From Ostreococcus lucimarinus (Eukaryota), in NCBI GenBank assembly GCA_000092065.1, contig CP000583.1: a stretch of 64,000 nucleotides of DNA; one strand, given 5' to 3'. Position numbers and translations under genes: made by a program. Of the stretch, positions 1 through 64,000 are shown one piece after another. The notes beneath the pieces are model-generated. The model saw only the letters and a list, made by a program, of their open reading frames with translations. It was not told where the DNA came from and did no database searches. Numbering within the stretch: the stretch's first letter is position 1; every line of letters begins with the position of its first letter.

Positions 1-951
1 GGACTCTAAACTTGTCTCGATGAGATAAGCCGCGGCTTGAGTCACGTCGGTGGCGTGAACGCGATTGTGATAATCGTTGTCGCGATATTTCCTCTCAATG
101 TCTGCAATAAAGTTTGAGACAGAATTGCGATCCAAAGGTAAAGCATGAAACAAATTGAAACGGTCAAACAAACCCATACTAAGCGTTTGAAGCGGACCTT
201 TACGTCCGCGCTCGCACTCGCTGGCGAATTTGTAGATGTCGAACGACGTCCAACTCGTGTACATCGGATTCCTGCCTACATCGGCGAAAATTGTATTCAT
301 GGACCCTCCCGGACTGTCCTCATCTCGCACGCCTTCACTGCTCGCCCGCGAAGGTAAAGAAGCGGCAGAATGATTTTGGCTCTGGATGTGATTTCTTGGT
401 CCTCGCATCTCGATCGCCAACTGCGCCATGTTTTGCGCGAGCATGAGCGAGGAGTTGTCCGCCGTGAAAAACTGTTCGACGAAGCCTTTCGCGACTGGAT
501 CGAGCAGATCCACCGCCGCCTGTTTGCTCGCCAAACTTCCATGAATCTGTAAAATCAACGCGTTCGCTAAACTCAGCGCGTTGGCGATCGCCTGTAACGT
601 ATCTAATGGATCGCTATCTGAGCCGTGAGCGCGCTTGGAAGCTTCGAGGTCCACGAGACGGCGAACGGTGTGAAACATCGTGCGATACACCGAGTTCTCC
701 GCAGCCGTCGACGTCCCCGGAACGAATTCACCGGTTTCCTCGTCCGCGATGATCTCATCGATCGCCGCATCCACCAACGCTTTCTTCGAGTTTGTCATCG
801 TCGCGCCGGCGGCGGCTTGCCTGTACAGTTCGAGCGACCGTCTTCGAAGACTCTTTCGCCCCGGCGGTACCCGCGGGCTCGCGCTCGACGTCGCGAACTC
901 CGTCAGCGTATCGCGAGACTCATAATCATCCAATTCGCTCGACTGCGACAT
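1..951 (-). CDS. 3',5'-cyclic nucleotide phosphodiesterase (class I PDE, HD domain), partial: C-terminus lies beyond the window start
   Basis: Minus-strand frame is open from ATG at 949-951 to position 1; I checked every codon by hand and found no stop. Translation ends ...FIADIERKYRDNDYHNRVHATDVTQAAAYLIETSLES, which matches the PDEase_I signature YHNxxHAxDVxQ. An alternative upstream in-frame ATG is at 1129-1131 (MGFFRKKTST...). The ORF track omits it because no stop falls inside the window. Confidence 0.7.
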   Translation of the reverse strand, partial: MSQSSELDDYESRDTLTEFATSSASPRVPPGRKSLRRRSLELYRQAAAGATMTNSKKALVDAAIDEIIADEETGEFVPGTSTAAENSVYRTMFHTVRRLVDLEASKRAHGSDSDPLDTLQAIANALSLANALILQIHGSLASKQAAVDLLDPVAKGFVEQFFTADNSSLMLAQNMAQLAIEMRGPRNHIQSQNHSAASLPSRASSEGVRDEDSPGGSMNTIFADVGRNPMYTSWTSFDIYKFASECERGRKGPLQTLSMGLFDRFNLFHALPLDRNSVSNFIADIERKYRDNDYHNRVHATDVTQAAAYLIETSLES

Positions 952-1872
952 CCGCTCGGTCCCCACCGCCCGAGTCGACCCGTTCTCGCTCAGCTCCCCG
1001 CTCCGCGCGCCCTTCGGCGACGTCGTCCCGTCCGCGCCGTCCCGAAGCGACCGTCTCCCCTCCGCGCTCGCGTTCTCCCTCCCCTCGTCCGAAGACGCTC
1101 GCGTCGACGTCTTCTTTCGAAAAAACCCCATCTCGCGCCGTCCGCCTCGTCCTCACCGCCGCGCGCGCGTCCTCGAGCGATCTCCGGCCCGCCTCGCGAT
1201 GAATCCTCGATGAATCCCCGCGTCGCGTCGTTCGACGCCCCGCGATCCCGCGATCCCGCGATCCCGCGATCCCGCGATTCGCGTCGCCTCGCGCGTCGTC
1301 GACCGCCGCGTCGTCGTCCCTCCGTCGACGCGCGCGATGAAGTCCCGCGTCGCCGTCGCCGTCGCCGTCGCCGTCGCGCGCGGGATAAACCCTAAGCGAC
1401 GCTTCACGACGCTTCACTCATGGGCTTTATCATCGCTCGAATGCGACGAAAACCATACGAGATCCGATCGGGCGATCGCGCGCGCCGATCGACGCACACC
1501 CGCGTGTGCGAATCCCGCGCGCGCCGATCGACGCACACCCGCGTGTGCGAATCCCGCGCGCGCGATCGCCCGATCGGATCTCCCGCGCGAATCGGATCGC
1601 GTCGCGACGCGCGATCGATCTCATGGGCTCGAACATCGCGCGAACGCGAGGAAACCGACCGCGCGGGGATTTATATCATTTATATCGCGCCTCGCCCGCG
1701 CGCGCGCGCGTCCGACGTCGCGCGACAGGTCGCGACGCGCGACACGCGGATCGGATCGCGCGCGCGCCCGACGGTCGTCCGACGACGCGCGAACGAGGAC
1801 GACGCGCGACGCGCGAGACCGCGATCGAACGAGGACGCGCGAAGGATGCGCGCGGCGACGACGACGACGCCG
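952..1872. promoter_or_regulatory. GC/CpG-rich divergent spacer between the PDE gene (-) and the coproporphyrinogen oxidase gene (+); contains tandem repeats
   Basis: It lies between two outward-facing start codons. It contains (CGCGATCCCG)x4 at about 1231-1270, (GTCGCC)x4 at about 1347-1372, and a 39-nt tandem duplication at about 1476-1560. Confidence 0.5.
1476..1560. repeat. 39-nt direct tandem duplication (gcgcgccgatcgacgcacacccgcgtgtgcgaatcccgc x2)
   Basis: Two identical 39-mers visible in the sequence. In the track ORF they give [13 protein letters not shown] twice. The region is GC-rich and non-coding-like. Confidence 0.8.
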
Positions 1873-2991
1873 ATGTCGCGGGCGATGCGGGCAACCGGTG
1901 TGGATAAACCTCGCGCGGTGCGGGCGTCCGCGGTGCGGGCGCGAGCGACGCGGGGAGGCGCGACGCGCGCGCGGGCGGCGGCGCAAGGGATCGAACAGGA
2001 GGTGAAGATCGACGCGGCGCCGACGACGCTGCTGAGAGAGGGATCGGGCGAGGAGGGGGACGCGACGCAGATGCGGGCGAGGTTTGAGAAGATGATTCGC
2101 GCGGCGCAAAATGAGATTTGCGACGCGATCACGGCGTTGGATGGGAAGCCGTTTCACGAGGACGCGTGGACGCGACCGGGTGGTGGTGGTGGGATCTCGC
2201 GCGTGTTGCAAGATGGGAACGTGTTCGAAAAGGCTGGCGTGAACGTGTCGGTGGTGTACGGACAGATGCCGCCCGAGGCGTATCGGGCGGCGACGGGGGA
2301 GGAAGGCGCGTCTAAGGAGATGATTCCGTTCTTCGCGGCGGGTATTTCGAGTGTTATGCACCCGCATAATCCGATGGCGCCGACCGTTCACTTCAACTAC
2401 CGTTATTTCGAGACGGATGCCCCCAAGGGCTCCGCGGGCGCGCCGCGCGCGTGGTGGTTTGGCGGCGGCACGGATTTGACGCCGTCGTACATTTTCGACG
2501 AAGACGTCACGCACTTCCACCAAACTTTGAAGGATATCTGCGATAAGCACGATGGCGAGTTTTACCCGAAGTTCAAGCAATGGGCGGATGATTATTTCAT
2601 GATCAAGCACCGCGGCGAACGTCGCGGCGTCGGCGGCGTCTTCTTTGACGACATGAACGACCGCAGCAAGGATGAACTCCTCGCGTTCGCGACGGACATG
2701 GCGGGCGGTGTCGTCCCGGCGTACGTCCCGCTCGTCGCCAAGCACAAGGACGATGAGTTCACGCCCGAACAACGCGCCTGGCAACAAATGCGCCGCGGTC
2801 GCTACGTCGAGTTCAACCTCGTGTACGACCGCGGGACGACGTTCGGTTTGAAAACCGGCGGTCGCATCGAATCCATCCTCATGTCTCTCCCGCGCTACTG
2901 CGAGTGGCAATACGACCACGCGCCCGAAGCCGGTTCTCGCGAGGCCGACGCGCTCGACGCTTTCAAGAACCCGAGAACGTGGTGCGCGTAA
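1873..2991 (+). CDS. CPOX: coproporphyrinogen III oxidase, oxygen-dependent (HemF/CPOX)
   Basis: The track ORF 1420..2991 has the conserved HemF core ([39 protein letters not shown]...[30 protein letters not shown]). The 5' part of the ORF is GC-rich junk. In-frame ATGs at 1846 and 1873 ([29 protein letters not shown]...) give an Arg/Ala-rich extension that looks like a targeting peptide. Start choice is uncertain. Confidence 0.85.
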
Positions 2992-3393
2992 GCGCGCCTC
3001 GTCCCTCGAGCGCGTGCTCTCTTAGTTTCGCCTCGTTCCGTCGTCGCGTCGACGCGCGTCGACGCGCCGCCTGCCGAGGCCCCTTTACGCACCATTCAAT
3101 CATTCAAACGACGAAGATTCGAGTTTTAAAATCGAAATCAGAATTCACTCCCGTCGTCCCCGCGTCTCGCGCCCTCTCTCGCCGTCTCGCCCTCGTCCTC
3201 GCGCTCGCCCGCGGGCCACCGGTGGCTCGAGCCTCCGCCTCGCGCCGCGTCGCGTTCCGCACTCCTCCGCGCGCGCGACGTCCGCGCGCTCGACGCCGTC
3301 GCCGAAGAACGTCGACGCGAACGCGCGCGACTTCGTTCGCGCTTTCATCGACACGCACCGAGCTTCGACGCGCGGCGTCGAGCGTCGATCGCG

Positions 3394-4266
3394 ATGGGCG
3401 GAGACTCGTTGGTCGTCACCCCCACGGGAGAGCTTCCGTTTCAGTGTGCGTGCGAACGACGCGCGAGCGCGCGGACGACGCGACGAGACGACGCGCGCGA
3501 CGCGCGCGCGAGAGACGGGATCGCGCGGCGACGCGCGACGCGAACGAGACGGTCGAAGGCGTTCGATCGCGAAGAGATCTTTGAATTTCAAAGTGGATTA
3601 TCGGAGACGCGGACGCGCGAGGCGCGCGTGTGATCGACGCGGTGACGAGGGAAGACGGGAGACTGACGATGAATCGATGAATGCGATGTTTCGCGAAACG
3701 CAGTCGAACTTAGAAAGCAGTGCGCGGCTGAACTGGTGTTGAAGAACCCCACGGGGGCGAAGCAGGCGTTCAAGGTGAAGACGACTTCGCCGAAGAAGTA
3801 TTGCGTCAAGCCAAACACTGGAATCGTCGAGCCCGGGGCCGAGATTAAGGTGACGGTGATGATGCAGGCGCATCGAGAGATGCCGGCGGACTTCAACGCG
3901 TGCAAGGATAAGTTTCTGATCCAATCGACGCCTAGCGGAGACTCTTCGGATATGACTGAGTTGTTCTCGCGACCGCCTACGAGTATCTCCGAGACTCGAC
4001 TTCGCGTGAAGTACGTCATGAGTGGTAAGACCGCGGCGATGGCCGAAGAGGTTACTCTTGCGCCGCCGCCGGCGAACGAGAGCGCGGAGCAGGAGCGGGC
4101 GCGCTTGCAGCGCGATGTGGCTCTCTTGCAGTCGCGAAACAAGGCGCTGGCGAACGACATGAATCTGATGATGAAGAAGGGCGGTAAGAGCATCGTTAAG
4201 GGTTTTACTTTGCTTCACATCTTACTCACGGCCATCTTGGCTTTCGTGCTCGGTCGTTATTTGTAA
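3394..4266 (+). CDS. VAP (VAMP-associated protein, MSP domain + coiled coil + C-terminal TM), two exons: 3394..3445 and 3704..4266
   Basis: Exon 1 is ATG at 3394 encoding MGGDSLVVTPTGELPFQ plus one nt, with donor GTGCGT at 3446. Exon 2 follows acceptor CAG at 3701-3703. The spliced product ...ELPFQFELRKQCAAELVLKNPTGAKQAFKVKTTSPKKYCVKPNTGIVEPG reproduces the plant VAP/MSP motif ELxFxFELxKQxxCxLxLxNxT...VAFKVKTTxPKKYCVRPN. Track ORF 3736.. begins with GTG, not ATG, and an in-frame stop at 3670 rules out a single exon. Confidence 0.85.
3446..3703 (+). other. intron (258 nt, GTGCGT...CAG, phase 1) of the VAP gene
   Basis: Removing it restores the contiguous MSP-domain motif. Track ORF 3446..3742 starts exactly at the donor GTG and is an artefact. 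Confidence 0.8.
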
Positions 4267-4387
4267 TCTCGAAATGTAGAAACGCCACTCAGAGTTGTGA
4301 CAATGAAAAAAGGTTTGCATTTATATTGAAACAAGCGCGCTTCTATGAATCAAAAGATAGAAGAAAAGATACACAAGACTGAAAAGA

Positions 4388-5938
4388 TTACAACCCGAGC
4401 TGCACGCGCGACTCGGATGATATTTCGTCGACATCTTCGGTTGACGCCTCTTCATCAGAGGTGTTGCCGATCGAGGTGTCGAGTAAACCGGTTTCGTCGC
4501 GCATGCGCTGAACGAAAATTCTGAACGACTCGAAAGCGAACGGACTGAAAAGCTCGGCGTTGAATCTCAAAAACGTGAAACAGGCCATCGGAGGAAGCAT
4601 TGTGCCCTCTCGCCACATTTCCTCGTCGTTGCCCTCTCCAGCGCAATTTTTGATGATTTTATCATACGCTGCCTGATCGAATCGACAGAGCGCGTTTTCG
4701 CCCGCGAAAGGGACATCGAATCGCGCACACGCTGAGCGAATCTGGCGCAATAAACCCTCGGGTCCGCAATAGCAGTACCACGGATGATCGCTGTCGTGCA
4801 TCTCGACACACGTAAAGTTCAAGCGAGCGCCGTGCTTCTTGCAAACTCTCACGATCGGGGCGTAGCCATCGCGTTCGGAAACAAATTCCCCGGCACGAGT
4901 GTTGAAATATCCAGCGGTAAGCTCTGCGGCGTGTGAACGAACGTTATACCACCAATGCACTCCTGCACATTTAATGGCGAGCGTCACTCCGCGTTTATCA
5001 AAGACTCGCTTCGTCATCTCGAGCATCCGATCGCCGTGGTTAACGAGTTCGCTCGAGTACCAAGACAAGAAGAACGATCCATATTCAGAGTCCCAACTAC
5101 CTCCGTCGTAACGAAAGAAACCGGTCTCAAAGGGTAGGTTGTTGTATCCGCCGGTGTCGTGCGGGCCCGATCCGCCCCACTCAATGTGTCCAGCCTCCGA
5201 CGCCGCGCGAGAGAGAGACAGAAGAGAGCGTTGATCGTAACATTGAAATTCACCAATACCGGGAAATCGCCATTGCGATGCTTTTTGCGCAAATCTGTTC
5301 TCTGGATACGCAGGATACCGCAACTCGCCGCATGGTCCGCAGCCGACGGCGATTTCAGTCAGCGTCGTTCCGAGCTCAGCCTTGAAGGTGTTTCTAAAAC
5401 TAATCATGAAGTCCTTGTACGTATTCATCGGTGTTCGTCCGGCCAACGTCGCGGCGTTGTCGGCCCAAAGCGAAATACACTCCGGATTCCGATAGCCGTA
5501 CTGATCGGTGAAGAACAAGTCTGGGTCCTTCTTCCCCGCTTCGAGCACCCAGTCGGGCAAAGGAATTTCCACGACGTCTCCAACGTTCGCCCCGCACGCG
5601 TGAAACGACATCACCGCCTGTACTTTCAAACCAGCGTCTTTTATCATGTCGATAACTTCTCTATACGCCGCCCAGTCGTACTTTCGCGGACCGTCGCGTT
5701 CGACGATGCCCCACCACACGTCGATCATCACGCCCTCGACTCCAATTTCGCTCAGCGCGCGCAACCCACGCTCGAGCGCCTCGGGATCGTTCACCTCACC
5801 ATCATTCGTCACCACGTTTAAAGGAAGCATCACGTACACCGGCACCGGCTTTCGCACGTACTTTGGCTCGAACGAATCCGCCGCCGCGCGTCCCACCTCC
5901 GCCGCGTCCCTCCCGTCGAACGCGCGCGTCCGCGTCAT
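4388..5938 (-). CDS. beta-amylase (glycoside hydrolase family 14)
   Basis: Track ORF 4388..6103. The GH14 core is unmistakable (PVYVMLPL...GVMIDVWWGIVE...ECISLWAD...GCGPCGELRYPAYPE...). I place the start at ATG 5936-5938 (MTRTRAFDGRD...), confirmed by 'cat' on the plus strand. The upstream part of the ORF is GC-rich. There is an acidic C-terminal tail. Confidence 0.9.
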   Translation of the reverse strand: MTRTRAFDGRDAAEVGRAAADSFEPKYVRKPVPVYVMLPLNVVTNDGEVNDPEALERGLRALSEIGVEGVMIDVWWGIVERDGPRKYDWAAYREVIDMIKDAGLKVQAVMSFHACGANVGDVVEIPLPDWVLEAGKKDPDLFFTDQYGYRNPECISLWADNAATLAGRTPMNTYKDFMISFRNTFKAELGTTLTEIAVGCGPCGELRYPAYPENRFAQKASQWRFPGIGEFQCYDQRSLLSLSRAASEAGHIEWGGSGPHDTGGYNNLPFETGFFRYDGGSWDSEYGSFFLSWYSSELVNHGDRMLEMTKRVFDKRGVTLAIKCAGVHWWYNVRSHAAELTAGYFNTRAGEFVSERDGYAPIVRVCKKHGARLNFTCVEMHDSDHPWYCYCGPEGLLRQIRSACARFDVPFAGENALCRFDQAAYDKIIKNCAGEGNDEEMWREGTMLPPMACFTFLRFNAELFSPFAFESFRIFVQRMRDETGLLDTSIGNTSDEEASTEDVDEISSESRVQLGL

Positions 5939-6919
5939 CGTCTCCCGTCGCCCCACCCCAGATCGTCGCTCGACCCACGCGCGTCGTCCGACTCCGCGCT
6001 CGCGTCGCGCGAGTCCTCCTCGCCGTTCGCGCCGCGCGTCCGCGCGCGTCGCGTTCGAAGACGTCCCCGCCGCGCCCACCATTTCCGCCCCCATCGCCCG
6101 CATCCCTCCGTCGCTCGCGCTTCCGACGTCCCCGATTCACCGTCGCGTCCTCGCGCGCCGTTCGGTCGCGCGCGCGTCGCGCTTGCCCTCGCCTATCGCG
6201 CGAGCACCGCGTCGATCCCACGAATTCGCGCGTCCGACGACGATTGAATGCGCGGGAAACCTCGTCGTCGTCGCGTCGCGTCGCGCGCGTCCGCGCCCGC
6301 GCGTCGCGGACCCGTCGTCGCGGCGACCGCGATCGTCGCGCGCCTATCGCGCGAGCCGCGAGGCGTCCGCGATCGGCGCGCGCGTCTCTGGCGCGCGCGC
6401 GCGTCGACCGCGGTCGGCACCCGTCGCGATCGTCGGACTGTTTGCCCATAGGAAGGGACGTCCCGACGACGACGCCGTCGTCGGCGCGCGCGCGGCGCGA
6501 CTCGCCGACGCGCGCGCGCCGATCGCCGCATGGAGCCGGCGACGCTGACGGTCCTCGCGATCTGCGCGCTCGCGGGCGCGAAACTGTCCGTCGGGGGGTA
6601 CCTCGCGTGGACGCATCGCGGCGCGTGTCGACGCGAGCGCGGCGGACGCGCGGGCGCGGACGCGCGCGAGGAGGACGCGCGCGAGGACGCGAAGGCGGCG
6701 TGATTCGACGCGCGGGGATCGATCGGGGGCGCGGTCGGTCGGAACGCGCGCGCGCGCGCGCGCGCGGTGTGTTCGCGCTGGGAGTTTCGAGGGACGGTTG
6801 AATTAATCTCGTCGTCGTCGGCGCCGCGAGAAGAGACGCGCGCGCGCGGCGCGAGCGACGGGAGACGATGGGATGGACGGGAAGTTTGAGCGATTTTGCT
6901 ACTAAACGCTCGCTAGAGG

Positions 6920-8770
6920 TCATCGGACGCCGACGGAGACGATGTCCCACACGAGACGCCGACGGAAATATTCCATGTGTTTCTGGGAAAACGCGAGTTC
7001 GGCGCCGGCGGAGAGGTAGTCAGCGTATTTGATCATGAAGACGCCGCAATCGCATCCGTTCTTTTGCAGGGGGATGTCTTTGGGGTAGGCTTCGATCCAC
7101 TCGTCCGGGTCCCAGTCCTCGTTGAGTTTATTCTTTGCCTCGTCGATGAGCCAACGCTTGAGATTCTTCACCGCGACGCCGCTCTCGCCGAGGAGAGAGT
7201 CGTAGTAACTGATGCGCTTCTTGCGCGTATCGATCTCAGCGAGCACCCAGTGTACGGATTGATGAATCGGTACGAAGATTTTTTCGCAGCGCAACACGTC
7301 GTACTTGAGCTTCTTCGGCAACGTCCATCTTCGGACGTTCGAGTAGTCGTACATGTTGCTATCCTGGTACAACTTGTTGATGAAAAAGGTGCTGAAAAAG
7401 TGCACCTTTGGCTGCGTCTCTCCTTTGGGCATACTATTTATGGCGCGTTGAGACAGCAAACCGATGGCAAAATTTGCAACCTCGTCGTTCAACCACGTGC
7501 CCGTCTTCAGAGTGGCAATGTCTTTTCCAGTGGCGTCGAGTGCACCCTGACCGACGAACGAACCGCTCGCTAAGATCTGCGTCGACGGCGCTCGCAACGC
7601 ATCTTGAACAGCTTCGAGCTGAGCCGCGGTGAGCGGCTTGAGGAACTTTTTAGCGGCCTTTTCGCGCTCTCGTCGCCTCTTGTGTTCCTCAGCCTCGACG
7701 CTCAGGCGCGAGAGTTGTTCCTCTAACCCGCTCGAAGTGGACGCAGAGAGCACTTGGTTCAACTTCTCTCGCCTGATTCTCAACGTTTCTTGCATATCAC
7801 GAATTGTTGCCGCATGCTTTGCCGAGAGCGATTCCGTCGGCGCGGTCGCCGCGTCGCGGCGGCTGGCGCGGTCCTTCTCTAAAGCCGCTCTTTGCGAACG
7901 TCCGGCGAGCGTTCCGTTCTCATGAGACGCGATCAACGCCTTGTAGTCTGACAAACCTTTCGGATCGTCCCACTTGCGCGTGTTGACGTACTTTTTGAAC
8001 GCATCTCCGAAAATATTGACCTTTTCGAACCGCTTAAACGTCGCGGCGCCGCCAAATCCTCGCTCGACGTCGCGCCCGTTCGAATCTTCCAAAACGCGCG
8101 CGTCTCTCATCCCACTCTGCGTTGTCCCCATGATGACGTCCCCGTACCCTCTATATACTACAGCACCACCGATCTCACTTCGCACCGACGTCCCACCCGG
8201 TTTGCCAAACGCGCTCGCCGTCCTTCTCCACGCCGCGTCCCGTCTGGCCTCTCGCGCAAACGTTGACCCCGTCCCTCCGCCCTCCAGCGATCGATCGCGC
8301 CCACTCCCCCCCACAACGTCGTCAAACAATCCAAAACGTCTCGGCGGCGTCGAATACGGATGCGCACGCGCGTATGCCACGCGTTCGCTCCAAGGACTCG
8401 TTCGCTGCAGCGCCCCGCCCGGGACGAGCACCGGCGTCGCGTGATCGATCTCTCCCGACCTCGCCGCGGCGCGTCCGTGATCTCGCTCGAGCGCCTCTAG
8501 CGTAGAAATCGTCCTCTCGCCCGTCTGTCGATCGCGCGCGAGCCCGTCGCGGGCGTACGTCGTCGTCAGGGGATCTTTAAACACCGCGCTGCGCGGGTTC
8601 AAGTGGTGCTCGTGACGCGCGAGAATGTCGTCGCGCACGCTACCTCGAGCGCTCGCCGGCGCGTTCTCGTCGAACGGTCGATGCGATCGTGACATTCGCA
8701 CGCGTCGTGCGCGAGCACGGGACGCGGGACGCGCGCAGTGAGCGTCGCGGGACTCGAAGTGTGGGATCAT
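6920..8770 (-). CDS. Ulp1/SENP-type SUMO protease (peptidase C48)
   Basis: The C-terminal catalytic domain has the H...D...C triad context (IHQSVHWVLAEID...YYDSLLG...QKNGCDCGVFMIKYADYL). ATG at 8768-8770 checked; alternative ATG at 8695. The N-terminal half is low-complexity. Confidence 0.8.
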   Translation of the reverse strand: MIPHFESRDAHCARPASRARARRVRMSRSHRPFDENAPASARGSVRDDILARHEHHLNPRSAVFKDPLTTTYARDGLARDRQTGERTISTLEALERDHGRAAARSGEIDHATPVLVPGGALQRTSPWSERVAYARAHPYSTPPRRFGLFDDVVGGSGRDRSLEGGGTGSTFAREARRDAAWRRTASAFGKPGGTSVRSEIGGAVVYRGYGDVIMGTTQSGMRDARVLEDSNGRDVERGFGGAATFKRFEKVNIFGDAFKKYVNTRKWDDPKGLSDYKALIASHENGTLAGRSQRAALEKDRASRRDAATAPTESLSAKHAATIRDMQETLRIRREKLNQVLSASTSSGLEEQLSRLSVEAEEHKRRREREKAAKKFLKPLTAAQLEAVQDALRAPSTQILASGSFVGQGALDATGKDIATLKTGTWLNDEVANFAIGLLSQRAINSMPKGETQPKVHFFSTFFINKLYQDSNMYDYSNVRRWTLPKKLKYDVLRCEKIFVPIHQSVHWVLAEIDTRKKRISYYDSLLGESGVAVKNLKRWLIDEAKNKLNEDWDPDEWIEAYPKDIPLQKNGCDCGVFMIKYADYLSAGAELAFSQKHMEYFRRRLVWDIVSVGVR

Positions 8771-8898
8771 CGTCCTGTCTTGTATGGGCGTCCGCTCGGC
8801 GACGGGGCGCGACGCGAGCGAGGACGTGGATGTGACGTGGATTGTGCAATATTCTGATTCGTGTTATTATGAGAAATGCTTCAGTTGCAGCGCTCAAA

Positions 8899-11800
8899 TC
8901 ACAGCTTGAGCCTATCGCGAATGAGTTCAGCGATGGAGTCCTCTCCGGGACCGATATCCTTGAAGGCGTCGAGAACTTCAACGATGACGTCTTGGCGGCG
9001 CTTCCACTTCGGGCTTCCCTTGTTCACACCCGTGGTGCTGAAGGTGCGCAAGACATCCACAGCGGCGGATGGCGTGAGCCCAGTCAAGAGAGTCGCGGCG
9101 AGTTTCACATCAGGTTCGGGTTTGTCTTCCGGCTTCTCCACGCCCGGGCGCGCGCCGAACCCGAGGCTCGCACGGCGAACAATGCTCACTTGTTCTTCAA
9201 TCTCCAATCCAGCATAAATAACCTTCGCAGTCTTGACGTTGCGGTTTGCAACGACGCGGAGGATTTCGACCCCGTTGTACACAACGCTTCGCAGGTAGTA
9301 CGGAAGGACGAATTCAGCGACACCAACCATGCGACCGGGCTCGGACATGTTAACCAAACCGATGGCGGCTTCGGCGTCTCCAAGGTTCTCCACCATAATG
9401 TCAATCAACGTCGCAGCACGGGTCAAATCGAGACCCATGAGCGCTTCAGCGCCTCGGGTATCTTTTGCGCGCCACAAAGCAGCTAGGGCTGTCGCCGCAG
9501 CTTCCACGTTGGCTGCTCCTTGAAGGATCAACGTTGCGGCGATCGGATCTTCGTCTTCAGAGAGCTCGAGGACAACCTCTTCGATTTCCTCCTTGGATGC
9601 GCTCTTTTCAAGTCGCTTTTGCAAACGAGATGCACGCTCATCGGTGACTTCGTTGTCCGGCTTTGACGCGGCTTCAGCTTGTTCGGCCGCGCGCTCCGCG
9701 GCGGCTGCAGCGTCCGCCTTTGCCTTTGCCTCAGCGGCTACGGCTTCCGCCTTTGCCTTGGCCTGTGCATCCGCCTTGGTCTTGGCCTGTGCATCCGCCT
9801 TTGCCTTGGCCTCTGCATCCGCCTTTGCCTTGGCCTCTGCATCCGCCTTTGCCTTGGCCTCTGCATCCGCCTTTGCCTTGGCCTCTGCCTCTGCCTTGGC
9901 GTCCGCCTTGGCTTTGGCCTCTGCCTCTGCCTTGGCTTTGGCCTCTGCCTCTGCCTTGGCCTTGGCGTCCGCCTTGGCTTTGGCCTCGGCATCCGCCTTT
10001 GCCTTGGCTTCAGCATCCGCCTTTGCCTTAGCCGCCTTCGCCTCTTCTTCAGCCTTACGCTTCGCTAATTCGGCTTCCTTTCGCTTCGCTTCCTCAGCAG
10101 CCTTCTGAGCTTTCGCAGCCTCCTCCTGCGCCTTGGCTTCCGCCTTGCGACGTTCTTCCGCCTCCTTCTCAGCGCGACGCTTCGCCTCGGCAGCCTCCTT
10201 CTCAGCTTGCTTTCTCTTCTCTTCTTGTTCCTTCTCGAGACGCTTCTTCTCCTCCTCAGCTCGTTTGGCAGCCGCCTTAGCGTCCTCGTCAGCTTTTTTC
10301 TTGGCGCGCGCAGCTTCCTCCTCAGCTTGCTTGGCCTTTGCCGCAGCTTCCTTCTCAGCTTGTTCTTTGGCGCGGCGCTGCTCTTCAGCTTGACGCTTCA
10401 AGTCTTCTGCTTGCTTTTTGGAGTCCTTCTTCGCTGCTTCAGCCGCCTTGCGACGGCTTTCCTCTTCGTCGAGGGCCAATTGCTTGCGTCTTTCCGAAGC
10501 AGCCACGCGCTCGGCCTCCGCCGCTGCAGTTGCAATTCGTAACTCCTCCGCGCGTTCAGCAGCTGCGACGGCTTCAAGACGACGGGATTCTTCGAAGCTG
10601 ATCGTCGAAGATTCTTTGAACAAAACGCCCTCAGTTTCGGTCTGGTTGAAAAATCTACGAGTGTCCTCGTCTTGTCTAGCGGCCCACTCTGAATCTCTCC
10701 TGCTCAAAGTTTCTGCGTTCCATGCAAGACGTCGAGCATCAATTTCAGCGATGATGGCGGCGAGCTCGGCTTCGAGCTGCTTGATACGCATCTCAGCCAC
10801 CTTTCTACGGGCGTCTTCCTCTTCACGTAGAGCTCGCTCGGCACGAACAGCTGCGTCAGCTTCCGCGCAGACAGCAGCGTGACGTCCATCTTCATTGTGA
10901 GTTCTAGTCTGCTCCTCCGTCACGGTGCGTTCAATGGACATCTGGGACTGAGCACGGCGCGCCTTAAACTCTTCGTAGTTGGCCGCTGCAGTCTTTTCGA
11001 GAGCTTGCAATTCGGGAATGAGGATTTGAAGTTGCGACTCCATCTGCGTAATAGTAGCGTTGAGATTCTGCATCATGTTGTCGATAGCAATAGGCGAAGC
11101 AGCGGCAAGTCGCCGCGCATCTTCCTTACGTTGTCTCTCCTCCATCATCTTCCTGAACTCGGCGCGACGAGCTTCCTCGGCGTTGAACAAAGCCTTGATC
11201 TTCGCCGCAAAGTCGTCAATCTCTTTCTGCTTGCGCTCGCACTGCGCGTCAAAATCAGCTCTTCGTTGTTTCTCAGCGGCCTCCTTTTGCGCGATGGCGT
11301 CGGCAGCTTGCTTACGGCGCATCTCCTCTTGAGTCTGTAAGAACTCCTCCTTGGCTTCAAGTTCCGCTCGGAACTTGTCGAGAATGTCCGGCAGTTCATC
11401 ACGGAATCGGTCGCGTCTAGCGTCCTCTTTCGCGATAATATCGTCGTCGATGGCCTTTTGATCGGCAATCTTCTTGTCCATCGCCTTGCGTCGGGCTTCT
11501 TCTTCGGCACGGCGCATGGCTTCGTCGCGCACAAGCTTCTTGAGCTCTTCACGCATTTGCAGCAGCTTGGCGTCTTCTCTCAGGCGCTCGGCCGCATCTT
11601 CCGCGCGAAGACGTTCATCTTCGGCTATAGCTTCTTCACGAGACTTTCTGAACTCCGTGACTCTTTGCGCTTCAGCCTCAAGTGCAGCCTTGGCGGCGGC
11701 ATCAGCTTCGCGTCGACGACGTTCCAAGTCGCGAATGAAATCGTCAATTTCTTGACGCTTTCTGGACACCTCATTCGCATGATCTTCACGTCTGCGTTCT

Positions 11801-14800
11801 TCCTGAGCGCGGAGATCTTCTTCAGCTCTTTGTTTTGCTTGGAGTTCAGCCTTGAAAGCTTCACGACGAGCAAGCTCGGAGGCCCACGCAGCGTCTTCGT
11901 CGGAGCGCATCTTTGTAATGCGTTCTTCCTCGGCGTTGCGACGAGCGTCTTCCTCGGCCATCTTCTTTCTCTCGGCTTCCGCAGCAGCACGAATAACATC
12001 TTCCGCTTCTTTAGCTCTAGCATCTTCTCTGGCGCGACGAGCTTGTTCTTCTGCGTCGCGACGCGCTTGTTCGCGATCCCAATCGGCACGGCGTTGATCT
12101 TCACGAGCTCGAGTGCGTGCCTCGTCTTCTTCGCGACGACGAAGCTCGTCAGCTGCGCGGGCTCGGCGATTCTCCTCCGCAACGATAGCACGCTCGAGCG
12201 CTTCTTTTCGCGTGCGACTCTCGCCTTCTTGCGCGCGACGTTTATTCTCGGCCTCCATACGTAACCGTTGCTCTTGTTGCTCCATGTCCCGCAACTTTTG
12301 CTCTGCGGCGACGCGACGGCGATTTTCAGCTTCCACTCTTTCGGCTTCCTTGCGCACAGCCTCGGCAGCAGCAGCATCGGCTTCACGTCGACGGCGCTCT
12401 TCCTCTTCACGCTTTCTACGCTCTGCTTCAGCAGCAGCCAAAAGGTCTTGCTTGGCTTGTTTACGTCTCGCTTCTTCCGCTTCACGTTGAAGCTGTTCCT
12501 TCGTCTTGAATTCATCCTTGTTGATGATGAAATCGATGCGACGAGAATCTTCAGAAGTGCGTCGCAGACCTTCTTGGGAATTGAAAATCAAATTCGCCTT
12601 GTCTTGTTCTTGCTGACGACGTGTTTCTTCTTCCTTCTTAGCCGCTTCTTCTCGAGCAAGTTCTTCTTCATGACGCTTATTTTCGGCACGACGTTGATCC
12701 TCTTCGGCACGAAGTCGGTTTTCAGCTTCTCGCGCAGCTCGAGCGGCATCGTCGTAAGCACGTCGACGCGCATCTTCGGCTTCTCTTTTGCGGCGTTCAG
12801 CATCCTCAGCGGCCTCAGCTTGCGCCTCGACACGAGCGCGCCGTTGATCTTCATCAGCAATTTTGCGCTTTTCAGCCTCTTCGAGGATCTTGATTTCTTC
12901 AAGTCGAGATTTGTGGTTGGCCTCAGCAGTGGCGATGCGTCGCACCTCTTCAGCGTTGATTCGAGCGATCTCTTGAGCATACTTTTGCCGTCGGTTTTCT
13001 TCCGTATCCTTAAGACGAATACCAAGCTGCTTGAACTCTTCAAGGGCTCGACGCTTAGCGGCGAGATCATCGTCCTCTGCCTTTCGCCGATCGCCTTCTG
13101 CCTTTGCAGCGGCTCGCATCGCAGCTTGCGCGTTCGCGGCGCGAATTTCTTCAGCCTTAAGCGCAGCTTCGATGTCTTGCTTTCTGCGATCAGCGTCATT
13201 TTCGGCAGCGATGCGTCGATCTTTTGTATCGCGTTCGAACTTGACAATCGCTTCCCGGAGAGCGTTGATGGCAGCTTCGGCTTCGCGGCGGCGCTTGTCC
13301 TCGTCGTCGCGACGCTTTGCCTCGTCATCCTCCATTTGTAGAAGCTTACGCGCAGCATCATCACGACGACGTTCCTCCGCAGCTTGACGATCGGCTTCTT
13401 CGCGTTCAAGACGCGCACGTTCATCATCAACTGCGCGTCTGATGTCTTCACGAGCCTGCTCTCGCCGGGTATCCTCCGTTTCCTGGAGACGCCTCTCTTC
13501 TTCAAGCTCACGCGCGTGTTCGTCATCCCACGCTCGTCGTCGAGCTTCTTCAGCGGAACGATCGGCGGCGAGAGCATCTCGCATACGTTGAATTCGAGCC
13601 TCAGCTTCCGCACGACGCCGATTTTCTTCATCTTGCAAACGAGCCTCCTTCTCCAAAAGAGATCGCGTCTCGGTGTCGAATCTTGCTCGAAGATCGGCCT
13701 CGAGTCCCTTCGCCTTCTCAAAGTTATTCTTCGCCAAGTTGATATCTTGTTCACCTTGCGCGCGGCGTAGTTGAATAGAGTTGCGAAGGGCATCGATTTC
13801 CTTTCGGCGGCGTTCGATTTCTTCGCGCAATTTCGCGACTGAAACGGGTGCGCCATCATCGCCACCCATGAGGTCCTCGAGGTCACCCTTTTGTGTCTCA
13901 GTGATGACCTTAGTCGTGATGATCTCTTCCGAGTAAATGGCTTCACATTCGTCGTACAGCCTATCGATCCTCTCCTTCTCGAGTCGACGACGTCTGTTCT
14001 CTTTACGCCGCTCGTTGTTTTCATCCTCGACAGCCTTTCGAAGAGCCTCCTCGGCTTCCTTGCGGCGTCTATCTTCCTCCTTGCGAAGTTTACGCTCGCG
14101 AGCATCGATTTCGTCGTGGTATTCCTCGTCCGGCAATTCTTCACGCCTACGGGCGAGACGCGTGTTCACCTTCTCTCGCGTCGTGATTATCGTCTTCTTC
14201 GTTCGTCCATCAAAGCTGTACGCTACCGATGTTGTGACGGTGCCTGCGGCGTCTCCGATGGATGCCGCGACTTCACCGAGCCTCACCGGCTTCATCTCAA
14301 GCAAGTGAATGAAGAGATAGACGATGAAAGCAATCGCAGCACCGATAATACTTGCGTACTCCATGTTCACTACGTACGTGTAGAACGCGCCAGAACCCGA
14401 GAAGGCACCGGCTTCGATCAAATAGGAAACACCAGAAATGAGTGAAAGCAAGTTGGGCGCCGCCGCGACGGCAATGGCAATCATGGCGCGTGGATTCACG
14501 CCCTTAAAGAACCAATATGGACCCTTAGTATCGCGCGTCTGCATTGCTCGTCGCGATAATTTGCCAGCACGCATAAGCCAGAAGTCACACAAAATCACAC
14601 CGAGCACGGGAGAGACTAACAACGAACCAACGCCAATGATCCACGAGGCAGCGGCGACGACTTGTTGCCACATCAACTGAGCCGGCGCAAAGAGGCCGAC
14701 AGCGCAGGTGATGATGAGCGCTGCTTGCTTGGACGAGATCGTACCACCAAGATAGTTCTTGGTCTTTGCCCACGGAAGCGAGAATTCTTGCATATACTCC

Positions 14801-15783
14801 TGCGGACCAACGACGTTTGCGGCACTGTTCGTCACGAGCGAGGCGATGGCAATGGACGCAAATAAAATCGGCTTCGGCGCTTGCGCCATGGCCGCGGCGA
14901 CGATAGCAAACAAACCGGACAGCAAGGGAAGCCAGAAAAACTGACCAATAGGTGCAGTTCTAGAGCCCTTGATGTGCGCTGTGTAATCTGGATACACGCT
15001 CGCGAGCGTCACCCAAACGCCCACCATAAGCCAAGCGTGCTTCCAGAACTCGTTCGGCAAGGCGCCCGGCATACCCGCGGAAATCAACGAACCGATCGCG
15101 GTCTGAGGAATACCTTGACGCAAAGTCCAAGCGATGAAACCTGCCACGAGCGCTAAGACGGTCTGACCAGACGCGAGAAGTCTCGATGAAGGGACGGTGC
15201 GCAAGGAAATTGCGAGCTGCACCACCCAAAACATCGCGTACGACATCGCTCGCACGACTACATCGCTTTCGATACTCGCGGCGATAAACGTCGTTTTGAA
15301 CAATCCGAACACCGCTTCGCCCCCGACCAAAGTTTGCACGGCGTAGAGCAAGAATCCAAGCGTCGCGCGACAGGCGTCGGTGAACTCCGCCCCCCAAATC
15401 CCGAAACTCGAACGCGCCAGGATCGGCATATTCAGTTCGTACTTCGCCGCGGGGTATCCGATTGCAGAGATAAATGGCATCGCCATCAAAGTACCGAGCG
15501 CTGTCGCCAAACCGAGTTCATACCAGAGCAACGGCGCGAGCGTGTGCAAGTTCCACCGAACGAAACCGTACGGCACCGAATACATCACCGCGCACGTCGC
15601 CAGCGCCGCCCACAGCGAGAGTTCCTTGCCCTTCTCGATCGCATTCTCCTCCGTCGTCGGCGGGATGATCAAATCCTCGTCCCCAGGCGCGACGATGAAC
15701 CCTTCGTCATCCTTATCGTCGTCGCCGGTTTGATCGGCGTACCCCAATCCGACGGCGTTCGCGCGCGTCGACGCCTCCCTCAT
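8899..15783 (-). CDS. giant multi-domain protein: N-terminal NCS1-family permease-like 12-TM domain, about 1,600-aa E/R/K-rich charged coiled coil (single alpha helix-like), (AKAKADAEA)n repeat, C-terminal helical domain
   Basis: Single stop-free track ORF 8899..16101 (2400 aa) with coding-like composition throughout. I choose ATG at 15783 (MREASTRANAVGLGYADQTGDDD...). The membrane domain contains NMPILARSSFGIWGA, reminiscent of the LARSSFGI(Y/F)GS motif of Fur4/Dal4-type NCS1 permeases. The middle is RRKEAEDARRRAYDD...-type E/R/K repeats. The KA repeat lies at about 9740-10030. Confidence 0.55.
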   Translation of the reverse strand: MREASTRANAVGLGYADQTGDDDKDDEGFIVAPGDEDLIIPPTTEENAIEKGKELSLWAALATCAVMYSVPYGFVRWNLHTLAPLLWYELGLATALGTLMAMPFISAIGYPAAKYELNMPILARSSFGIWGAEFTDACRATLGFLLYAVQTLVGGEAVFGLFKTTFIAASIESDVVVRAMSYAMFWVVQLAISLRTVPSSRLLASGQTVLALVAGFIAWTLRQGIPQTAIGSLISAGMPGALPNEFWKHAWLMVGVWVTLASVYPDYTAHIKGSRTAPIGQFFWLPLLSGLFAIVAAAMAQAPKPILFASIAIASLVTNSAANVVGPQEYMQEFSLPWAKTKNYLGGTISSKQAALIITCAVGLFAPAQLMWQQVVAAASWIIGVGSLLVSPVLGVILCDFWLMRAGKLSRRAMQTRDTKGPYWFFKGVNPRAMIAIAVAAAPNLLSLISGVSYLIEAGAFSGSGAFYTYVVNMEYASIIGAAIAFIVYLFIHLLEMKPVRLGEVAASIGDAAGTVTTSVAYSFDGRTKKTIITTREKVNTRLARRREELPDEEYHDEIDARERKLRKEEDRRRKEAEEALRKAVEDENNERRKENRRRRLEKERIDRLYDECEAIYSEEIITTKVITETQKGDLEDLMGGDDGAPVSVAKLREEIERRRKEIDALRNSIQLRRAQGEQDINLAKNNFEKAKGLEADLRARFDTETRSLLEKEARLQDEENRRRAEAEARIQRMRDALAADRSAEEARRRAWDDEHARELEEERRLQETEDTRREQAREDIRRAVDDERARLEREEADRQAAEERRRDDAARKLLQMEDDEAKRRDDEDKRRREAEAAINALREAIVKFERDTKDRRIAAENDADRRKQDIEAALKAEEIRAANAQAAMRAAAKAEGDRRKAEDDDLAAKRRALEEFKQLGIRLKDTEENRRQKYAQEIARINAEEVRRIATAEANHKSRLEEIKILEEAEKRKIADEDQRRARVEAQAEAAEDAERRKREAEDARRRAYDDAARAAREAENRLRAEEDQRRAENKRHEEELAREEAAKKEEETRRQQEQDKANLIFNSQEGLRRTSEDSRRIDFIINKDEFKTKEQLQREAEEARRKQAKQDLLAAAEAERRKREEEERRRREADAAAAEAVRKEAERVEAENRRRVAAEQKLRDMEQQEQRLRMEAENKRRAQEGESRTRKEALERAIVAEENRRARAADELRRREEDEARTRAREDQRRADWDREQARRDAEEQARRAREDARAKEAEDVIRAAAEAERKKMAEEDARRNAEEERITKMRSDEDAAWASELARREAFKAELQAKQRAEEDLRAQEERRREDHANEVSRKRQEIDDFIRDLERRRREADAAAKAALEAEAQRVTEFRKSREEAIAEDERLRAEDAAERLREDAKLLQMREELKKLVRDEAMRRAEEEARRKAMDKKIADQKAIDDDIIAKEDARRDRFRDELPDILDKFRAELEAKEEFLQTQEEMRRKQAADAIAQKEAAEKQRRADFDAQCERKQKEIDDFAAKIKALFNAEEARRAEFRKMMEERQRKEDARRLAAASPIAIDNMMQNLNATITQMESQLQILIPELQALEKTAAANYEEFKARRAQSQMSIERTVTEEQTRTHNEDGRHAAVCAEADAAVRAERALREEEDARRKVAEMRIKQLEAELAAIIAEIDARRLAWNAETLSRRDSEWAARQDEDTRRFFNQTETEGVLFKESSTISFEESRRLEAVAAAERAEELRIATAAAEAERVAASERRKQLALDEEESRRKAAEAAKKDSKKQAEDLKRQAEEQRRAKEQAEKEAAAKAKQAEEEAARAKKKADEDAKAAAKRAEEEKKRLEKEQEEKRKQAEKEAAEAKRRAEKEAEERRKAEAKAQEEAAKAQKAAEEAKRKEAELAKRKAEEEAKAAKAKADAEAKAKADAEAKAKADAKAKAEAEAKAKAEAEAKAKADAKAEAEAKAKADAEAKAKADAEAKAKADAEAKAKADAQAKTKADAQAKAKAEAVAAEAKAKADAAAAAERAAEQAEAASKPDNEVTDERASRLQKRLEKSASKEEIEEVVLELSEDEDPIAATLILQGAANVEAAATALAALWRAKDTRGAEALMGLDLTRAATLIDIMVENLGDAEAAIGLVNMSEPGRMVGVAEFVLPYYLRSVVYNGVEILRVVANRNVKTAKVIYAGLEIEEQVSIVRRASLGFGARPGVEKPEDKPEPDVKLAATLLTGLTPSAAVDVLRTFSTTGVNKGSPKWKRRQDVIVEVLDAFKDIGPGEDSIAELIRDRLKL
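9738..10030 (-). repeat. in-frame coding tandem repeat (27-nt period) encoding (A-K-A-K-A-D-A-E-A)n inside the giant protein
   Basis: Visible as gcctttgccttggcctctgcatccgcc units on the plus strand. Antisense track ORFs 9593..10108, 9663..10031 and 9679..10068 are artefacts of this repeat. Confidence 0.85.
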
Positions 15784-16171
15784 CCCCACGCCTCGCCTTC
15801 GCGTCCCACCCGCGCACGCGGCCTCCCACGCCAATCCACATCGTTTCTTTCCTCCACCGACCACGCGCGCGACGACCGTCGCGCCCCGCGCGCGCGCCCC
15901 GCCCCCCGCCGTTGCCGCATGCGATTGCCCAACGATTGATTTCGCAAATGTCCCGATCGACCCCGCCCGTCGCCCGCTCTCGCGCGCGCCGCTCCGCCGC
16001 TCCGCCGCCGCGCTCGCGGCGGCGCGCAGCGCCATTCGCGCTCGCGCTCGCGACGACTCGCGCGTCCGCGCCACGCACGTCCGCGCGCGCGGCGTTCTCA
16101 CGCGCGCGAAGAGCGAGCGAATTTAAGGGATCGTCGACGAAGATACGACGTCGCGGCGGTTCGCGCGCGTC

Positions 16172-16212
16172 CGTCGATCGATCGCGCGCGTCGGTCGATC
16201 GATCGCGCGAGG
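16172..16212. repeat. tandem repeat (gtcggtcgatcgatcgcgcgcg-like, x2) in the 5' spacer of the giant gene
   Basis: Seen directly. The surrounding 15784-16313 spacer is CpG-rich low complexity with (GAC/GATGAC)n at 16311-16345. Confidence 0.6.
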
Positions 16213-16309
16213 CTCGCGCGATCGATCGACGTCGCGCGCGCGCGACCGACCGAGGGATCGGCGGTCGGTCGACCGCGCGCGCGCGGCGCGAGAGCGCGGC
16301 GCGCGGGTT

Positions 16310-16313
<4 letters not shown>

Positions 16314-16343
<30 letters not shown>

Positions 16344-16745
16344 CGCGCGATGGCGCCGACGCGCGCGCGACCGGGTCGCGCGGCGAAGAGGGACGAGACG
16401 CGCGGAGGGGCGGTGACGCGCGCGGCGAAGGCGAGCGGTGGGCCGTACGAGGCGCGGAACGAGTTCGTGATCCCGGGCGGGGATGGCGGCGTCGTCGCGC
16501 GATTCGAGGAGGAGATGCGCGCGCGGGAGAAGATGGCGAAGGAGTGCGGGGCGACGGAGGCGAAATTGGTGAAGCTTAAGGCGAATGAGTACGCGTTTGA
16601 GCAGAAATGGGCGTCTAAGGAGGCGTACGAGGCGTACATGAACACCCCGGGGCGACGACGAAGCCACCTGACGGTGGGAGTGTATCAACGCTTGCCGAAG
16701 GATAAATGGAGCGTGCCGGAAAACTTTACGCCGGTGACGCGGTAA
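16314..16745 (+). CDS. small ABM/Dabb-like (antibiotic-biosynthesis-monooxygenase-fold) protein with T/R-rich targeting-peptide-like N-terminus
   Basis: The C-terminal 100 aa of track ORF 15912..16745 are coding-like (NEFVIPGGDGGVVARFEEEMRAREKMAKECGATEAKLVKLKANEYAFEQKWASKEAYEAYMNTP...HLTVGVYQRLP). It resembles the ABM signature ...W.S.EA..AH... In-frame ATG at 16314 (MTTTMTTTTTRAMAPTRARPG...). Confidence 0.4.
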
Positions 16746-16877
16746 GGCAGTGTGCGCGAGAGACGAGAGATATATTTGACGCCGCGCAACTTGTAAAACG
16801 AACGATTCAGTCAGGAAACATTTGCTTCATCACAACGCGCGGCGACGGGGACCGAAACGAAATTTCGTCGCTCGCTA

Positions 16878-18131
16878 CTAAGCCCCAATCTTTCCCTTGT
16901 AAAGATCGAGGAAAACATCCGCACCCCACACGGGTGATCCATTCGCACCCGTATCGAGTTTTGCGAGGTCCGAACCCATCGTCATCGCGGCATCTAAAGA
17001 ATCGGGATCGCCGGCTTGGTCGGGCGACAGCAAGAGCGCCGTCAAGCCGACGATGATGAAAATCGGCGCCGCGATGGCGCTCGCCAGCACGGCGTAAATC
17101 ACCGATACGTATTCTTGCTTGGACAACACCGAGGTGGTGTCTCCCATCTGTCGCTGAAAGCTTTGCCATTCGAGCTCGATGAGAACGTCCAGGAACCAAG
17201 ACGTTTCATTTTTCCCCGGCGGCGAGAGAGTGTTGTAAAACATGTTCACCGCCGTTTCTTCCGCTAGTTGCTCCCACTCCGCTTCCTCTTCTTCGGGCGT
17301 CTCGGGGAAGAAGTCGTCTCCAGATTGACTTCCAGGCTCGGGATCGGTGCGAAAATCAATCCTGTCCAAGCGACTGGCGATGAGGCCGTCCCTGTTCACC
17401 TTGTATGTCGTTCTCCCAAAGAGTCGGAAATTCAAGTCGGTTCTGGGTTCCTTCCCGTCCGCCACCGTCGCCGTCGCCGGGTATCCCGGTGCAACCTTCT
17501 CCCCGTACTCACCTTCCACGATCCTGCGAACTGCGCCTTCGTGCATGGAACCGAGCAAGAGATTACTAAACTTCTTGCCAAATCGCGCGCCCTCCCACAC
17601 CGCCGTCCACTGAATGAGCAACACCCCCGGCTCGATCGAGCTCGCTCTTCGCGTGACAAACTTGAACCCCTTCAACGCCGACTTCGTCGCATCGCTAAAG
17701 TGTTCCATGAGCTCTCGATACTCGTCCAATCCGCGCACGGCGTGCACGTCGTTGTCGTACTCGACGTTCGCCGCGAACGCCTCCCGCCCGAGCTCGCGCA
17801 GAAACGGATCTCTCTCGAACCCCTCGCGCAATCTTTGCGTCACCGCGATCTGCCGTTCCAACGACGATCCTTCTTTCGACGATCGCGCGGACGTCGACGC
17901 GCGATCACCTCCCCGGTCGCGCTCGCTCGCGGCGTTTCCCTCGCGATCGTCCCGCTCGCCCGCCGTCCCGCTCGCCGAGCTCTCGCGGCGAACCCTCCGC
18001 CTTCGCGCGTCGTCGCCTCGCATCGCGCGCGCGACGCGCGCGTTCGCGAGCGTTCGCGTCGCCCGCGTCGCGCGCGCGCGTCGCGCGACGCGCGCGGTCG
18101 TCGCCGCGGGCGCCGCGTTCGTCGCGCGCAT
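16878..18131 (-). CDS. hypothetical single-pass membrane protein (TM helix SVIYAVLASAIAAPIFIIVGLTALLL near the C-terminus)
   Basis: Track ORF 16878..18320. Coding-like composition begins about 17880, with an R/A-rich N-terminus upstream. ATG at 18131 (cat at 18129-18131 checked); alternative MRGDD... further downstream. I recognised no family. Confidence 0.4.
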   Translation of the reverse strand: MRATNAAPAATTARVARRARATRATRTLANARVARAMRGDDARRRRVRRESSASGTAGERDDREGNAASERDRGGDRASTSARSSKEGSSLERQIAVTQRLREGFERDPFLRELGREAFAANVEYDNDVHAVRGLDEYRELMEHFSDATKSALKGFKFVTRRASSIEPGVLLIQWTAVWEGARFGKKFSNLLLGSMHEGAVRRIVEGEYGEKVAPGYPATATVADGKEPRTDLNFRLFGRTTYKVNRDGLIASRLDRIDFRTDPEPGSQSGDDFFPETPEEEEAEWEQLAEETAVNMFYNTLSPPGKNETSWFLDVLIELEWQSFQRQMGDTTSVLSKQEYVSVIYAVLASAIAAPIFIIVGLTALLLSPDQAGDPDSLDAAMTMGSDLAKLDTGANGSPVWGADVFLDLYKGKIGA

Positions 18132-18422
18132 GTCGTTATGCCGACCGCGACGGCGTCGGGGCGCGCCTCCGCGCGAACGGCGCGCAAACAGTCGGGCGCG
18201 CGCGCGCGGATTTATGATTTCCACGCGCGCGCGGCGCGTCATCGACGTTTGAATCGCCGAATGCGAAAGAAATGAAAATCGGCGAGAAAATCGATGCGCG
18301 CCGAATGTCCGAACGTACAATTAGGGCTTTCCGACGAGGGCTTTGCGATCGCGCGCGGCGCGCGATCCGTCTCTCCGCGACGCCGTCGACGCCTCGCGCG
18401 CGCACACACGAACGCGAACACG

Positions 18423-19295
18423 ATGGCTCCTCAAATGTCCCAAAAAGAGGCCGACATCGCGATGATGCTCGCCGCCGGGTGCCACCTCGGGACGAAGAAC
18501 GTGGACTTCCAAATGGAGCGCTACGTGTGGAAGCGACGGGCCGACGGGATCCACATCATCAACCTCGGACGGACGTGGGATAAGCTCATGCTCGCCGCGC
18601 GCATCATCGTTGCGTGCGAAAACCCGCAGGATGTGATCTGCCAAGCGGCGCGCCCGTACGGTCAACGCGCGGTGTTGAAGTTTGCGCAATACACCGGTGC
18701 GAAAGCCATCGCGGGTCGTCACACGCCGGGGACGTACACGAACCAAAAGGACGCGATTTTCGCGGAACCGCGCGTGTTGATCGTCACCGATCCGCGCACG
18801 GATGCGCAGCCTATTTCTGAGACCGCGTACGTCAACTTGCCGACGATTGCGTTCTGCGACACGGATTCTCCGTTGAAGAACGTCGACGTCGCCATTCCGG
18901 CGAACAACAAGGCGAAGCACTCGATCGGTTGCTTGTACTACTTGCTCGCGCGCATGGTTTTGCAAATGCGAGGCACGGTCTCCGCGGCGAACCCGTGGGA
19001 CGTGATGGTGGATTTGTTCTTCTACCGCGATCCGGAGGAGCTCGAGGCCAAGGAAGAGGAAGCCGCCGCCGCGGCGGCGGCTCCGGCGGAATCCGCGGGT
19101 TACAACGCCGTTGCGGACGCCGCGTACGGCGCCGAGTCTTGGGACGAGCAAAAGCCGGCCGAGGCGTTCCCGACGGGTGGTTTCGCTCCGGCTGCGGGTA
19201 ACTGGTCCGAGGCGCCCGCGCCCACGGGCTGGGATGCTCAGCAAGGTGGTGACTTTGGCTCTGGCTTTGGCGCGATGCCGCCGCAAGGCTACTAA
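18423..19295 (+). CDS. RPSA: 40S ribosomal protein SA (uS2 / laminin-receptor-like)
   Basis: [55 protein letters not shown]...[31 protein letters not shown]... is a near-textbook uS2 sequence. ATG at 18423 and stop TAA at 19293-19295. Confidence 0.95.
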
Positions 19296-19538
19296 GTCTT
19301 CGTTTGAATGCGAAAGTCATTCTTTCGGTGAAGCGCGCCGTCGTCTCGACGGCGACGCGCGGCACACGAGCTCGTTTGGTTGGTGATACACGCGGCATCT
19401 AATTTCTAGGCGGCGGAATAGCCAGCGCGAGCTAACATAACACGTTTTTGTAGTACGAACGTAGTTTTCTTCACAACGACGTCCCTCGCCGACGCGCCGA
19501 CTCTAATCGATCGCTAACCGATCTCTACCCACACAAAC

Positions 19539-19964
19539 CTACCCTCGCTCGTTCACCGACCGCGCGATATCCGCGATCGCCACGTCGAACAACTCACACC
19601 GCACCGGCATCTCCACCTCGTAAAACGGATTCTTCAGCGCGTAGTCGCAGTACGCCCGGTGCGTCCTTCGCAGCGTCCCGCTCGCGTCCGCGCTCCCTTT
19701 CGTCATCGTCACGAATATCTTCATCCCCGTCTCCGCTTGAAAGCAATACAAATCAAACGTATCGCACTCCAGGCTCTCTATCCCCGCGCACCCCGTCACC
19801 GGCGCCACCTTCCTCGAGATCGCGTGCAGCGAGTGCCACACGCTCGCCAGGCGCAGGCACGCGTTCGCGTCCAGCGTCGGCGCGTCCTCGCGCAGCGCGC
19901 GGTGATAGATCAGTCCCCCGGACTTGTTCACGAGCCACACCGCGAGGAGCTTCCCGGTCGCCAT
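19539..19964 (-). CDS. TRAPP complex subunit, sybindin-like family (Bet5/TRAPPC1-type)
   Basis: MATGKLLAVWLVNKSGGLIYHR...FQAETGMKIFVTMTKGS...YALKNPFYEVEMPVRCELFDVAIADI matches the longin-like Bet5/TRAPPC1 pattern. ATG at 19964 checked. The upstream part of track ORF 19539..20105 is GC-rich. Confidence 0.7.
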   Translation of the reverse strand: MATGKLLAVWLVNKSGGLIYHRALREDAPTLDANACLRLASVWHSLHAISRKVAPVTGCAGIESLECDTFDLYCFQAETGMKIFVTMTKGSADASGTLRRTHRAYCDYALKNPFYEVEMPVRCELFDVAIADIARSVNERG

Positions 19965-20236
19965 CGGTCCGCGCGCCGTCGTCGAGCGCGTCGCGCGCGC
20001 GTCGCGCGCTGGGGCGACCGCGGCGACCGACCGCGAATCCGCGCGGATCCGCGGCGCGCGAAAAACCCGCGTGTGCGCCGCCGTCGACGGCGACGGTTGC
20101 CACACGCGCGCGCGACGAGGCGCGACGACGCGCGAGCGACGACGCGCGGGCGAACGCGATGACGGGCGCGATCGATGCGATGACGCGAGCGACGGCGCGC
20201 GCGGTGACGCCGACGACGGGAAGCGCGACGCGAAGG

Positions 20237-21439
20237 ATGCGATCGGGACGCGCGATGCGCTTTTTGAATCGACCGCGCGACGACGCGGGCGCGAACGAGA
20301 CGCGAGGAGGGCGCGCGGTGGCGCGCGCGGGCGCGAGACCGGGCGCGGGGAATCGGTTGTATAACTTTTCGGCGGGACCGGCGACGCTGCCGTTGGACGT
20401 GCTCGAGGAGATTCAACGGGACTTGGTCGATTATAAGGGCAGCGGGATGAGCGTGCTGGAGATGTCGCATCGAGGGAAGGATTACATGGCGATCGCGGAG
20501 AAGGCGGAGAAGGATCTGCGAGAGTTGGTTGGAATTCCTGATAACTATAAGGTGCTGTTTTTGCAAGGCGGGGCGTCGACGATGATGGCGTCTAACTGCC
20601 ATAACTTGGCGGCGGCGACGGACAGCGCGGATTTCGTCGTCACCGGGGCGTGGAGCGTCAAGGCGCAAAAAGAAGGGGCGAAGATGCTCGCGAAGGCGAA
20701 TGTGATCGCGTCGTCTAAGGATCAGTCGTTCACGACGATTCCGGACGTTAAGGACTGGAAATTCACCGAAGGATCCAAGTTTGTCCACATCTGCTCCAAC
20801 GAAACCATCGGCGGCGTCGAGTTCAAGGAAGTCCCGGACGTGGGCAACCGCGTGCTCGTCGCGGACATGTCTTCCAACTACTTGTCCAAGCCGATTGAAG
20901 TTGAAAAGTACGGTATCATTTACGGTGGCGTGCAAAAGAACATCGGTCCGGCGGGCATGGGTATCGCCATCGTTCGCGAAGATTTGATGGGCAACACTCG
21001 CGCGGATACCCCGTCCATGTTCGATTACAAGCTCATGGCTGACAACGACTCCATGTACAACACCCCGCCGTGCTTTACGTGGTACGTCTCTGGTCTCGTC
21101 TTCGCCAAGCTTCTCAAGGATGGTGGTCTCAAGGCGATGGAGCAGCGCAACATCGAAAAGGCGAATGTTTTGTACGGCGCCATCGACGGGAGCGGCGGCT
21201 ACTACGTCTCCCCGGTTGACACCAAGTACCGTTCCTTGATGAACGTCCCTTTCACCTTGGCAGGAGGTGAAGAATTGGAAAAGAAGTTCCTCGCCGAAGC
21301 CAAGGCTGAGGGCTTCGAGGCGCTCAAGGGTCACCGCTCCGTTGGAGGCGCGCGCGCGTCCATTTACAACGCCATGCCCAAGGAAGGCGTCGAAGCGCTC
21401 GTGTCCTTCATGAAGGATTTCCAAGCTCGCAACGCGTGA
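20237..21439 (+). CDS. PSAT: phosphoserine aminotransferase (SerC, class V aminotransferase)
   Basis: The NFSAGPATLPLDVLEEIQRDLVDYKGSGMSVLEMSHRGKDYMAIAEKAEKDLRELVGIPDNYKVLFLQGGAS... core is diagnostic. Track ORF begins 20159. The N-terminal approximately 60 aa are GC-rich and transit-peptide-like. ATGs at 20159, 20237 and 20255 are all in frame, so the start is uncertain. Confidence 0.9.
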   Translation: MRSGRAMRFLNRPRDDAGANETRGGRAVARAGARPGAGNRLYNFSAGPATLPLDVLEEIQRDLVDYKGSGMSVLEMSHRGKDYMAIAEKAEKDLRELVGIPDNYKVLFLQGGASTMMASNCHNLAAATDSADFVVTGAWSVKAQKEGAKMLAKANVIASSKDQSFTTIPDVKDWKFTEGSKFVHICSNETIGGVEFKEVPDVGNRVLVADMSSNYLSKPIEVEKYGIIYGGVQKNIGPAGMGIAIVREDLMGNTRADTPSMFDYKLMADNDSMYNTPPCFTWYVSGLVFAKLLKDGGLKAMEQRNIEKANVLYGAIDGSGGYYVSPVDTKYRSLMNVPFTLAGGEELEKKFLAEAKAEGFEALKGHRSVGGARASIYNAMPKEGVEALVSFMKDFQARNA

Positions 21440-21471
21440 TTTACGAAGGATGAAATTTTGCTACAGATTAT

Positions 21472-22587
21472 CTAATACAACGCATCTACTTTAGTGCCAC
21501 GCACCCACCACGGTTCGAACGCTCGAATGATCGTGCCGCTCGGGCCGAGCGCGCAGTCGCGCTTGATGTGCATCTCTGAGGCTTGCAAACCGAGATATTC
21601 GCTCGGTTTCTGCACCCTCACCTCGCCATCGTCGCCCGGAGCGCGGTACAGCGTCTCACCTACCAAAGGAGCACTCAAAGCCGCGAATTGCGCGCGAATT
21701 TGATGCGTTCGTCCGGTTAAGAGTTCCACCTTTGTCTCCCATCGCGCCGGGGCGATGTTTTCGCTCTTCAACACTCGCAAAATACAGCGCTTCGGCCCAC
21801 TCACGCCTCCCCGCTCGCCACCACCGCGTTCTGCCGATCGTTCTATTTCACCATCGATGTCGTCGGTGTCGACCTTCGTCATGATCATCTTTCGCGGACC
21901 CTCGGTCGCCGGCTCGGCGTCGTGGATGTGAACGCCGCGAGGCACGGCGTTCTCCGTCAGCACGCGATACACCTTGGTGACGCTCCTGTCCGCCAACATA
22001 TCACCGAACTCCTTCGCAAAGGCACTCGTCGTACCGAGCACTAAAACCCCTTCCGTGCCGACGTCCAAGCGATGAATCGGCTTTAATGTTCCCTCCTTCA
22101 GACCCGCGGCGCGTTCGAGCATCGCCAGACACGATTCCTTGACGTTATCGACCGTCGGCACCACGCTCACGCCCGCCGGTTTATGCGCACAAACGTACCC
22201 CTCACCCACTTTCAACACGCACGCCTTCCAATCGACCGCGAACGCCGCCGGAAACCGCTTCGGTTGCACGTGAACGCGAAGATAGTTGCCCGCCCGCAGC
22301 GGCGCATCCGCGTCGCGAGGCGACAACCGCCTCGCGCGCGCCGTTCTCGGCACCCCTCTCAGTTCCCTCGGCGGCTGCGCCGTCGCGAACCACACCGCAC
22401 CGATGTCCAACAACTCTTCGGCGTACGTCTCGTCCACGCCCTCGTCCCCGAGCGTCTTCGCGAGGTATTTCGTCACCGTCAGCGCCGTCCCGGTCCCGCC
22501 GTCGTCGTCCACGACCAGGTGCGCCACTTTCGCCGGCAGAGGCTCGGCGAGAGGAAACAACCGCAGCGCGCACGCGCGCGCCGACAT
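21472..22587 (-). CDS. RluA-family pseudouridine synthase (bacterial-type rRNA/tRNA pseudouridine synthase)
   Basis: Catalytic motif IHRLDVGTEGVLVLGTT. ATG at 22587 (MSARACALRLFPLAEPLPAKV...; cat at 22585-22587 checked). I counted 371 aa to the stop at 21472. Confidence 0.8.
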   Translation of the reverse strand: MSARACALRLFPLAEPLPAKVAHLVVDDDGGTGTALTVTKYLAKTLGDEGVDETYAEELLDIGAVWFATAQPPRELRGVPRTARARRLSPRDADAPLRAGNYLRVHVQPKRFPAAFAVDWKACVLKVGEGYVCAHKPAGVSVVPTVDNVKESCLAMLERAAGLKEGTLKPIHRLDVGTEGVLVLGTTSAFAKEFGDMLADRSVTKVYRVLTENAVPRGVHIHDAEPATEGPRKMIMTKVDTDDIDGEIERSAERGGGERGGVSGPKRCILRVLKSENIAPARWETKVELLTGRTHQIRAQFAALSAPLVGETLYRAPGDDGEVRVQKPSEYLGLQASEMHIKRDCALGPSGTIIRAFEPWWVRGTKVDALY

Positions 22588-22746
22588 CGTCGCCCTCGAC
22601 GCGCGTCGCAAAGCCACCGTCGCGCGTCGCAAGGCCAGCGCGATGCGCATGGGACAAAAAGTGCTTTTCCGCAAATGTTCGCGCGCGCGAATGACGCGCT
22701 GACGCGAGCGCCGCCGGCGCGAAAGCGCGTCGAACGATGCGTGACG
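22588..22746. promoter_or_regulatory. 159-bp bidirectional promoter between the RluA-type pseudouridine synthase (-) and the RsmE methyltransferase (+)
   Basis: Start codons at 22587 (minus) and 22747 (plus) face outward. Confidence 0.55.
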
Positions 22747-23580
22747 ATGCGTAATCGCATTCTCTTCGAGCGCGCCGAGATCGACGCCCGAACGCGGACG
22801 GTGACGCTGCGCGCGGACGACGCGCGCGCGACGCACGCGCGAGAGGTGCTGCGAAGCGACGTCGGCGACCACGTGCGCGCGGGAACGATCGACGTCGGCG
22901 CGTGCGAGGCGACGATCGCGACGATGGATGATGATGAAATCGTGCTGAAGCTCGGAGACGACGCGCGCGGACGCGGGAGGCCGGAGATCGACTTGTTGCT
23001 CGCGACGCCGCGGCCTAAAGTTTTGAGGCGGCTGTGGGCGCCGCTCGCGTCGCTGGGCCTCGGTCGTGTCGTGCTGGCGAACGCGCAAAAGGTGGAGCGA
23101 TATTACTTTGATAGTAAAGCGTTGGACGCAGAGACGATTCGTGGGGAGATATTGCGCGGTTTGGAGCAGGCGGGGGATTTTTTGGTGCCGCAAGTGGGCG
23201 TGGCGATGCGGTTGCCGCCGGTCGTGGACCGGTTGAAGGGCGCTTTGGGGAATTCGAGCGTCACGAATGGGTTCGAGTGGTTGTTGGATGGACCACGTGA
23301 GCTCGGTTGGGATGAGTTCGACGCGGCCGATGTGCGCTTGCTGGCGCATCCAGGGGATTCTGGGACGAGCGTGGCGGAAGCGTTGGAGGGCGTCGACGCG
23401 CGGCGCTCGCGCGTGCTCATCGCCGTCGGACCCGAGGGCGGATGGACGGATTATGAGCTCGATTTATTCGAGGGCGCCGGGTTCAAGCGCGTTGGCCTAG
23501 GAACGAGAACATTTACCACGGACGTGGCGTGTATCTCGCTCGTGAGCGCGGTTCGAGAGCGGTTGCAGTCGTGGTCGTGA
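22747..23580 (+). CDS. RsmE-family 16S rRNA (uracil-N3)-methyltransferase (DUF558)
   Basis: MRNRILFERAEIDARTRTVTLRADDARATHAREVLR...RVLIAVGPEGGWTDYELDLFEGAGFKRVGLGTRTFTTDVACISLVSAV is the RsmE architecture. ATG at 22747 and TGA at 23578-23580. The upstream part of track ORF 22183.. is antisense to the neighbouring gene. Confidence 0.8.
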   Translation: MRNRILFERAEIDARTRTVTLRADDARATHAREVLRSDVGDHVRAGTIDVGACEATIATMDDDEIVLKLGDDARGRGRPEIDLLLATPRPKVLRRLWAPLASLGLGRVVLANAQKVERYYFDSKALDAETIRGEILRGLEQAGDFLVPQVGVAMRLPPVVDRLKGALGNSSVTNGFEWLLDGPRELGWDEFDAADVRLLAHPGDSGTSVAEALEGVDARRSRVLIAVGPEGGWTDYELDLFEGAGFKRVGLGTRTFTTDVACISLVSAVRERLQSWS

Positions 23581-23624
23581 AATGACTAGAATTGACGACT
23601 ACAAATTAGATAGCGCACTTAGGC

Positions 23625-24380
23625 TTAGGACATCGAAAAGACGATGTACAGCGTGTAAAGCATCATGCAAGGATACGTCACGATCATGCGTTTGCCCTCC
23701 GACTGCGGCATCGCCTGTATCAACCCCACGCTCGCCTTTCTCGAGCTCCACGTCACGCAGAGCACCGCGAGCGCCTTGCTCAACATCCCAGTTTTCGAAG
23801 GTAAAAACAGCACGATCCCACTGTACCCCACCACGGGCAGCAGCGCGTAGCCTAAAATACTCCCGCACCGGTTCAACCCGATCCCTTCCCCTCCGCCGAT
23901 GATTTGGTTCAACAACCAGTACATCCCGAGCGACGCGAGCGTGCTCCAACCCAAAATGTACCCAAAGTGCAACTTCCCCGCCAGTAAGTTACACGCGCCC
24001 ATGACGAGACAAAACAACAGCGGTCCCGCGAGATCTTCATCCGTGCTATCCTCGACCCTGAACGGATGCATCACACCCATCGTCCGACGATAAATCTGCT
24101 TCGGATCCACGCCGAGTTCCTCGAGCAACGGCACCTCGTCCTCGACGTGCGCGTACGACCCTCCCACGTCGCCGTCGCGCGCCCCGAACCCGAACCCACC
24201 GCCCTGGTGTCCCGAGCCGTGTCCACCACCCCCCCCGTACCCGTGCGAGCCCGAACTCGTCGCTCGCGGCGCGTACGCGTCGTAGTTCGGGTACGCCTGC
24301 GCGCGATTAAAATCCATAAACTGCATGTTCGCGTTCGCGCCCTGCGCGCCCTGCGGCATCGGTCGCGGTATGTCCGCCAT
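23625..24380 (-). CDS. Yip1-domain Rab-GTPase-interacting membrane protein (YIPF5/Yip1-like)
   Basis: Gly-rich N-terminus followed by DEVPLLEELGVDPKQIYRRTMGVMHPFR...DLAGPLLFCLVMGACNLLAGKLHFGYILGWSTLASLGMYWLLN...VTYPCMMLYTLYIVF, which aligns with YIPF5 along its length. ATG at 24380 (MADIPRPMPQG...) checked. Confidence 0.8.
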   Translation of the reverse strand: MADIPRPMPQGAQGANANMQFMDFNRAQAYPNYDAYAPRATSSGSHGYGGGGGHGSGHQGGGFGFGARDGDVGGSYAHVEDEVPLLEELGVDPKQIYRRTMGVMHPFRVEDSTDEDLAGPLLFCLVMGACNLLAGKLHFGYILGWSTLASLGMYWLLNQIIGGGEGIGLNRCGSILGYALLPVVGYSGIVLFLPSKTGMLSKALAVLCVTWSSRKASVGLIQAMPQSEGKRMIVTYPCMMLYTLYIVFSMS

Positions 24381-24587
24381 ATCTCGCCGTTCCGTCGCGC
24401 GCGCGTCCGCGTCGCCCGAGACGCGCGTCGCGGTCGCCCGTCGCGCGTCGCGGTGCGTCGCCAACGGGACGCGGCGCGCGCGTCTCGGGCGACGCGAGTC
24501 TCACACACGGACCACGACGCCCGCGACCGCGCGCGGTCTCCTCGCGACCCGCGCGCGCGTTCTCTTCGCGACGCGCGCGACGCGAAC

Positions 24588-25243
24588 ATGGTGCGTGACC
24601 TCGAGCGAGCGACGAAAGACGACGCGAGCGCGAACGACGCGCGCGCCGGTGGCGCGCGACGGCCGGGACGCGCGTCGGGCGGACGCGCGCGGACGGAACG
24701 ACCGCGGACGAGACGCGGCGATCGCGACGACGCGCGCGCGCGTTCGAGGGCGGTCGCGCGCGATGCGATCGTCGCGCGCGCGGTCGGCGCGCGCGGATGA
24801 AGGGTGGATATCGTGAATTCGACGCCGGCGCGGCGCGCGGCGGCGACGGCGGCGGTGGGAGGGCGACGGGCGGGCGATGGGGGGGCGCGGCGCAAGCCCT
24901 AGAGTCGACGACGGCGCGAACGCGACGCGCGGAGGACTGACCGAGACGTTTTATCGACGCAGCCGTCCAACAAGACTTTCAAGGTGAAGAAGATTTTGGG
25001 GAAGAAGCAAAAGCAAAACCGCCCGCTTCCCCAATGGATCCGCATGCGCACGGGTAACACCATTCGGTACGTACGCGTTTAGGTTTTTTCGCGCGACGAG
25101 CGCCGACGAGTCGCGCGAACGACGCGATCGATGACGCGATTTTGACGACGACGACGCGCGAGTACTGACGATGATGATGTGTTCGTACGCGCAGCTACAA
25201 CGCGAAGCGTCGACACTGGAGACGCACCAAGCTCAACTTGTAA
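24588..25243 (+). CDS. RPL39: 60S ribosomal protein L39e, three exons: 24588..24590 (ATG only), 24963..25066, 25195..25243
   Basis: ATG is followed directly by donor GTGCGT at 24591. Acceptor ...cgacgcag precedes 24963. Exon 2 encodes [35 protein letters not shown] plus 2 nt, with donor GTACGT at 25067. Acceptor gcgcag precedes 25195. Exon 3 encodes (R)[15 protein letters not shown] followed by stop TAA at 25241-25243. The spliced 51-aa product matches eL39 nearly residue for residue. No track ORF covers it. Confidence 0.85.
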
Positions 25244-25591
25244 GCGAGCGCGGTGGGATTTGTGTAGACGAACGAGCAGAGTCGTGTTCGACGTCGGCGC
25301 TCTCGAGCGGAATAGCGTTCTGTAGTGGAACTCGCGCGAGGGCACGAACGGAGATGAGACGAACATCGCACGTAACTTAGCGATTTAAGAAGCAGAATTA
25401 GTTCTTCCTCATCGCGTCGCGCGACGCCGACGCGTCCGCCCGCCCGCGCCGTCGTCTCGTCCCCCGAACGCGCCCTCGCGCGCGCGACGACGTCACGACG
25501 CGCGCGCGACCGCACTCCCATCACTCGCAGTATTATTTCGTATTATTTCAATCTTCATCCATCGCGATCCCGCTTCGCGCGCGATCTCGTC

Positions 25592-25924
25592 TCAACCGTC
25601 GGCGCCTTCGCTCGCGCATCCGTCCCCCTCCCGCGTCGACGTCGCGTCCCCCTCGCGCGCGCCTCGCTCGTCCGGTTCCCTCGCGCTGTCCTCCGTCGTC
25701 CCCTCCCCCATCGCGCGCCCCTCGCTCCTCGTCGCCGCCGTCCCGCCCGCGTCCCGCCGCCGCGCCTCCTCCGCGCTCTTCCGCATCGCCCAATCCGCGC
25801 TGTCGAAGTGTTTCACGTCCGTCGCGATCAACCGCGGTTTCGGTCGCAGATCGTCGCCGTACTTCGCCCTGAACGCGCGCTCCGCCTCCGTCGCCGCCGT
25901 CGCCGCCGTCGCCTCCCGCGCCAT
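25592..25924 (-). CDS. endosulfine/ARPP-19-like small protein (putative Greatwall-kinase substrate / PP2A-B55 inhibitor)
   Basis: In-frame segment of track ORF 25592..28027. ATG at 25924 (MAREATAATAATEAERAFRAKYGDDLRPKPRLIATDVKHFDSADWAMRK...). It parallels the ENSA core EAKLKAKYPSLGQKP...KGQKYFDSGDYNM, including the FDSGDY-type phospho-site motif. The tail is acidic, Gly-rich and disordered. Confidence 0.5.
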   Translation of the reverse strand: MAREATAATAATEAERAFRAKYGDDLRPKPRLIATDVKHFDSADWAMRKSAEEARRRDAGGTAATRSEGRAMGEGTTEDSAREPDERGAREGDATSTREGDGCASEGADG

Positions 25925-26701
25925 GTCGCGCGTCGCGCGATGCGCGCGATCGCGCGACGCGCGCGCGGCGCCATCCGACGTGGCGGGGCGCGCGCGACGG
26001 ATTCGCGCCGCGCGACTGTTTGCGCATACGACAGAGGGTTCGTCTCGAGTCGCGAACGGTCGACGCACGCGCTCGCGCCGGCGCGCGCGAAACGACGAAT
26101 CGTGACTCGTGACTCGATAAACGACGAATCGTGACTCACGACTCGATGGCCGGCGTCCATACGTACCCCCCGACTCTTGAGTCACGATCGGTCGTTTCAC
26201 AACCCTCGACACGAGGCTCGAATCCGCCGGCGTCGACGTCCGCGCGCGACGCGCGACCGACCGCGCGCGCGACGCGAGATCGCGGCGCGTTCGCGCGACG
26301 AGCGACGCGCTCGAGCGCGTCGACGTCGGCGTCGCGCGCCGAGCGAAAGCGCCGCGCGCGCGCGCGAACGCGGCGACGCGACGGACGCGAATCATCGATC
26401 GCGGGCGTCGATCGCGCGATTCGTCGCGGCGATCGATCGACCGATCGCGGGCGCGGACGCGCGCGAAGACGCGCGGGAGGGCGCACGCGCGGGCGCGGGA
26501 CGCGGGATGCGCGCGGCGGTGACGCGGGCGACGCCGGGGGGGCGCGCGGGCGAGGCGAGCGGGCGGGGGGGAGGGAGGGCGCGCGCGGGGACGCGCGGGA
26601 CGCGGGCGACGCGGGGACGCGCGCGATTCGTGGCGACGCGCACGAGCGGTAGCGTGGGGGACGCGGAAGCGCAGGAGGGAGATGAGCCGGACGTGAACGA
26701 T

Positions 26702-28432
26702 ATGTTCGCGGCGGCGGCGAATGAAATGCAGGCGTCGGAACGATTGGAGCGGGACATTCCGGAGTCGATGACGGTGAGGAAGTCGGCGCCGAGGACGATG
26801 GCGTCGTTCGACGGCGCGGACGAGGATGATGAGGGGAACACTGTGTTGGAAACCGTTCTCGATGTCGCGCGCGATCCGGAGAAGGTCATCAAGGGCGTTG
26901 CCGCGGCGGTGACGTTGGGGACGGCGTACACGGTGGCGAGCGAGCCGGCCTTGGCCGCGGGAGGGGCGGCGGCGGCGCTCCTCGTCATCAAGGTTCTCGA
27001 AGCGTTGGCGAAGGAGGGAGATCAAACTCCGGCTGAATTCCAAGCGTCGCTTAAGAAGGATATCAAACCGTTGATGGAAAAGTTGCCGAAAGATTTCGAC
27101 GCGGAGGCGCTCACGAAGAAGGCGTCGGAGACCGGGGCGAAACTCTTTGAAAGGGCGCAGTCGGTGACTGATTCTTTCGATGAGGTGTTTGGTGGGTTGA
27201 ACTTTGGTGGCGACGCAGACGATGAAGCCGAAGCCGCGGCTTCCAAGTTGCTTGAAATCCGTAGGGCGGACGAGAAGGCTGCGTTGGAAGCGCAAGCCGC
27301 CGAAGACGCCGCGGCGTCGTTCGCCGAAACCGAGGCCAAGGCCAAGGCTGACGCTGCCGCCGCCGCCGCCGCCGCCGCCGCTGAAGCCAAGGCGAAGGCT
27401 GACGCCGAAGCCGCGAAGATTGCCGCCGAAGCCAAGGCGAAGGCTGACGCCGAAGCCAAGGCGAAGGCTGACGCCGAAGCCGCGAAGATTGCCGCCGAAG
27501 CCAAGGCGAAGGCTGATGCCGAAGCCAAGGCGAAGGCTGATGCCGAAGCCAAGGCGAAGGCTGACGCCGAAGCCGCGAAGATTGCCGCCGAAGCCAAGGC
27601 GAAGGCTGACGCCGAAGCCAAGGCGAAGGCTGACGCCGAAGCCAAGGCGAAGGCTGACGCCGAAGCCGCGAAGATTGCCGCCGAAGCCAAGGCGAAGGCT
27701 GATGCCGAAGCCAAGGCGAAGGCTGACGCCGAAGCCAAGGCGAAGGCTGACGCCGAAGCCGCGAAGATTGCCGCCGAAGCCAAGGCGAAGGCTGACGCCG
27801 AAGCCGCGAAGATTGCTGCTGCCAAGGCGAAGGCTGACGCCGAAGCCAAGGCGAAGGCTGATGCCGAAGCTGCGAAGGTTGCCGCTGCCAAGGCAAAGGC
27901 TGATGCCGACGCCGAAGTTAAGGCGAAACGCGCGGCTGAAGCTGAAGCCAAGAAGCGCTCGCAAGAGGAAGCCGAACAGAAGGTTGCGCAACAAGTGATG
28001 GCGGCACAGAAGGTGGCGAAGAAACAAGAAGAGTGGGAGAACTCTTTGCTAAAATTGCAGTACAGCGAGCAGATCATTGAAGATATTCGCGTCGCGGACG
28101 CAAACGCGGTTGAACGCGCGCATGCGCGTCGCCTCGGATTGGATTTCACCCCAGAAGTGGCAAAACAAATGCCAGGAACCGAGTACTCTTGGGGCTCGCA
28201 GACGAACGTCAAACCTGGTGAAGTGATCAGCGCTTTGAACTCCGCCGATGAAGGTTTTGCGTCGTCGAAGAACCGCGCTCGTTCGGCGCTCGGATTGCCG
28301 CAGAAAGACGACCAGCCGGTGGCGGAGAAGCAAGAGCCGTGGTGGGCGACTTTCATAAGAGTTTTCGTGAACATGTTGATCGCTGCCGCCATCGCTGCGT
28401 TCACGTACTTGGTCGTTCGTAGCATGCTGTAA
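26702..28432 (+). CDS. tail-anchored coiled-coil protein with ([11 protein letters not shown] / AEAAKIAA)n repeats and a C-terminal TM helix
   Basis: Coding-like part of track ORF 26177..28432, from ATG 26702 (MFAAAANEMQASERLERDIPESM...). The repeat block is about 27340-27900 (27-nt period with 24-nt variants). The C-terminus WWATFIRVFVNMLIAAAIAAFTYLVVRSML is a terminal TM helix. The 5' 525 nt of the ORF are GC-rich and probably UTR. Confidence 0.6.
   Translation: MFAAAANEMQASERLERDIPESMTVRKSAPRTMASFDGADEDDEGNTVLETVLDVARDPEKVIKGVAAAVTLGTAYTVASEPALAAGGAAAALLVIKVLEALAKEGDQTPAEFQASLKKDIKPLMEKLPKDFDAEALTKKASETGAKLFERAQSVTDSFDEVFGGLNFGGDADDEAEAAASKLLEIRRADEKAALEAQAAEDAAASFAETEAKAKADAAAAAAAAAAEAKAKADAEAAKIAAEAKAKADAEAKAKADAEAAKIAAEAKAKADAEAKAKADAEAKAKADAEAAKIAAEAKAKADAEAKAKADAEAKAKADAEAAKIAAEAKAKADAEAKAKADAEAKAKADAEAAKIAAEAKAKADAEAAKIAAAKAKADAEAKAKADAEAAKVAAAKAKADADAEVKAKRAAEAEAKKRSQEEAEQKVAQQVMAAQKVAKKQEEWENSLLKLQYSEQIIEDIRVADANAVERAHARRLGLDFTPEVAKQMPGTEYSWGSQTNVKPGEVISALNSADEGFASSKNRARSALGLPQKDDQPVAEKQEPWWATFIRVFVNMLIAAAIAAFTYLVVRSML
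27340..27900 (+). repeat. coding tandem repeat array (27-nt units gccgaagccaaggcgaaggctgacgcc, interspersed with 24-nt gccgaagccgcgaagattgccgcc units)
   Basis: Direct repeats visible in the sequence. Antisense track ORFs 25592..28027 (upper part), 27022..28479, 27111..27896 and 27204..27998 are artefacts of the repeat. Confidence 0.85.
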
Positions 28433-28491
28433 ATTTCGCGCATAAGGACACATTTAATGAGCAAACTTGATCTTATCATTACACTTCTCGT

Positions 28492-31248
28492 TTAGGACGC
28501 TTTCAGTAGAACCTCGAGGATGGAGTCGGGCGCGATTCTTGCCACGTCGTCGTCGTCCGCAATCAAGGTGTCCGGTACCTTGAAAATCTGAAGCACTTGC
28601 ACGGGCTTAACTCTGAATTTGAGCGCAATCTCTTCTCGTAGTTCAAGGTACGTCTGTCGACCGAAAGGAATCTCGCGATAGTAACGCTCATTTGGAACCT
28701 TCACCTTGAGAGACACCGCTTGGTCGATAGGAAGTCCGATGGCTTGCTTGTCGACCTTGGCACGCATTCGGCGCGTATTATCAATGATTGTCGCCGCGTC
28801 TTCTGGCGTTAGCACCGCCGCTTCTTGCAATTCGGTGAAAAATCTAATCTTCAACGTCTCTGGACGAAGCTTTGCCGGTACTGATGCTCGTCTGGTTATC
28901 GTGAGATGCACATCGAGCAGAAATCCATGCTTGACGTCGTACACGAGTTCAATGATGGGGAGGTATCCTTCCCAACGCGTGATATCTTCCTCTTGCCACC
29001 TGACGCGCTGAATTGTGGTATCACCATTCGCGACACCATCTTCGCCAATGATAGCTTTGAACGCCAAATACTCGTCGAGAGCGTCGAGATTCATTGGTTT
29101 GTTCACCTTGATGCGATATGAAATTGCTCCCGCAGACTTGTCATCGATCGCCCTCGTTAAATAATACACGCCAAACGCAACCCCGACCCACGTACACATG
29201 CTAAGAATGAACCAGACCAGTGGTTTGTTCATAAACGGATCAACAATGTACGATCGAGCCCACTCTGTGTGCACGACGCTCCATTCGCCAGTGAGTCTGT
29301 CGAGCAACTCAAACGCAAGCATACCCGCGAAAATGAACTGCATGGTGTATAAGCTTGTCCCTTGTTTGCTGTTCGACTTGATTTGCACCAGCATCTCTCC
29401 ACTACTACCGCGAATGTCTTCGTGCACGCGCAACGCCTGCGACTCGGCTACTGTGTCCACCATGATTCGTAACCCATCGATTTCTTTGCGCGCCGCCTCG
29501 AGGATTTTCCGCATATCCGCCACACGAACCGTGAGATCAGCGAGCATAACTTTCAGGCCAAGGATTTCATAAAGTCTTCTTCCGCTTTCAGTATCTGGAA
29601 TGGTGTGAATACTCTCGTCTTGTTCGATTGATTCCTTCAAGTACACCAGGATTTCCTCGAGCAAAATGATGTCGCGCGAAGTCTCAGCGAGAGTGTGACG
29701 AATATTCGCAACACTGTTCGGATCTTCCTCGTGATTTTTAATCATCTGCCGGACGAGCTTGAGAATGTCATCCGTCATAAATATTCTGTTGAATACGTTG
29801 TGCACGAAGACATCTCTGGACATGATGGACAGGTACATCAACATCACTGGTTCCTGCGCCTTGGCGTTTGGGCCCGTGAGTAAGATGCCGTGAGAACCGG
29901 TGATGACGACATCACGGTCGCTCAAATCGTACGCTTCGTGCGTATCACCTAATACTTGTCTTAACTCGTTTTCGAACGCGTCCTTATCCATGTACATGTC
30001 CGCAGCCTGTTGCGGGGCAATGCGCTCGGCGATGATGATGTTAATTTTGTCTCGTCGTTCGGCGTTACCGAGGAAAACAGTTTGGAGCAAATCACGCTGA
30101 TGATCGCTCAATAGCGAATCTAAAATCGTACTTGAGTCCATATGCACGTCCACGAGTAAGCGCGCCAAGTTATCGAGCGAGATATTGTCCAAAATTCGAT
30201 CCATGACTGATTCAATCATCAAACCGTGCACAATGGTGCCGTCTTTGCGCAAGTGAATGCCAAAGTGCTCGACTTGCACGATACCATCGTCCTCAGGGAA
30301 GTGTACTTGAGCCTCAATGTTGGTGAACGTCGTCATATCATGGTCCAAAATGCTTACATTTGTCAAACCAGCTGGGATCTCACACGTTGCGTTGGTCGAG
30401 TCCGTATCCACCGTGGGGGTGAAGAATCCGCCCTGACATCTGTCGTTTGATCCCAGCTTCATGTTCAACTTGACGATTTGATTCACTCCGAACGGAATCC
30501 ATTCACCAACTAAGATTGTCACGTTGGATACCGTCATGACCTCGTCCAAATCATCGCGAATCGTGCTGTCTTTAGCCGCGCTCTCCGACGCTCGGTGCGA
30601 ATTTGACGACGTCACGGGACCACCTACACGCCGTAAAGCCAACGGAAGATACGGTGATACGACGTACGACACGTCTTCTACATCAGTTATTGTCGATTCG
30701 AACGAAATCGTTTCATTTCTCAAGTAAAAGGTCTCATCTTCCCACACCACTTGCAAAAGTTTCCCGTCGGCGACGCACAGCTCGTCCACCAACTGTCGAT
30801 CCTCTTCGCTCATGCGCTTACTCACGAGCGCCAACCCAGCGGCGGTGATCTGAAACGCCAAAACGCTCTGATGTTCCGCACTGCTCAGCCTCAACCCACG
30901 AATGAGCTCTCCCTCGATCAAATCGTCCAAATCGTCCACCCCCTCCTGCGACACGTTCAAGTACAAGCGCGTATTCTTCACCACCGTCGACTCCGGCGCG
31001 TAATCGTACTCGAACACCTTCTGCACGATCCCCTCATAAATCAACACCAACAGCGGCAACTTCCGCACCCACACCTCCTTCTCGTACGCCGACTGCGCGC
31101 GGTGCGAATACTTCGACACCAAGTACAACAGCTTCAGGTGGCTCACCGTCCAGTAATCGTCGTGAAACTCTCGACGCACTCTCGGCGTCAACCGCGCCGT
31201 CTCCGCCCTCGCGTCGACCAACGGTTTATCCTCGTACCCACTCCCCAT
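28492..31248 (-). CDS. conserved hypothetical 918-aa protein with two C-proximal TM helices and a C-terminal ubiquitin/PB1-like fold
   Basis: Track ORF 28492..31530. The coding-like body starts at ATG 31248 (MGSGYEDKPLVDARAETARLTPRVRREFHDDYWTVSHLKLLYLV...); alternative ATG at 31338. TM pair: MQFIFAGMLAFELL...LVWFILSMCTWVGVAFGVYYL. The C-terminus ...LELREEIALKFRVKPVQVLQIFKVPDTLIADDDDVARIAPDSILEVLLKAS is beta-grasp-like. Family not recognised. Confidence 0.55.
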   Translation of the reverse strand: MGSGYEDKPLVDARAETARLTPRVRREFHDDYWTVSHLKLLYLVSKYSHRAQSAYEKEVWVRKLPLLVLIYEGIVQKVFEYDYAPESTVVKNTRLYLNVSQEGVDDLDDLIEGELIRGLRLSSAEHQSVLAFQITAAGLALVSKRMSEEDRQLVDELCVADGKLLQVVWEDETFYLRNETISFESTITDVEDVSYVVSPYLPLALRRVGGPVTSSNSHRASESAAKDSTIRDDLDEVMTVSNVTILVGEWIPFGVNQIVKLNMKLGSNDRCQGGFFTPTVDTDSTNATCEIPAGLTNVSILDHDMTTFTNIEAQVHFPEDDGIVQVEHFGIHLRKDGTIVHGLMIESVMDRILDNISLDNLARLLVDVHMDSSTILDSLLSDHQRDLLQTVFLGNAERRDKINIIIAERIAPQQAADMYMDKDAFENELRQVLGDTHEAYDLSDRDVVITGSHGILLTGPNAKAQEPVMLMYLSIMSRDVFVHNVFNRIFMTDDILKLVRQMIKNHEEDPNSVANIRHTLAETSRDIILLEEILVYLKESIEQDESIHTIPDTESGRRLYEILGLKVMLADLTVRVADMRKILEAARKEIDGLRIMVDTVAESQALRVHEDIRGSSGEMLVQIKSNSKQGTSLYTMQFIFAGMLAFELLDRLTGEWSVVHTEWARSYIVDPFMNKPLVWFILSMCTWVGVAFGVYYLTRAIDDKSAGAISYRIKVNKPMNLDALDEYLAFKAIIGEDGVANGDTTIQRVRWQEEDITRWEGYLPIIELVYDVKHGFLLDVHLTITRRASVPAKLRPETLKIRFFTELQEAAVLTPEDAATIIDNTRRMRAKVDKQAIGLPIDQAVSLKVKVPNERYYREIPFGRQTYLELREEIALKFRVKPVQVLQIFKVPDTLIADDDDVARIAPDSILEVLLKAS

Positions 31249-31734
31249 CGTTTCCCACCCCCCCCCGCCGCGCCCGTCCTCGCCGTCGTCCTCGCGCGCG
31301 CCCTCGCGCGCGCCGTTCCCCCGCGGCTCGCGTCCCATCGTCGTCGTCGTCGTCCCCCCCCGCGCGTCGTCGCGCGTCCGCTCGCGCCGCACCGCGCCGT
31401 CGCGCACCGCCCGCTGCGCCTCGCGCGCGCCCGCGTCCGCGAGTCGCGCGATCGCGCGCGCGTCCATCGTCGCGCGCGCGTCGCTTAGTGCGACGCGCGC
31501 GCGACGCGAACGGGCGCCGCGGGCGCGCACGGTGCGCGATGCGGGACGGGATTTCGTGACGCGTTTTTACCCCGATCGATCGATCGGACGTTGGACGCGC
31601 ACATAGCACTAACGGCGCGTACACTACGCGCGACGCGAACGAATAGGGGCGCGACGCGGGACGGGATTTTGTGATTTGACGGCGCGGATTCGATTCGATT
31701 CGATTCGACGCGACGGGCGTCGGACGGCGACGCG

Positions 31735-32271
31735 ATGCCGGCGGTGGACGACCCGAAGTGGCGCGACGACGAGCGCAAGGGCGCGCCGGTCGTCACGCTG
31801 CACACGACGCACGGGGACGTGACGGTGGAGCTGTACTATAAACACGCGCCGCGGACGTGCGAAAACTTTTTCGAGCTCGCGAAGCGCGGGTACTACGACG
31901 GGACGATCTTCCATCGCGTGATCGCGGAGTTCGTGATCCAGGGGGGGGATCCGACGGGGACGGGGCGGGGGGGGGAGAGCGCGTTCGGCGGGACGTTCGA
32001 GGACGAGATAAGCCGAGGGCTGAGGCACGTGGGGGCGGGGATTTTGGTGATGGCGAATAGCGGGCCGAACACGAATAAGAGTCAGTTTTTTATCACGCTC
32101 GCGGCGACGCCGTGGTTGGACGGGAAGCACGCGATATTCGGTAGGGTTGAAAGCGGGATGCACGCCGTGCGCGCGATCGGGGCGGTGAAAGTTGATAAGA
32201 ATGATCGACCGACGAAGGAGGTGAAGATTGTCGGCGTCACGTGCGACGATCGAGGATTCAAGTGGTACTGA
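31735..32271 (+). CDS. PPIL1: cyclophilin-type peptidyl-prolyl isomerase, PPIL1-like
   Basis: VTLHTTHGDVTVELYYKHAPRTCENFFELAKRGYYDGTIFHRVIAEFVIQGGDPTGTGRGGESAFGGTFEDEI...GAGILVMANSGPNTNKSQFFITLAATPWLDGKHAIFGRV is the PPIL1 pattern. ATG at 31735 and TGA at 32269-32271. (CGATT)x3 sits at 31691-31707 in the 5' UTR. Confidence 0.9.
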   Translation: MPAVDDPKWRDDERKGAPVVTLHTTHGDVTVELYYKHAPRTCENFFELAKRGYYDGTIFHRVIAEFVIQGGDPTGTGRGGESAFGGTFEDEISRGLRHVGAGILVMANSGPNTNKSQFFITLAATPWLDGKHAIFGRVESGMHAVRAIGAVKVDKNDRPTKEVKIVGVTCDDRGFKWY

Positions 32272-32332
32272 TTCAGATTAGCTCTAGATGCGTGAAATGT
32301 GATGACGAAGAAGTCATTTGCTTTGTTTTTTG

Positions 32333-33262
32333 TTACGTCAAATCGTCTCCGGCGTCTTCGTCCGTGGTGTCGCCCGTGGGGAGGTCGGCGCCCATCTTCG
32401 TAGCGACGGCGCCGAGCTCGTGTTTCGGATTGGGGAGCTTGCGCGCCAGACGCGAGAACACGATGTCCAAGAAGCGCGCGCACGAGCTATCCTCGATGGC
32501 GTACTTGATTTTATCCGCATCCGCCGCGCGATACGCGGTGAGCAACCTATACGCGGTTTCTCGCTCTTCGCTCTTGTCGAACCCGGGCAACTCGTGCACG
32601 TCGTTAAACGTCGCCTGCGCGCCGACGCCGTCGCCGTCGTACAATAACGCTATGATGGCGCTCAAATATGCCTTGGCTAAAGAATTCATCTGACCAGCGC
32701 GCGCGCACGATGCCCCGTACTTGACGCACGCCTCGGCTGCGTCTTGATACCGCTCTGCTCGCACCAACGTCGCCCCCAACTGCTTGTGATGGTCGCTGGC
32801 GTACACGTCTTTCCCATCTTCCTGCAAATTCTCGACGCAAAGCATCAACAGCGCGGCGGACGTCTTCGTATCGCTCGTTTCCAACAATCTCGCGGCCCGG
32901 CTCAGCGACTCCGCGCCGACTTGCGTGCGATTCGCCATGACGTACGCGTCGTTCGCTCGTTCCGCCATCTGCAACACCGCGCCGCCGTCCAAAGGTTCAC
33001 ACTTCGTCAACAACTCCGTCGCCCTCTCCAGCGCTTTACCCGCGTGCCAGTAATTATCGAGTCGCACGTTCGCGTCTGCGCTCTTCTCCTCGGCCTCGCA
33101 CGCCATTTTGAAGTTATTCGACGCTCGGTACGCGCGCGCGGCGTCTTCATAGAGTTCGATCGCTTCGTCGTAATTTGGTTTCCAGCGCATCAACGACGGT
33201 TTCATGCGCGCATCTGCGCGCTTCATGAGATTCTTGGCGTATATCTCGTTCGTGTTGGACAT
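32333..33262 (-). CDS. soluble NSF-attachment protein, gamma-SNAP-like (TPR-like SNAP family)
   Basis: MSNTNEIYAKNLMKRADARMKPSLMRWKPNYDEAIELYEDAARAYRASNNFKMACEAEEKSAD... matches the SNAP N-terminus (KxxFLKWKPDYDSAASEYxKAAVAFK) with the helical repeats continuing. ATG at 33262 checked. Confidence 0.8.
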   Translation of the reverse strand: MSNTNEIYAKNLMKRADARMKPSLMRWKPNYDEAIELYEDAARAYRASNNFKMACEAEEKSADANVRLDNYWHAGKALERATELLTKCEPLDGGAVLQMAERANDAYVMANRTQVGAESLSRAARLLETSDTKTSAALLMLCVENLQEDGKDVYASDHHKQLGATLVRAERYQDAAEACVKYGASCARAGQMNSLAKAYLSAIIALLYDGDGVGAQATFNDVHELPGFDKSEERETAYRLLTAYRAADADKIKYAIEDSSCARFLDIVFSRLARKLPNPKHELGAVATKMGADLPTGDTTDEDAGDDLT

Positions 33263-33381
33263 CGTTAGAGGCGGCAGTGGCGCGCGCGCGCGCGAGTACC
33301 GTCGATCGAGTGCGCGGTGGGCGTTGGAAAAACAGTTGGCGAGTTGTTTGGATCTCTAATGATTAAAAGGCTATGGCGCGC

Positions 33382-34704
33382 TCACTCGTTCTTGAAAGAG
33401 CTGTCGTAGGACGCGGCGGGTTCCAATTTCTTCGCCTCCACGAGCTTGCGGACGGCTTTCATGAAATCGTCCTGAACGCAGTAATCGCGGTCGTCGCGAA
33501 TGGCGAACATTCCCGCCTCCGTGCACACGTTGCGCATGTCGGCGGCGTTGAATTCTTCGGCAATCTTGGAGATAGACTCGTAATCGATTTCACCCTCTTT
33601 GTTCAACTTTTGCGCGTGAATTTTCAAAACCTCCACGCGACCTTGCTCGTTCGGAAGCGGGATTTCAATCTTTCTGTCGAGACGACCAGGGCGCATCAAC
33701 GCCGGGTCCAACACATCGGGTCTGTTCGTCGCCATGATCATCTTGACCTTGCCAAGAACGTCGAAACCATCGAGCTGATTCAAAAGTTCCATGAGTGTAC
33801 GTTGAATCTCGCGATCGGCCGACGTGCCTTCGGAAAAGCGCTTGCCACCGATGGCGTCGATTTCGTCCATGAAGATGATGCACGGCTCGTGGTCCCGAGC
33901 GTAACCGAACATCTCTCTGATCAATCTCGCGGACTCGCCGATATACTTATCCACTATAGCGCTAGAAACAATCTTCAAAAAGTTTGCGTCGATGTTACTC
34001 GCGATCGCCTTGGCGAGGAGCGTCTTCCCCGTCCCTGGCGGTCCGTAGAGCAATACGCCCTTCGGCGGCGCGATGCCCACGCGCACAAAAAGTTCGGGAT
34101 TCATCAACGGCAACTCGATCGACTCTCTAAGCGCTCGAATCTGCTCCCCGAGCCCACCGATAGAGCTATAGTCCACGTGCCCCGTGGACTCGCTGAGCAT
34201 GTTAAACACTAACGGATCCACCTCTCGCGGCAGCGCGCGCATGATGGTTAACGTCGTCATGTCGAGCGTCACCCGCGTCCCGTTCACTAGCTTGCTCTTA
34301 TCGAGCTTCGTTCTGCACCCAACGACGTATCTCGGCCCCGAGCTCGCCTTCACGATGAATCTGTCTTCGTCCAACTGTCTCAAAACCTCCCCGATAATCT
34401 GCCCCATCGACTGCAACGCCTTCAAATCGTCCTCCGTCTTGTCAAACCTCTTTCGAATGTCAATCAACTCGAACCTCGACGCTCGCACTCTCGCATCCAA
34501 TTCCTACGTCATCGCGCGTCATCACGACAATAAACCGTCAGTCACTCGCTCGAATACGACGCCTCGCACCACCGTTCGCGTCCACGAACCATCCTTCGGT
34601 CTCTCCGTCGCGCGCGATCTCACCTTGTGCTGCAGCAACAACCCGGCGTACTTCCTCAACGCCTCCTTCCGCGGATCCGGCGGCGGCGCCCGCGGCGTCG
34701 TCAT
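33382..34704 (-). CDS. PSMC6: 26S proteasome regulatory subunit Rpt4 (PSMC6/S10B, AAA-ATPase), two exons: 34624..34704 and 33382..34503
   Basis: Exon 1 is ATG 34704 ([27 protein letters not shown]) with donor GTGAGA at 34623. Acceptor TAG at 34504-34506. Exon 2 is [44 protein letters not shown]...[12 protein letters not shown]...Walker A GPPGTGKT... The spliced N-terminus aligns gap-free with human PSMC6 ([52 protein letters not shown]). Exon 2 alone (track ORF 33382..34500) starts with TTG preceded by an in-frame stop. Confidence 0.9.
34504..34623 (-). other. intron (120 nt, GTGAGA...TAG, phase 0) of the Rpt4 gene
   Basis: Donor and acceptor are placed by exact alignment to PSMC6 across the junction. 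Confidence 0.8.
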
Positions 34705-34996
34705 CGCTTCCCCAGAATCACCTCCCTGCGGCGTTTGCGGCGTTTCTCCCGTCGCTTGCGTCTCCATCGCGTCGTTCGCGCCGTCGTCCGTCGTCATCGC
34801 GGTCGCGATCTCGGTCCCAGTCTTCGCGCGTCTCTCGTCGCGATCGCGCGCGCGTCGGCGTCCGCGAGCGCGTCGAACGACGACGCGCGATCACCTCCGC
34901 GCGCTGTTCGCTCGCGCGTCGTCGCGGCGCGCACGTCGGCGTCGCGAAGTGCGAACGCGTCGTCCACCGAGTCAAACGACTTCACAGTCGCGCGCG

Positions 34997-36073
34997 ATGC
35001 CGCGCGTGTTCGTCCCGGGACGCGTGTGTCTGCTCGGCGAGCACTCGGATTGGGCCGGCGCGCGCGCGGCGCGCGATGGCCCGGGAGCGTGCGTCGTCGT
35101 CGGCACGCGCGAGGGCGTCAGCGCGCGGTGCGACGTCGGTGAAGGGCCGCGGTTTCGCGTGGTTGGCGCGGACGGCGACGCGTTCGAGTGCGATGTGAGC
35201 GTCGATGACGCGCTCGAGCGAGAGGCTTCGAGCGGAGGGTACTGGTCGTACGTCGCCGGGACCGCGCTGGAGGTTTTGAGGCGATTTCCGCGGTGTCGCG
35301 AGCGCGGGCTCGTCGTGGAGACGCTCGAGACGACGCTGCCGACGAGGAAAGGCTTGAGCTCGTCGGCGTGCGTCTGCGTCCTCGTGGCGCGGTGTTTCGG
35401 CGTGGCGTACGAGTTGGATCTCGAGCTGAAGGATGAGATGGAGTTGGCGTATCGAGGGGAGGCGGTGCACACGCCGAGCAAGTGTGGAGCGATGGATCAG
35501 GCGTGCGCGTACGGGAGCGAGCGCGTCGTGGCGCTCACATTCGACGGCGAAGACGTGGACGTCAGAGCGTGCGAGGTTGACGGTGAAATACACATCGTCG
35601 TGTGTGATTTGGCGGCATCGAAGAGTACGGTGCGGATTTTAGCCGATTTGCAAGGAGCTTTCGACCGAGGGGACGAGGCGCTGCGCTCGGCGCTCGGTGC
35701 CCGTAATCGAGCGCTCGTGGCCGAAGGATTAGACGCGATCAAACGCGGCGATGCGCGGGCTTTAGGCGCGGTGTATACGCGCGCACAGACCACATTTGAC
35801 GAAGCTGCGATCCACATCTGCCCATCCGAGCTCACGGCGCCTCGTTTGCGCGAGACGCTCGCCGCCGTCGCCCACGACGTTCCGGAAACTGTCTTTGGCG
35901 CGAAAGGCGTCGGAAGCCAAGGCGACGGTGCCGCGCAATTCGTGGCGGTATCTGAAGCAGCGGCTAAAACACTCCGACAGTACTTGCACGACTTTTCGGG
36001 CGGTCGGTTTAAAGTATTCGACGTCGTTCTGCGAGACGAAGAGCGCCACGCACGAACTAGCACACACAAATAG
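34997..36073 (+). CDS. GHMP-family sugar kinase (galactokinase-like)
   Basis: MPRVFVPGRVCLLGEHSDWAG matches the galactokinase signature PGRVNLIGEHxDY. GLSSSACVCV is GHMP motif 2 and GAKGVGSQGDGAAQFV is motif 3. ATG at 34997. Only 5 aa precede the signature, so a short upstream exon cannot be excluded. The 5' part of track ORF 34184..36073 is antisense to the Rpt4 gene. Confidence 0.7.
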   Translation: MPRVFVPGRVCLLGEHSDWAGARAARDGPGACVVVGTREGVSARCDVGEGPRFRVVGADGDAFECDVSVDDALEREASSGGYWSYVAGTALEVLRRFPRCRERGLVVETLETTLPTRKGLSSSACVCVLVARCFGVAYELDLELKDEMELAYRGEAVHTPSKCGAMDQACAYGSERVVALTFDGEDVDVRACEVDGEIHIVVCDLAASKSTVRILADLQGAFDRGDEALRSALGARNRALVAEGLDAIKRGDARALGAVYTRAQTTFDEAAIHICPSELTAPRLRETLAAVAHDVPETVFGAKGVGSQGDGAAQFVAVSEAAAKTLRQYLHDFSGGRFKVFDVVLRDEERHARTSTHK

Positions 36074-36134
36074 CGCTGTAGAAAATTCTTAGACGAATAG
36101 GCCGCATTCATCGACGCCGCGACCGGCGAACGCG

Positions 36135-36941
36135 ATGTCCGTCGACGACACCACGCTCGCGCGTTCTTTCTCCCTGCGCGGTGCCACCGCCGTCGTCACC
36201 GGTGGCACGCAAGGCCTCGGAAAAGCCATCGTCGAAGCGCTTTGCCATCACGGCTGCCGCGTATTCACCTGCGCACGCACGGCGGGAGACGTCGAGACGT
36301 GCGTCGAGGACTGGCGGCGCCGTGGATACGACGTCGATGGGTGTGTTTGCGACGTCAGTGACGCGAACGCGCGAGAAGAACTCGCGCGGAGGGTGTCGGA
36401 AAAGTTTTCGGGCGAGTTGAACATACTGGTGAGCAACGTGGGCTTTAACATTCGAAAGCCGACGGTGGAATTCACGAGCGAAGATTACCAAAGGCTGATG
36501 CGGACGAACTTAGAGGCATCATTCGAGCTTTGCAAGAGGTTTCACGCGATGTTGAAGGCGAGCGGTGATGGGAGGATCGTATTTAATTCATCCGTCGCCG
36601 GCCTCGTGTCTATCCAGAGCGGCGCTCTGTATGCAATCTCGAAGGGTGCCATGAATCAACTGACGAAGAGTCTGGCGTGCGAGTGGGCGAAAGATAACAT
36701 TCGTGTGAACGCCGTCGCGCCTTGGTACACCAACACGCCGCTCGCGAAGCAGGTGCTGAAAAACCAAGTCTACCTCAAAGCCGTCGTGGACCGAACGCCG
36801 ATGGGTCGCGTCGGCGAGCCTCACGAAGTCGGCGCCGTCGTTGCGTTTCTATGCATGCCCGCGTCCTCGTACGTCAACGGTGTCATCGTGCCAATAGATG
36901 GCGGTTTCACCGTCCACGGGTTCATCCCGCCCAAATTGTGA
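36135..36941 (+). CDS. short-chain dehydrogenase/reductase, tropinone-reductase-like
   Basis: [13 protein letters not shown] (TGxxxGxG), NILVSNVG, catalytic S...[16 protein letters not shown] at 36135 and stop at 36941. Confidence 0.85.
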
Positions 36942-37046
36942 TGTAGTTCCTAGAGCCAAGCACACGCGCGTCGCGGAGCTTCATGTCAAGCGGCGGACGT
37001 CACGCGACGTCATCGAAACGAAACGTCATATCGGGCTCGACGCGGC

Positions 37047-37904
37047 ATGTCAGCCTTCGCGCCCGCGCCGTTCGCGCCCGGTGCGCGTGAAACGCGTCAC
37101 GCGCGCGCGCCTCGCGCGCCTCGCGCGCCCCGCTCGCGCGTCGTCACCGCGCGCGCGGGAAAAGATGGCGCGAGTTTCGTCGATTGGTTGAAGAAGGAGA
37201 TCGATCTGACGTTTAATCCGCGCACGCCCGGAGCGAAGATCGCCGGGCGGTGCCCAGACACGCAGACGCAACCGAGCGAGGTGTCGAAGGATGCGATGAG
37301 CGAAGAAGAGGATGCGGAGACGCTCGGCGGGGATTTTGATTTGAGAGCGTTCACGGCGCAGCTCGAGAGGGCGATGTTGGAGGGTGGTGACGACGACGAG
37401 GGCGCGATGACTTTGACAGCCACGAAAAGCGTTTCGGTGGTGCAAACGGAAGTGGTGGATGATGTATCGATGCTCGAGGAGGAGGATGACGAGGATGGTG
37501 GTTTCGAATACGAGTTGGACGGCGCGAGCGAAGGCCCGCTCACTGGGCGCGAGTTAGCGCTGTTGTGCATTAAAAAGTACGGCAAGGCACACGACATGGC
37601 TATCAAGCACGTCAAAATGGGGTCCGGTATGAAGCGGTGGGTTAGCCTCAATCTTTACGTCGGGCATCTCGGGCAAAGATCTTACCCGCAGACGGAGGCG
37701 GAATATTTGGAACAACTAGACGTCATCGCGTATTTGATCAACACTTGGTCGCAGGCAGACTACACGCGAGTATTTTTCCGAGAGAAACCGATCGCGCGAC
37801 GAGGTTTACCATCGCGTCCGCGCGTCGATACGTGCGTCACGTTGCAGTTCGCGCGCAGCCCGACATGGGACGACGAATTAGGAGACGAATTCTTCCCCTA
37901 CTAG
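37047..37904 (+). CDS. conserved cyanobacteria/plastid-lineage protein (DUF3067-like) with chloroplast-transit-peptide-like N-terminus
   Basis: MSAFAPAPFAPGARETRHARAPRAPRAPRSRVVTARA is S/A/R-rich and lacks acidic residues. The C-terminal block GRELALLCIKKYGKAHDMAI...WVSLNLYVGHLGQRSYPQTEAEYLEQLDVIAYLINTWSQADY...RPRVDTCVTLQFARSPTWDDE resembles DUF3067. I identified the family from memory. Confidence 0.45.
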   Translation: MSAFAPAPFAPGARETRHARAPRAPRAPRSRVVTARAGKDGASFVDWLKKEIDLTFNPRTPGAKIAGRCPDTQTQPSEVSKDAMSEEEDAETLGGDFDLRAFTAQLERAMLEGGDDDEGAMTLTATKSVSVVQTEVVDDVSMLEEEDDEDGGFEYELDGASEGPLTGRELALLCIKKYGKAHDMAIKHVKMGSGMKRWVSLNLYVGHLGQRSYPQTEAEYLEQLDVIAYLINTWSQADYTRVFFREKPIARRGLPSRPRVDTCVTLQFARSPTWDDELGDEFFPY

Positions 37905-37938
37905 ATGTAACACTACTCGCTTTCTACGTTGCTATTCG

Positions 37939-38571
37939 CTACAAATCCGGCGCTGGAAGTCCCGGCACTCGCCCCCAAACCGTCTTTGGTGTCTGTCCAG
38001 ACACATCACACAACACCCTATTGACGTCAACACGCCACTCCACCGTCGTCGATTCCGCGAACCGCCGCATCGCCTCCACGCGCTCCTCGCTCGCTCCCGC
38101 CACCCACAAAAGCGACACGTGCGGGTCCGGATCATCGTAATACTTTGGAAACCCGAGTGGAACGATCGCCTTATCCACTCTCTCGATCGCTCGCACCAAC
38201 GCCACCTTCGACGCGCTCGTCGACCCCTCCCGAAACCCCGCGGCGACGAACGCCCGCGAGCCGTCGTCGTTCGTAAACACCCGCATCGCATCAAACACCA
38301 CCTCAAACGCCTCCATATCCCTCAACTCTCGTCTCAAATTCCCAAACAACCGTTCCCAATCTCCCTTCACGCACGCAAACGTCCTCGACAGCGACACGTG
38401 CGCGCCATCCTCTCTCTTCAAATCGCTCACTTTTTCCAATTCCCCGAACGCCTCCACGAACGCGTCGAGCGTCTTCTCCGTCGCGCGCGTCGCCGCGCCC
38501 GCGCGCGCCCTGACGTGCGTCGCGTAGTTTCCCTCGACGTGTTCGAACGTCCGCTTCCGCGCCGCGCGCAT
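37939..38571 (-). CDS. USB1: U6 snRNA phosphodiesterase USB1/Mpn1 (2H phosphoesterase, two H-x-S motifs)
   Basis: THVRA...AHVSLSRTF and PHVSLLWVAG are the paired HxS/T motifs of the 2H family in USB1 spacing. ATG at 38571 checked. Its stop is only 34 bp from the stop of the convergent upstream gene. Confidence 0.65.
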   Translation of the reverse strand: MRAARKRTFEHVEGNYATHVRARAGAATRATEKTLDAFVEAFGELEKVSDLKREDGAHVSLSRTFACVKGDWERLFGNLRRELRDMEAFEVVFDAMRVFTNDDGSRAFVAAGFREGSTSASKVALVRAIERVDKAIVPLGFPKYYDDPDPHVSLLWVAGASEERVEAMRRFAESTTVEWRVDVNRVLCDVSGQTPKTVWGRVPGLPAPDL

Positions 38572-39017
38572 GCGCGCGACCGCGTCCCGCGCGCGTCCGA
38601 CGGTGCCGCGGCGCGCGTCCCGCGCGTCGCGTCCCGCCCGCGCGCGCGCCGATCGATCGTTCGATCGCGCGGTCGTTCGATCTCGATCGCTCGATCTCGA
38701 TCGGCGTCTCGGGACGCGCGTCTCGGCCGTCTCGGCCGTCTCGGACGCCGCACACGGCGACGACGCGCGCGGCGACGACGCTCGAGGTGCGCGCGCGACG
38801 ACGACGACGACGACGACGACGCGAGCGCGGGAAGAAAGACGCGCGCGACGCGCGCGATGGAGAAGACGCGACGACGCGACGCGAGACGCGCGCGACGGGC
38901 GAGACGCGAACGCGCGAGGGGAACGACCCCAACGGTCGAGGGTCGACGCGCGACGCGACGCGACGCGACGCGCGATCGGTGACTGACGGCGCGCGATCGC
39001 GACAGAAATCGCGCGCG

Positions 39018-39587
39018 ATGGGGAAGAACCTGATCGTGTCGATCCTGCGCGTCGTGCCGCTGGCGCTGTACCTGCGGTCGGCGGCGTGTAAGTTTGCGAT
39101 TCCGATCGCGGGGTGCGACGGGGCGCTGTGCCCGGTGGCGCTGGGGAAACCGGGTGATTGCGCGCCGACGGCGAACACGGCGGAGCAATACGCGTGGTGT
39201 GAACACGCGTGGACGCCGTGGGCGAACGGGCTGATCGCGCGCGTGCCCGGGGTTTCGAGCGTGGCGCCGAAGATTCGATGCTCCAAGGCGGATGGGTACG
39301 AATTCGCGAAAATCATCGGCGCGCTCGAGGTGCTGGGATACCTGGCGCTGTGGACGACGCCGGCGCGGGGGGCGTTTCTGCTCACAGCCATCATGGCGGG
39401 AGCGATTCACTTTCACATGACGTTCCTGAAGGATCCGATCGGGAAGCTGACGATTCAGTTTGCGCTGTTATTCGCGTCGGCGACCATCGCGATGCTGACG
39501 ACGGAGAAGAAGGCGAAGAAGAAAGCGACGACGAAGTCAAAGTCGACTCGACGCACGACTTCATCGAGAAAGACGAAGCGAGGATAA
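39018..39587 (+). CDS. DoxX-family-like small 4-TM membrane protein with Lys-rich C-terminal tail
   Basis: Coding-like portion of track ORF 38787..39587, from ATG 39018 (MGKNLIVSILRVVPLALYL...EFAKIIGALEVLGYLALW...AGAIHFHMTF...TTEKKAKKKATTKSKSTRR). Similar layout to the gene at 61091..61591. Confidence 0.4.
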   Translation: MGKNLIVSILRVVPLALYLRSAACKFAIPIAGCDGALCPVALGKPGDCAPTANTAEQYAWCEHAWTPWANGLIARVPGVSSVAPKIRCSKADGYEFAKIIGALEVLGYLALWTTPARGAFLLTAIMAGAIHFHMTFLKDPIGKLTIQFALLFASATIAMLTTEKKAKKKATTKSKSTRRTTSSRKTKRG

Positions 39588-39681
39588 ACTCGTGGATGAC
39601 GATGAACGTGACGCACGATCACGAACGATGGTTGCGACTTATTTAAAAAGTAATATCACGTACAGCATGTTACAAATCGCG

Positions 39682-42600
39682 TCAACACTCCGCGCGCAAC
39701 GCCTCGAGGATGAAATCGTTCACCGTCGGGCACATGGCGTCGGAGAGGATCTCACACACGTCTAAAAGCTCTTGCGCATCTTCCGCGTCCATCGCTTCGT
39801 CGAGCCATTCGAGAGTGTCTTTCGCACCGGATATCATGGAAGGGATATCGTGGAGTCGCTCGTTCAGGGTGACGGCTTCCGGCGAGCCCGTCGTCGTGGA
39901 CGCCGGCGCTTTGCCGATGGTCACCGCGTTTCCGAGGTCCGGTCGACGTTTAGGTTTGAACCACTCAAACATTTTGTTCACCAAACCGAAATAAATCAAC
40001 ATCGGTTTTAGCTTGGCGTAGCGATCGAGTTCGTTAAGCTGTTCCCACGGAACGCTCGCAGAGACGTCGACGCTCGCCGGGTACGTCGCGATTCTCGCGC
40101 ATTCGTACTTCTTCGTGTGCCTCAAAATCGCTATCAGCGCGTTGCGTCGAGACGCTTCCCATTGATCGTGCGACCAGACCGCGAGCGAAAGCACGAGTGC
40201 TGCCGGTAGGAGCGGTGAAAAGCTAAACTCGCGATCGTTCCATATCTCATCTTCGCACGAAAGGCGGGCTAGCACGGCGTTGTACTCTTCCAATCCTTTC
40301 TGCGGGCACAATGAGACTTGATGGACGAGCAATCGCACGAGGTGCGGAAGGAGACTCATGTTGCTATCTTTTCCACCGCCACGACAGTCAGCGCTGAACG
40401 ACGCCCCCATGGCGAATCGACCGAGAAGTAGGCTGACGTCCCAAGCGACTTGTCGCGCGCGCGTCGGCGGCGAAATGAACGCGCCGACAGAGAAGCAATT
40501 TTGCCACCACGCATCTACCGCGGCGGCGTATGAAGCATCTGTGACCATATTCCCCATCACCGGTAGCAAGTTGTTGCATAGTGTCTCACTGTTGCGTAAC
40601 GCAGCGCCTTCCCACTCGCGCTTGGGAGTTCTCAACGCGACGTCCGCGCGCTTGGCGGATTGGTGACACGAAAAGTGAATCGCGTTGAAGTGCGATACAG
40701 TGCATACAGTCTGAGACATATCTCCGTTCGCAGATGGAGTTGATGCAAGTTTATTGAAGCAATAGATCCCGAGAAGCTCGTTCGGTTTCAACACGTATCC
40801 TTCAAAGCAAACTCTACAAACAATTGAGTCTTGTTCGCTTTCCATAGCCATCGAGTCGTACCCTCGCAGAGATCTGGGAGAGTGAGAGACGCCGATGGTA
40901 GACGCTCCCGGACTCGAGGAGTTTTTGACTACTGTCATGCCCATTTCAGTGAGCATTTGTTGGCGCTTTGCGAGTGCCTTGCGACGATTCGCTTCTTTCG
41001 TCTCTGCTCGCAAATTATCCAAATGTTTCTGTACCAACTCGGATCCGCTCGCAAACGTCTCCAGACAGTTCTCTGCCAAAGTTCCAATATCACGCTCGGT
41101 GACTGATTCAAGTTTATGTAGTAAGTCAAGCAGTGTCGGATGTTTGGTGACGTCGAGAGTGTAGCCCAGTGTGATTCCGTTCAAAAGCTCGAGCGCAAGC
41201 GGTAAGCCACTCCGCTTCATCGCCTTATTCCACGCGTCAGAACCACGATCTTGAGACATTTCTGCCCCGAAAGCTTCAGCTTCGATGTAATTCGTGATAA
41301 ACGACACAGTTCCTTGTGACCATATCGCTTCAAGCACGCGTTGACCTGAAAAATCTCGCGGGATCGCTTCAGCCAATCTCGTTGCACATTCGAGCTCGAG
41401 CTGTAGCGCACCGTGCTGAGAGTCTTCCTCGCTCATCTCGTCAAGACGTACAAGTTTACGAATGGAAGCGTCAAAGTTCTTCGCCATGATTGCTTTTGAT
41501 TCAACGGTTGATCCCGCGAGCCTTGGAATCACACGCGCGAGGATATCGGCCTCATGCCTCTCTCGTGCTCGAATGAGCTGCTTGAGTTGAGACAGGAAAA
41601 TTTCAACGTGATTCATCTCGTGCTCGCGCACCGCTATCGCAATCGTCTGCAGCGAAGAACTACTTTTTTGAAGGCGCGGTGAACCAGGACGATGCGCTGT
41701 TTCGCTGCTCTCTTCTAATTCGCGAGCGAGCATACTGCTCGTCGATGCTGACGCTTTCAATTCACTCATTGATCCGTGGGAAGTGTCTTCTTGTTCCTCG
41801 CGCAACAGCGTCTCAATGACGAGAAGGAGTCCCTTGCCTGAACGCGAGTTCTCAGTGAAAGCTCGCGCGGCTTCGTCAAGTAAACTTGCGAGCGCTCCAA
41901 TCGCGAGCATATGTTGTCTATTCTTCTTCACGTAGCATGCTGATCGAAGGATTTCAAGAAGTTTTGCCGAAGCGTCTTCACCGCCGGCGTACAATGCAGA
42001 TGAATTGTGCCGAATCTTTGGTAACAGTTGAATCAAAGTTTTAAAGCCAACATCTTCTTGGAAAACATTTGTGCCAGCAAACTTTGTTTCGATGTCTTCG
42101 TCTTCCTCTTGTACCGGCGCGAGTTCATCAACGCGCTCTTCCGTCGCTTCGCCATCCAAACCGCTCAGGCGGAAAGTCACCGCCATTGGTGGACCGATTG
42201 GATCGTTTGGAGAAACATTTTGACGTCGCTGAGTGCCATTGAATAATGAAGGTATCCAAATTCGTTCGAAAACATCTTCCACGGAGAGATCAAGGCTGAT
42301 TATTTGATTCGAAACCAATAACTCCATCCCAAAATCATCTTCGAGCAGGCCTAACATTTCCAACTCATGACAGATGAGATTCTTGACATCTCTCATCAAC
42401 GGCTGCGCGCTCATTTGTGCAGTCGAGTATGGATTTCGCGCCATCGTGCCGGGAATGAACTCTTCTTGACTCGCACTTTTCAGTAGTCGTAAAAGATACA
42501 CCTTCGATGGCGGAGCTCGAGGTAATACCAACATCGCAAGTTCATTCAATATGATGCACAGTGGCAGACGCGTCTTGTCAACTTGGGGTCGAACATGCGC

Positions 42601-45600
42601 TCGAGCAATTTTGACGCAAATCTTCGCCACTTCTTGCTGCATCGATTCTGATGACTCCAAACAGAATGATAGAAGTTCATCAAACGTCTCAGCGGCATTC
42701 ACAGCGCTAGGCATTTGACAAATTTGCAAAGTACGCGCACACAAGACAGAGCGGACGAGCGTCTCCAATCCAGTTTTGTTGAACTCTTTCATAAATTTTG
42801 TGGACTCCTTGAAAGTATCCCTTAAGAGCATCGAAATCGCATGTAATCCAGATCCGATGTCAACATTCGTTGATGCGAAAAGCGCCTTGTCGGATGCGGT
42901 GAACTTGCAACCAATATCCAATTCTTTTTGAAGTATCGATAGTAAAATGTCCACGAGTTTGCGAGTGTCATTCAACTTCATGATGATTGACTCGCTACGA
43001 AGCGTGAGACTCAGGGCGCTGAGATAATCCGCATACGATTCCTGTTCGATGCTTTTTATTGAATCGATGAGAAGGCTTCCAACCTCGACGTTCATCTCAT
43101 CGTCTTGCCGCAACACGAGACCAAAAATTTGTAGAACTTCTCGACGAACAAACTTTGAACCGCAGTGGAGTGCAGATACAAGTATAGGAATTAAACCAGA
43201 CATATTCGCAGATTCTTTCATATCTGCGATGCTGTAATTGTCCAACACTTTCGCTGCGGCGACAATTTCCTGCAGAATGCTAGAGTTCGTCATCGCTTGC
43301 TTCACTAGATCGAGAGCCGGGAGGAGAGTGTTCTCAACGAGAACTGCATTTGAACTCAATTGTTCAGAATTTAATGTCGTGCACGCCAAGGAAATGAGCG
43401 CTGATCGCTCACCGCCCGGAGTCAAAGCCGTTCCCGCTTCCAAGCGATATGTACTAGCGTGTACCAAATCTTTAAGAAGTAAGATGTCTTGATTGCTCTG
43501 TGAAATCATCGTCCCATGCCAGGCGTTCACCTGAAGTAATGAATCGCTTGCTCTCTCAAAGGCAGCCTCGCAAAGAAATTTGGCAACTTCATCGCTCCCG
43601 GCTGCCATGTTTGATAAAACAGTGCGAACTGTGTTGCAAACCGTCAAATTAGTGATGCGAGGGTTGAGCATGCGGTTAAACAGATGGCGGTGTATGTCAC
43701 CTTGGCTGAGCGCTTTGACGCCCAAAGGCGTACGTGAAAGACTTGTGCATAATTTCAATGCACAATTCAAATAATCGCAACAGACGCCATAGTTTCCAGA
43801 TACGTTTCGTAAATCCGTTTCATCTTCCGAACTTGCTTTTGATAAGAATCGCAAAATCGCGTCGTGAATTGCGCCGCACTTGTAATTTGCGGCGATGAAT
43901 TCCATTCTTCGACCTCTGCCCACAACTTTGAACATGTGCTCAACATCTCCAGATCCCTCACCTTGCTCGAAAAGCACTCGTCTTAACGAACTTTCTGTGC
44001 TTTCGATACAGTCAGTGACACGCTTTATAGATTCCGTCTGCAGTTTCAGCTCCTCGACTGCGTTGGCGAGATCATCGCTGCTGAGCAGTTTTGGATACCG
44101 TGTGCACAACGTCGGGTGTGCACTCAATGTTGTCTGAATCTTGGCGTACCGACAGTGCCCACACTCGCTGCATATGAAAGCATCAATCTTCTCATAGTTG
44201 ATGTTTCTACAGTAACGGCATTGATACGCGTTCTCCCGGCAATTGGTGCAGATGCCATGTTTTGTGTCTGTCACTTGCCGAGCGCATCGAGGACAGTGTA
44301 ACATGGTCATCATCTTTGCTTGAACACTCTCGTGGAAAGATTTGAAAACAAAGTTCAGAGCGGATGCATCGACCGGAATTTCAAATTCAAGCTCGGCGAT
44401 GTGCGCTGAAGCAGAAAACTTCAGTGTACCGAGCAATTGCCAACGAGAGGAATCAAAAGTGCGCATGGAGCTTATATCCTTGTTCGCATCCGTACGCCAA
44501 ACTTCAACTTCCTTGACATGAATATAGCGTTTAAGCTCCGTCACGTTCATAGAAATCGACTGGATCGTCATCGATTCACGTAATTTTGTCATCGCACTAT
44601 TTTTTGTGAAAGCTTGGCTCTTCTTCAGGCTATCGAGTGTATGATCTGTGAACTCATGGCATGCAATGTACGACGTCACGTCGCGCATACTTGGCTCTGA
44701 CTCCAACCAGTACTTGTCAGACGCGTCACTTTGTAAAAGCTGACGTTGCTGCAGCGCTCGATAAAGATCTGCACGTGGATGATCGCTGACTCTCAATAAC
44801 GTGTCTTTAACGCCTTGGCAGAATTTTTCAATGCTTGTCTCAAACATAGCGATGGCATCCGTGTCAGTCATCACGATGCTCTTCGTAAACTCCAGGAGCT
44901 CATTCGCTCGATGCCCGTAGTTCCTCATGCTTTCCATCAGTACCATCAACACTCGCATTACGTCATCTCGATACGTCTCGCAAGAGTACCACATGGCTTT
45001 TAAGATGCGCGTTGCGGCAGTACGTGTATCCGATTCAACGGCAAGGAGTCCACACTTGTTGACGACAACATCCAAGTGTTGGACTATTTCTCGCATGATT
45101 GAAGTTCTGCGATGATGATCGTTCTCATCGCAGTCTCGGTAGGACTCGATGATGTGCGATATTAAGTCACATACGCTTGTGGCGAAAGCCGCCGGAAGCT
45201 GCGGCACTGCTTCCATCAAAGCTGCAACCAACTCGACCGCAAAATCAACATGCTCGAGGAAATATCGCAAGCTTTTACGACACGCCTTCGCTACTTGCGT
45301 AACTTTAAAAATAGCATCTTTCACTTCCATCAGCTCATCATACGCTACTTCATCAACATACCAATGTGAAGTAAAATTTCCACTCACGAGCTTCCGGAGA
45401 ACTGGTGCTAAATTCAACAACTCTCCAGCTCGAACTAGAAGAGCCACCTCGCCCTCTTCGTCGCCAGCGAGTTGTTTGATCATAGAAATAGCATTTTCGG
45501 AAGGACATTCTGGTGTCAGCGCGGACACGCGGGCGAGAACTTGGAGCCACTCACTTTTCTCACGCGCAGGTAAAGTACTGAGATCGAGCTTGCGAGCATT

Positions 45601-48600
45601 CGCTGAGGCATGGAGAATTGTAGAATCGAGAGCATTGATGGCGACGTCTCGAACGTTCTTCATGGGAACTTGTTGTTGGAGCAAAGCTCCATATCCTTTT
45701 TCGGCCGGCATCTCTTCTTTATCGTACGAATCGATGCGTCTTAAAAGTTCGCACGTCAACGCATACGAGTGCAAAAAAGCCTCGCGTGCGTCTTTCGTTG
45801 TGATCTCCTGTAACTGTGAGCATTCAGCCGCAATTGCGAGGCGCCAAGTAATTGCGTCGTACTCAAGAATGTCTCCACGCAGGGGCGGCAGCTTGCATAA
45901 ATCTGGATTTAAGCATTCTGAGTATGCTTCAGACAGCGATCGAACAAGTGTAGCTTGCGAACGGTACAACACGTCGTCGTTGAGCTGCATGATAGCCGAT
46001 ACAAGGTCTCGGATGCCGTTCGCTTTCGCGCACTTGTCTCGTTTGAACGCCGGATTGGGAACGAAAATACACCTTGCTTGATCTAAATTCAAGCGCTCAT
46101 TTCCACTGATCGTGGTCAGATGCCAAAGCAATGTGTCTGATGCCGCGGCGCGAACGTCCTCGCGATCGGATTTGATGAGTTTTAAGACAGATTCGACAAG
46201 ATTGGCGTCACGTTCATGAGTGAGCACAGCGATGAGAGCGTGCACGATGTGAGGTACGATCTCGTCGGCATCCCATGCTCCAGCGCCAACATGGAGCATC
46301 GCAGTCGCACTATTTGCCAATGTGGCTAAATAAGGAGATGAGTCCAACAATGCGTTTGGACGTCGGATTGCGAGACGGCCAAGTTTTCGCATCGCGCAAT
46401 AGAACTCAAAAAGGTCGTCGTCTGAGACACTCATCGGCCGCTTCAAAATTCGAGGACAGATGCGTTCGGCAACCTTGTGACCGAATAATAACGTTGAGTT
46501 ATCTTTGATGTTAACTGCTGTCAGCGTATTATCGCGAGTGTGGACACTCAATACTTTCCAGGCGATAAACTTCGCTGAACGATGTGCTGGGGTTTCCAAT
46601 GTAACAAATTGCCTTTTCCTCAACATTGATTCGTAGCACACGCGCAGCTTGCTCGATTTCAAGTCAAGCTCGCAGTGTCGCAGCGCCTGGATGATTGAAG
46701 TCGTACCGCTCAGCCACGCTGAAGAATCTGTGATCTCACTATCCTTTTGACGAACCAAGTGGCGCCTAGCACGACTCACGTGAGATGCAAGCGCATCATC
46801 AATCGCCTGAGTTTCGCTATCACGCTCAACTTTCATGTCTGCTTCAAATACATCCTCGTTGCACGCATACACCTCCATTCGGTCGATACGTATGCATAGC
46901 TGATTCACAGACTCAGCAACAAATTTGAGCTTTAGCGGTTGCGTACTACTTTTGATGGTATTAGACTCTGAGCATGTGAACGGCACGTCGTACCATCTCT
47001 TTGATTCGCGTTCAAATTTGACCACTCTTCCCCCAGGAAGGATGAGCTTTGAAGGCGCATGAGACTGCACCGTCATACCGCCAACATGAATTCGAACGCC
47101 TCGAATAACACGTAGATCTCCGCCTCCTAACTCCAATGTTAAATGTGCATCGTCAGAATTTGCCGATTCTATGTAACCGTCGTCTGATTGTAGGACGCCA
47201 CGCAACGCCGCCGGAAGTGATCCTCGATTGAAAGATCCGCCGAAGTCAACATTCGACGTTACCTTGGCAAGTTTCTCAAAAAAGTCGTACGGAAATCTCG
47301 TCACACTCGTCGAAACTTCTTCAGTACGTGCTTCTAAGAATTGACTTTTCGGCGTAGGTGACGACTTCACGGCTTCGTAAGAGTTGATTTGCATCGAACC
47401 ATCGCTGCGCAAAATGATCAGTGCAGATGGAAATTCTCCAGATCCCGTTTTCTGATATCCCACATGACCAACGACGCTTGCAGAAGAAGGAGGTATGGAG
47501 ATTATGCTCGCTTCTAAACCATCAAACACCAGTAGTGCAGCAGAATCGCCCATGGAATCCGTACTGACAAAAACTTGCGCAGGAATTTGCAACGTTGCAT
47601 CTGGACCCGGTTTGTTTGGTAAACAGAAATCTGACACCCTAAATGAGTGATGACTATCATTCAGCTTAGCTTTATTGAGCATTGCGACGGTCACTTTATT
47701 TTCCTCGTTTCGTTCGACACACGAAATGATAACTTCACCGTCGTTCGTGCTGACGATGATAACGTCGTGCGTTTCTGAGTGCATGACAGCTTGCGCACCA
47801 TTCGTATTTTGAATGTCGATTTTACTCGACTCAGTCAATTGAACGATCTCGTTTGCCTGTTTCATTCGCACTTCTTGCACATGCACATCACTTTCACTCG
47901 TTGTCATTGCGTTGCATACATGACCACGGAGTGCAGAGGCGAACCACGCTGACGAAGTGATGCAAGCCGGCGAAGTAGAAATTGTACACACGGGTGTGTA
48001 TGCATCGCAACTCAGGTCATACACACTAGTTGAGTGCTGTCCAGTGATGGAGAACAAATACGTAGAGTTCGAAACCCAAGAAGCGTCTATGATGAGCTCA
48101 AAATCATGCTCACCCGCCGGGGTTCCAAGTCGCAACCTGTCGAGAATTTCTCCGCCTCGGCCAAGTGTGCATATTTGCACCTCGTGTAAACCGACAACGG
48201 CGAGGTAATCTTTGTTCATATGGTTGAATTGAACCTTCATCACCTCGAAACCAATCAAATTCCTAGACAATGGTCTGATACCAACCTTATCTCCGAGTCG
48301 AACTGCCTTATTCTCGCTATTCGTCGGTTGCGCGCCTACGACGATATTCGCGTCCAGAATTGAAAGCTTGTCGCCTTCCGCTATGGCGAGATGCCCATCT
48401 CTCGAGCAAGCTGCGGTATTTCTGACAATGACACCGGAAAGCAGTAACTCTTGTACTTGTGCTTTGCTAGGTACCGGTCCGACTTCGAAGGATCCAGCTT
48501 TGAAATTACGAGCGACGTGTAGCGTGGCGTCAGTGTCTTTGACTTTGATCTCCAAACCATCATCAGCCAAGCTTTGGTCTACTCGTGTAACATCGTCTTC

Positions 48601-51111
48601 ATGTAACGGCCTGAACCACGATACGAGTACACTTTCTAACTTGTCCTGCACTTTCGCTTTTTGCAAAGCCATCTTAAGCGCTTCGAGCGCTGAGACAGAG
48701 CAAAGACGTCGAGCGAGGTTCGGCTCGTAAGATTCTTCCATGGATTCTTCACCTTCAGAATCACTGCCTGGATCTATTTCGAAGCGATCGGCCGCCTTTT
48801 CTGACGTTGTTCGACGTGCATTTACGTCTTCCAAGTCGCGTCCGTTTAAACAATAACATCTGTGTTGGGGCGCTGGAGTCGCACCGTCCGCACCGCAGTC
48901 GCAGAAAAATCTTGACTTTCTAGAGTACGCCACTCGATGTCCCGAATGACAGGTTTTCGCGCAGTTGCTGCAGCATCCACGGCTTGCAACAAGATTACAG
49001 TCATAGCAGAAATACCAATGCTGTTCTTGAAACGACTCACCACTTGTCACGAACGTACAGAGCCCAGATGATACGTCCGTCATATCGTTCGGCTCTGCCC
49101 CGTCGTTCGTATCGTCGTGTGGTAACAGTATTCGGTCGCGCAAGCGGTCGCGATTTCCTTCATCTTGCGCGACAAGGCGCCCCCAAAGCTGTGGGAGCGT
49201 GTTACGTGCGGATTCTTCACCTGAAGGTCGGTCGACGGCGAGCGTCGCAACGGCAGCGTCAAGGACCGCATCCAAGCGCGCAAGTCGGCTTTCGAGCAGT
49301 TCATCCGATGGATTGTCATCCAGTAGATTTTCTGGCATCGCAAATAAATTTCCCAACTCGTCTTGAAGGTTCAAGGCAACGGTCCTAGCGTTCTCACTCG
49401 CAGCTTCTAAATCGTCCTCTGCCTGGTCCCGAAGTGCGAGTTGAGCGTCATTTGTCTCCGTCGGCGTGATATGAGCGGCAGCGAGCTGTTCGACGAGCGG
49501 CATCGACACCAGTTCGTGATTCGCGTTTTTCCTTTCACGCAGCACAAAGCTTACCATCCGTATGGCAGGAATAAATCTTAAAATCTTTGCATCTTCTCCG
49601 GCGAATAGTTTCGCTCGTTCCAAAGTCGCAAGAAGGCACTCCGCAATTGAAGTCGGTCCGTCGCGCTGGCAGCCTAAACCAAGTCGAATCAGCGTCAATG
49701 GGGCAGAGTCTAAAATCAATTTATTCGCTTTCGCCACCGTGAAGCGTTCATCCAATAGGAACGAATCGGGGAACTCTCCTAGAACCGTGGCGAGCAGTCC
49801 GGTCACGCACCCGTGAGATTCATCATTTACGTCGTCGTTGCTCATCATTGCTTCCAGAAATTTCACCACGGAATCTCGAACGTCTAAATCACTGCCGCAG
49901 AGTCTAATCAACACACTCTTTGCCACTGCTTTGCGAGGGAATAAAGCGAAAGATGAATCGATCTTGCGTGCATTTTCCGTGCTCGAAACAGCCACTGTGT
50001 ACAGTGCGCTCGCGAGGGCGCACGACGTTTCGCCCGACAATTCGGTCCAATCTGACGAATTGACGAAGACTGCGACGACGCCTGCGATAAACTTATACTC
50101 ATTATCCGTTAAATGCGGCCCGAGAAGCGTGCACGCCCTTTCGCATTCCAAAACGATGCGATCCGTCACGCGGATCTCTGTGTTCGTGTTAAGCGCCTCC
50201 AAGCACAACTGCGCCATCAGCCGTGGCACCTCTCCCAATCGCATCGCCGTTTTCCCGAGCTTTTGACGCAAAAGAACTGAGCATCGCTCAAGCGTTGAAC
50301 GGTACAGCTCGACGATTAAACCATCCATGGGCGAACTCACCCGCGACGTCTCGCCGCTCACGGAGAATTCCTCAACCGACTCGGAGAGCGCGTGCATGAG
50401 CGCAACCTCTTCGCTCGCCGCGAACTCGCTCACATCGCTCAACGCCCCACTTTCGCAGCGCAACCGTTCCATTATCTTCGCAGACCACCTCTCGGCGTAC
50501 GTTCGCGACGTGCACGCGCGAAGAACGTCTCCCCACCTCGCCGCGAAGTCGCCGTCTCTCCCCGCGTCGGCGCGCTCGAGCGCGAACGCCGCCATCTTCA
50601 TCGCCGTAAAGTACGCATCATAAACCGCCTGTTCATCATCTCTCAACGCCGCACTCAACGCGCTTCCGCACGCCGTGAACGTCCCCACGCACGCTTCACA
50701 AGCCTCCAACGCCGCCGCGCGTCCTCGCGTCGTCGCTCGCCCTCCCAAGACCTCGTCCAATCCGTCCCCGCGTTCGACCAGCGCCTTCAGGCAGTGCGGC
50801 GCAAGCGCGTGCGACGCCATCTTCGACGACCCACGCGACGTCTGTTTCGCCGCCCGTCGCAGCGCTCGCACGAGCTCTTCCAGCCCATCGTTCGCGTCGT
50901 CTTCCTCTTCGTTCGTCCCGATGCGCGTCGCCGTCGTCGTCCTCGTCATCATCGTCGCTTCCGCGTCCCCACCGTCGTCGTCGTCCATCGCGCGCGCGCG
51001 CGCGTCCTCGCGAGACCTCGCGTTCGCGCTCTCGCGCGTCTCGTCGTCCGTCGCCGCGCGCGCGACGCCGCGGTCGCCCGCGCGTCGCGTCGCGTCCGAA
51101 TCGGCATTCAT
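39682..51111 (-). CDS. UBR4/BIG-like giant E3 ubiquitin ligase (UBR-box plus ZZ-type zinc finger), 3809-aa single exon
   Basis: The UBR box CTFVTSGESFQEQHWYFCYDCNLVASRGCCSNCAKTCHSGHRVAYSRKSRFFCDCGADG fits the UBR consensus. The ZZ-like segment is CPRCARQVTDTKHGICTNCRENAYQCRYCRNINYEKIDAFICSECGHC. Size and armadillo-like helical composition match BIG/UBR4 (p600). ATG at 51109-51111 checked. Confidence 0.75.
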   Translation of the reverse strand: MNADSDATRRAGDRGVARAATDDETRESANARSREDARARAMDDDDGGDAEATMMTRTTTATRIGTNEEEDDANDGLEELVRALRRAAKQTSRGSSKMASHALAPHCLKALVERGDGLDEVLGGRATTRGRAAALEACEACVGTFTACGSALSAALRDDEQAVYDAYFTAMKMAAFALERADAGRDGDFAARWGDVLRACTSRTYAERWSAKIMERLRCESGALSDVSEFAASEEVALMHALSESVEEFSVSGETSRVSSPMDGLIVELYRSTLERCSVLLRQKLGKTAMRLGEVPRLMAQLCLEALNTNTEIRVTDRIVLECERACTLLGPHLTDNEYKFIAGVVAVFVNSSDWTELSGETSCALASALYTVAVSSTENARKIDSSFALFPRKAVAKSVLIRLCGSDLDVRDSVVKFLEAMMSNDDVNDESHGCVTGLLATVLGEFPDSFLLDERFTVAKANKLILDSAPLTLIRLGLGCQRDGPTSIAECLLATLERAKLFAGEDAKILRFIPAIRMVSFVLRERKNANHELVSMPLVEQLAAAHITPTETNDAQLALRDQAEDDLEAASENARTVALNLQDELGNLFAMPENLLDDNPSDELLESRLARLDAVLDAAVATLAVDRPSGEESARNTLPQLWGRLVAQDEGNRDRLRDRILLPHDDTNDGAEPNDMTDVSSGLCTFVTSGESFQEQHWYFCYDCNLVASRGCCSNCAKTCHSGHRVAYSRKSRFFCDCGADGATPAPQHRCYCLNGRDLEDVNARRTTSEKAADRFEIDPGSDSEGEESMEESYEPNLARRLCSVSALEALKMALQKAKVQDKLESVLVSWFRPLHEDDVTRVDQSLADDGLEIKVKDTDATLHVARNFKAGSFEVGPVPSKAQVQELLLSGVIVRNTAACSRDGHLAIAEGDKLSILDANIVVGAQPTNSENKAVRLGDKVGIRPLSRNLIGFEVMKVQFNHMNKDYLAVVGLHEVQICTLGRGGEILDRLRLGTPAGEHDFELIIDASWVSNSTYLFSITGQHSTSVYDLSCDAYTPVCTISTSPACITSSAWFASALRGHVCNAMTTSESDVHVQEVRMKQANEIVQLTESSKIDIQNTNGAQAVMHSETHDVIIVSTNDGEVIISCVERNEENKVTVAMLNKAKLNDSHHSFRVSDFCLPNKPGPDATLQIPAQVFVSTDSMGDSAALLVFDGLEASIISIPPSSASVVGHVGYQKTGSGEFPSALIILRSDGSMQINSYEAVKSSPTPKSQFLEARTEEVSTSVTRFPYDFFEKLAKVTSNVDFGGSFNRGSLPAALRGVLQSDDGYIESANSDDAHLTLELGGGDLRVIRGVRIHVGGMTVQSHAPSKLILPGGRVVKFERESKRWYDVPFTCSESNTIKSSTQPLKLKFVAESVNQLCIRIDRMEVYACNEDVFEADMKVERDSETQAIDDALASHVSRARRHLVRQKDSEITDSSAWLSGTTSIIQALRHCELDLKSSKLRVCYESMLRKRQFVTLETPAHRSAKFIAWKVLSVHTRDNTLTAVNIKDNSTLLFGHKVAERICPRILKRPMSVSDDDLFEFYCAMRKLGRLAIRRPNALLDSSPYLATLANSATAMLHVGAGAWDADEIVPHIVHALIAVLTHERDANLVESVLKLIKSDREDVRAAASDTLLWHLTTISGNERLNLDQARCIFVPNPAFKRDKCAKANGIRDLVSAIMQLNDDVLYRSQATLVRSLSEAYSECLNPDLCKLPPLRGDILEYDAITWRLAIAAECSQLQEITTKDAREAFLHSYALTCELLRRIDSYDKEEMPAEKGYGALLQQQVPMKNVRDVAINALDSTILHASANARKLDLSTLPAREKSEWLQVLARVSALTPECPSENAISMIKQLAGDEEGEVALLVRAGELLNLAPVLRKLVSGNFTSHWYVDEVAYDELMEVKDAIFKVTQVAKACRKSLRYFLEHVDFAVELVAALMEAVPQLPAAFATSVCDLISHIIESYRDCDENDHHRRTSIMREIVQHLDVVVNKCGLLAVESDTRTAATRILKAMWYSCETYRDDVMRVLMVLMESMRNYGHRANELLEFTKSIVMTDTDAIAMFETSIEKFCQGVKDTLLRVSDHPRADLYRALQQRQLLQSDASDKYWLESEPSMRDVTSYIACHEFTDHTLDSLKKSQAFTKNSAMTKLRESMTIQSISMNVTELKRYIHVKEVEVWRTDANKDISSMRTFDSSRWQLLGTLKFSASAHIAELEFEIPVDASALNFVFKSFHESVQAKMMTMLHCPRCARQVTDTKHGICTNCRENAYQCRYCRNINYEKIDAFICSECGHCRYAKIQTTLSAHPTLCTRYPKLLSSDDLANAVEELKLQTESIKRVTDCIESTESSLRRVLFEQGEGSGDVEHMFKVVGRGRRMEFIAANYKCGAIHDAILRFLSKASSEDETDLRNVSGNYGVCCDYLNCALKLCTSLSRTPLGVKALSQGDIHRHLFNRMLNPRITNLTVCNTVRTVLSNMAAGSDEVAKFLCEAAFERASDSLLQVNAWHGTMISQSNQDILLLKDLVHASTYRLEAGTALTPGGERSALISLACTTLNSEQLSSNAVLVENTLLPALDLVKQAMTNSSILQEIVAAAKVLDNYSIADMKESANMSGLIPILVSALHCGSKFVRREVLQIFGLVLRQDDEMNVEVGSLLIDSIKSIEQESYADYLSALSLTLRSESIIMKLNDTRKLVDILLSILQKELDIGCKFTASDKALFASTNVDIGSGLHAISMLLRDTFKESTKFMKEFNKTGLETLVRSVLCARTLQICQMPSAVNAAETFDELLSFCLESSESMQQEVAKICVKIARAHVRPQVDKTRLPLCIILNELAMLVLPRAPPSKVYLLRLLKSASQEEFIPGTMARNPYSTAQMSAQPLMRDVKNLICHELEMLGLLEDDFGMELLVSNQIISLDLSVEDVFERIWIPSLFNGTQRRQNVSPNDPIGPPMAVTFRLSGLDGEATEERVDELAPVQEEDEDIETKFAGTNVFQEDVGFKTLIQLLPKIRHNSSALYAGGEDASAKLLEILRSACYVKKNRQHMLAIGALASLLDEAARAFTENSRSGKGLLLVIETLLREEQEDTSHGSMSELKASASTSSMLARELEESSETAHRPGSPRLQKSSSSLQTIAIAVREHEMNHVEIFLSQLKQLIRARERHEADILARVIPRLAGSTVESKAIMAKNFDASIRKLVRLDEMSEEDSQHGALQLELECATRLAEAIPRDFSGQRVLEAIWSQGTVSFITNYIEAEAFGAEMSQDRGSDAWNKAMKRSGLPLALELLNGITLGYTLDVTKHPTLLDLLHKLESVTERDIGTLAENCLETFASGSELVQKHLDNLRAETKEANRRKALAKRQQMLTEMGMTVVKNSSSPGASTIGVSHSPRSLRGYDSMAMESEQDSIVCRVCFEGYVLKPNELLGIYCFNKLASTPSANGDMSQTVCTVSHFNAIHFSCHQSAKRADVALRTPKREWEGAALRNSETLCNNLLPVMGNMVTDASYAAAVDAWWQNCFSVGAFISPPTRARQVAWDVSLLLGRFAMGASFSADCRGGGKDSNMSLLPHLVRLLVHQVSLCPQKGLEEYNAVLARLSCEDEIWNDREFSFSPLLPAALVLSLAVWSHDQWEASRRNALIAILRHTKKYECARIATYPASVDVSASVPWEQLNELDRYAKLKPMLIYFGLVNKMFEWFKPKRRPDLGNAVTIGKAPASTTTGSPEAVTLNERLHDIPSMISGAKDTLEWLDEAMDAEDAQELLDVCEILSDAMCPTVNDFILEALRAEC

Positions 51112-51592
51112 CTCGCGTCGCGTCGCGCGCGCGTCGTCGTCGTCGCTCGCGTTCGCTCGCGTCGCGCGCGTCTCGCGCGTCTCGCGTCGCGTCGCTCGCG
51201 CGCGCGTCGCGGCGTCGCGATGCGCGGCGCGCGCGTCGCGGCGTCGCCGACGGACGACGGCGGTTACGCCGCGTCACCGGACTGTTTGCCTGTGCGGACA
51301 GACGGATATGGACATACAGTGCGCCGACTGTTTCGCGCGCGCGTCCGCGACGTCCGCGACGCGGGCGCGACGCAGACGTCGGCGCGCGCGCGCGGGGTCG
51401 CACCGTCGCGCGAACGCGCGCGCGGTTTTATCCGCATCGGTTCGCGCGCGCGCGGCGCGCGAAGGCGCGTCGCAGAGGCGCGGAGACGGCGATCGCCGTC
51501 GCCCGCGCGGGACGCGCATCGCGCGGCGCGAACGAAGCGACGACGCCGGCGACGACGCGATCTCGACGGACGCGCGCGCGGAAGCGCGAACG

Positions 51593-53440
51593 ATGGATGC
51601 GACTGCGGTGACACCGCCGACGCGGTCGAGGTCGCCGCCGACGCCGCCGAGCGCGAGCGGGGGAGGGAAGGGAGGGACGGCGGGCGGCGCCGCGGCGCCG
51701 GCGAGCGCGAAGCGAGCGAAGCGAGTCGACGGGCTCGGTGTCGATGCGCTCGGGAACGCGCCGGACGTGGATGAACGAGGAGAGTTGATGTTTGGATGCG
51801 AAAAGTGTGGGTTCGAGCCGGACGGGTGCGAGGCGTGTTTGGGCGGACCGCCGATTCGGAGCGCGTGCGCGTGGGACGAAGCGCGCGCGAGGGACGTGCC
51901 GCCTGTGAAGACGTACAGACCGACGGAGCAGGAGTGGGCGGGCGATCCTTTGGAGTACATAAATTCCATTCGTCCAGAGGCGGAGAAATATGGGGTGTGT
52001 AACATCATTCCCCCGGCGAGTTGGCAGCCCGAGTTTTGCTTGCCTGGGAAGGAAAAGTTGCGGTTTCGGACGAGAATACAGGCGTTGAACGAGTTGCAGA
52101 ATCGACCCGCGGGGCCGAGCGCGAGGGCGCGAGCGAAGATGCTCGAAGAAGAGAAGAACGGGGTCAAATCGACGAAGAATCAGGGCGTGGCGTCGGGTGG
52201 ACGCATGAGCGGCGGACGCATGGGCGCCTCGGCGCAAGCCGACGCGGACGCCGTAGCGGAAAAGTATGGCTTCCAACAAGGACAACGACACAATTTGGCG
52301 ACTTTGGAGCGATACTCGAAATATTTCAAGCGAAAATACTTCAGCAAAAATGGAAAACCGGTGGAGAACGTGACGGTGAAAGATATGGAAGGGGAATTTT
52401 GGCGTCTCATCGAGGACAACAAGGGGCGAAGCGTCGAGGTGATTTACGGCGCCGACATCGCCACCATGGACGTCGGAAGTGGATTCGCAAAGAAAGGTAG
52501 CGCGTCGTGTCCGCCTGGGCAAGAGCGTTACGCTGAAAGTCCGTGGAACGTGTGCAACATGCCGTACAATTCAGAAAGCTGTTTGAGTCACGTCGAGGCG
52601 ACCACGGGCATCACCGTGCCTTGGTTGTACTTTGGCATGACGATGTCCGCGTTTTGCTGGCACGTCGAAGATCACAACTTTTACAGCGTCAACTATCACC
52701 ACTTTGGCGCACCGAAGGTTTGGTATTCCATTCCCGCCACGCACTCAAAACAGTTTGAAGAGGTGATGCGCAAGCGTTTGCCGCATTTATTTCAATCGCA
52801 ACCAGACTTGCTCCACAGCTTGGTCACCATCTTGTCCCCGAAAGTGCTGCAAGACGAAGGAATTCCCGTGTATCGCGTGGAACAACACCCGCGAAGTTAC
52901 ATTATCACTTTCCCGTACGCGTACCACGCTGGGTTCAACACAGGTTTCAATTGCGCCGAGGCAGTCAACTTTGCACCAATAGACTGGTTACCCTTTGGCG
53001 TCGGCGCCACGGAGCGTTACGTGAGCGATAAGCGATATCAATCCGTGGCACACGACCAGCTATTATCTACTCTCACGGAGAGCGCACATAAGCACCCGCG
53101 GTTCCCTCCGGTTCTTGCCGAGGTAATGCGAGTGCGAGTCAAGGAAGAAGACGAACGTCGCACCGCGGCAAAGAGATCCGTCGCGCACGAAGTTCGCATG
53201 AAAAACACCACAGAAGCGCCAGACTTTAACGAACGCGATTGTACGACATGTTTGGCCGATTTGAACTGGTCCTGTGTCACGTGCGCGTGCACGTTCGCGA
53301 AGAGTCGCGGTTACGCCTACTGCCTGCGGTGCGTCAAAGCGTGCGAGTGCGAGGCAGAAAAACGCACGCTCTTCTTTAGGAACACGCTCGACGAACTACG
53401 CGAAAAGGTTCGCACGCTCGAAAATCTAGCAAGCATGTAA
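51593..53440 (+). CDS. JmjN/JmjC histone lysine demethylase with C5HC2 zinc finger (JMJ14/KDM5-type, no ARID seen)
   Basis: JmjN: VPPVKTYRPTEQEWAGDPLEYINSIRPEAEKYGVCNIIPPASWQP. JmjC: WLYFGMTMSAFCWHVEDHNFYSVNYHHFGAPKVWYSIP...FPYAYHAGFNTGFNCAEAVNFA. Cys-rich C-terminus. ATG at 51593 (MDATAVTPPTRSR...) is in frame within track ORF 50675..53440, whose 5' part is antisense to the BIG gene. Confidence 0.8.
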   Translation: MDATAVTPPTRSRSPPTPPSASGGGKGGTAGGAAAPASAKRAKRVDGLGVDALGNAPDVDERGELMFGCEKCGFEPDGCEACLGGPPIRSACAWDEARARDVPPVKTYRPTEQEWAGDPLEYINSIRPEAEKYGVCNIIPPASWQPEFCLPGKEKLRFRTRIQALNELQNRPAGPSARARAKMLEEEKNGVKSTKNQGVASGGRMSGGRMGASAQADADAVAEKYGFQQGQRHNLATLERYSKYFKRKYFSKNGKPVENVTVKDMEGEFWRLIEDNKGRSVEVIYGADIATMDVGSGFAKKGSASCPPGQERYAESPWNVCNMPYNSESCLSHVEATTGITVPWLYFGMTMSAFCWHVEDHNFYSVNYHHFGAPKVWYSIPATHSKQFEEVMRKRLPHLFQSQPDLLHSLVTILSPKVLQDEGIPVYRVEQHPRSYIITFPYAYHAGFNTGFNCAEAVNFAPIDWLPFGVGATERYVSDKRYQSVAHDQLLSTLTESAHKHPRFPPVLAEVMRVRVKEEDERRTAAKRSVAHEVRMKNTTEAPDFNERDCTTCLADLNWSCVTCACTFAKSRGYAYCLRCVKACECEAEKRTLFFRNTLDELREKVRTLENLASM

Positions 53441-53483
53441 ACGACATGTGTGTAATGTACAATTGTGCTAATGTACGGCTATA

Positions 53484-54368
53484 CTACCAACCATCTGAAG
53501 TTAAATCGCCGCTCATACTGGCCTCGACTTGTCGCAGCGTTCCGTTATCATACAAAATCATATCGTGGCGGCTTTGCACGCTCAACAGCAAACCAGGCTG
53601 CCCACCGAGCACCTTAGTCAACGTTTCGTCGTCCGTTACGCTCAGCTTTTCCTTCAACGCCTCGATGTTCTCTCGAAAGTCGCGAACGTCCCACAGCTCT
53701 GGGAAATCCGAAAGAATCTTGTCCCATCGCAAGCGCGGCGCGCACGCGCGCAAATCACTGATCTTCTTTTGCAGCTCATCCGCATCAGCGAGCAATAAAC
53801 TCGGCCTCGCCGCGACCATCCTTTCCAAATTCGCCTCTGGTAAGATGTCTTTCAATCGAATCATCGCCAAAGCCACGTCTGGCACGCGCGCCGCCAGCCG
53901 CGTCACGTCCGCGATCCTAATGTCCCCCATCCGCCCCTCCAGCCCCGGCACGAGCGTAAACAACTGCGCCAGCCGCTTCCCAACCTCATCCTCGTCGATT
54001 CCGAGCTCATCGCTCACCGTCATCACGCAAAACCGCATCTTCCCGGCGTCGTCCCAGCCCGGCTGTTCGCTGATGTTCTCCGAAGCCTCCTCCTCTCCCA
54101 CGATGTCCCCCAATTCGTTCACCAAGTGCGCCTTACGCTTCGACTTATACGTCCCGACGTTCCACGTCCCATCCGCGAGCTCACGCAGCGCGCCGATCGC
54201 GTCCTCGGTGACTCGCTCGCCCTCCGTCGCCCGCGCGGTGGCGCGTTCGCGTCCCGAACCACACCATCGCGCGCGCGCGCGTCGCGCCGTCGTCGTCGTC
54301 GTCGTCGTCAGCGCGCGCGTCATCGTCGACGCCGACGGACTCGCGGTCGTTCGCACCACCAACGCCAT
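53484..54368 (-). CDS. mTERF-like repeat protein with organellar targeting-peptide-like N-terminus
   Basis: ATG 54368 (MALVVRTTASPSASTMTRALTTTTTTTARRARARW...). The body has about 30-aa helical repeats resembling mTERF motifs (LAARVPDVALAMIRLKDILPEANLERMVAARPSLLL..., ILSDFPELWDVRDFRENIEALKEKLSVTDDETLTKVLGGQPGLLLS). Family call made from memory. Confidence 0.4.
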   Translation of the reverse strand: MALVVRTTASPSASTMTRALTTTTTTTARRARARWCGSGRERATARATEGERVTEDAIGALRELADGTWNVGTYKSKRKAHLVNELGDIVGEEEASENISEQPGWDDAGKMRFCVMTVSDELGIDEDEVGKRLAQLFTLVPGLEGRMGDIRIADVTRLAARVPDVALAMIRLKDILPEANLERMVAARPSLLLADADELQKKISDLRACAPRLRWDKILSDFPELWDVRDFRENIEALKEKLSVTDDETLTKVLGGQPGLLLSVQSRHDMILYDNGTLRQVEASMSGDLTSDGW

Positions 54369-54566
54369 CGTCGTCGTCGTCGTCGTCGCGCGTCGTCGTG
54401 CGTCGTCGCGCGTCGTCGCGCGTCGCCGTCGCCGCGTCGCCGTAGGCGCCGCGCGCGGTGTGATTATCGACGAATCGCGAATGCGCGGTGCGCGCGGTCT
54501 GCGCGGCACACCGCGCCGACGCCGCGACTCGACCGATCGACCGAGCGAGCGACCGAGACATAAACC

Positions 54567-56253
54567 ATGGGCGTGTGTGGATCATCGCCCGCGGTGCCGG
54601 TGCGTCGCGCGACGCGAACGCGAACGACGCGAACGACGCGTGTGGAATAATCGTGGCGTCGAATTGCCACGTTGAATTCCCGCGCGCGATCGAGCGCGCG
54701 ACCGCGATGGGAACGCGCGATGAGGCGATGAGAACGGTGATAGGGGCGTGAAGAGCGAGACGTGAATCGAGACTGACCGCGCGCGTGATCGTTGACGCGT
54801 TTCGCGCGAGTAGTATGAGGAAACGAATAAGCGGACGGGGAAGCAGAATCCCGTGGGGAAAACCGCGCGACCGTCGAGCGTGCTCGGACGGGAAACGCCG
54901 GATGTGAATGATTTATTTGAGTTCCACGAAGAACTTGGACGCGGTCAGTTCGGGACGACGTTCTTGGTGACAGAAAAGGCGACCGGTCGTAAGTGCGCGT
55001 GCAAGGCTATCTCTAAGCGTCAATTGTCGAACGCCGAGGACATTGAAGAGGTGAGAAATGAAGTGAGAATTCTTCATCACCTCGCCGGTCACGAGCACGT
55101 CGTCGAACTCGTCGGTGCGTATGAAGGAAGCAAGCACGTGTACATCGTCATGGAACTCTTGTCCGGCGGCGAATTGTTCGATCGCATTGTTGAAAAGGGC
55201 AAGTACAGTGAAAAGGACGCGTCCGAGACGGTGCGCACCATCGTTGAAACTGTTCAATACTGCCACGAGTTGAGCGTCATGCACCGTGATTTGAAGCCTG
55301 AAAATTTTGTCTTGAAGAATAAGGATAAGAATTCTCCGGTCTGCGCTATCGATTTCGGTTTATCTACGTTCTTCCGCGAGAACCAAGTCTTCATGGATCT
55401 TGTCGGGAGCCCGTACTACGTTGCGCCGGAAGTATTGCGTCGTCGATACTCAAACGAATCCGACGTCTGGTCATGCGGTATCATCCTTTACATTCTCTTG
55501 TCTGGTGTCCCGCCGTTCTGGGCTCAAACCGAGCAAGGAATTTTCGACGCCATCTTGCAAGGCGCACTGGATCTCGAGAGCGACCCATGGCCGAAGATCA
55601 GTGCGGAGGCGAAAGAACTCATCTCTGGCATGCTCCAAGCGGACCCGAAGAAGCGCCTGACGGCGGCTCAAGTGTTGAAACACCCGTGGGTGGCTGATCC
55701 GAACGTTGCGCCGAAGACAAAGCTAGACAACGTCGTGTTCAAGCGGTTCAAGAACTTTGCTGGTATTTCCAAGTTCAAGAGGATGGGTTTGATGGCGATG
55801 GCTCGCACCATGACTGCGGACGAAGTCGCTGGCTTGAGAGAACTCTTCAAGAGCTTCGATACCGACAACTCTGGTACGATTTCCATCGACGAACTTCGCC
55901 AAGGCTTGAAACTCAAGTCTGCGGGTCCCGCAATGGAGGAACTCCGCACACTCATGAAGACTATTGACGTCGATGGCAGCGGCGAACTTGACTACGAAGA
56001 GTTCATTGCCGCTACGCTCGCGCAATCGAGACAAGCGTCCGACGCCGCTGTGAGACGCGCTTTTGATTACTTTGATACCGATGGGGATGGTTCCATCACG
56101 GTGCAAGAATTTGAACAAGCCTTCAAAAAGATGTCTGATGTTGAGCGTGCCAACTTGGGAGACATTGGCGAGTTGATTGCCAGCGCCGACACTGACGGTG
56201 ATGGTTGCATCGATTTCAACGAGTTTATGGCTATGATGAAAGCGGACAAGTAG
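54567..56253 (+). CDS. CDPK: calcium-dependent protein kinase (CDPK: Ser/Thr kinase, autoinhibitory junction, four EF-hands); probable exons 54567..54599 and about 54847..56253
   Basis: Kinase domain LGRGQFGTTFLV...HRDLKPENF...DFGLS...SPYYVAPE. Four EF-hand loops (DTDNSGTISIDE, DVDGSGELDYEE, DTDGDGSITVQE, DTDGDGCIDFNE). Track ORF 54853.. starts on GTG, with an in-frame stop at 54811 and no ATG between them. An upstream micro-exon ATG 54567 (MGVCGSSPAVP) ends at donor GTGCGT (54600). It carries a classic N-myristoylation/palmitoylation motif. The acceptor is one of several in-frame AGs between 54813 and 54846, the best being gcag|AAT at 54843-54846. Confidence 0.85.
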
Positions 56254-56459
56254 GCTGCGCGCGCTTCGCTGGGCCGTATTTAATACTGCCGGTACTTTAT
56301 TTTCAATCTCTCGTTTTTCATATAATTAACAAGAAGGTAACGTAAATGAGAAACGAAGCGCTCCGCGCTCGTCGCTCGCAACCAACGCGCAAACATTTGC
56401 CATCGCGTACTATCGTAGACGAACGGCGACGAAACCATCGTAACAGAAGGCGCGACTGA

Positions 56460-57057
56460 TTAAACGCCCACCTTGACGAGCTCCATCTCGAAAATGAGCA
56501 CGGAGTCCGGCTTGATGAGCGGCGTAGGGGATGATTTACCGTACGCCAGCTCGGACGGAATTACGAGTTCCCACTTATCGCCCTCCTTCATGAGCTGCAT
56601 CGCCTCGGTCCAGCCACTGATGACTTGATTCGGCGCGAACGTCGTCGGTTGACCGCGCTTGTACGACGAATCAAACTCCTCGCCCTGGATATTCTTCCCA
56701 GAGTAGTGACACGAGCACGGCGTCGACTTCGAGGGCGAGGGCCCACCCTCCGGTCCAGATTTCAAAACGCGATACTGCAACCCCGACGGCAGCTCGACCA
56801 CGCCCGGTTTCAACTTATTGGCCTGCGTCGCGCGACGAACCATCGTCGTCAGTCCACATCGCGTCGTCGGACGCGTCCGGTTCGTCGAGTCATCGAACCA
56901 TCCCATCATCGCGCGCGCGCATTCGTTCGCCGCGCACCGCGAGAAACGCCGCGCCGTCGCTCTTCGCGTCCGCCATGCCGCCGACGAACGCGCAACCGAT
57001 CAACGCGATCACCGCCAGGACGAGCGCGAGCGTCGTCGATCGTCGCCCGCGAGCCAT
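56460..57057 (-). CDS. FKBP-type peptidyl-prolyl isomerase, Mip/FkpA-like, with signal peptide; two exons: 56938..57057 and 56460..56822
   Basis: Exon 1 is ATG 57057 (MARGRRSTTLALVLAVIALIGCAFVGGMADAKSDGAAFLA), a signal peptide ending at donor GTGCGC. Exon 2, after acceptor CAG, is ANKLKPGVVELPSGLQYRVLKSG...FKBP domain (FDSSYKRGQPTTF...VISGWTEAMQLMKEGDKWELVIPSELAYG...LIFEMELVKV). The junction ...AAFLA|ANKLKPGVVELPSGLQY reproduces the Mip/FkpA linker FLxxNKxKPGVxxLPSGLQYKV. Track ORF 56460..56909 begins on an internal ATG-ATG. Exon 2 coordinates are derived from the ORF frame and may be off by one. Confidence 0.8.
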
Positions 57058-57084
57058 CGCGGAGTGCGGATTCGCCGATCGCGC

Positions 57085-57150
57085 GCGCGTCGACCGATCG
57101 ATCGACCGATCGATCGATCGATCGACCGATCGATCGACCGACCGCGTCGA
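57085..57150. repeat. GATC-containing tandem repeat (CGATCGATCGAC-type units) in the 5' region of the FKBP gene
   Basis: gtcgaccgatcgatcgaccgatcgatcgatcgatcgaccgatcgatcgaccgacc, seen directly. Confidence 0.7.
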
Positions 57151-57657
57151 GCGTCGGCCGAATCCGATCGCGACGCGACGATTCGATTCGTCACACTGGT
57201 CGAGACGCGCGTCGAGACGCGCGCGCGCGCTCGACGCGCGCGCGGCACACGACGACGACGACGCGCGCGGCGCGCGACGAGTGATTTTTAGAGAAAGCTC
57301 GCGCGCGCGACGCGACGCGACGCGACGAGGGCGCGGCGGGGATGACGGCGAAGAAACGCGCGGAGGAACGCGCGAGGCGAGGGGAGACGAAGCGCTGCGG
57401 CAACGCGCCGTGCGGGAGCGAGGTGGGACGATCGATCGGCGCGATCGCGGACGACGGGACTGACGATGATTGGTAATCGTGCGCGCAGGAGACGCCGATG
57501 TGGCGTAAGGGGTGGATCGATGATGATGGGGTTGAGGTGGACTTGTGTAACGCGTGCGGTGCGCGGCGCGCGCGCGACGAGACGAAGACGACGCGAAAGC
57601 GCGCGGACGACGATGCGCGTGACACGCGACTGACGCGCGCGCGCTTGAATCGTAGGT

Positions 57658-59313
57658 TTGATTTTCAAGCGAGGGTGGTGGTGCGCGTGGTGTGCGTTGC
57701 CGTATCGCAAAGTGGGTGAAAACGATGAGGCGTTGCGTTCGCGGTGGGTTCCTTGCGAGTATTGTCATCGGTTTACACATTACGACTGCGAGAAACGCGA
57801 AGCGCCGGAGGCTTTGGAGGCTGAGCGATACGCGTGTCCGACGTGCAGAAATTTGAAAAAACTTCCGAAGCCTGCGAAAGAGATTGACCCCCCGAAGAGC
57901 TCGGAGGCGCAAATGATCGATGGACTTTTGGTGGTGATTCGTCCGTACGATCGAGCGCCGAAGAAATTCGACGAGGTCGGGGAAGTAAAGATCGTCAAGA
58001 AGACCGCGCATCGCCCGAGCGTGTCCACGAAACGTCCACGAAGTGCAGATGGGAAATCAAGCCGCACCGCACGAGTGCTCAAGTCGTCGTCTTCGGAGAA
58101 AGAGAAGAAGAAGCTTCCGTTATCGTCGAATGCGCCGCGGCGCGCAGTGTCAAAATCGATTCGCGGAGGCAAGCCGACGGGGCTCGCATCACTGGCCAAG
58201 GTGGCGACTCGAGTGTTACCAGAGCGTATGGTTCGATCTGAAGCTTACAAACGCGCGCAAGCAGCAGAGGAAGCGAAAGAGGAGGAGCTCGCATTGAGTA
58301 CTCGTCGAAGCGGACGCGCGCCAAAGGAGTTGGCGAAGGCCGCCGGGCAAGATTTCTTGCACGAACCTCGACATCAATCTCGTCCAAGTCAACCAGTTTT
58401 TCGAAGCGGTGTCCGTCAGCAGTCAACTGTCAATGAATCGTTGTACGCCGAACCTTTTTACGGTCAACACGGTGGTCTTGGTTTCGCCGCATCCATGGAA
58501 GCGCGATTGGTACACAACGAATTGTCACCGCAAGGCGTCCTGTATCCCGAAGAAACGGGTGGTATGGTTGGTCCGCTACGTACGTTGGGTATGGGTACTA
58601 AGACTCCGGATCAAACCTTCGTTCGACGACCCCCGCTCGCTCCAAAGCAGCAACGCGGGTCTCCAAAAGTTCCAGACCAATTGACGTCTTCGACGGTGAA
58701 GAAGTCAATTCGTCGGGAAAGCGGAGGGCGCGCGGAAGAACACGAGCTCATGACGGTTGCATCACAATTGATCGAGGCACAGTGTGAAGCATACGATCAA
58801 TACACGGTCACAATCAATGTTTGTAGACTGCTGAACAAGCTCGACGTGATGCGCGGATACACGACGCGCGATATGATCGTCAAGTTCAATTTGCATCGCA
58901 TCGTTGGAGATCTCTTGATGAATGATGACATTCGCATCCGTCTTGCGGCTGACAAGTTGCTGAAAATTCCATCATGGCGCGAGGCTATCTGCGGAAACGC
59001 GACGCCTCAGCGTTCGATGCAATTGCCCGTGATGCCGACGCACCAGCCTTTCGCATCGTTACAAGCCGCTCCTTCGATGGAGGCGGCTGCACCGCCGACG
59101 CATATCGTGAGCAAGCCCGTACCACGACGTCCTCGAGCGCCACGCGAAGCGAAAGCAATGGCCTTAATGGCGTCGCAGTCTTCACCCACCGAGACGATCA
59201 CTCCACCTCAGACTCAGTATCCGTACTTTGAGACGGCGAGCCAGGATGTCGCTGACATCGACAACGCGCTCTTGCTCTCTGGTGGTCAAGATGCGAGTCA
59301 ACGAATGATTTAG
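57658..59313 (+). CDS. PHD-finger (C4HC3) protein; 5' end unresolved (track ORF starts on TTG; possible upstream GATA-like zinc-finger exon(s) at about 57342-57650)
   Basis: PHD: WWCAWCALPYRKVGENDEALRSRWVPCEYCHRFTHYDCEKREAPEALEAERYACPTCRN (C-x2-C-x17-C-x2-C-x4-H-x2-C-x16-C-x2-C). The rest is low-complexity, Ser/Pro/Lys-rich. No ATG near the 5' end. Upstream in another frame, ATG 57342 ...KRCGNAPCGSE (donor GTGGGA), then ETPMWRKGWIDDDGVEVDLCNACG, resembles a GATA-type finger (TPLWRxG...LCNACG). Confidence 0.55.
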   Translation: MIFKRGWWCAWCALPYRKVGENDEALRSRWVPCEYCHRFTHYDCEKREAPEALEAERYACPTCRNLKKLPKPAKEIDPPKSSEAQMIDGLLVVIRPYDRAPKKFDEVGEVKIVKKTAHRPSVSTKRPRSADGKSSRTARVLKSSSSEKEKKKLPLSSNAPRRAVSKSIRGGKPTGLASLAKVATRVLPERMVRSEAYKRAQAAEEAKEEELALSTRRSGRAPKELAKAAGQDFLHEPRHQSRPSQPVFRSGVRQQSTVNESLYAEPFYGQHGGLGFAASMEARLVHNELSPQGVLYPEETGGMVGPLRTLGMGTKTPDQTFVRRPPLAPKQQRGSPKVPDQLTSSTVKKSIRRESGGRAEEHELMTVASQLIEAQCEAYDQYTVTINVCRLLNKLDVMRGYTTRDMIVKFNLHRIVGDLLMNDDIRIRLAADKLLKIPSWREAICGNATPQRSMQLPVMPTHQPFASLQAAPSMEAAAPPTHIVSKPVPRRPRAPREAKAMALMASQSSPTETITPPQTQYPYFETASQDVADIDNALLLSGGQDASQRMI

Positions 59314-59346
59314 AAGAAATGTGCGCGTGAATTTTACTACACTCTA

Positions 59347-60870
59347 CTAAAGTTCGTCTCGAACGCTCGGATTCGCACTCGTGCCTTCTTCGCCCAAAAG
59401 GTCTTCATCTTCTTTGTCAGCATCTTCGTTGGCGTCTTCCATAACGTTGTCTTCGGGAATTGGTGGTGTTGGTTTCGGAGGCTGCGGCGGTTTCTTTTGT
59501 TTGGCATCGAACGTCCAACCCGCGGGTTTTGATTTCGGCAAACGCGCCGATCCTCGCGGTGCCTTTGGAGATGACGAGTCACACTGCGCGACTTCGCGCT
59601 CAAGCATCGCGTTGCGTTGTCTCAACGCGAGGTTTTCCTTTTGAAGCGTTTCGAGCTCCTCTAATGAGCCAGCGGCTTCGGTGTATTCGTTCGCCATATC
59701 ACGATGAGCCGCGGTGAGTCCCGCGAGACCGCACAACCATTGCTCAGGGACGAGAGTTTTGTCACCCTTACCGTGACCGTCGAGCAAATCGAGCAAATCG
59801 GCTTTGATGAATTCCCACGCGCTTGGCGGCGGCATCAACTCGTAAGCTTGCTCTTCTTGACCTTCCACCGCTTGCGCATACTCGGGATGAATTGAGTTCG
59901 CAGCGAGCTCCCAAACGGCGTTTGCGCATACGACATCGATCGTCGATTCCATCATCGCTGCGTATCCGAGTTCGCGCTCGGCCTCAATCAAAGTCTCGGC
60001 GATTTCGTAATAGTTAAGCGTTTCGTTTTGTCGACGAATCAATCTCACCTCTACTCGTTTCGCATGATCATCGTCTTCTATGCTTTCCATCTTCGGCACG
60101 AATAACAACCCGGCGACCCCTGCTTCGTGAAATGGCAATCCCATGATGTACCTCGATCCGACGAGCGACGACGCCCTGGCGTACGCCACCTTCCCGTCGA
60201 ACGATTTTGCCAACACTTTCAACCACGGCACCTCCTCCAATAAAATCGCCCGCACTACCGTCTCATTACGTTCGACAAACTCTAACACTTCGTGTCTCGA
60301 GCGCACCTCCTCCACCTCCTCGAATCGATTCTCTGGAACGTACTTCACCAGCCAATTCGCCAACGCGGCGCCGTCGGTCGCGTCCCCTTCGAACATGTGC
60401 ATCTCGTTACTTATCGCCAGCGCGATGAACCCGCACCCCGCCTTCCTCGCTCTCGCGCGCATCCCGTGTCGATCCGTTGGTTTCGAGAGCGCCTTCACCT
60501 CCGCGATTCTCGACACATCCGTCCCTTCGTGCGTCGCCTCCGCCACGACGACGTCTCGCAGTCGTCCCGCGCCGTCGATCGCCCGCGCGAACCGTCGCCA
60601 CGACGCTTTCACGCTCGAGCCCTCGCAATACGACGACGTGTCTTCGGGAAACACACCGAGGACGTAATCTGCGCTGGCGCTCATGAGCTTCATCTCGATC
60701 TCGACGAATCGCACGCGCGCGACGGTTTTCGGCAGCGCCAGCGCGGTGTCGTTCGCGTCGCCTCCTATGGCGAACGCGTGCGCTCGAGGCGCGTCCGCGC
60801 GCGACGAGCGAACCATCAGCGCGCATGCGACCGCCAGCGCGCACGCGCGCGCGAGGCGACGACGTCTCAT
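59347..60870 (-). CDS. ER-resident protein: signal peptide plus C-terminal RDEL retrieval motif; function unknown
   Basis: ATG 60870 ([32 protein letters not shown]...) gives a signal peptide. The ORF ends ...GEEGTSANPSVRDEL*. Internal coiled coil LEELETLQKENLALRQRNAMLEREVAQ. No CxxC. The upstream part of track ORF 59347..61014 is GC-poor but lacks a signal peptide. Confidence 0.5.
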   Translation of the reverse strand: MRRRRLARACALAVACALMVRSSRADAPRAHAFAIGGDANDTALALPKTVARVRFVEIEMKLMSASADYVLGVFPEDTSSYCEGSSVKASWRRFARAIDGAGRLRDVVVAEATHEGTDVSRIAEVKALSKPTDRHGMRARARKAGCGFIALAISNEMHMFEGDATDGAALANWLVKYVPENRFEEVEEVRSRHEVLEFVERNETVVRAILLEEVPWLKVLAKSFDGKVAYARASSLVGSRYIMGLPFHEAGVAGLLFVPKMESIEDDDHAKRVEVRLIRRQNETLNYYEIAETLIEAERELGYAAMMESTIDVVCANAVWELAANSIHPEYAQAVEGQEEQAYELMPPPSAWEFIKADLLDLLDGHGKGDKTLVPEQWLCGLAGLTAAHRDMANEYTEAAGSLEELETLQKENLALRQRNAMLEREVAQCDSSSPKAPRGSARLPKSKPAGWTFDAKQKKPPQPPKPTPPIPEDNVMEDANEDADKEDEDLLGEEGTSANPSVRDEL

Positions 60871-61090
60871 CGCTCGAGGCGCGGAATGCAGGTCGAACGC
60901 CAACCGGATTACCGTCGACGCCGGCGGATTACGGTTGGCGACGCGTCGTCGAAGTCGCGATGCGTTCGCTAGATATTGTATCCTCGTATTACATTCATGC
61001 GTGCATTCATTCACTCATTCATTCACTCACTCATCGCGCCGTTTCATCAATCATCCGTCGCGTCGCGTCGCCGCGCGACGGTCGCCGCCC

Positions 61091-61591
61091 TCACGCGCGC
61101 TTCTCCTTCGCCTTCGACGCCTCTCTCAACTCGCTCAGCTCGCTTCGCATCCCCAACCAAAACATCAGCGCTCCCACGAGGGCGATGTTCTTAAAAAACA
61201 TAATCATTTCGATTCCCGCCGTCGCCTCGTCGCCCAGCACCGCGGCTTCGCTCGCGCTTCGCCAAAACGGATGCATCGCGAGCGACACGCTCAGCGTGAA
61301 CAGAATCAACATCTTCGCCCCGAGCGCGTACCCGCACGCGAAGAGCGCGGATCCCGCGAGCTCCACGACCGTCGCCGCTCTCACCAGCGCGTGATCGCTC
61401 GGAAGCAGCGCGCAGAGATCGACGCCGACGTTGGCGTTGATTGAAGATTTGAGCGACCGCAGCGCCGGCGTGACGGATTGGAAGAGCGCGGCGTCGGCGC
61501 CGTGCGCGCGAAGGGCGCGCCATTTCTCCAGGGCGCTGGCGAGGAAGATGAAAGAGAAGAGCGCGCGGCCGATGGCGGTGGTCGCGGCCAT
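61091..61591 (-). CDS. DoxX-family-like small membrane protein (paralog-like to 39018..39587)
   Basis: Track ORF 61091..61681 starts on TTG. ATG at 61591 (MAATTAIGRALFSFIFLASALEKWRALRAHG...VVELAGSALFACGYALGAKMLILFTLSVSLAMHPFW...IALVGALMFWLG). 4 TM. Confidence 0.4.
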   Translation of the reverse strand: MAATTAIGRALFSFIFLASALEKWRALRAHGADAALFQSVTPALRSLKSSINANVGVDLCALLPSDHALVRAATVVELAGSALFACGYALGAKMLILFTLSVSLAMHPFWRSASEAAVLGDEATAGIEMIMFFKNIALVGALMFWLGMRSELSELREASKAKEKRA

Positions 61592-61768
61592 GGTCGCGTC
61601 GAGGAGTGACGCGGCGGTCGAAGCGAGCGCGCGAGCGCGTGATTCGACCGATTGGCGCGTTTGAAGCGTTGGATTGGACAAACAACAGCCGCGTGTGTTG
61701 GGTTATTAAAATCGTCTCGAGCGTGTCTTCGCTTGGTGCGACGCGATTTCGACGCCATGAATGTGCGC

Positions 61769-63757
61769 TCACGAAGAGCGGCGGACGCGGCGCTTGGACG
61801 GGGTCTTCTTCTCGTCTTCGGCCGGCGGCTCGTTTTCGTCGCCCTCGTTTTCGTCGTCGTCGTCCTCCTTGACGTCGTCGTCCTTCTTCTTCTTCGCGTC
61901 CTTGGCTTGTTGCGCCTTCTTCGACTTTTGCTCGTCGGTCGGGCGCATGAACTTGACGGCGATGAAGAGAATGATCAACGCGATGGGGAGAGTGACGAAA
62001 GTGAGGTAGTAGTGGAGGGCGTTGGTGGCAAAGTGCGACATGGCATCTTGCGCGAAGACGCCGACGGGGCCCGGGATTTTGTCGGCGATGGACTCGAAGA
62101 AACGGAGACCGATCGGAGCCGAGGGCTCGCGAGCGGCTTCGGCGTCAGCCTTGGCCTTCGCTTCTTGTTCACGAGCTTCGACGGCAGAGTTCACCGCTTC
62201 AGCCTTGGCCTCAAACGCATCCTTACCGAAAGCCTTGACGGCGGCGATGTCTTCGTCGGCGACAATGTTGTCGAGCACTAAGCCCTTGGACATGGTCCAG
62301 ACTTCGACACCAACGGCACCAATCTTACCGATGTTCGCCAATGGAGTCTTGTCTTCGTAGAACTTCGGGTTCGCGATTTGCTTCGGCTTCCATTCGCCCT
62401 TGTACTTCGGGTTGTCGATCATCGGCGCGTACCACTTGCCCTTGTACTCCGGGTTGGGCTTTTCCGGACGAGTCCACTCGCCGCAACCAGAAACTTCGGC
62501 GCACGCCGGGTTGGGCACCATCGGAGCTTCCCAGTCACCGTCTTCTTCGACGTCCCAGTCTTCGGGGATGACGGCTTCCTCGTCTTCGACTTGGGCCGGT
62601 TCGTCGTCGAGCCAGTCATCCGGCTTGACGGCGTCCATGTCCGGAATCATCGCCGGAGCGTCTTCGTCCCAGTCCGCCGGCTTCTTCGCCTTGGGATCCG
62701 GAATCTTGTCTTCATCGACCCAATCTTCGGGCTTCTTGTCATCGGGATCGTCAATCTCCTTGGGCGGGTTGAACGGCGGCTCAAAGTCCTCGAACAGAGA
62801 GCCCGTGCGTTCCTCCTTGCCGTCGATGGAGACGGTGTACGTGTTATCCTCGTTGACCTCCAAAGAGTAGAGATGCACCTTCTCGTCGACCGGCATGCGC
62901 GGCGGGTTCTTCAAGTGCTTCTCTTCGACTTCGCCGTCGAGCGGGGACTTGTGCTTGAAGATGACGTGCACCTTGTTCGTACCGCCGCACTTATCCGGAC
63001 CAAACATCACCGTGTACGGCGTGTCTCCGTCGAACGAATCCGCGTCGTACTCGTCGGCGTTCAAGTACTTCAAGTACGCACCACCGCATTCCAACCCTTC
63101 TTCTTGGCGCGCTTCGAACTGAAGCGCGAAACCGTTGGACGGATCGAGCGGGGAAGACAACGCCTTGGACACGCCGTAGTGCTGCGCCTCCTTCGGAAGG
63201 TACAACCCGTAGTCATCCGTATCCTTCGCCTTCTTCGCGATCGCCTTACCTACATCGCGCGAAACCATCGATCGTTCGAGTCAGTCACGCATCGCGACGC
63301 GCGTTTCGTCCCATCCACCGCCGTCGTCCCCCCGTCGTCGATTCCCGTCCCGTCGCCGTCGCTCGCGCTCGCGCGATCTCGGATCTCCGTCTCGCCTCGC
63401 GCGTCCCCCTCCCGCCCCTCCGCGCGCGCCTCGACGCCCGCTCGACCCTCTCCCGCGCCTCCGCGCGTCTTCCCGCGCCCGCGCGTCCGTCCTCGCGCGC
63501 GCGTCCCGATCGTTCGCGCGTCATCCCTCGCGCCTCCGCCATCGAATCTCGTCGAAGCCGCCGTCCATCGCGATGGGCGTCTTCTTGCGCGATCGTCGCG
63601 TCGCGCGTCGCGCACCCGTGTACTTGGCCTCGCTCGAGCGCGTCCATCCCGCGAGCGCGCCGTCGTCGAACGTCTCCGCGAGCTTGAGCGCGCTCGCGGG
63701 CGCGCAGAGCGCGCCGAGGGCGACCGCGCACGCGACGCGCGTCGCGCGCGTCGGCAT
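61769..63757 (-). CDS. CNX: calnexin (ER lectin chaperone; signal peptide, lectin domain, P-domain repeats, TM, acidic/Lys tail); two exons: 63616..63757 and 61769..63249
   Basis: Exon 2 (track ORF 61769..63268) has [12 protein letters not shown], the P-domain repeats [14 protein letters not shown] / [10 protein letters not shown] and [25 protein letters not shown], a TM ([17 protein letters not shown]) and a KKKD-rich tail. Exon 1 is ATG 63757 ([47 protein letters not shown] plus g). Donor GTGCGC at 63615; acceptor TAG at 63250-63252. The spliced junction [20 protein letters not shown] parallels human AKYDGKWEV...GDKGLVL. Alternative start ATG 63799. Confidence 0.85.
63250..63615 (-). other. 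intron (366 nt, GTGCGC...TAG, phase 1) of the calnexin gene
   Basis: It coincides exactly with junk track ORF 63250..63615 (-). That ORF starts on the donor GTG and ends on the acceptor TAG. Confidence 0.75.
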
Positions 63758-63876
63758 CGCGTCGTCGAGTGGCGACGCGACGCGGCGATCGCGCGCCAAT
63801 CGGATCGCGCGGCGCGTGCGATCGCGCGCGCGTGGGCATACAGTGAGGCGATCGGACGCGCGGAGACAGAGAGATC

Positions 63877-63953
63877 TCGGGGAGGGTGTTTCGCCCGGGG
63901 CGCGCGTCTCGCCCGGGGAGGGTTTTTCGCCCGGGGAGGGTTTTTCGCGTCGT
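63877..63953. repeat. tandem about 20-mer repeat (cgcccggggagggtttttcg x2 plus degenerate copies)
   Basis: Seen directly at the window end, upstream of the calnexin start. Confidence 0.7.
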
Positions 63954-64000
63954 CGTCGGACGAGGGTGGTTTCGCGCGTCGCGACGGCGCGACGGCGACG

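What the first reader, a model, noticed from the sequence alone, without database searches (positions are those of the whole stretch)
21472..23580. Head-to-head pair of bacterial-type rRNA-modification enzymes (RluA-family pseudouridine synthase and RsmE m3U methyltransferase) sharing a 159-bp bidirectional promoter
Both proteins belong to bacterial families, with the HRLD catalytic motif in one and the DUF558/RsmE fold in the other. In eukaryotes such enzymes serve organellar ribosomes. Their divergent arrangement with start codons 159 bp apart suggests co-regulated expression of an organelle-ribosome maturation module. Conserved divergent pairing of two functionally linked nuclear genes is uncommon and worth testing across related genomes.
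Basis: partly seen in the sequence, partly recalled or inferred. Interest (0 to 1): 0.55.

Follow-up and report, generated by a model that had tools for sequence, protein, structure and literature searches.

The report
Neighbouring organelle RNA-modification genes in Ostreococcus
Two ordinary nuclear genes for bacterial-type RNA-modifying enzymes, most likely imported into an organelle, sit back-to-back in the very compact genome of the green alga Ostreococcus lucimarinus; the arrangement is shared with its closest relatives but looks like a by-product of genome compaction and local gene-order conservation rather than a special regulatory module.

Summary
The window is Ostreococcus lucimarinus nuclear DNA. 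It carries an RluA-family pseudouridine synthase (minus strand, HRLD motif) head-to-head with an RsmE methyltransferase (plus strand).

The 159-bp "bidirectional promoter" does not hold. Comparison with about ten related lineages shows both proteins start at upstream ATGs (22650 and 22675). These add short Arg/Ala/Ser/Thr-rich N-terminal extensions that bacterial homologues lack. Only 24 bp separate the start codons.

The synthase is the orthologue of plant "RNA pseudouridine synthase 6, chloroplastic" (AT4G21770). RsmE corresponds to the enzyme expected to make m3U1498 in organellar 16S rRNA.

The pairing is conserved in every Ostreococcus lineage sampled and in Bathycoccus prasinos, always inside the block Yip1–RsmE–PUS6–PSAT–sybindin. 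Micromonas-like contigs keep that block without RsmE, and Micromonas commoda carries RsmE elsewhere. A Trebouxia genome lacks the pairing, as do 80 bacterial rsmE loci.

Local genes alternate strand, with tiny spacers throughout, so divergent pairs are the norm here. A short GTGCAC–T-run element conserved in the Ostreococcus spacers is the only hint of shared regulation. Co-expression was not testable.

Verdict: ordinary, lineage-specific synteny; low interest.

The parts
21472..22650 (-). CDS of an RluA-family pseudouridine synthase (392 aa from ATG 22650; 371 aa if ATG 22587 is used). It is the orthologue of plant PUS6 / AT4G21770.
   Evidence: PF00849 at E 2e-29. It matches green-lineage homologues, including plant proteins, whose nearest relatives are named 'RNA pseudouridine synthase 6, chloroplastic' / AT4G21770. 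The AlphaFold model has pLDDT 83.4. The best full-length structural matches are RluD and mitoribosomal large-subunit assembly-factor PUS proteins.
22531..22650 (-). N-terminal extension of the synthase (about 40 aa, MRIALALRRATVALRRASRATMSARACALRLFPLAEPLPAK). It is a putative organelle-targeting presequence.
   Evidence: It has 9 R+K, 1 D+E and 11 Ala. An extension is present in all lineages but its sequence is not conserved. Residues 1-40 have low pLDDT and lie outside the fold. The upstream Met is the only Met in group B contig L022.
22063..22074 (-). HRLD catalytic motif (H193-D196) of the synthase.
   Evidence: H193 and D196 are invariant in a 19-sequence alignment.
22651..22674 (.). 24-bp spacer between the two likely start codons (GGGACAAAAAGTGCTTTTCCGCAA on the + strand).
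   Evidence: Homologous spacers are 23-65 bp in Ostreococcus and 72-141 bp in Bathycoccus-like loci.
22656..22668 (.). Near-palindromic element AAAAAGTGCTTTT, related to GTGCAC plus a T run. It is a candidate shared cis-element.
   Evidence: GCAC(N0-1)TTTT is present, in either orientation, in five of the six distinct Ostreococcus spacers examined, representing all four deep groups. The closely related contig L021 has GCGCTTTTT instead. The pattern is rare elsewhere in the window: 4 matches against about 2 expected.
22675..23580 (+). CDS of an RsmE-family SPOUT methyltransferase (301 aa from ATG 22675; 277 aa if ATG 22747 is used).
   Evidence: PF04452 at E 1.4e-21. TIGR00046 scores 60 bits against a cutoff of 41, and NF008700 scores 167 bits. 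PDB RsmE chains are hit.
22675..22746 (+). N-terminal extension of RsmE (MFARANDALTRAPPARKRVERCVT). It is a putative organelle-targeting presequence.
   Evidence: Bacterial RsmE starts at the position of RNRILF. The domain-start Met is missing in Ostreococcus groups C and D, in Bathycoccus-like loci, in L033 and in Micromonas, so an extension of 24-54 aa is obligatory there.
23428..23442 (+). GPEGG loop (G252-G256) of the SPOUT knot region.
   Evidence: It is invariant in the 16-sequence alignment with bacterial RsmE.
20159..21439 (+). Flanking gene: phosphoserine aminotransferase, convergent with the synthase across a 32-bp gap. It is part of the conserved block.
   Evidence: PF00266 at E 2e-47. 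Synteny.
23625..24464 (-). Flanking gene: Yip1-domain protein, convergent with RsmE across a 44-bp gap. It is part of the conserved block.
   Evidence: PF04893. Synteny.

Best explanation
These are two ordinary, independently functioning nuclear genes of Ostreococcus lucimarinus for bacterial-type RNA-modifying enzymes.

- One is the RsmE orthologue. By family, it would methylate N3 of the U1498-equivalent in organellar 16S rRNA helix 44.
- The other is the orthologue of plant PUS6 / AT4G21770. It is an RluA-family pseudouridine synthase with an RluD-like architecture. Its substrate is unknown, and by analogy it is more likely large-subunit rRNA.

Both are translated from upstream ATGs (22650 and 22675). 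These add short basic presequences for import into an organelle, probably the chloroplast.

The head-to-head adjacency arose through a single-gene relocation of RsmE. Either RsmE was inserted between Yip1 and PUS6 in the common ancestor of Ostreococcus and Bathycoccus, or it was removed from that position in the Micromonas lineage. The adjacency has since persisted as part of a collinear five-gene block in a genome where almost every gene abuts its neighbour.

With 24 bp between the start codons, the two promoters and 5' ends necessarily interdigitate. Some shared regulation is therefore likely for physical reasons, but there is no evidence that the pairing is selected for.

Shown: gene identities, extensions, spacer length and synteny pattern. 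Inferred: targeting, substrates, direction of the relocation and promoter sharing.
For: - Organism: exact protein matches to O. lucimarinus CCE9901 XP_001416979.1 and XP_001416693.1.
- Families.
- Start codons and extensions. The B. prasinos NCBI models equal the upstream starts. The AlphaFold model leaves residues 1-40 outside the fold.
- Plant orthologue naming. AT4G21770 = AtRLUA3 with a predicted chloroplast location (PMC8910892).
- m3U at the 1498-equivalent position has been detected in Arabidopsis chloroplast 16S rRNA, with AT1G50000 as the putative RsmE (bioRxiv 10.1101/2024.06.14.598963).
- Synteny: Yip1(+)-RsmE(-)-PUS6(+)-PSAT(-)-sybindin(+) is found in every Ostreococcus locus examined (about 16 loci of four deep groups) and in six Bathycoccus-like loci. 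L032 is B. prasinos.
- Micromonas-like contigs: L017 and L029 have Yip1 directly upstream of PUS6 with no RsmE. L028 has Yip1 about 4 kb upstream with no RsmE. Other contigs keep PUS6-PSAT-sybindin without RsmE.
- M. commoda RsmE lies between other genes, and the synthase near it is a different paralogue.
- Compaction: intergenic regions are under 200 bp in Ostreococcus (PMC2850359). Ostreococcus-Bathycoccus collinearity is generally better than collinearity with Micromonas (PMC3491373).
Against: - No targeting predictor or localisation data could be applied.
- A UniRef entry attributed to Ostreococcus (A0A7S0KIV8) for group D starts at the downstream Met of the synthase. Its provenance was not established. 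If it derives from a transcript, that mRNA may start downstream of the upstream ATG.
- A short motif is conserved in otherwise unalignable spacers. Some selection therefore acts on the shared region, which could reflect functional co-regulation.
- Both modifications could lie near the same ribosomal site (h44 and H69, bridge B2a) if PUS6 is RluD-like. That would make a functional link less accidental.
- The direction of the relocation is not polarised, because no outgroup is available.
Confidence: 0.7

Rival explanations
1. The pair is a selectively maintained, co-regulated module. A shared bidirectional promoter element in the short spacer co-expresses two enzymes that mature the same functional centre of the organellar ribosome. 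RsmE would act on h44 U1498 and an RluD-like PUS6 on H69. These two helices together form bridge B2a.
For: - The pairing is conserved from Ostreococcus to Bathycoccus, although both proteins have diverged to about 35% identity.
- The GTGCAC/T-run footprint is conserved in the Ostreococcus spacers and is rare elsewhere in the window.
- The best full-length structural matches of PUS6 are RluD and mitoribosomal large-subunit assembly factors.
- The h44-H69 bridge carries m3U1498 and pseudouridines at 1911/1915/1917.
Against: - The whole five-gene block is conserved, not the pair specifically.
- Micromonas keeps the block but has RsmE elsewhere.
- Trebouxia lacks the pairing, as do bacterial rsmE loci (0 of 80) and a bacterial homologue locus.
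- AT4G21770 and AT1G50000 lie on different Arabidopsis chromosomes, by their locus codes.
- Published footprinting work suggests few bidirectional regulatory elements in Ostreococcus (cited in PMC2850359).
- The PUS6 substrate is unknown.
Confidence: 0.15
2. Translation starts at 22587 and 22747, leaving a 159-bp non-coding bidirectional promoter and proteins without presequences.
For: - Both downstream Mets exist in O. lucimarinus.
- The RsmE downstream Met aligns with the bacterial start.
- A UniRef Ostreococcus entry for the synthase in group D starts at the downstream Met.
- Some metagenome gene calls use these starts.
Against: - The downstream RsmE Met is replaced by Ala or Lys in Ostreococcus groups C and D and in Bathycoccus-like loci, and by Cys in Micromonas. 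The synthase downstream Met is missing in group B contig L022.
- Between the window and a 94%-identical relative, the 24-bp spacer carries indels while the flanking 'extension' segments carry none.
- RsmE has no known substrate outside bacterial-type 16S rRNA, so a protein without an import signal would have no target (established family knowledge).
Confidence: 0.08
3. Each gene uses both ATGs, as alternative initiation sites. This would give two isoforms, for example for dual chloroplast and mitochondrial targeting of single-copy enzymes.
For: Paired in-frame Mets 21-24 codons apart occur in both genes of O. lucimarinus. For the synthase they recur in the lucimarinus group and group D, and in contig L014 of group B.
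Against: The second Met is not conserved across lineages. Copy number in the genome was not examined. There are no data on isoforms.
Confidence: 0.07

Closest known systems
Bacterial RsmE (16S rRNA m3U1498 methyltransferase; PUA + SPOUT; e.g. E. coli YggJ, PDB 4j3c, 5vm8, 5o95)
   Same: It has the SPOUT C-terminal domain with the invariant GPEGGW loop and a PUA-like N-terminal region. It is about 42-48% identical to bacterial proteins.
   Different: It is encoded in a eukaryotic nucleus. It has a 24-aa basic N-terminal extension and a Mamiellophyceae-specific insertion (TNGFEWLL...). It scores below NCBIfam equivalog cutoffs (167 against 252 bits). Among the loci returned by a pattern-biased scan, the best bacterial matches were Acidobacteriota and the PVC group.
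Plant RNA pseudouridine synthase 6, chloroplastic (AT4G21770, AtRLUA3)
   Same: It belongs to the same homologous group across the green lineage. Shared motifs are RVHxxPKRFP, DKPAGV, TGRTHQIRAQ and the C-terminal PWW.
   Different: Land-plant members carry HQID where the alga keeps the canonical HRLD (PMC8910892). The algal presequence is much shorter. Neither protein has a known substrate.
E. coli RluD / RluC (S4 domain + RluA-family catalytic domain; 23S rRNA pseudouridine synthases)
   Same: Full-length RluD aligns over about 364-370 columns of the model. The catalytic Asp motif and the TGRxHQIR motif are shared.
   Different: Sequence identity is only about 15-20%. No Pfam S4 hit was found. 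TIGR00005 scores 79 bits against a cutoff of 193. Target specificity cannot be inferred.
Bidirectional (head-to-head) gene pairs in compact eukaryotic genomes
   Same: The genes are divergently oriented with a very short spacer, and a short element in that spacer is conserved.
   Different: The ATG-to-ATG distance of 24 bp leaves no room for a discrete intergenic promoter. Co-expression is untested. The pairing is conserved only with its whole neighbourhood.

Membership tests
RsmE family (PF04452 / TIGR00046) | SPOUT alpha/beta-knot methyltransferase domain detected above curated thresholds | tested here: met
   PF04452 scores 77.2 bits against a cutoff of 23.9. TIGR00046 scores 60.1 bits against a cutoff of 41.
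RsmE family (PF04452 / TIGR00046) | N-terminal PUA-like RNA-binding domain | tested here: inconclusive
   PF20260 scores 20.7 bits, just under the 23.9 cutoff. The region aligns with bacterial RsmE N-termini.
RsmE family (PF04452 / TIGR00046) | Conserved cofactor-binding C-terminal segment (GPEGG loop) | tested here: met
   G252-W257 are invariant in the alignment with bacterial RsmE. PMC5699498 describes the conserved C-terminal part as the ligand-binding site.
RsmE family (PF04452 / TIGR00046) | NCBIfam equivalog-level score (same function as bacterial RsmE) | tested here: not met
   The best score is NF008700 at 167.3 bits against a cutoff of 252. This is expected for a diverged eukaryotic copy with an insertion.
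RsmE family (PF04452 / TIGR00046) | Methylates N3 of U1498 of 16S-type rRNA | not testable with these tools
   This needs rRNA modification mapping in a mutant.
RluA family of pseudouridine synthases (PF00849) | PseudoU_synth_2 catalytic domain above threshold | tested here: met
   103.2 bits against a cutoff of 26.8. Foldseek matches RluA, RluC, RluD and RPUSD4 at E 1e-11 to 1e-14.
RluA family of pseudouridine synthases (PF00849) | HRLD motif with the catalytic Asp | tested here: met
   IHRLDVGTEG is present, and H193 and D196 are invariant.
RluA family of pseudouridine synthases (PF00849) | TIGR00005 rluA_subfam score | tested here: not met
   78.9 bits against a cutoff of 192.7.
RluD/RluC-type (S4 + catalytic domain) | N-terminal S4 RNA-binding domain | tested here: inconclusive
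   There is no Pfam S4 hit. The model has a folded alpha/beta region at residues 42-127, and full-length RluD aligns over 364 columns, though with high rmsd.
Plant PUS6 / AT4G21770 orthologous group | Closest plant homologues are PUS6 and share group-specific motifs | tested here: met
   The plant hits of the window protein (P0137, P0139, P0142) retrieve 'RNA pseudouridine synthase 6, chloroplastic' / 'like AT4G21770'. The shared motifs are shown. No full phylogeny was made.
Organelle-imported nuclear-encoded protein | N-terminal extension relative to bacterial homologues that is basic, poor in acidic residues and poorly conserved | tested here: met
   The RsmE extension has 6 R+K and 2 D+E in 25 aa. 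The PUS6 extension has 9 R+K and 1 D+E in 41 aa.
Organelle-imported nuclear-encoded protein | Positive call by a trained targeting predictor, or experimental localisation | not testable with these tools
   No TargetP/PredAlgo-type tool and no localisation data were available.
Bidirectional-promoter gene pair | Head-to-head orientation with a short spacer | tested here: met
   The ATG-to-ATG distance is 24 bp (159 bp with the downstream ATGs).
Bidirectional-promoter gene pair | Shared cis-element in the spacer | tested here: inconclusive
   A GTGCAC/T-run footprint is conserved in the Ostreococcus spacers. Its function is unknown.
Bidirectional-promoter gene pair | Co-expression of the two genes | not testable with these tools
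   No transcriptome data were accessible.
Bidirectional-promoter gene pair | Pairing conserved independently of the surrounding synteny | tested here: not met
   The pair is conserved only inside the five-gene block. It is absent in Micromonas, Trebouxia and bacteria.

The most novel reading that the evidence does not exclude
The RsmE-PUS6 head-to-head pair is a selected regulatory unit of Bathycoccaceae. A roughly 13-bp near-palindromic element in a 24-65-bp spacer would drive overlapping divergent transcripts for two enzymes that modify the two sides of intersubunit bridge B2a (h44 m3U1498 and H69 pseudouridines) of the chloroplast ribosome. This would also assign a substrate to the so far uncharacterised plant PUS6 family.
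Probability: 0.1. Interest if true: 0.45.

Novelty: already known. Interest (0 to 1): 0.2.

Why it matters
The finding matters little as it stands. Both genes are routine orthologues of known families in a published genome, and the Bathycoccus orthologue of RsmE is already named RsmE in NCBI. Their adjacency is explained by compaction and local collinearity.

The work has three modest uses:
- It corrects the likely start codons, and therefore the presequences, of both O. lucimarinus genes.
- It documents a clean single-gene relocation that distinguishes Bathycoccaceae from Micromonas.
- It flags a conserved spacer motif, and an RluD-like architecture for the uncharacterised PUS6 family, that could guide an experiment in the transformable relative O. 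tauri.

Tried and rejected
- **Rfam scan of the window:** no RNA family reached threshold.
- **GC3-based gene map of the whole window, to obtain a background rate of divergent pairs:** too noisy in this high-GC sequence. I used Pfam-supported neighbours instead.
- **Codon-position test of the extensions against a 94%-identical relative:** too few substitutions to be informative.
- **The pseudouridine synthase about 6.5 kb from M. commoda RsmE as a possible remnant of the pair:** rejected, because it is a different paralogue.
- **Bacterial operon origin of the pair:** rejected. None of 80 bacterial rsmE loci has an RluA-type homologue within 3 kb. Among the 67 further loci returned for PUS6 relatives (L034-L100, taxonomy not checked), only the two Bathycoccus-like loci carry RsmE.
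- **The Logan contig carrying the RsmE protein as a possible transcript:** it is a genomic-type contig spanning three genes and is uninformative about transcript ends.
- **The spacer motif as a general promoter element of the window:** not supported.
- **Literature on AT4G21770 / RLUA3:** only a family survey with a predicted chloroplast location, and no functional data.
Full report
**What the window is.** Several ORFs of the window are identical to proteins of Ostreococcus lucimarinus CCE9901, namely XP_001416979.1 and XP_001416693.1. The sequence is therefore nuclear DNA of a picoeukaryotic green alga (Mamiellophyceae, Bathycoccaceae). GC is about 0.60-0.69 except for a lower-GC stretch at 42-50 kb. 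Genes around the finding have typical eukaryotic functions: 40S ribosomal protein SA, a sybindin/TRAPP subunit, phosphoserine aminotransferase and Yip1.

**Checking the observation.** The minus-strand ORF ending at 21472 matches PF00849 (E 2e-29) and contains IHRLDVGTEG. The plus-strand ORF ending at 23580 matches PF04452 (E 1.4e-21), TIGR00046 (above cutoff) and several RsmE equivalog models (best 167 bits, below their cutoffs). It keeps the invariant GPEGGW loop. Sequence searches of the PDB hit RluA and RluD for the first protein and RsmE chains for the second. The two genes are head-to-head. The description is therefore accurate apart from the choice of start codons.

**Start codons and N-terminal extensions.**
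- Each ORF has a further in-frame ATG upstream, at 22650 for the synthase and 22675 for RsmE.
- I recovered the same locus from metagenome and genome contigs. These represent four deep Ostreococcus groups (59-94% protein identity), three Bathycoccus-like lineages, a lower-GC relative (L033) and Micromonas-like lineages.
- In RsmE, the Met at the start of the conserved domain (the window's 22747) is replaced by Ala or Lys in Ostreococcus groups C and D, in all Bathycoccus-like loci and in L033. It is replaced by Cys in Micromonas. In all of these the protein must start 24-54 codons upstream.
- In the synthase, group B contig L022 has only the upstream Met.
- The NCBI models for Bathycoccus prasinos are identical to the upstream-start ORFs I derived from L032. 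These are the 357-aa '16S ribosomal RNA methyltransferase RsmE' and the 418-aa synthase CAL6442827.1.
- Bacterial RsmE begins exactly where the algal RNRILF motif aligns.
- The extensions are variable in sequence and rich in Arg, Ala, Ser and Thr, with few acidic residues.
- In an AlphaFold model of the synthase (mean pLDDT 83.4), residues 1-40 have low confidence and lie outside the fold.
- These are the expected properties of organelle presequences, but no trained predictor was available.
- One counter-hint exists. A UniRef entry attributed to Ostreococcus (A0A7S0KIV8) for group D starts at the downstream Met of the synthase. I could not establish how that entry was derived.
- I put about 0.75-0.9 on the upstream starts in the window.
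- With those starts, only 24 bp (22651-22674) separate the ATGs. The homologous spacers are 23-65 bp in Ostreococcus and 72-141 bp in Bathycoccus-like loci. A discrete 159-bp intergenic promoter is therefore not supported. Promoter elements and 5' ends must overlap the neighbour's coding sequence.

**What the two proteins are.**
- The closest named plant relatives of the synthase are 'RNA pseudouridine synthase 6, chloroplastic' and 'like AT4G21770'.
- A family survey calls AT4G21770 'AtRLUA3' and predicts a chloroplast location. It reports no functional data (PMC8910892).
- Land-plant members carry HQID where the algal proteins keep HRLD.
- Foldseek places the model closest to full-length RluD and to pseudouridine-synthase-like assembly factors of trypanosomatid mitoribosomal large subunits. 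RluA, RluC and RPUSD4 follow.
- This suggests an S4-plus-catalytic-domain architecture and, by analogy only, a large-subunit rRNA substrate.
- RsmE is, by family, the m3U1498 methyltransferase of 16S rRNA.
- The equivalent m3U1447 has been detected in Arabidopsis chloroplast 16S rRNA, with AT1G50000 proposed but uncharacterised as the enzyme (bioRxiv 10.1101/2024.06.14.598963).
- An organellar, probably plastid, role for both proteins is therefore a reasonable inference, not a demonstrated fact.

**Is the pairing conserved?**
- In every Ostreococcus locus and in six Bathycoccus-like loci the order is Yip1(+), RsmE(-), PUS6(+), PSAT(-), sybindin(+). This holds even though RsmE and PUS6 have diverged to about 35% identity between the genera.
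- In Micromonas-like contigs the same block lacks RsmE. In L017 and L029, Yip1 lies directly upstream of PUS6. In L028, Yip1 lies about 4 kb upstream and no RsmE is found. L018, L027, L040 and L051 keep PUS6-PSAT-sybindin with no RsmE in the sequence available.
- In Micromonas commoda and a related metagenome contig, RsmE lies between unrelated genes. The synthase about 6.5 kb away there is a different paralogue.
- In a Trebouxia genome the PUS6 orthologue is flanked by PIH1 and RPL27A genes.
- A bacterial homologue is flanked by TatD and ThiF genes.
- None of 80 bacterial rsmE loci has an RluA-type homologue within 3 kb.
- The Arabidopsis locus codes place the two genes on chromosomes 4 and 1.
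- The pairing is therefore specific to Bathycoccaceae. It differs from the Micromonas arrangement by the relocation of one gene, and it is conserved only together with its whole neighbourhood.
- This fits the published observation that Ostreococcus and Bathycoccus are more collinear with each other than with Micromonas (PMC3491373).

**Is it more than chance?**
- From 16.9 to 24.4 kb, six consecutive genes alternate strand. The divergent spacers are about 51-174 bp (unknown 454-aa gene / RPSA), 194-353 bp (sybindin / PSAT) and 24 bp (PUS6 / RsmE). The convergent gaps are 32 and 44 bp.
- Intergenic regions below 200 bp are the rule in Ostreococcus (PMC2850359).
- A rough estimate of my own follows; it was not computed on the genome. 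With about 7,600 genes and about 40 nuclear genes for organellar RNA modification, about 0.2 adjacent pairs are expected by chance, and several if the class is widened to organellar gene expression.
- The class was defined after seeing the pair, so the adjacency is not statistically compelling.

**A small positive signal.**
- The spacers cannot be aligned between Ostreococcus groups. Even so, GCAC(N0-1)TTTT occurs in one or the other orientation in five of the six distinct spacers examined, representing all four deep groups. Four of them carry the full GTGCAC form.
- The window has AAAAAGTGCTTTT at 22656-22668. The closely related contig L021 has GCGCTTTTT instead.
- The pattern is not a general feature of the window.
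- This is a phylogenetic footprint in the shared 5' region and a candidate common cis-element or initiation site. Its function is unknown.

**Conclusion.** The most likely account (confidence about 0.7) is that these are two ordinary nuclear genes for organelle-imported RNA-modification enzymes. They were brought together by a single relocation and have been kept together by general collinearity in a genome with almost no intergenic DNA. Some promoter sharing is physically unavoidable at 24 bp but is not evidence of a selected module. The more interesting reading is a selected unit co-expressing enzymes for the two sides of bridge B2a. It is not excluded (about 0.1) and could be tested in O. 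tauri. Interest is low.

Noticed in passing
window 39682-51111 (-): A single uninterrupted 3809-aa ORF encodes a UBR4/BIG-like E3 ubiquitin ligase (PF13764, E 4e-248, plus a UBR box). It occupies the only low-GC stretch of the window (GC 0.46-0.51 against 0.60-0.69 elsewhere).
   Followed up: partly
window 8899-16101 (-): A 2400-aa ORF has a cytosine/purine permease domain only at residues 191-566. The remaining ~1800 aa have no Pfam match, and the region shows strong negative AT skew (-0.33 at 10-14 kb). This could be a fusion, a repetitive tail or an over-extended ORF.
   Followed up: no
window 22656-22668; spacers of L022, L014, L024, L026, L010: A conserved GTGCAC + T-run (or A-run + GTGCAC) element lies in the otherwise unalignable 23-65-bp spacers between RsmE and PUS6 across Ostreococcus groups. 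Its orientation is flipped in group B.
   Followed up: partly
window about 23290-23340 (RsmE residues about 206-222); alignment A2: Mamiellophyceae RsmE proteins share an insertion (…TNGFEWLL…) of roughly 25-60 residues that bacterial RsmE lacks.
   Followed up: no
loci L105-L184: Among the bacterial loci returned for the algal RsmE, the best matches are Acidobacteriota, Kiritimatiellia, Lentisphaerae and Verrucomicrobiota (up to about 43% identity). The scan was limited to genomes sharing two peptide patterns, so the origin of the gene is not settled. No named plant RsmE was among the 120 listed hits of the protein search.
   Followed up: partly
alignment A1: Land-plant PUS6 orthologues have THQID where prasinophyte and trebouxiophyte orthologues keep THRLD. 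This matches the 'XXHQID-type' RluA variant noted in PMC8910892. The catalytic Asp is retained.
   Followed up: no
window 16878-24464: Six consecutive genes strictly alternate strand. The convergent stop-to-stop gaps are only 32 bp (PSAT/PUS6) and 44 bp (RsmE/Yip1), so 3' ends must overlap or be extremely short.
   Followed up: partly
L017 6276-7493: In one Micromonas-like contig the PUS6 orthologue goes out of frame near the TGRTHQIR motif, relative to a near-identical protein (P0130). This could be an assembly error or a pseudogene.
   Followed up: no
window 21472-23580: Among the cluster members read, no NCBI protein record from O. lucimarinus was seen for either gene, whereas the neighbouring genes have XP_ accessions. 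The two genes may be missing or modelled differently in the GenBank annotation. Only 40 of about 100 members per cluster were read.
   Followed up: partly

Follow-up and report, generated by a model that had tools for sequence, protein, structure and literature searches.

Does the interval 24588-25243 of the window, by which we mean the whole 64-kb stretch of Ostreococcus lucimarinus DNA that was analysed, contain a working gene for the small ribosomal protein eL39, and does the coding part of its first exon consist of the start codon alone? The earlier note on this DNA had proposed such a gene, in three exons on the plus strand, and all of its coordinates (24588-24590, 24963-25066 and 25195-25243) were confirmed. 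In this model the coding part of exon 1 is the ATG at 24588-24590 (5′ UTR lying further upstream), which directly abuts the donor GTGCGT of a phase 0 intron of 372 nt (intron 1, 24591-24962), ended by the acceptor ...ACGCAG|CCGTCC at 24962/24963. Exon 2 (24963-25066, 104 nt) holds codons 2-35 and two bases of codon 36 (PSNKTF...GNTIR), and is followed by a phase 2 intron of 128 nt (intron 2, 25067-25194) that opens with the donor GTACGT from 25067 and closes with the acceptor ...GCGCAG|CTACAAC at 25194/25195. The coding part of exon 3 (25195-25243) completes codon 36 with its third base and continues through codons 37-51 to the TAA stop of the eL39 frame, which ends at 25243. Joined, the exons give a 156-nt CDS that translates to 51 amino acids, identical to the product first proposed. 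A brute-force search through all combinations of GT donors and AG acceptors in 24588-25243 found a single one that yields the eL39 protein, the ATG-only first exon being part of this unique solution, and tblastn places eL39 residues 2-37 in exon 2 at 100% identity. We conclude, with a probability of about 96%, that the locus is the O. lucimarinus cytosolic eL39 (RPL39) gene, with two introns, the first of them directly after the start codon.

Identification of the 51-residue product as eL39, also claimed in the earlier note, is secured far above chance by a Pfam match and by end-to-end alignment with solved structures. The protein scores 77.3 bits against Pfam PF00832 (Ribosomal_L39; cut-off 21.6 bits, E=6.8e-22), and the match extends over all 42 profile positions (1-42). 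A PDB search returned 58 eL39 sequences at E<=1e-3, and in the best of them, which come from ribosome structures of fungi, plants and animals, residues 1-51 are collinear with residues 1-51 of our product without a gap (E=2e-24, about 1e-24). Set beside the eL39 proteins of solved ribosomes (PDB 7r81_n1, 7oyc_l1, 7olc_Ll), the O. lucimarinus protein has the equal length of 51 aa and shows only ordinary lineage-level substitutions, and the printed alignments show that the conserved stretches QKQNRP.PQWIR and RYN.KRRHWR are all kept. Nine lysines, eight arginines and neither aspartate nor glutamate among the 51 residues make it strongly basic, a composition that suits rRNA binding, and judging from its sequence the protein would line the polypeptide exit tunnel of the 60S subunit.

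GenBank and RefSeq already list the same 51-aa sequence for O. lucimarinus CCE9901 under the name ‘Cytosolic 80S ribosomal protein L39’ (ABO94982.1 / XP_001416689.1), a product with no detectable difference from ours, and given the uniqueness of the GT-AG model the exon joins of the deposited RPL39 model are presumably the same as those described here. The gene, its product and its type of structure are thus all on record, and nothing in them is new. An EST study of O. lucimarinus recovered 20 of 107 ribosomal-protein models, the shortest being among those missing (PMC2367439), and the deposited eL39 model is for this reason probably homology-based.

Both introns are canonical U2-type GT-AG introns by their signals. 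The definition used required GT at the donor, AG at the acceptor and, 18-40 nt before the latter, a CTRAY branch site, and each intron has a GT donor (GTGCGT in intron 1, GTACGT in intron 2), a CAG acceptor and between them an ACTGAC branch site, the distance from its A to the acceptor being 22 nt in intron 1 and 26 nt in intron 2. The GC content of intron 1 is 76%, whereas the window as a whole has 59%, the eL39 exons 54% and intron 2 59%. Read-through from the ATG at 24588 ends at a TGA after 70 codons, the exon 2 frame is closed upstream by a TAG at 24900 with no ATG between, and read-through into intron 2 stops after four codons (..RYVRV and stop). Since these intron stops block read-through and there is no alternative ATG, splicing is needed for eL39. 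In the expression route that we propose, eL39 would be transcribed on the plus strand from a short region also serving the divergent Yip1 gene, the phase 0 start-codon intron of 372 nt and the 128-nt phase 2 intron that splits codon 36 would be removed from the pre-mRNA, and splicing would thereby create the 156-nt reading frame from which the very basic 51-residue eL39 would be made. Splicing and expression at this exact O. lucimarinus locus are predicted.

A different structure would be one in which a codon within exon 2, such as GTG 24984, initiates translation and the ATG-only exon does not exist, or in which the start codon is brought by a different upstream exon. The case for it is that a 3-nt coding exon is undetectable by similarity alone, and that a 32-aa GTG-started ORF (24984-25082) covers most of exon 2; even so, we regard either variant as very improbable. 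In the alignments with solved eL39 proteins, the residues encoded before GTG 24984 (PSNKTFK, residues 2-8) pair with the N-terminal ends, and further upstream the frame runs into the TAG at 24900 before any ATG is reached. The ATG at 24588 is the sole one in 24465-24600, and so in the upstream 120 nt, and it sits directly on a consensus donor. The same junction recurs as ATG|GTRCGT in O. tauri and Bathycoccus and as ATG|GTAAAA in Neocallimastix, and two intron-less contigs (L001 and L002, described below) read ATG-CCG-TCC, i.e. the ATG joined to codons 2 and 3 of the proposed frame.

A first exon that codes for nothing other than the initiator methionine is not in itself exceptional. Phase 0 introns right after the start codon are described from vertebrates, arthropods, fungi and plants, and the proteins whose genes host them are short, lysine-rich and conserved, with ribosomal proteins strongly over-represented (Nielsen & Wernersson 2006, PMC1626468); the statement of the earlier note that ATG-only first exons are known for ribosomal-protein genes is correct on this authority. 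The O. lucimarinus eL39 gene falls squarely within the class so described, as it has a phase 0 intron between codons 1 and 2 (ATG|GTGCGT...CAG|CCG) and encodes a ribosomal protein of 51 aa, nine of them lysine, and it is a textbook member of the start-codon intron class. L39 and start codons find no mention in Yoshihama et al. 2006 (PMC1386722).

The organisation seen in the window is identical in O. tauri, where the RPL39 gene (CEF97178.1 / XP_022838527.1; CAID01000003.2; L004 3001-3667) consists of three exons, its introns match in position and phase, and its junctions read ATG|GTGCGT, ...CACGCAG|CCGTCC, ATTCG|GTACGT and ...GCGCAG|CTACAAC, in agreement with what had been proposed for O. lucimarinus. 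Intron 2 is 128 nt long in both species, whereas intron 1 is 383 nt at 67% GC in O. tauri and 372 nt at 76% GC in O. lucimarinus. Between O. tauri and the window the exons are 94-96% identical (exon 2 94%, exon 3 96%) and the introns 63-68% (intron 1 63%), compared with 51-54% for shuffled controls, and beyond its splice signals intron 1 shows little conservation. In both Ostreococcus species the ACTGAC branch sites precede the acceptors by 22-28 nt. Six codons differ between the two coding sequences, five of them synonymously, the sixth giving V9I. The flanks match as well (pseudouridine (PseudoU) synthase, RsmE-like methyltransferase, Yip1 and endosulfine), and the order Yip1 (minus), eL39 (plus), endosulfine (minus) is kept in both O. 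tauri and Bathycoccus.

In the same neighbourhood of Bathycoccus prasinos, the eL39 gene likewise has an ATG-only first exon (ATG|GTACGT...AACAG|CCGTCG), and differs in being without the second intron. An eL39 gene of Neocallimastix, an anaerobic neocallimastigomycete fungus, also breaks directly after its start codon (L011 501-1146, ATG|GTAAAA...TATAG|CCTTCC); its first intron is 397 nt long with 15% GC, and its second is placed differently from that of Ostreococcus. Being common to Ostreococcus, Bathycoccus and Neocallimastix, the eL39 start-codon intron is widespread. The occurrence of the ATG-only exon in both the Mamiellales and an anaerobic fungus fits either an old intron position or one that has been recurrently favoured.

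These comparisons also bear on whether the locus might be an unexpressed or decaying pseudogene, the working eL39 gene being elsewhere, a view that we consider hardly credible. The earlier note had named a different eL39 copy elsewhere, with this locus unexpressed, as a finding that would overturn its reading, and the check for one, carried out by tblastn within the 64-kb window, showed this one eL39-like locus only. The examined region is 64 kb of the genome, which leaves room for a copy outside it, and scans of JGI metagenome contigs for spliced junctions came back empty, with zero matches both for the full spliced CDS and for the two spliced junctions together with a free middle. Against a pseudogene, neither the reading frame nor any splice signal is damaged, and the introns are retained, so that the locus is not a processed copy. 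Its position between Yip1 and endosulfine is that of the annotated eL39 gene in O. tauri and Bathycoccus, and the substitutions relative to O. tauri are five synonymous to one conservative. The protein cluster, moreover, has a single O. lucimarinus eL39 entry. We therefore retain the reading of the locus as the functional eL39 gene.

Transcript-like evidence for the predicted joins is provided by L001 (935 nt) and L002 (912 nt), short JGI contigs that encode the exact eL39 protein and belong to two separate samples, IMG 3300059571 and 3300037682. In both of them the 156-nt eL39 frame is uninterrupted, with the joins ATG-CCGTCC and ATTCG-CTACAA at the predicted junctions. Compared with the window they are 98% identical in exon 2 and 87% in exon 3 plus 3′ UTR, and both introns are skipped exactly. 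Their coding sequence has four synonymous nucleotide differences from the window, which indicates that they come from a related Ostreococcus lineage. They start 11-18 nt before the eL39 ATG and end 17-38 nt past the start codon of the convergent endosulfine gene, and as these ends resemble merged convergent transcripts the contigs are, on the strength of their sequence, probably cDNA.

If L001 and L002 were instead genomic DNA of a relative that has lost both introns, they would be uninformative on splicing. This we think unlikely, though it carries real weight, as the samples are labelled merely as JGI assemblies, and cDNA-mediated conversion can remove several introns together, in one step, in compact genomes. 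The contig ends, coming from two samples, nonetheless fit merged convergent transcripts, which have been reported among O. lucimarinus ESTs (PMC2367439), and both contigs are absent from the JGI metagenome-contig collection that was scanned. Even if they were genomic, the exact absence of both segments would still mark the intron borders, and L001 and L002, probably cDNA, fit the three-exon model.

How the gene appears to automated gene finding is a separate matter. The earlier note had stated that no ORF covers the locus, and taken literally this does not hold, as several long ORFs overlap the interval: 24066-24800 and 24325-24816 on the plus strand, and 24071-24895, 25079-25366 and 25195-25524 on the minus strand. 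None of these has a Pfam match, and they were rejected as real genes, being Arg/Ala-rich artefacts of high GC. The substance of the statement stands, since the gene is indeed invisible to plain ORF scanning, the sole ORF in the eL39 frame being the 32-aa GTG-started fragment of exon 2 at 24984-25082. The description of the gene as ‘hidden’ likewise applies to ORF scanning and to prokaryote-style callers, which miss it, but not to the eukaryotic annotation, in which it is already present (XP_001416689.1). The broader proposal that short GC-rich introns in this genome hide small essential genes is illustrated by this one gene but is not thereby demonstrated, and intron 1, at 372 nt, is not short.

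Prokaryote-style calls on metagenome contigs of the same species provide a practical example, as they give a spurious 205-aa ORF on the plus strand and miss eL39. This ORF is found in L013, L015-L019, L021 and L022 (e.g. L013 3938-4555), corresponds to approximately 24370-24987 in the window, and runs from the eL39 5′ region through intron 1 and 25 nt into exon 2. In the window itself a TGA, created by a private T at 24814, interrupts this ORF. That ORF scanning and prokaryote-style callers both miss an essential gene means that splice-aware annotation is needed for picoeukaryote metagenome sequence. The scientific weight of the locus is otherwise small, as eL39 is an ordinary housekeeping gene, and the lesson is one of method.

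Over 1.2 kb, nine genomic contigs from the environment align with the window gap-free at 99.4-99.8% identity, and from these near-identical contigs it follows that O. lucimarinus is common in marine metagenomes. Of the 1211 nt compared across these nine genomes, 14 sites vary, and none of them falls in the eL39 exons, where approximately 1.8 would be expected, a difference that with so few sites is not significant on its own.

Intron 1 is unusually long and GC-rich for this compact genome, and we considered whether it might contain something other than splice signals. Rfam returned zero matches in 20000-30000 at gathering thresholds and zero in 24400-25400 at E<=1, and intron 1 folds no better than its dinucleotide shuffles (z=+0.9), so that an intron-hosted snoRNA or other structured RNA was rejected. 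Repeat matches in intron 1 are merely low-complexity, CG-rich and partial, and there is accordingly no sign of a mobile ‘introner’-type element within the locus. In intron 2, the 14-nt sequence TTAGGTTTTTTCGC (25079-25092), 13 nt past the donor, is identical in O. tauri amid otherwise diverged intron, and is unique within the 64-kb window. Some yeast ribosomal-protein genes have their splicing under feedback control of their product. By analogy intron 1 or TTAGGTTTTTTCGC could serve as a regulatory device, through intron-mediated enhancement or through feedback of the ribosomal protein on splicing, a role that we think improbable.

The 207 bp upstream of the eL39 ATG (24381-24587) separate it from the ATG at 24380 of a gene on the minus strand encoding a Yip1-domain protein (23625-24380, Pfam E=5.5e-7). 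This interval, common to Yip1 and eL39, presumably acts as a divergent promoter and 5′-UTR region. The Yip1 gene is complete in the window and encodes 251 aa, or 244 aa if translation begins at the following ATG. Its O. lucimarinus entry in RefSeq, XP_001416976.1, is a 173-aa partial sequence, identical to the window protein at 173/173 residues, and this public model looks truncated.

Within the shared interval lies a perfect 20-nt inverted repeat, CGCGTCGCCCGAGACGCGCG / CGCGCGTCTCGGGCGACGCG, at 24408-24427 and 24477-24496 with a 49-nt spacer. Its 20 nt compare with a maximum of 17 nt for inverted repeats in 200 dinucleotide shuffles, and its conservation does not extend to O. tauri, whose longest inverted repeat measures 12 nt. 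The repeat could serve both genes as a promoter element, or form a hairpin in the 5′ UTR of either Yip1 or eL39. A pyrimidine tract, TTCTCTTC, at 24560-24567, 21 nt upstream of the eL39 ATG, has the counterpart TCTCTTT in O. tauri and is reminiscent, by analogy, of the oligopyrimidine start sites of ribosomal-protein mRNAs; its first position, 24560, is T in the window and G in 9/9 environmental contigs. Further downstream, 26177-28432 on the plus strand is a 751-aa ORF with a long run of near-perfect Ala/Lys/Glu/Asp repeats and a C-terminal hydrophobic segment, and the long opposite-strand ORF over the same interval is probably a repeat artefact.

What the first reader, a model, noticed from the sequence alone, without database searches (positions are those of the whole stretch)
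25592..25924. Endosulfine/ARPP-19-like Greatwall-substrate gene embedded in GC-rich DNA
A 110-aa frame contains AERAFRAKYGDDLRPKPRLIATDVKHFDSADWAM. This parallels the ENSA/ARPP19/Igo core (KAKYPSLGQKP...KGQKYFDSGDYNM) including the Ser phosphorylated by Greatwall/Rim15. ENSA-family proteins are cell-cycle and quiescence switches that inhibit PP2A-B55. The gene sits on the strand opposite a repeat-protein 5' region and only appears as a segment of an 811-aa artefactual ORF.
Basis: partly seen in the sequence, partly recalled or inferred. Interest (0 to 1): 0.5.

Follow-up and report, generated by a model that had tools for sequence, protein, structure and literature searches.

The report
Endosulfine-family gene in Ostreococcus
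The 110-codon frame is a real, conserved gene of the tiny marine green alga Ostreococcus lucimarinus that belongs to the known endosulfine/ARPP19 family of phosphatase-inhibitor switches, so it is an ordinary member of a known family and not a new kind of thing.

Summary
Window 25592-25924 (-) encodes a 110-aa protein with AERAFRAKYGDDLRPKPRLIATDVKHFDSADWAM, and it forms the tail of a mechanical 811-aa ORF. The window is Ostreococcus lucimarinus CCE9901 nuclear DNA.

The Endosulfine assignment holds. Pfam PF04667 gives E 1.2e-6 but 28.9 bits, just under the 29.8-bit cutoff. An HMM built only from distant members plus human ARPP19 hits this frame alone among 1056 six-frame ORFs (E 1.3e-10). All 24 aligned sequences (the window protein and 23 homologues) match PF04667. 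The gene is syntenic in four divergent relatives. dN/dS is 0.02-0.24 in the motif core and about 1 in the tails. An RNA-derived contig covers the orthologue in a sister clade.

All ARPP19 residues that hold the phosphoserine in the PP2A active site are conserved (K, aromatic, F, D, S42, D). The animal B55-platform helix is replaced by a shorter proline-rich linker, as in Chlorella relatives. The PKA site is absent.

The sister species O. tauri has a Greatwall-lineage IRE kinase. Presence of B55, phosphorylation of Ser42 and PP2A inhibition were not shown. The family is already reported as conserved across plants, and the O. tauri orthologue is in databases as 'unnamed product'. Interest is low.

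The parts
25592..25924 (-). Single-exon CDS of the endosulfine/ARPP19-family protein (110 aa plus TGA stop)
   Evidence: PF04667 matches at E 1.2e-6, and the distant-member HMM at E 1.3e-10. The exact product is gene-called on contigs in at least 43 blocks of public assemblies, Tara Oceans among them. Orthologues are syntenic in L005-L008.
25775..25885 (-). Conserved core, residues 14-50 (AERAFRAKYGDDLRPKPRLIATDVKHFDSADWAMRKS), the only part under strong purifying selection
   Evidence: dN/dS is 0.02-0.24 among Ostreococcus-clade orthologues although synonymous sites are heavily diverged. Against L006, 18 of about 24 synonymous sites differ versus 7 of about 87 non-synonymous sites. The invariant columns are F18, K21-D24, P28, P30-A34 and D36-R48.
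25790..25813 (-). K38-H-F-D-S42-A-D-W45, the motif equivalent to ARPP19 K58-Y-F-D-S62-G-D-Y65. The Ser42 codon (AGC) is at 25799-25801
   Evidence: The register comes from the alignments. In the PP2A:B55-ARPP19 structure Y59 binds B55, F60 binds PP2Ac, D61 and D64 form salt bridges to PP2Ac, and phospho-S62 sits over the catalytic metals (PMC10765524). The AF2 model starts a helix exactly at S42, in its most confident block.
25847..25918 (-). Predicted N-terminal helix (residues 3-26) containing the AERAFRAKYG motif, the counterpart of ARPP19 helix alpha2 (EEAKLKARYP)
   Evidence: AF2 predicts a helix at 3-26. hhalign and MAFFT place it against ARPP19 residues 22-37. ARPP19 residues 25-41 bind the top of B55.
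25802..25846 (-). Proline-rich, non-helical linker (residues 27-41, RPKPRLIATDVKHFD) standing where animal ARPP19 has the B55-platform helix alpha3. It is 7 residues shorter
   Evidence: A 7-column gap falls opposite ARPP19 GGSDFLR. AF2 predicts no helix at 27-41. The same short spacing is seen in Chlorella P0079 and P0086 and other distant members.
25595..25774 (-). Fast-evolving, predicted disordered C-terminal tail (residues 51-110). It has no PKA-type site and a small semi-conserved [ED]-D-S-A-[RM]-[ED] patch at residues 77-82
   Evidence: Tail dN/dS is 0.7-1.1. pLDDT is about 47-57. The EDSAR patch is visible in alignment A1.
25530..25547 (-). Tandem AATAATACGAAATAATAC element 45-62 nt downstream of the stop codon, in the region between the convergent ENSA-like and RPL39 genes. 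Possibly a 3'UTR element; function unknown
   Evidence: The element is unique in the window with 0 expected by chance. It is present at the same relative place in L001-L006 and in L089, L090 and L092-L101. It is absent from L007 and L008.

Best explanation
Window 25592-25924 (-) is the Ostreococcus lucimarinus orthologue of the endosulfine/ARPP19/Igo family. It is a small, mostly disordered protein. Its one strongly conserved segment consists of an N-terminal amphipathic helix (AERAFRAKYG), a short proline-rich linker, and the motif K-H-F-D-S42-A-D-W, which opens a second helix.

The most likely mechanism, inferred from homology, has three steps. First, an AGC kinase of the Greatwall/MAST lineage phosphorylates Ser42; in the green lineage this would be the IRE-type kinase. 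Second, the phosphoprotein docks on PP2A-B55 with phospho-Ser42 in the catalytic site. F40, D41 and D44 hold it there, and H39 plus the N-terminal helix contact B55. Third, it acts as a tightly bound, slowly dephosphorylated pseudo-substrate that holds PP2A-B55 off while CDK substrates stay phosphorylated, at mitotic entry or at a nutrient- or light-gated transition.

Shown here: the gene is real, it is protein-coding in this frame, it is under purifying selection on the motif, it is orthologous across the clade, it is homologous to ENSA/ARPP19, and the PP2Ac-contact residues are conserved. Inferred: the identity of the kinase, the phosphorylation itself, binding to B55, and the physiological role.
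For: Family assignment:
- PF04667 is the only Pfam hit (E 1.2e-6), and all 24 aligned sequences hit it.
- The HMM built from distant members finds only this frame, at E 1.3e-10.
- hhalign against PDB-validated human ARPP19 aligns in the correct register at E 3.8e-5.
- The broader profile's only PDB hit is ARPP19 chain 8ttb_D, though weak at E 2.5.

Real gene:
- Core dN/dS is 0.02-0.24 against about 1 in the tails.
- The gene order MJ1567-like, repeat gene, ENSA-like, RPL39, Yip1, methyltransferase, pseudouridine synthase is conserved in L005-L008.
- The exact product is called on many marine metagenome contigs.
- RNA-derived contig L090 has RPL39 intron 2 cleanly spliced out and covers the whole orthologous CDS, starting 45 nt upstream of its ATG.

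Mechanism:
- The ARPP19 residues that position pS62 (K58, Y59, F60, D61, D64, M67, K69) correspond to K38, H39, F40, D41, D44, M47 and K49.
- AF2 puts helices at 3-26 and 42-58, matching ARPP19 alpha2 and alpha4.
- The Greatwall site is described as FDS*G/AD across eukaryotes including plants.
- O. tauri has a single IRE kinase, annotated 'serine/threonine-protein kinase Greatwall' and phosphorylated at a Ser-Pro site, and it has PP2A.
- Plants have B55, and plant ENSA is considered to keep PP2A-B55 inactive at mitotic entry.
Against: - The Pfam score is 0.9 bit below the gathering threshold.
- BLASTP against human ARPP19 is not significant, and the narrow clade profile finds no PDB ARPP19.
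- Of the six residues of the animal B55-platform helix alpha3 that are needed for B55 binding (F48, L49, R50, R52, L53, K55), only L53 has a similar counterpart (I33). The rest fall in a 7-residue deletion or a Pro-rich stretch. B55 docking must therefore differ from the solved complex, or be weaker.
- Plants are reported to lack a separate MASTL orthologue.
- No phosphopeptide from the O. tauri orthologue was found in two phosphoproteome supplement sets, although those files were cut when stored.
- A B55 gene could not be assigned to Ostreococcus with these tools.
- The strand of the transcript evidence cannot be determined.
Confidence: 0.8

Rival explanations
1. It is a true ENSA/ARPP19 homologue, but the regulatory logic has diverged. 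Ser42 would be phosphorylated by a kinase outside the Greatwall/MAST lineage, or not at all. Alternatively the protein would engage PP2A or another PPP phosphatase without the canonical B55-platform contact, so that it is not a Greatwall-to-B55 mitotic switch in this alga.
For: The B55-platform helix alpha3 of ARPP19 is not conserved, being replaced by a shorter Pro-rich non-helical linker. Plants have no separate MASTL. The basic residue at -7, noted for ARPP19/ENSA, is T35 here. No phosphopeptide from the orthologue was detected in the O. tauri datasets. A Chlorella relative carries the name 'Negatively light-regulated' and not a cell-cycle name.
Against: Every residue that places the phosphoserine in the PP2Ac active site is invariant across the clade, and it is hard to see why otherwise. 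The alpha2-like helix that also binds B55 is retained. O. tauri has an IRE kinase classified as Greatwall. The short linker is shared with Chlorella and other non-animal members, so it is the normal form of the family outside animals and not a local loss.
Confidence: 0.15
2. The 110-aa model is incomplete. The conserved segment would be one exon or one part of a longer protein, for example with an N-terminal extension into the 25925-26395 region of the same open frame or an unrecognised spliced exon.
For: The frame stays open upstream for 700 codons. Some metagenome gene calls are longer, at 124-271 aa (P0001-P0003, P0145, P0191). The neighbouring RPL39 gene shows that this genome has introns, including a 3-nt first exon.
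Against: In every lineage the orthologues start within about 10-25 residues upstream of the AERAF helix and are 85-121 aa long. The O. tauri reference model is 91 aa. The sequence upstream of the ATG is not conserved as protein. The RNA-derived contig L090 begins only 45 nt upstream of the ATG. The upstream open frame is explained by the GC-rich, stop-poor intergenic DNA and by the antisense of the repeat gene.
Confidence: 0.04
3. It is a chance open frame in GC-rich, stop-poor DNA that happens to contain an FDSxD-like string, and so is not a gene.
For: The local GC is 0.70-0.81, and overlapping ORFs of more than 100 aa occur in several frames here. The Pfam score is below the gathering threshold.
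Against: The distant-member HMM gives E 1.3e-10 and the shuffles reach at most 13.3 bits. There is strong frame-specific purifying selection, synteny across four divergent lineages, and an annotated O. tauri orthologue.
Confidence: 0.01

Closest known systems
Human/Xenopus ARPP19 and ENSA (PDB 8TTB chain D; Greatwall/MASTL substrates, PP2A-B55 inhibitors)
   Same: It is a small, largely disordered protein with an N-terminal helix carrying a KxKY motif. The motif K-[YH]-F-D-S-[GA]-D-[YW]-x-M-x-K has the phospho-acceptor Ser at the start of a helix. All PP2Ac-contacting residues (F, D, S, D) are conserved.
   Different: The linker between KP and the motif is 7 residues shorter and proline-rich, so the B55-platform helix alpha3 (SDFLRKRLQK) is not present as such. 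Gly becomes Ala and Tyr becomes Trp within the motif. There is no PKA site and no GxxxPTPxxP or C-terminal B55 site-3 region. Pairwise BLASTP is not significant.
Plant and green-algal ENSA/ARPP19-like proteins (Arabidopsis At1g69510 family; Chlorella 'Negatively light-regulated' P0079 and P0086)
   Same: The motif variant FDSADW is the same, and so is the short spacing KYG-x2-3-L/x-xK[KP]-x-L-x3-D-x-KHFDSADW. Proteins are about 85-110 aa and match the same Pfam family. The literature reports that ENSA is conserved across plants, with an FDS-G/A-D site.
   Different: Identity to Chlorella outside the core is low (about 32-36% overall). The acidic, Gly/Thr-rich tail is specific to the Ostreococcus clade, and the Chlorella RRSS site near the C-terminus is absent.
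Ostreococcus tauri XP_022838528.1 / CEF97179.1 / UniProt A0A090M4X3 ('unnamed product', 91 aa)
   Same: It is the direct orthologue. It clusters with P0021, whose core FRAKYGD-L-PKPRLIA-DVKHFDSADWAMRKS matches the window protein, and it is adjacent to RPL39, as shown by the consecutive accessions CEF97178 and CEF97179.
   Different: It is shorter, with a different tail, and P0021 is about 57% identical overall. Neither protein carries a functional name in the sources seen.
Yeast Igo1/Igo2 (Rim15 substrates controlling quiescence entry and cell size)
   Same: They belong to the same family and, by the literature, use the same logic of a nutrient-regulated Greatwall-type kinase acting through endosulfine on PP2A-B55/Cdc55.
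   Different: They were not compared at sequence level here. Any role in quiescence or cell size in Ostreococcus is untested.

Membership tests
Endosulfine/ARPP19 (Pfam PF04667; ENSA, ARPP19, Igo1/2) | Match to the Pfam Endosulfine HMM at or above the curated gathering score | tested here: inconclusive
   The score is 28.9 bits against a cutoff of 29.8, with E 1.2e-6, and PF04667 is the only family hit. All 24 aligned sequences match at E up to 0.01, best 6.3e-8. Every database homologue carries a precomputed PF04667 hit.
Endosulfine/ARPP19 (Pfam PF04667; ENSA, ARPP19, Igo1/2) | Statistically supported homology to characterised or distant family members, independent of the Pfam threshold | tested here: met
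   An HMM from Chlorella and other distant members plus human ARPP19 gives E 1.3e-10 and 37.4 bits, and this frame is the unique hit among 1056 ORFs. Shuffles score at most 13.3 bits. hhalign against human ARPP19 gives E 3.8e-5 and probability 71% in the correct register.
Endosulfine/ARPP19 (Pfam PF04667; ENSA, ARPP19, Igo1/2) | Invariant core motif FDS[G/A]D with the phospho-acceptor serine | tested here: met
   F40-D41-S42-A43-D44 are invariant in all 24 clade sequences, and F, D, S and D are invariant in the 16-sequence alignment that includes human ARPP19. The motif definition FDS*G/A D comes from bioRxiv 10.1101/2023.07.05.547804.
Endosulfine/ARPP19 (Pfam PF04667; ENSA, ARPP19, Igo1/2) | Upstream helix with the K-x-K/R-Y-[PG] motif | tested here: met
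   R19-A-K21-Y22-G23 aligns with ARPP19 K33-A-R-Y-P. Y22 is invariant across all 16 sequences. AF2 predicts a helix at 3-26.
Endosulfine/ARPP19 (Pfam PF04667; ENSA, ARPP19, Igo1/2) | Small, largely intrinsically disordered protein | tested here: met
   The protein is 110 aa. AF2 mean pLDDT is 62.9, with only two helices and a tail at pLDDT about 47-57. The tails evolve near-neutrally. This rests on prediction, not measurement.
Endosulfine/ARPP19 (Pfam PF04667; ENSA, ARPP19, Igo1/2) | Serine of the motif phosphorylated by a Greatwall/Rim15/MAST-lineage kinase | not testable with these tools
   A candidate kinase exists in the sister species: O. tauri IRE, ostta09g04190, annotated Greatwall. No phosphopeptide from the orthologue was found in the held O. 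tauri supplements. No such kinase is encoded in the window.
Endosulfine/ARPP19 (Pfam PF04667; ENSA, ARPP19, Igo1/2) | The phosphorylated form binds and inhibits PP2A-B55 | not testable with these tools
   The PP2Ac-contact residues are conserved. A B55 gene could not be assigned to Ostreococcus. B55 is known in plants.
Animal-type ARPP19/ENSA subfamily | B55-platform-binding helix alpha3 (SDFLRKRLQK; F48, L49, R50, R52, L53 and K55 needed for binding) | tested here: not met
   There is a 7-residue deletion opposite GGSDFLR. The remaining RLIATDVK keeps only I33 opposite L53. P28 and P30 precede it, and AF2 predicts no helix at 27-41. Chlorella and other non-animal members share this short form, so this feature defines the animal subfamily and not the family.
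Animal-type ARPP19/ENSA subfamily | C-terminal PKA phosphorylation site (RKxS) | tested here: not met
   The tail has no basic-x-x-S site. The literature states this site is restricted to metazoans.

The most novel reading that the evidence does not exclude
Green-lineage endosulfines, of which this Ostreococcus protein is a minimal example, may dock on PP2A-B55 in a structurally different way from animal ARPP19. They would use the alpha2-like helix and a proline-rich extended linker in place of the alpha3 platform helix. They would be switched by the single IRE-type (pre-MAST/MASTL) kinase. In the smallest free-living eukaryotes this would form a stripped-down Greatwall-endosulfine-B55 module coupling light or nutrient status to division and cell size.
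Probability: 0.2. Interest if true: 0.4.

Novelty: new member of a known kind. Interest (0 to 1): 0.15.

Why it matters
The practical value is mainly in annotation. No NCBI or UniRef protein containing this conserved core turned up for O. lucimarinus, and the O. tauri orthologue is labelled only 'unnamed product'. Naming the gene would complete the inventory of the Greatwall-endosulfine-PP2A module in a genus used as a minimal model for cell-cycle, clock and kinome studies.

[quoted passage not shown] The gene is therefore a reasonable target for knock-out or S42A experiments.

None of this would surprise a specialist. [quoted passage not shown]

Tried and rejected
- **Pairwise and narrow-profile searches.** BLASTP of the window protein against human ARPP19 gave no significant alignment of the motifs. 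phmmer of the single protein and hmmsearch of the narrow clade profile against PDB found no ARPP19 or ENSA. Only the broader green-lineage profile found 8ttb_D, and weakly, at E 2.5.
- **Literature searches.** Searches for endosulfine plus Micromonas or Ostreococcus, for 'FDSADW', and for 'cAMP-regulated phosphoprotein' plus Ostreococcus found nothing specific. The one paper mentioning both Ostreococcus and endosulfine cites O. tauri only as the smallest eukaryote. Labandera et al. 2015 and Booker & DeLong 2017 are not held.
- **Phosphorylation evidence.** Two O. tauri phosphoproteome supplement sets contain no peptide from the orthologue, but the files were cut when stored, so this is a weak negative.
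- **Greatwall or B55 in the window.** A Pfam survey of 20 further plausible genes found neither. The only kinase is a CDPK.
- **B55 in Ostreococcus.** A metagenome scan with PDB-validated human B55alpha returned the 80 best loci. Three had Ostreococcus-like GC. One of them (L076) looks fungal and the other two (L064, L074) could not be assigned. Inconclusive.
- **RNA genes near the locus.** No Rfam hit and no tRNA.
- **RNA-derived contigs for the window's own sequence type.** All ten places shown are genomic.
- **'Unannotated in the reference'.** I considered this claim and did not adopt it. On the minus strand the accessions run from Yip1 (ABO95269) to SNAP (ABO95272), which leaves two unexamined numbers for the two intervening minus-strand genes.
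- **Fold search.** Not run, because a model with pLDDT 63 for a disordered protein would give meaningless matches.

Full report
**1. Observation.** The minus strand of window 25592-25924 encodes MAREATAATAATEAERAFRAKYGDDLRPKPRLIATDVKHFDSADWAMRKSAEEARRRDAGGTAATRSEGRAMGEGTTEDSAREPDERGAREGDATSTREGDGCASEGADG, followed by TGA. The frame is the C-terminal part of a mechanical 811-aa ORF (25592-28027, -). The rest of that ORF is the antisense reading of a + strand gene made largely of a 24-nt (AEAKAKAD) repeat array at 27379-27870. The CDS does not overlap that gene's coding region. The two are divergent neighbours.

**2. Organism and neighbourhood.** The neighbouring cyclophilin (31735-32271 +), gamma-SNAP (32333-33262 -), SDR (36135-36941 +) and RPL39 products are exact matches to Ostreococcus lucimarinus CCE9901 RefSeq proteins on a 982,987-bp chromosome. 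The window is compact nuclear DNA of a prasinophyte green alga. It carries beta-amylase, a CDPK, coproporphyrinogen oxidase, a UBR4/BIG-like giant gene, JmjC, calreticulin and others. It encodes no Greatwall/MAST-type kinase and no PP2A-B55 subunit.

**3. More than chance, and a real gene?** Four lines of evidence say yes.
- Pfam gives Endosulfine (PF04667) as the only hit at E 1.2e-6, but 28.9 bits is just below the 29.8-bit gathering score.
- I built an HMM from seven sequences that exclude the whole Ostreococcus clade (Chlorella and other distant hits plus human ARPP19). Searched against all 1056 six-frame ORF segments of the window, it hits this frame alone, at E 1.3e-10 and 37.4 bits, with the runner-up at 8.2 bits. 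The real protein scores 41.4 bits against a maximum of 13.3 in 999 scored shuffles. FDS[GA]D[YW] occurs once in the six-frame translation.
- The exact 110-aa product is gene-called on contigs from at least 43 blocks of public assemblies, including Tara Oceans samples. More divergent orthologues (45-76% identity) sit in the same gene order in four lineages.
- Codon analysis shows dN/dS of 0.02-0.24 for residues 14-50 among Ostreococcus-clade orthologues, even where synonymous sites are near saturation. The N- and C-terminal tails give about 0.7-1.1.

Selection therefore acts on this frame and is concentrated on the motif region.

**4. Transcript evidence.** None of the contigs carrying the window's own sequence type is RNA-derived. 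Contig L090 from a sister clade is at least 99% identical to genomic locus L006 except for a clean 128-nt deletion. That deletion exactly removes RPL39 intron 2, with GTACGT...CAG boundaries on the RPL39 strand, so the contig comes from spliced RNA. It covers the entire orthologous CDS and begins 45 nt upstream of its ATG. This supports transcription of the locus. An assembled contig cannot assign the strand, because the ENSA-like and RPL39 genes are convergent.

**5. Family relationship.**
- All 23 close homologues carry precomputed PF04667 hits.
- The clade profile reaches Endosulfine-domain proteins of Chlorella, named 'Negatively light-regulated'.
- hhalign of a green-lineage alignment against human ARPP19 aligns residues 8-54 with ARPP19 22-74 in the expected register, at probability 71% and E 3.8e-5. 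My typed ARPP19 sequence was verified against PDB 8TTB chain D.
- ARPP19 is the only PDB hit of that profile, though weak. Pairwise BLASTP fails.
- F, D, S, D and the upstream Tyr are invariant across green-lineage sequences and human ARPP19.
[quoted passage not shown] 2015, as summarised in bioRxiv 10.1101/2023.07.05.547804). Arabidopsis At1g69510 is listed as the plant endosulfine (PMC5371999).

**6. Anatomy against the solved complex.** In PP2A:B55-ARPP19 (PMC10765524):
- helix alpha2 (25-34) and residues up to 41 bind the top of B55;
- helix alpha3 (46-SDFLRKRLQK-55) binds the B55 platform through F48, L49, R50, R52, L53 and K55;
- Y59, F60 and D61 form a kink, with Y59 on B55, F60 on PP2Ac and D61 on both;
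- thiophospho-S62 sits over the catalytic metals;
- D61 and D64 form salt bridges to PP2Ac;
- helix alpha4 (62-75) runs along PP2Ac.

The window protein keeps K38, H39, F40, D41, S42, D44, W45, M47 and K49 opposite K58, Y59, F60, D61, S62, D64, Y65, M67 and K69. AF2 (mean pLDDT 62.9) predicts helices at 3-26 and 42-58, an alpha2-like helix and a helix starting exactly at Ser42 as alpha4 does. The block covering residues 41-50 is the most confident.

The difference lies between them. A 7-residue deletion and a Pro-rich stretch (R27-P-K-P-R-L-I-A-T-D-V-K-H-F-D41) replace alpha3, and the model is non-helical there. Only I33 corresponds to a B55-contact residue (L53). Chlorella and other distant members have the same short spacing, so this is the ordinary non-animal form of the family and not a peculiarity of this gene. 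The tail lacks a PKA-type site and the C-terminal B55 site-3 region. It has only a small semi-conserved [ED]DSA[RM][ED] patch.

**7. Partners.**
- The O. tauri kinome paper lists one IRE AGC kinase (Ot09g04120) and PP2A (PMC4143559).
- In the O. tauri diel phosphoproteome tables the same protein (ostta09g04190) carries the annotation 'SERINE/THREONINE-PROTEIN KINASE GREATWALL' and is phosphorylated at ALGSLCAS*PSK, a Ser-Pro site (PMC10540734).
- Plants are described as having MAST-lineage IRE kinases but no separate MASTL (PMC12024977). They have B55 subunits, with ENSA thought to keep PP2A-B55 inactive at mitotic entry (PMC10418862).
- No peptide from the O. tauri orthologue is in the held supplements.
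- My attempt to find an Ostreococcus B55 in metagenome contigs was inconclusive.

The kinase-to-Ser42-to-PP2A-B55 chain is therefore an inference from homology.

**8. Annotation status and novelty.** The O. tauri orthologue is public as CEF97179.1 / XP_022838528.1 / A0A090M4X3, 'unnamed product', 91 aa. It sits next to RPL39 (CEF97178.1), matching the synteny. For O. lucimarinus, the exact 110-aa sequence is not in the clustered collection, and no member of the six close clusters has an NCBI or UniRef accession. However, the minus-strand accession run from Yip1 (ABO95269) to SNAP (ABO95272) leaves two numbers for the two intervening minus-strand genes. I cannot say the locus is unannotated. 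I can only say that no reference model containing the conserved core surfaced.

[quoted passage not shown] I rate it 'new member of a known kind', with interest 0.15.

**9. Side finding.** The apparent 1.2-kb gap between this gene and Yip1 holds a DNA block that stays alignable even in the most divergent relatives. It is the eL39 (RPL39) gene on the + strand, with three exons: 24588-24590 (the ATG alone, followed by GTGCGT), 24963-1066 in short form 24963-25066, and 25195-25243. Each acceptor is preceded by an ACTGAC or CTGAC branch point. The spliced 51-aa product matches PF00832 at E 6.8e-22 and is identical to XP_001416689.1, so it is already annotated. The ATG|GT microexon is conserved in four relatives.

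Noticed in passing
window 24588-25243 (+): exons 24588-24590, 24963-25066, 25195-25243: This is the ribosomal protein eL39 (RPL39) gene. Its first exon is only the ATG start codon, followed by a GTGCGT donor and a 372-nt intron. A second intron of 128 nt follows, and both acceptors are preceded by CTGAC-type branch points. The gene explains a lower-GC block that stays conserved at the DNA level in divergent relatives. The spliced 51-aa product is identical to O. lucimarinus XP_001416689.1, so the gene is already annotated. Prokaryote-style gene callers used on metagenome contigs miss it and call spurious ORFs there instead.
   Followed up: yes
window 26507-28432 (+), repeat array 27379-27870: The divergent neighbour encodes a protein of about 575-640 aa with about 21 tandem copies of an 8-aa AEAKAKAD unit (24-nt period, with higher-order 69- and 93-nt periods) and a hydrophobic C-terminal segment (WWATFIRVFVNMLIAAAIAAFTYLVVRSML). 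It has no Pfam hit. Its called length varies between relatives (415-689 aa), which suggests variation in repeat copy number. Its antisense frame produces the 811-aa artefactual ORF.
   Followed up: partly
window 25530-25547 (-); L005:4410-4427; L006:526-543: The tandem element AATAATACGA(A/G)ATAATAC lies between the convergent ENSA-like and RPL39 genes. It is unique in the window with 0 expected by chance. It is retained in L006, whose synonymous sites are saturated relative to the window, but it is absent from L007 and L008. It may be a 3'UTR or termination element for one of the two genes.
   Followed up: partly
L090:1-1108 compared with L006:1-1300: This RNA-derived contig has RPL39 intron 2 spliced out, yet it retains the 3' part of intron 1. 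It also runs on through the convergent ENSA-like gene. Possible causes are overlapping convergent 3' ends, partly spliced RPL39 pre-mRNA, or read-through transcription.
   Followed up: partly
window 55150-56253 (+): This is a CDPK-type kinase with four EF-hands. Its ORF begins at Pfam Pkinase profile position 77 of 263, so the N-terminal part of the kinase domain must lie in an upstream exon or the start is elsewhere. An intron is likely.
   Followed up: no
window 39682-51111 (-), especially 42000-50000: A giant 3809-aa UBR4/BIG-like E3 ligase ORF coincides with the lowest-GC stretch of the window (0.46-0.51 against about 0.60-0.68 elsewhere).
   Followed up: no
window 8899-16035 (-): In this 2378-aa ORF only residues 169-544 match a known domain, a cytosine/purine permease. 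The remaining ~1800 residues fall in a region with strong AT skew (-0.32 to -0.33 at 10-14 kb) and lower GC. It is either a long low-complexity extension or a mechanical fusion of ORFs.
   Followed up: no
L090:46-507 (protein P0016): One public gene call for the orthologue is 153 aa because it reads through the TGA stop as an amino acid, which fits an alternative genetic code having been applied by the caller. The 108-aa call on the same contig is the correct one.
   Followed up: partly
window 23625-24359 (-): The Yip1-domain gene is 244-251 aa as an open frame here and in many assemblies, but the O. lucimarinus reference model in the same cluster is 'partial', at 173 aa (ABO95269.1). The reference model looks truncated.
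   Followed up: no

Follow-up and report, generated by a model that had tools for sequence, protein, structure and literature searches.

The locus at positions 56460..57057 of the window, the whole 64,000-nucleotide stretch of Ostreococcus lucimarinus DNA that was analysed, is probably a nuclear gene encoding a small Mip-type FKBP, a prolyl isomerase that acts as a monomer in the secretory pathway. The features on which this reading is built are as follows, numbered along the window:

56460..57057, minus strand: CDS in two exons, coinciding exactly with the coordinates of the earlier note.
56938..57057, minus strand: exon 1, 40 codons (MARGRRSTTLALVLAVIALIGCAFVGGMADAKSDGAAFLA; MARGRR...AAFLA), by translation.
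56965..57057, minus strand: predicted signal peptide, residues 1-31, by n/h/c layout, hydropathy and the -3/-1 rule.
56823..56937, minus strand: intron of 115 nt, phase 0, GT-AG, absent exactly from five contigs.
56766..56973, minus strand: remnant of the Mip stalk helix (tail of FKBP_N), residues 29-59, Pfam PF01346 at E=6.6e-8, interrupted by the intron.
56460..56822, minus strand: exon 2, 120 codons plus the stop codon TAA (56460..56462), by translation.
56475..56738, minus strand: FKBP_C peptidyl-prolyl isomerase domain, residues 69-156, Pfam PF00254.
56703..56717, minus strand: C-S-C-H-Y, residues 76-80, the C-x-C-H-Y signature of the eukaryotic clade, by alignment.

The gene is real, well beyond chance, and the two-exon model put forward in the earlier note from the letters alone turned out to be exactly right. 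The start ATG, 57057..57055, is well placed for initiation, with G at both -3 and +4, and no further ATG was found within 260 nt upstream when the same strand was read directly. Exon 1, with a GC3 of 0.875, runs from the start codon through the signal peptide and 9 residues into the predicted mature protein, and exon 2 contains the remainder of the stalk-helix remnant together with the entire FKBP domain. The intron opens with GTGCGC, has a branch-like CTGAC 32 nt from its 3′ end and closes with GACGCAG; unspliced read-through meets a stop 15 codons into it. The spliced product of 160 residues carries FLAANKLKPGVVELPSGLQYRVLKSG across the exon junction and is identical to XP_001416984.1 (ABO95277.1, UniRef100_A4RUM4) of O. 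lucimarinus CCE9901. Furthermore, five assembled contigs from five sequencing runs, L001 (ERR9850567), L002 (SRR3892724), L010 (SRR25907284), L011 (SRR28369097) and L012 (ERR9850592), match both exon flanks at 100% identity with exactly 115 nt missing. Three of the five (L010, L011 and L012) span the complete ORF with its ATG at 57057, and L011 extends another 1.2 kb upstream. Intron-less contigs with perfect flanks are hard to explain by any origin other than mRNA; these cDNA-like contigs carry the same exon 1, an outcome in favour of the earlier note, which had named a different first exon in spliced cDNA as a refutation.

We also considered whether the unspliced 149-aa ORF (56460..56909, MMGWFDD...) could be the real gene, and rejected it: its first 29 residues are intron sequence, and the five transcript-type contigs are all spliced. 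The exact 149-aa protein was not found in a collection of 15 billion proteins. Metagenome gene calls that start within the intron, such as P0122 and P0129, look like the product of splicing-blind calling on genomic DNA.

The earlier note had read the exon boundary as a division between targeting and catalysis, an interpretation that did not survive comparison with related genes. In O. lucimarinus the intron falls 9 codons past the predicted cleavage site, within the stalk-helix remnant. In O. tauri an intron of 125 nt, reading GTGCGA...TTGACGACGATG...GACGCAG, occupies the homologous position between AYLE and ANKL; Bathycoccus has a single 264-nt intron within the FKBP domain, after GTTIE and before GEEFDSS; and the Mamiellales relative P0040, at 456 nt, has no intron. 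Among the compared genes, the O. lucimarinus position is thus common only to O. tauri. These positions indicate a genus-level feature, and they led us to reject exon shuffling or an ancient domain-boundary intron.

Two further statements of the earlier note, that a Mip/FkpA-type linker precedes an FKBP domain and that the long dimerisation helices of the bacterial proteins are absent, were borne out by profile searches. The match to PF00254 is full (E=2.7e-24, 85.8 bits versus a cut-off of 21.1, profile positions 3-94 of 94), and the match to PF01346 (FKBP_N) is restricted to positions 67-97 of the profile (31 of 97). The stalk-helix remnant amounts to 12 residues and aligns to Legionella pneumophila Mip (LpMIP) from chain position 83 on. 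Neither an N-terminal dimerisation domain nor a full stalk helix was found, the distance from the predicted cleavage site to the first strand being about 16 residues. Consistent with this, the NCBIfam models of the Escherichia coli proteins FkpA (PRK10902) and FklB (PRK11570) show the same order of C-terminal domains, and are matched from positions 122 of 271 and 81 of 206 onward, respectively. Their scores of 100.4 and 115.6 bits lie under the family cut-offs of 215 and 198; nothing in the algal protein corresponds to the first 80-120 model positions, which explains the shortfall. Lacking the dimerisation domain, the algal protein falls short of full membership in the bacterial Mip/FkpA/FklB family, and a dimeric chaperone architecture such as that of FkpA and FklB is not expected in it.

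An AlphaFold2 model built on an alignment of 33 sequences reached a mean pLDDT of 86.7, with residues 41-160 at 88-98 per 10-residue block. The signal peptide, of low confidence, was modelled as a helix at residues 9-23, followed by a predicted helix at residues 31-42 and then the FKBP fold, a five-stranded sheet around a helix. Foldseek superposed the model on Mip and FKBP structures with an rmsd of 1.2-1.6 Å, including truncated LpMIP 77-213 (rmsd 1.5 Å, TM 0.90 on target) and the Mip of Trypanosoma cruzi (TcMIP; rmsd 1.2 Å). The pocket is identical to that of FKBP12 at 10 of 14 positions (Y80=Y26, F90=F36, D91=D37, R96=R42, V107=V55, I108=I56, W111=W59, Y134=Y82, I143=I91 and F151=F99, the algal residue given first), and the other four, T100, Q106, P139 and L142, match or resemble those of Mip-type proteins. 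PPIase activity is probable; some doubt over it and over FK506 or rapamycin binding arises from the Ostreococcus-specific 80s loop (YGKSSPTPLIKPDS), which deviates from the family consensus YGDRQRGxxITPGA. In the C-x-C-H-Y segment, C78, H79 and Y80 never vary among 33 eukaryotic sequences and C76 is kept in at least 90% of them, whereas the first position is V in 81 of 81 sampled bacteria.

Ranked by sequence against solved structures, the protein scored 122.6 bits with Legionella Mip, 112.6 with TcMIP, 87.7 with FkpA, 66.7 with ER FKBP2 and about 55 with FKBP12. LpMIP (1FD9, 8BJC; truncated form 77-213, 2UZ5, 8BJE) is the best match in both sequence and structure, with 51% identity to the truncated form and the linker motif and pocket residues in common. 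It differs in possessing an N-terminal dimerisation domain and a full 65 Å stalk helix, so that the algal match begins at about chain position 83, and in reading V-T-V-E-Y where the alga has C-x-C-H-Y. TcMIP (TcFKBP22; PDB 1JVW) shares 45% identity, its rmsd of 1.2 Å extending over 128 columns. It is a secreted protein with a signal peptide of 29 residues (PMC11357558); LpMIP 77-213 and TcMIP are each described as half a stalk helix plus an FKBP domain, and TcMIP as constitutively monomeric (bioRxiv 10.1101/2023.04.24.538046). The TcMIP chains, however, comprise about 160-167 residues and the match stops at chain residue 141, which indicates a C-terminal extension absent from the alga; moreover, TcMIP serves a parasite as a virulence factor, and O. 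lucimarinus is a free-living alga. The ER proteins FKBP2/FKBP13 of animals and fungi (2PBC, 4NNR) are similar in combining a signal peptide with a single FKBP domain and in belonging to the secretory pathway, to which the xxEL tails of algal orthologues add a further likeness. They differ in that the match covers the FKBP core alone (query residues 72-158), with no stalk-helix segment, and in that the O. lucimarinus protein itself lacks a retrieval tail.

A homology search returned thousands of matches, the best eukaryotic relatives being proteins of about 150 residues from several algal groups, many transcriptome entries among them. Within the Mamiellales these comprise Ostreococcus tauri (85% identity), other Ostreococcus-like lineages, Bathycoccus and further Mamiellales; outside, they comprise the prasinophytes Cymbomonas and Pyramimonas, the brown algae Discosporangium, Choristocarpus and Ascophyllum, and the cryptophyte Rhodomonas. 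Mean identity to the O. lucimarinus protein was 77% for Mamiellales (range 69-85%), 66% for other eukaryotes (60-72%), 54% for bacteria and 35% for FKBP12; the protein is not placed among cytosolic FKBP12-like proteins, a grouping that would have told against the earlier note's assignment. In a neighbour-joining tree of 129 mature-protein columns, 25 eukaryotic sequences formed one clade in 89 of 100 bootstraps. This clade lay inside bacterial Mip/FklB diversity, but the bacterial sample had been chosen by peptide patterns from the query, so we use only the monophyly of the eukaryotes, the sister group not being meaningful. The O. lucimarinus protein shares the features of the clade: a signal peptide, a short helix (..G..FL..N..K.GV), an FKBP domain with C-x-C-H-Y and a length of about 145-165 residues. 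The closest bacterial relatives, in a scan of one genome per bacterial species, showed 48-59% identity and were scattered over Ignavibacteriales, Bacteroidota, Gammaproteobacteria, Verrucomicrobiota, Planctomycetota, Chlamydiota and others. Most have 225-250 residues, a full N-terminal domain and a signal peptide or lipobox; a Bacteroidota subgroup has 144 residues without a signal peptide, and short forms therefore exist in bacteria too. As to the public annotation of the relatives, two gene models look faulty: that of O. tauri is probably cut short at the N-terminal end, and in the Bathycoccus model P0061 some intron sequence has apparently been translated.

The N-terminus shows the n/h/c layout expected of the signal peptide that the earlier note reported. 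A basic n-region (RGRR, +3) is followed by a hydrophobic, uncharged stretch of about 16-23 residues and by a c-region ending in A-D-A, after which K32 follows; hydropathy (Kyte-Doolittle, 12-residue window) peaks at 3.13 at residue 10. Across 20 homologues the layout is kept while the N-terminal sequence is almost unconserved, and a mature segment of the type TTPEG or KEDG..FL..N follows directly. Cleavage probably occurs after A31, as judged from the -3/-1 rule and from the aligned sequences AGA then KEDG (O. tauri) and AGA then REDG (P0005). At the other end of the protein, xxEL tails were found in 22 of the 120 best matches, KDEL, KEEL, HKEL, KAEL, AKEL, SREL, QDEL, AGEL and SSEL among them, and 50 Mamiellales-type matches end without such a tail in VG[AV] (..KVGV or ..KVGA) right after the last strand. 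The O. lucimarinus protein itself ends in ...ELVKVGV and lacks a retrieval signal of the KDEL/HDEL type. Taken together, the tails of the relatives and the bare signal peptide point most likely to the ER and secretory pathway, not the thylakoid lumen, and the Mamiellales probably possess a Mip-type FKBP without ER retention.

The earlier note had instead hinted at an organelle lumen, and a thylakoid-lumen FKBP would be in keeping with a photosynthetic host and with an N-terminus in which R-R at residues 5-6 precedes a hydrophobic stretch and an A-x-A end, resembling the lumenal half of a bipartite presequence with a twin-arginine motif. We nevertheless consider this very improbable. By inspection there is no bipartite presequence: the presequence has 31 residues and its hydrophobic core already starts at residue 10, leaving no room ahead of that core for a plastid transit peptide, and RGRR as a twin-arginine motif was rejected since relatives have RK, KK or no basic pair at this position. 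The KDEL-like tails of the orthologues argue in the same direction. The clade, moreover, probably has heterotrophic members (the eukprot INCI entry, to judge by its prefix, is one example), and TcMIP, the closest characterised eukaryotic relative, comes from a plastid-less parasite. The plant thylakoid-lumen FKBPs (AtFKBP13, 1U79; PnsL4/FKBP16-2, 7WFF) share the FKBP fold and a photosynthetic organism with the algal protein, but were absent from the 60 best PDB matches, AtFKBP13 falling below the 53.6-bit floor of those listed, against 122.6 for Mip. AtFKBP13, taken as a sequence identical to 1U79 chain A, aligned at 39% identity with 16% gaps. Its two disulfides are formed by C5, C17, C106 and C111; the first two lie outside the aligned region, and the C106/C111 loop aligns to a gap or to non-cysteine residues, so that the cysteine loops are absent from the alga. 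Another reading is that the N-terminus stays uncleaved and serves as a signal anchor; the product would then be a type II membrane protein whose FKBP domain lies on the lumenal or outer side. The uncharged run of 23 residues (14-24 in relatives) is long for a signal peptide and near transmembrane length, peak hydropathy rises to 3.71 in Bathycoccus, and residues 9-23 are modelled as a helix. We regard an anchor as unlikely, given that small residues at -3/-1 (A-D-A, A-G-A, A-C-A, V-S-A) are conserved before the mature segment in nearly all relatives, that several relatives have h-regions of only 14-16 residues, and that KDEL-type tails fit soluble lumenal proteins.

Two other readings concern the transcript and the ancestry of the gene rather than the fate of its N-terminus. 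Contigs L001 and L002, from two runs, begin at 56976/56977, 1 nt before the ATG of Met28, which itself has a favourable context, again with G at -3 and +4; a second, shorter transcript starting near 56977 could thus encode a 133-aa cytosolic FKBP and confer dual localisation. This is distinctly doubtful: Met28 is conserved neither in O. tauri and P0005 nor in any other relative, contig ends depend on assembly and on Tn5 insertion sites (a Nextera adapter stands at that end of L001), and L010, L011 and L012 all extend at least as far as the ATG at 57057. That Ostreococcus recently acquired the gene horizontally from a bacterium, a reading to which we give next to no probability, would account for a combination of FKBP_N tail and FKBP_C domain that is typical of bacteria, and for the verbatim occurrence of FLAANKLKPGV.ELPSGLQY in short Bacteroidota proteins, although that motif was itself among the search patterns. 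We rejected it because the best bacterial identities, spread over many phyla, stay below those of the eukaryotic relatives, which themselves form one clade. Synteny with the neighbouring CDPK gene is kept in Ostreococcus, Bathycoccus and one further Mamiellales relative, and the gene has a spliceosomal intron and a host-like GC3.

According to the secretory reading, which we prefer, translation would begin at the ATG at 57057, and the signal peptide of about 31 residues would lead the nascent chain into the ER and probably be cut off after Ala31. What remains, a mature protein of some 129 residues, would then consist of half a stalk helix packed on a complete FKBP domain, presumably monomeric, and would catalyse the cis/trans isomerisation of prolyl bonds in proteins that fold in, or pass through, the endomembrane system. 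Given the absence of the bacterial dimerisation module, it would be expected to work simply as an isomerase, in the manner of T. cruzi MIP or LpMIP 77-213, not as a V-shaped dimeric chaperone like FkpA. Without a KDEL-like tail it is probably not retained in the ER, and may travel onward to post-ER compartments or out of the wall-less cell.

The gene with its exact exon structure has been in GenBank/RefSeq since the annotation of the O. lucimarinus genome, the domain family is textbook material, and this ordinary, housekeeping-type gene matters little beyond good housekeeping. What it adds is modest: the Mip-type FKBPs of algae seem to belong to the secretory pathway or the ER rather than to plastids, and the retrieval tail of other lineages is absent in the Mamiellales. 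Literature searches on Ostreococcus and FKBP, on Mip-like FKBPs in algae and on FKBP_N found no paper describing the eukaryotic clade. As a bolder proposal, to which we attach little probability, the eukaryotic Mip-type FKBPs might represent an old, uncharacterised family of algal and protist ER foldases marked by C-x-C-H-Y and a KDEL-like tail; the Mamiellales would have lost the tail, and Ostreococcus, a naked cell, would export its isomerase to the surface or into seawater. Were this so, surface or foreign proteins could be targets of the exported enzyme, as they are of TcMIP and LpMIP, and a downstream transcription start might also yield the cytosolic Met28 isoform.

Given the alignment of 33 eukaryotic sequences, we delineated the residues that distinguish the clade of signal-peptide Mip-type FKBPs to which the window protein belongs. 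A C-x-C-H-Y motif marks this clade, and a second segment, the 80s loop, is particular to Ostreococcus.

56703-56717, minus strand: C-x-C-H-Y motif (C76 and C78), marking the eukaryotic clade
56502-56543, minus strand: 80s loop, residues 134-147, YGKSSPTPLIKPDS in Ostreococcus lineages

Within the alignment, C78, H79 and Y80 were invariant, and C76 was conserved in at least 90% of the sequences. Among the sampled bacterial Mip/FklB-type proteins, the first position of the site was occupied by valine in every case (81/81), and cysteine was found at the second position in only 14 of the 81. In the oxidising environment of the secretory pathway, C76 and C78 might pair as a disulfide. The 80s loop, which adjoins the binding pocket, reads YGKSSPTPLIKPDS in Ostreococcus lineages, whereas the remaining family carries YGDRQRGxxITPGA, a loop of equal length but different chemistry.

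The top-scoring homology matches (P0001, P0003, P0004, P0006 and P0008) were proteins of approximately 275 aa in which a Mip-type FKBP unit occurs twice in tandem, both copies containing C-x-C-H-Y; a signal peptide was not obvious in these five proteins. Furthermore, P0008 carries a precomputed zf-MYND match (PF01753), and the N-terminal stretch of P0004 is rich in Cys/His. A subgroup in Bacteroidota (loci L028, L034, L040, L043, L047, L048, L051, L053, L055, L057 and L082) encodes short Mip-type FKBPs of 135-144 aa that lack a signal peptide and share the motifs FLAANKLKPG(V/I)TELPSGLQY and VTCHYHG. The existence of these short proteins therefore indicates that the dimerisation domain has been lost in bacteria too.

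Inspection of the orthologous loci bore on two public gene models. In O. tauri, the orthologue as modelled by NCBI (P0007, 149 aa; GCA_002158475.1, KZ155826.1) begins at an internal Met, and an in-frame ATG lies 36 nt upstream of that start (positions 2965-3000 of the O. tauri locus, L003). Extension to this ATG gives the additional residues MTTRGGRRSTRR, a counterpart of MARGRRSTT in O. lucimarinus; the N-terminus is probably incomplete in the public model. The older Bathycoccus prasinos model, P0061 (180 aa), is interrupted at the intron site (approximately 2274-2537 of locus L004) by 15 extra residues, VRIYDFFAGTARVNR, which are missing from the 165-aa Bathycoccus protein P0035 and from all relatives. 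The coding annotation of P0061 appears to take in part of the intron.

The 5′ ends of the transcript-type contigs were compared with the start codons on the minus strand, and four of the five terminated no more than 1-2 nt from an ATG.

57058 and 57056, minus strand: 5′ ends of contigs L010 and L012, at Met1
56977 and 56976, minus strand: 5′ ends of contigs L001 and L002, at Met28

These positions may point to very short 5′ UTRs or to a pair of start sites; alternatively, they could be an artefact of assembly or tagmentation. Nextera adapter sequence was present at the 5′ ends of L001 and L012.

The FKBP gene is flanked by a convergent and a divergent neighbour.

54853..56253, plus strand: calcium-dependent protein kinase (Pkinase and four EF-hands), convergent with the FKBP gene
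57342-57650, plus strand: apparent GATA zinc-finger gene (Pfam GATA), divergent from the FKBP gene
57423..57488, plus strand: putative 66-nt intron of the GATA gene, GTGGGA...CTGAC...GCAG

The convergent order of FKBP and kinase genes was kept in O. lucimarinus, O. tauri, Bathycoccus and the relatives represented by P0040 (window 54853-59313; loci L003, L004 and L007-L009). The divergent gene resembles GATA zinc-finger genes; its spliced product reaches 27.5 bits, the cut-off being 26.8. A GATA gene likewise lies upstream of the FKBP gene in Bathycoccus. Contig L011 was collinear with the genome across the window's GATA-like gene and so retains the putative intron. The intergenic stretch that separates this gene from the FKBP gene contains a (CGAT)n-like run, gatcgatcgaccgatcgatcgatcgatcgaccgatcgatcgacc, at 57085-57140.

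Elsewhere in the window lies a large E3 ligase gene.

39682-51111, minus strand: UBR4/BIG-type E3 ligase, 3809-aa ORF (E3_UbLigase_R4, 826 bits, and a UBR box)

This ORF is single and without interruption, and its position coincides with that of the window's low-GC stretch (GC 0.46-0.53, compared with approximately 0.6 elsewhere).
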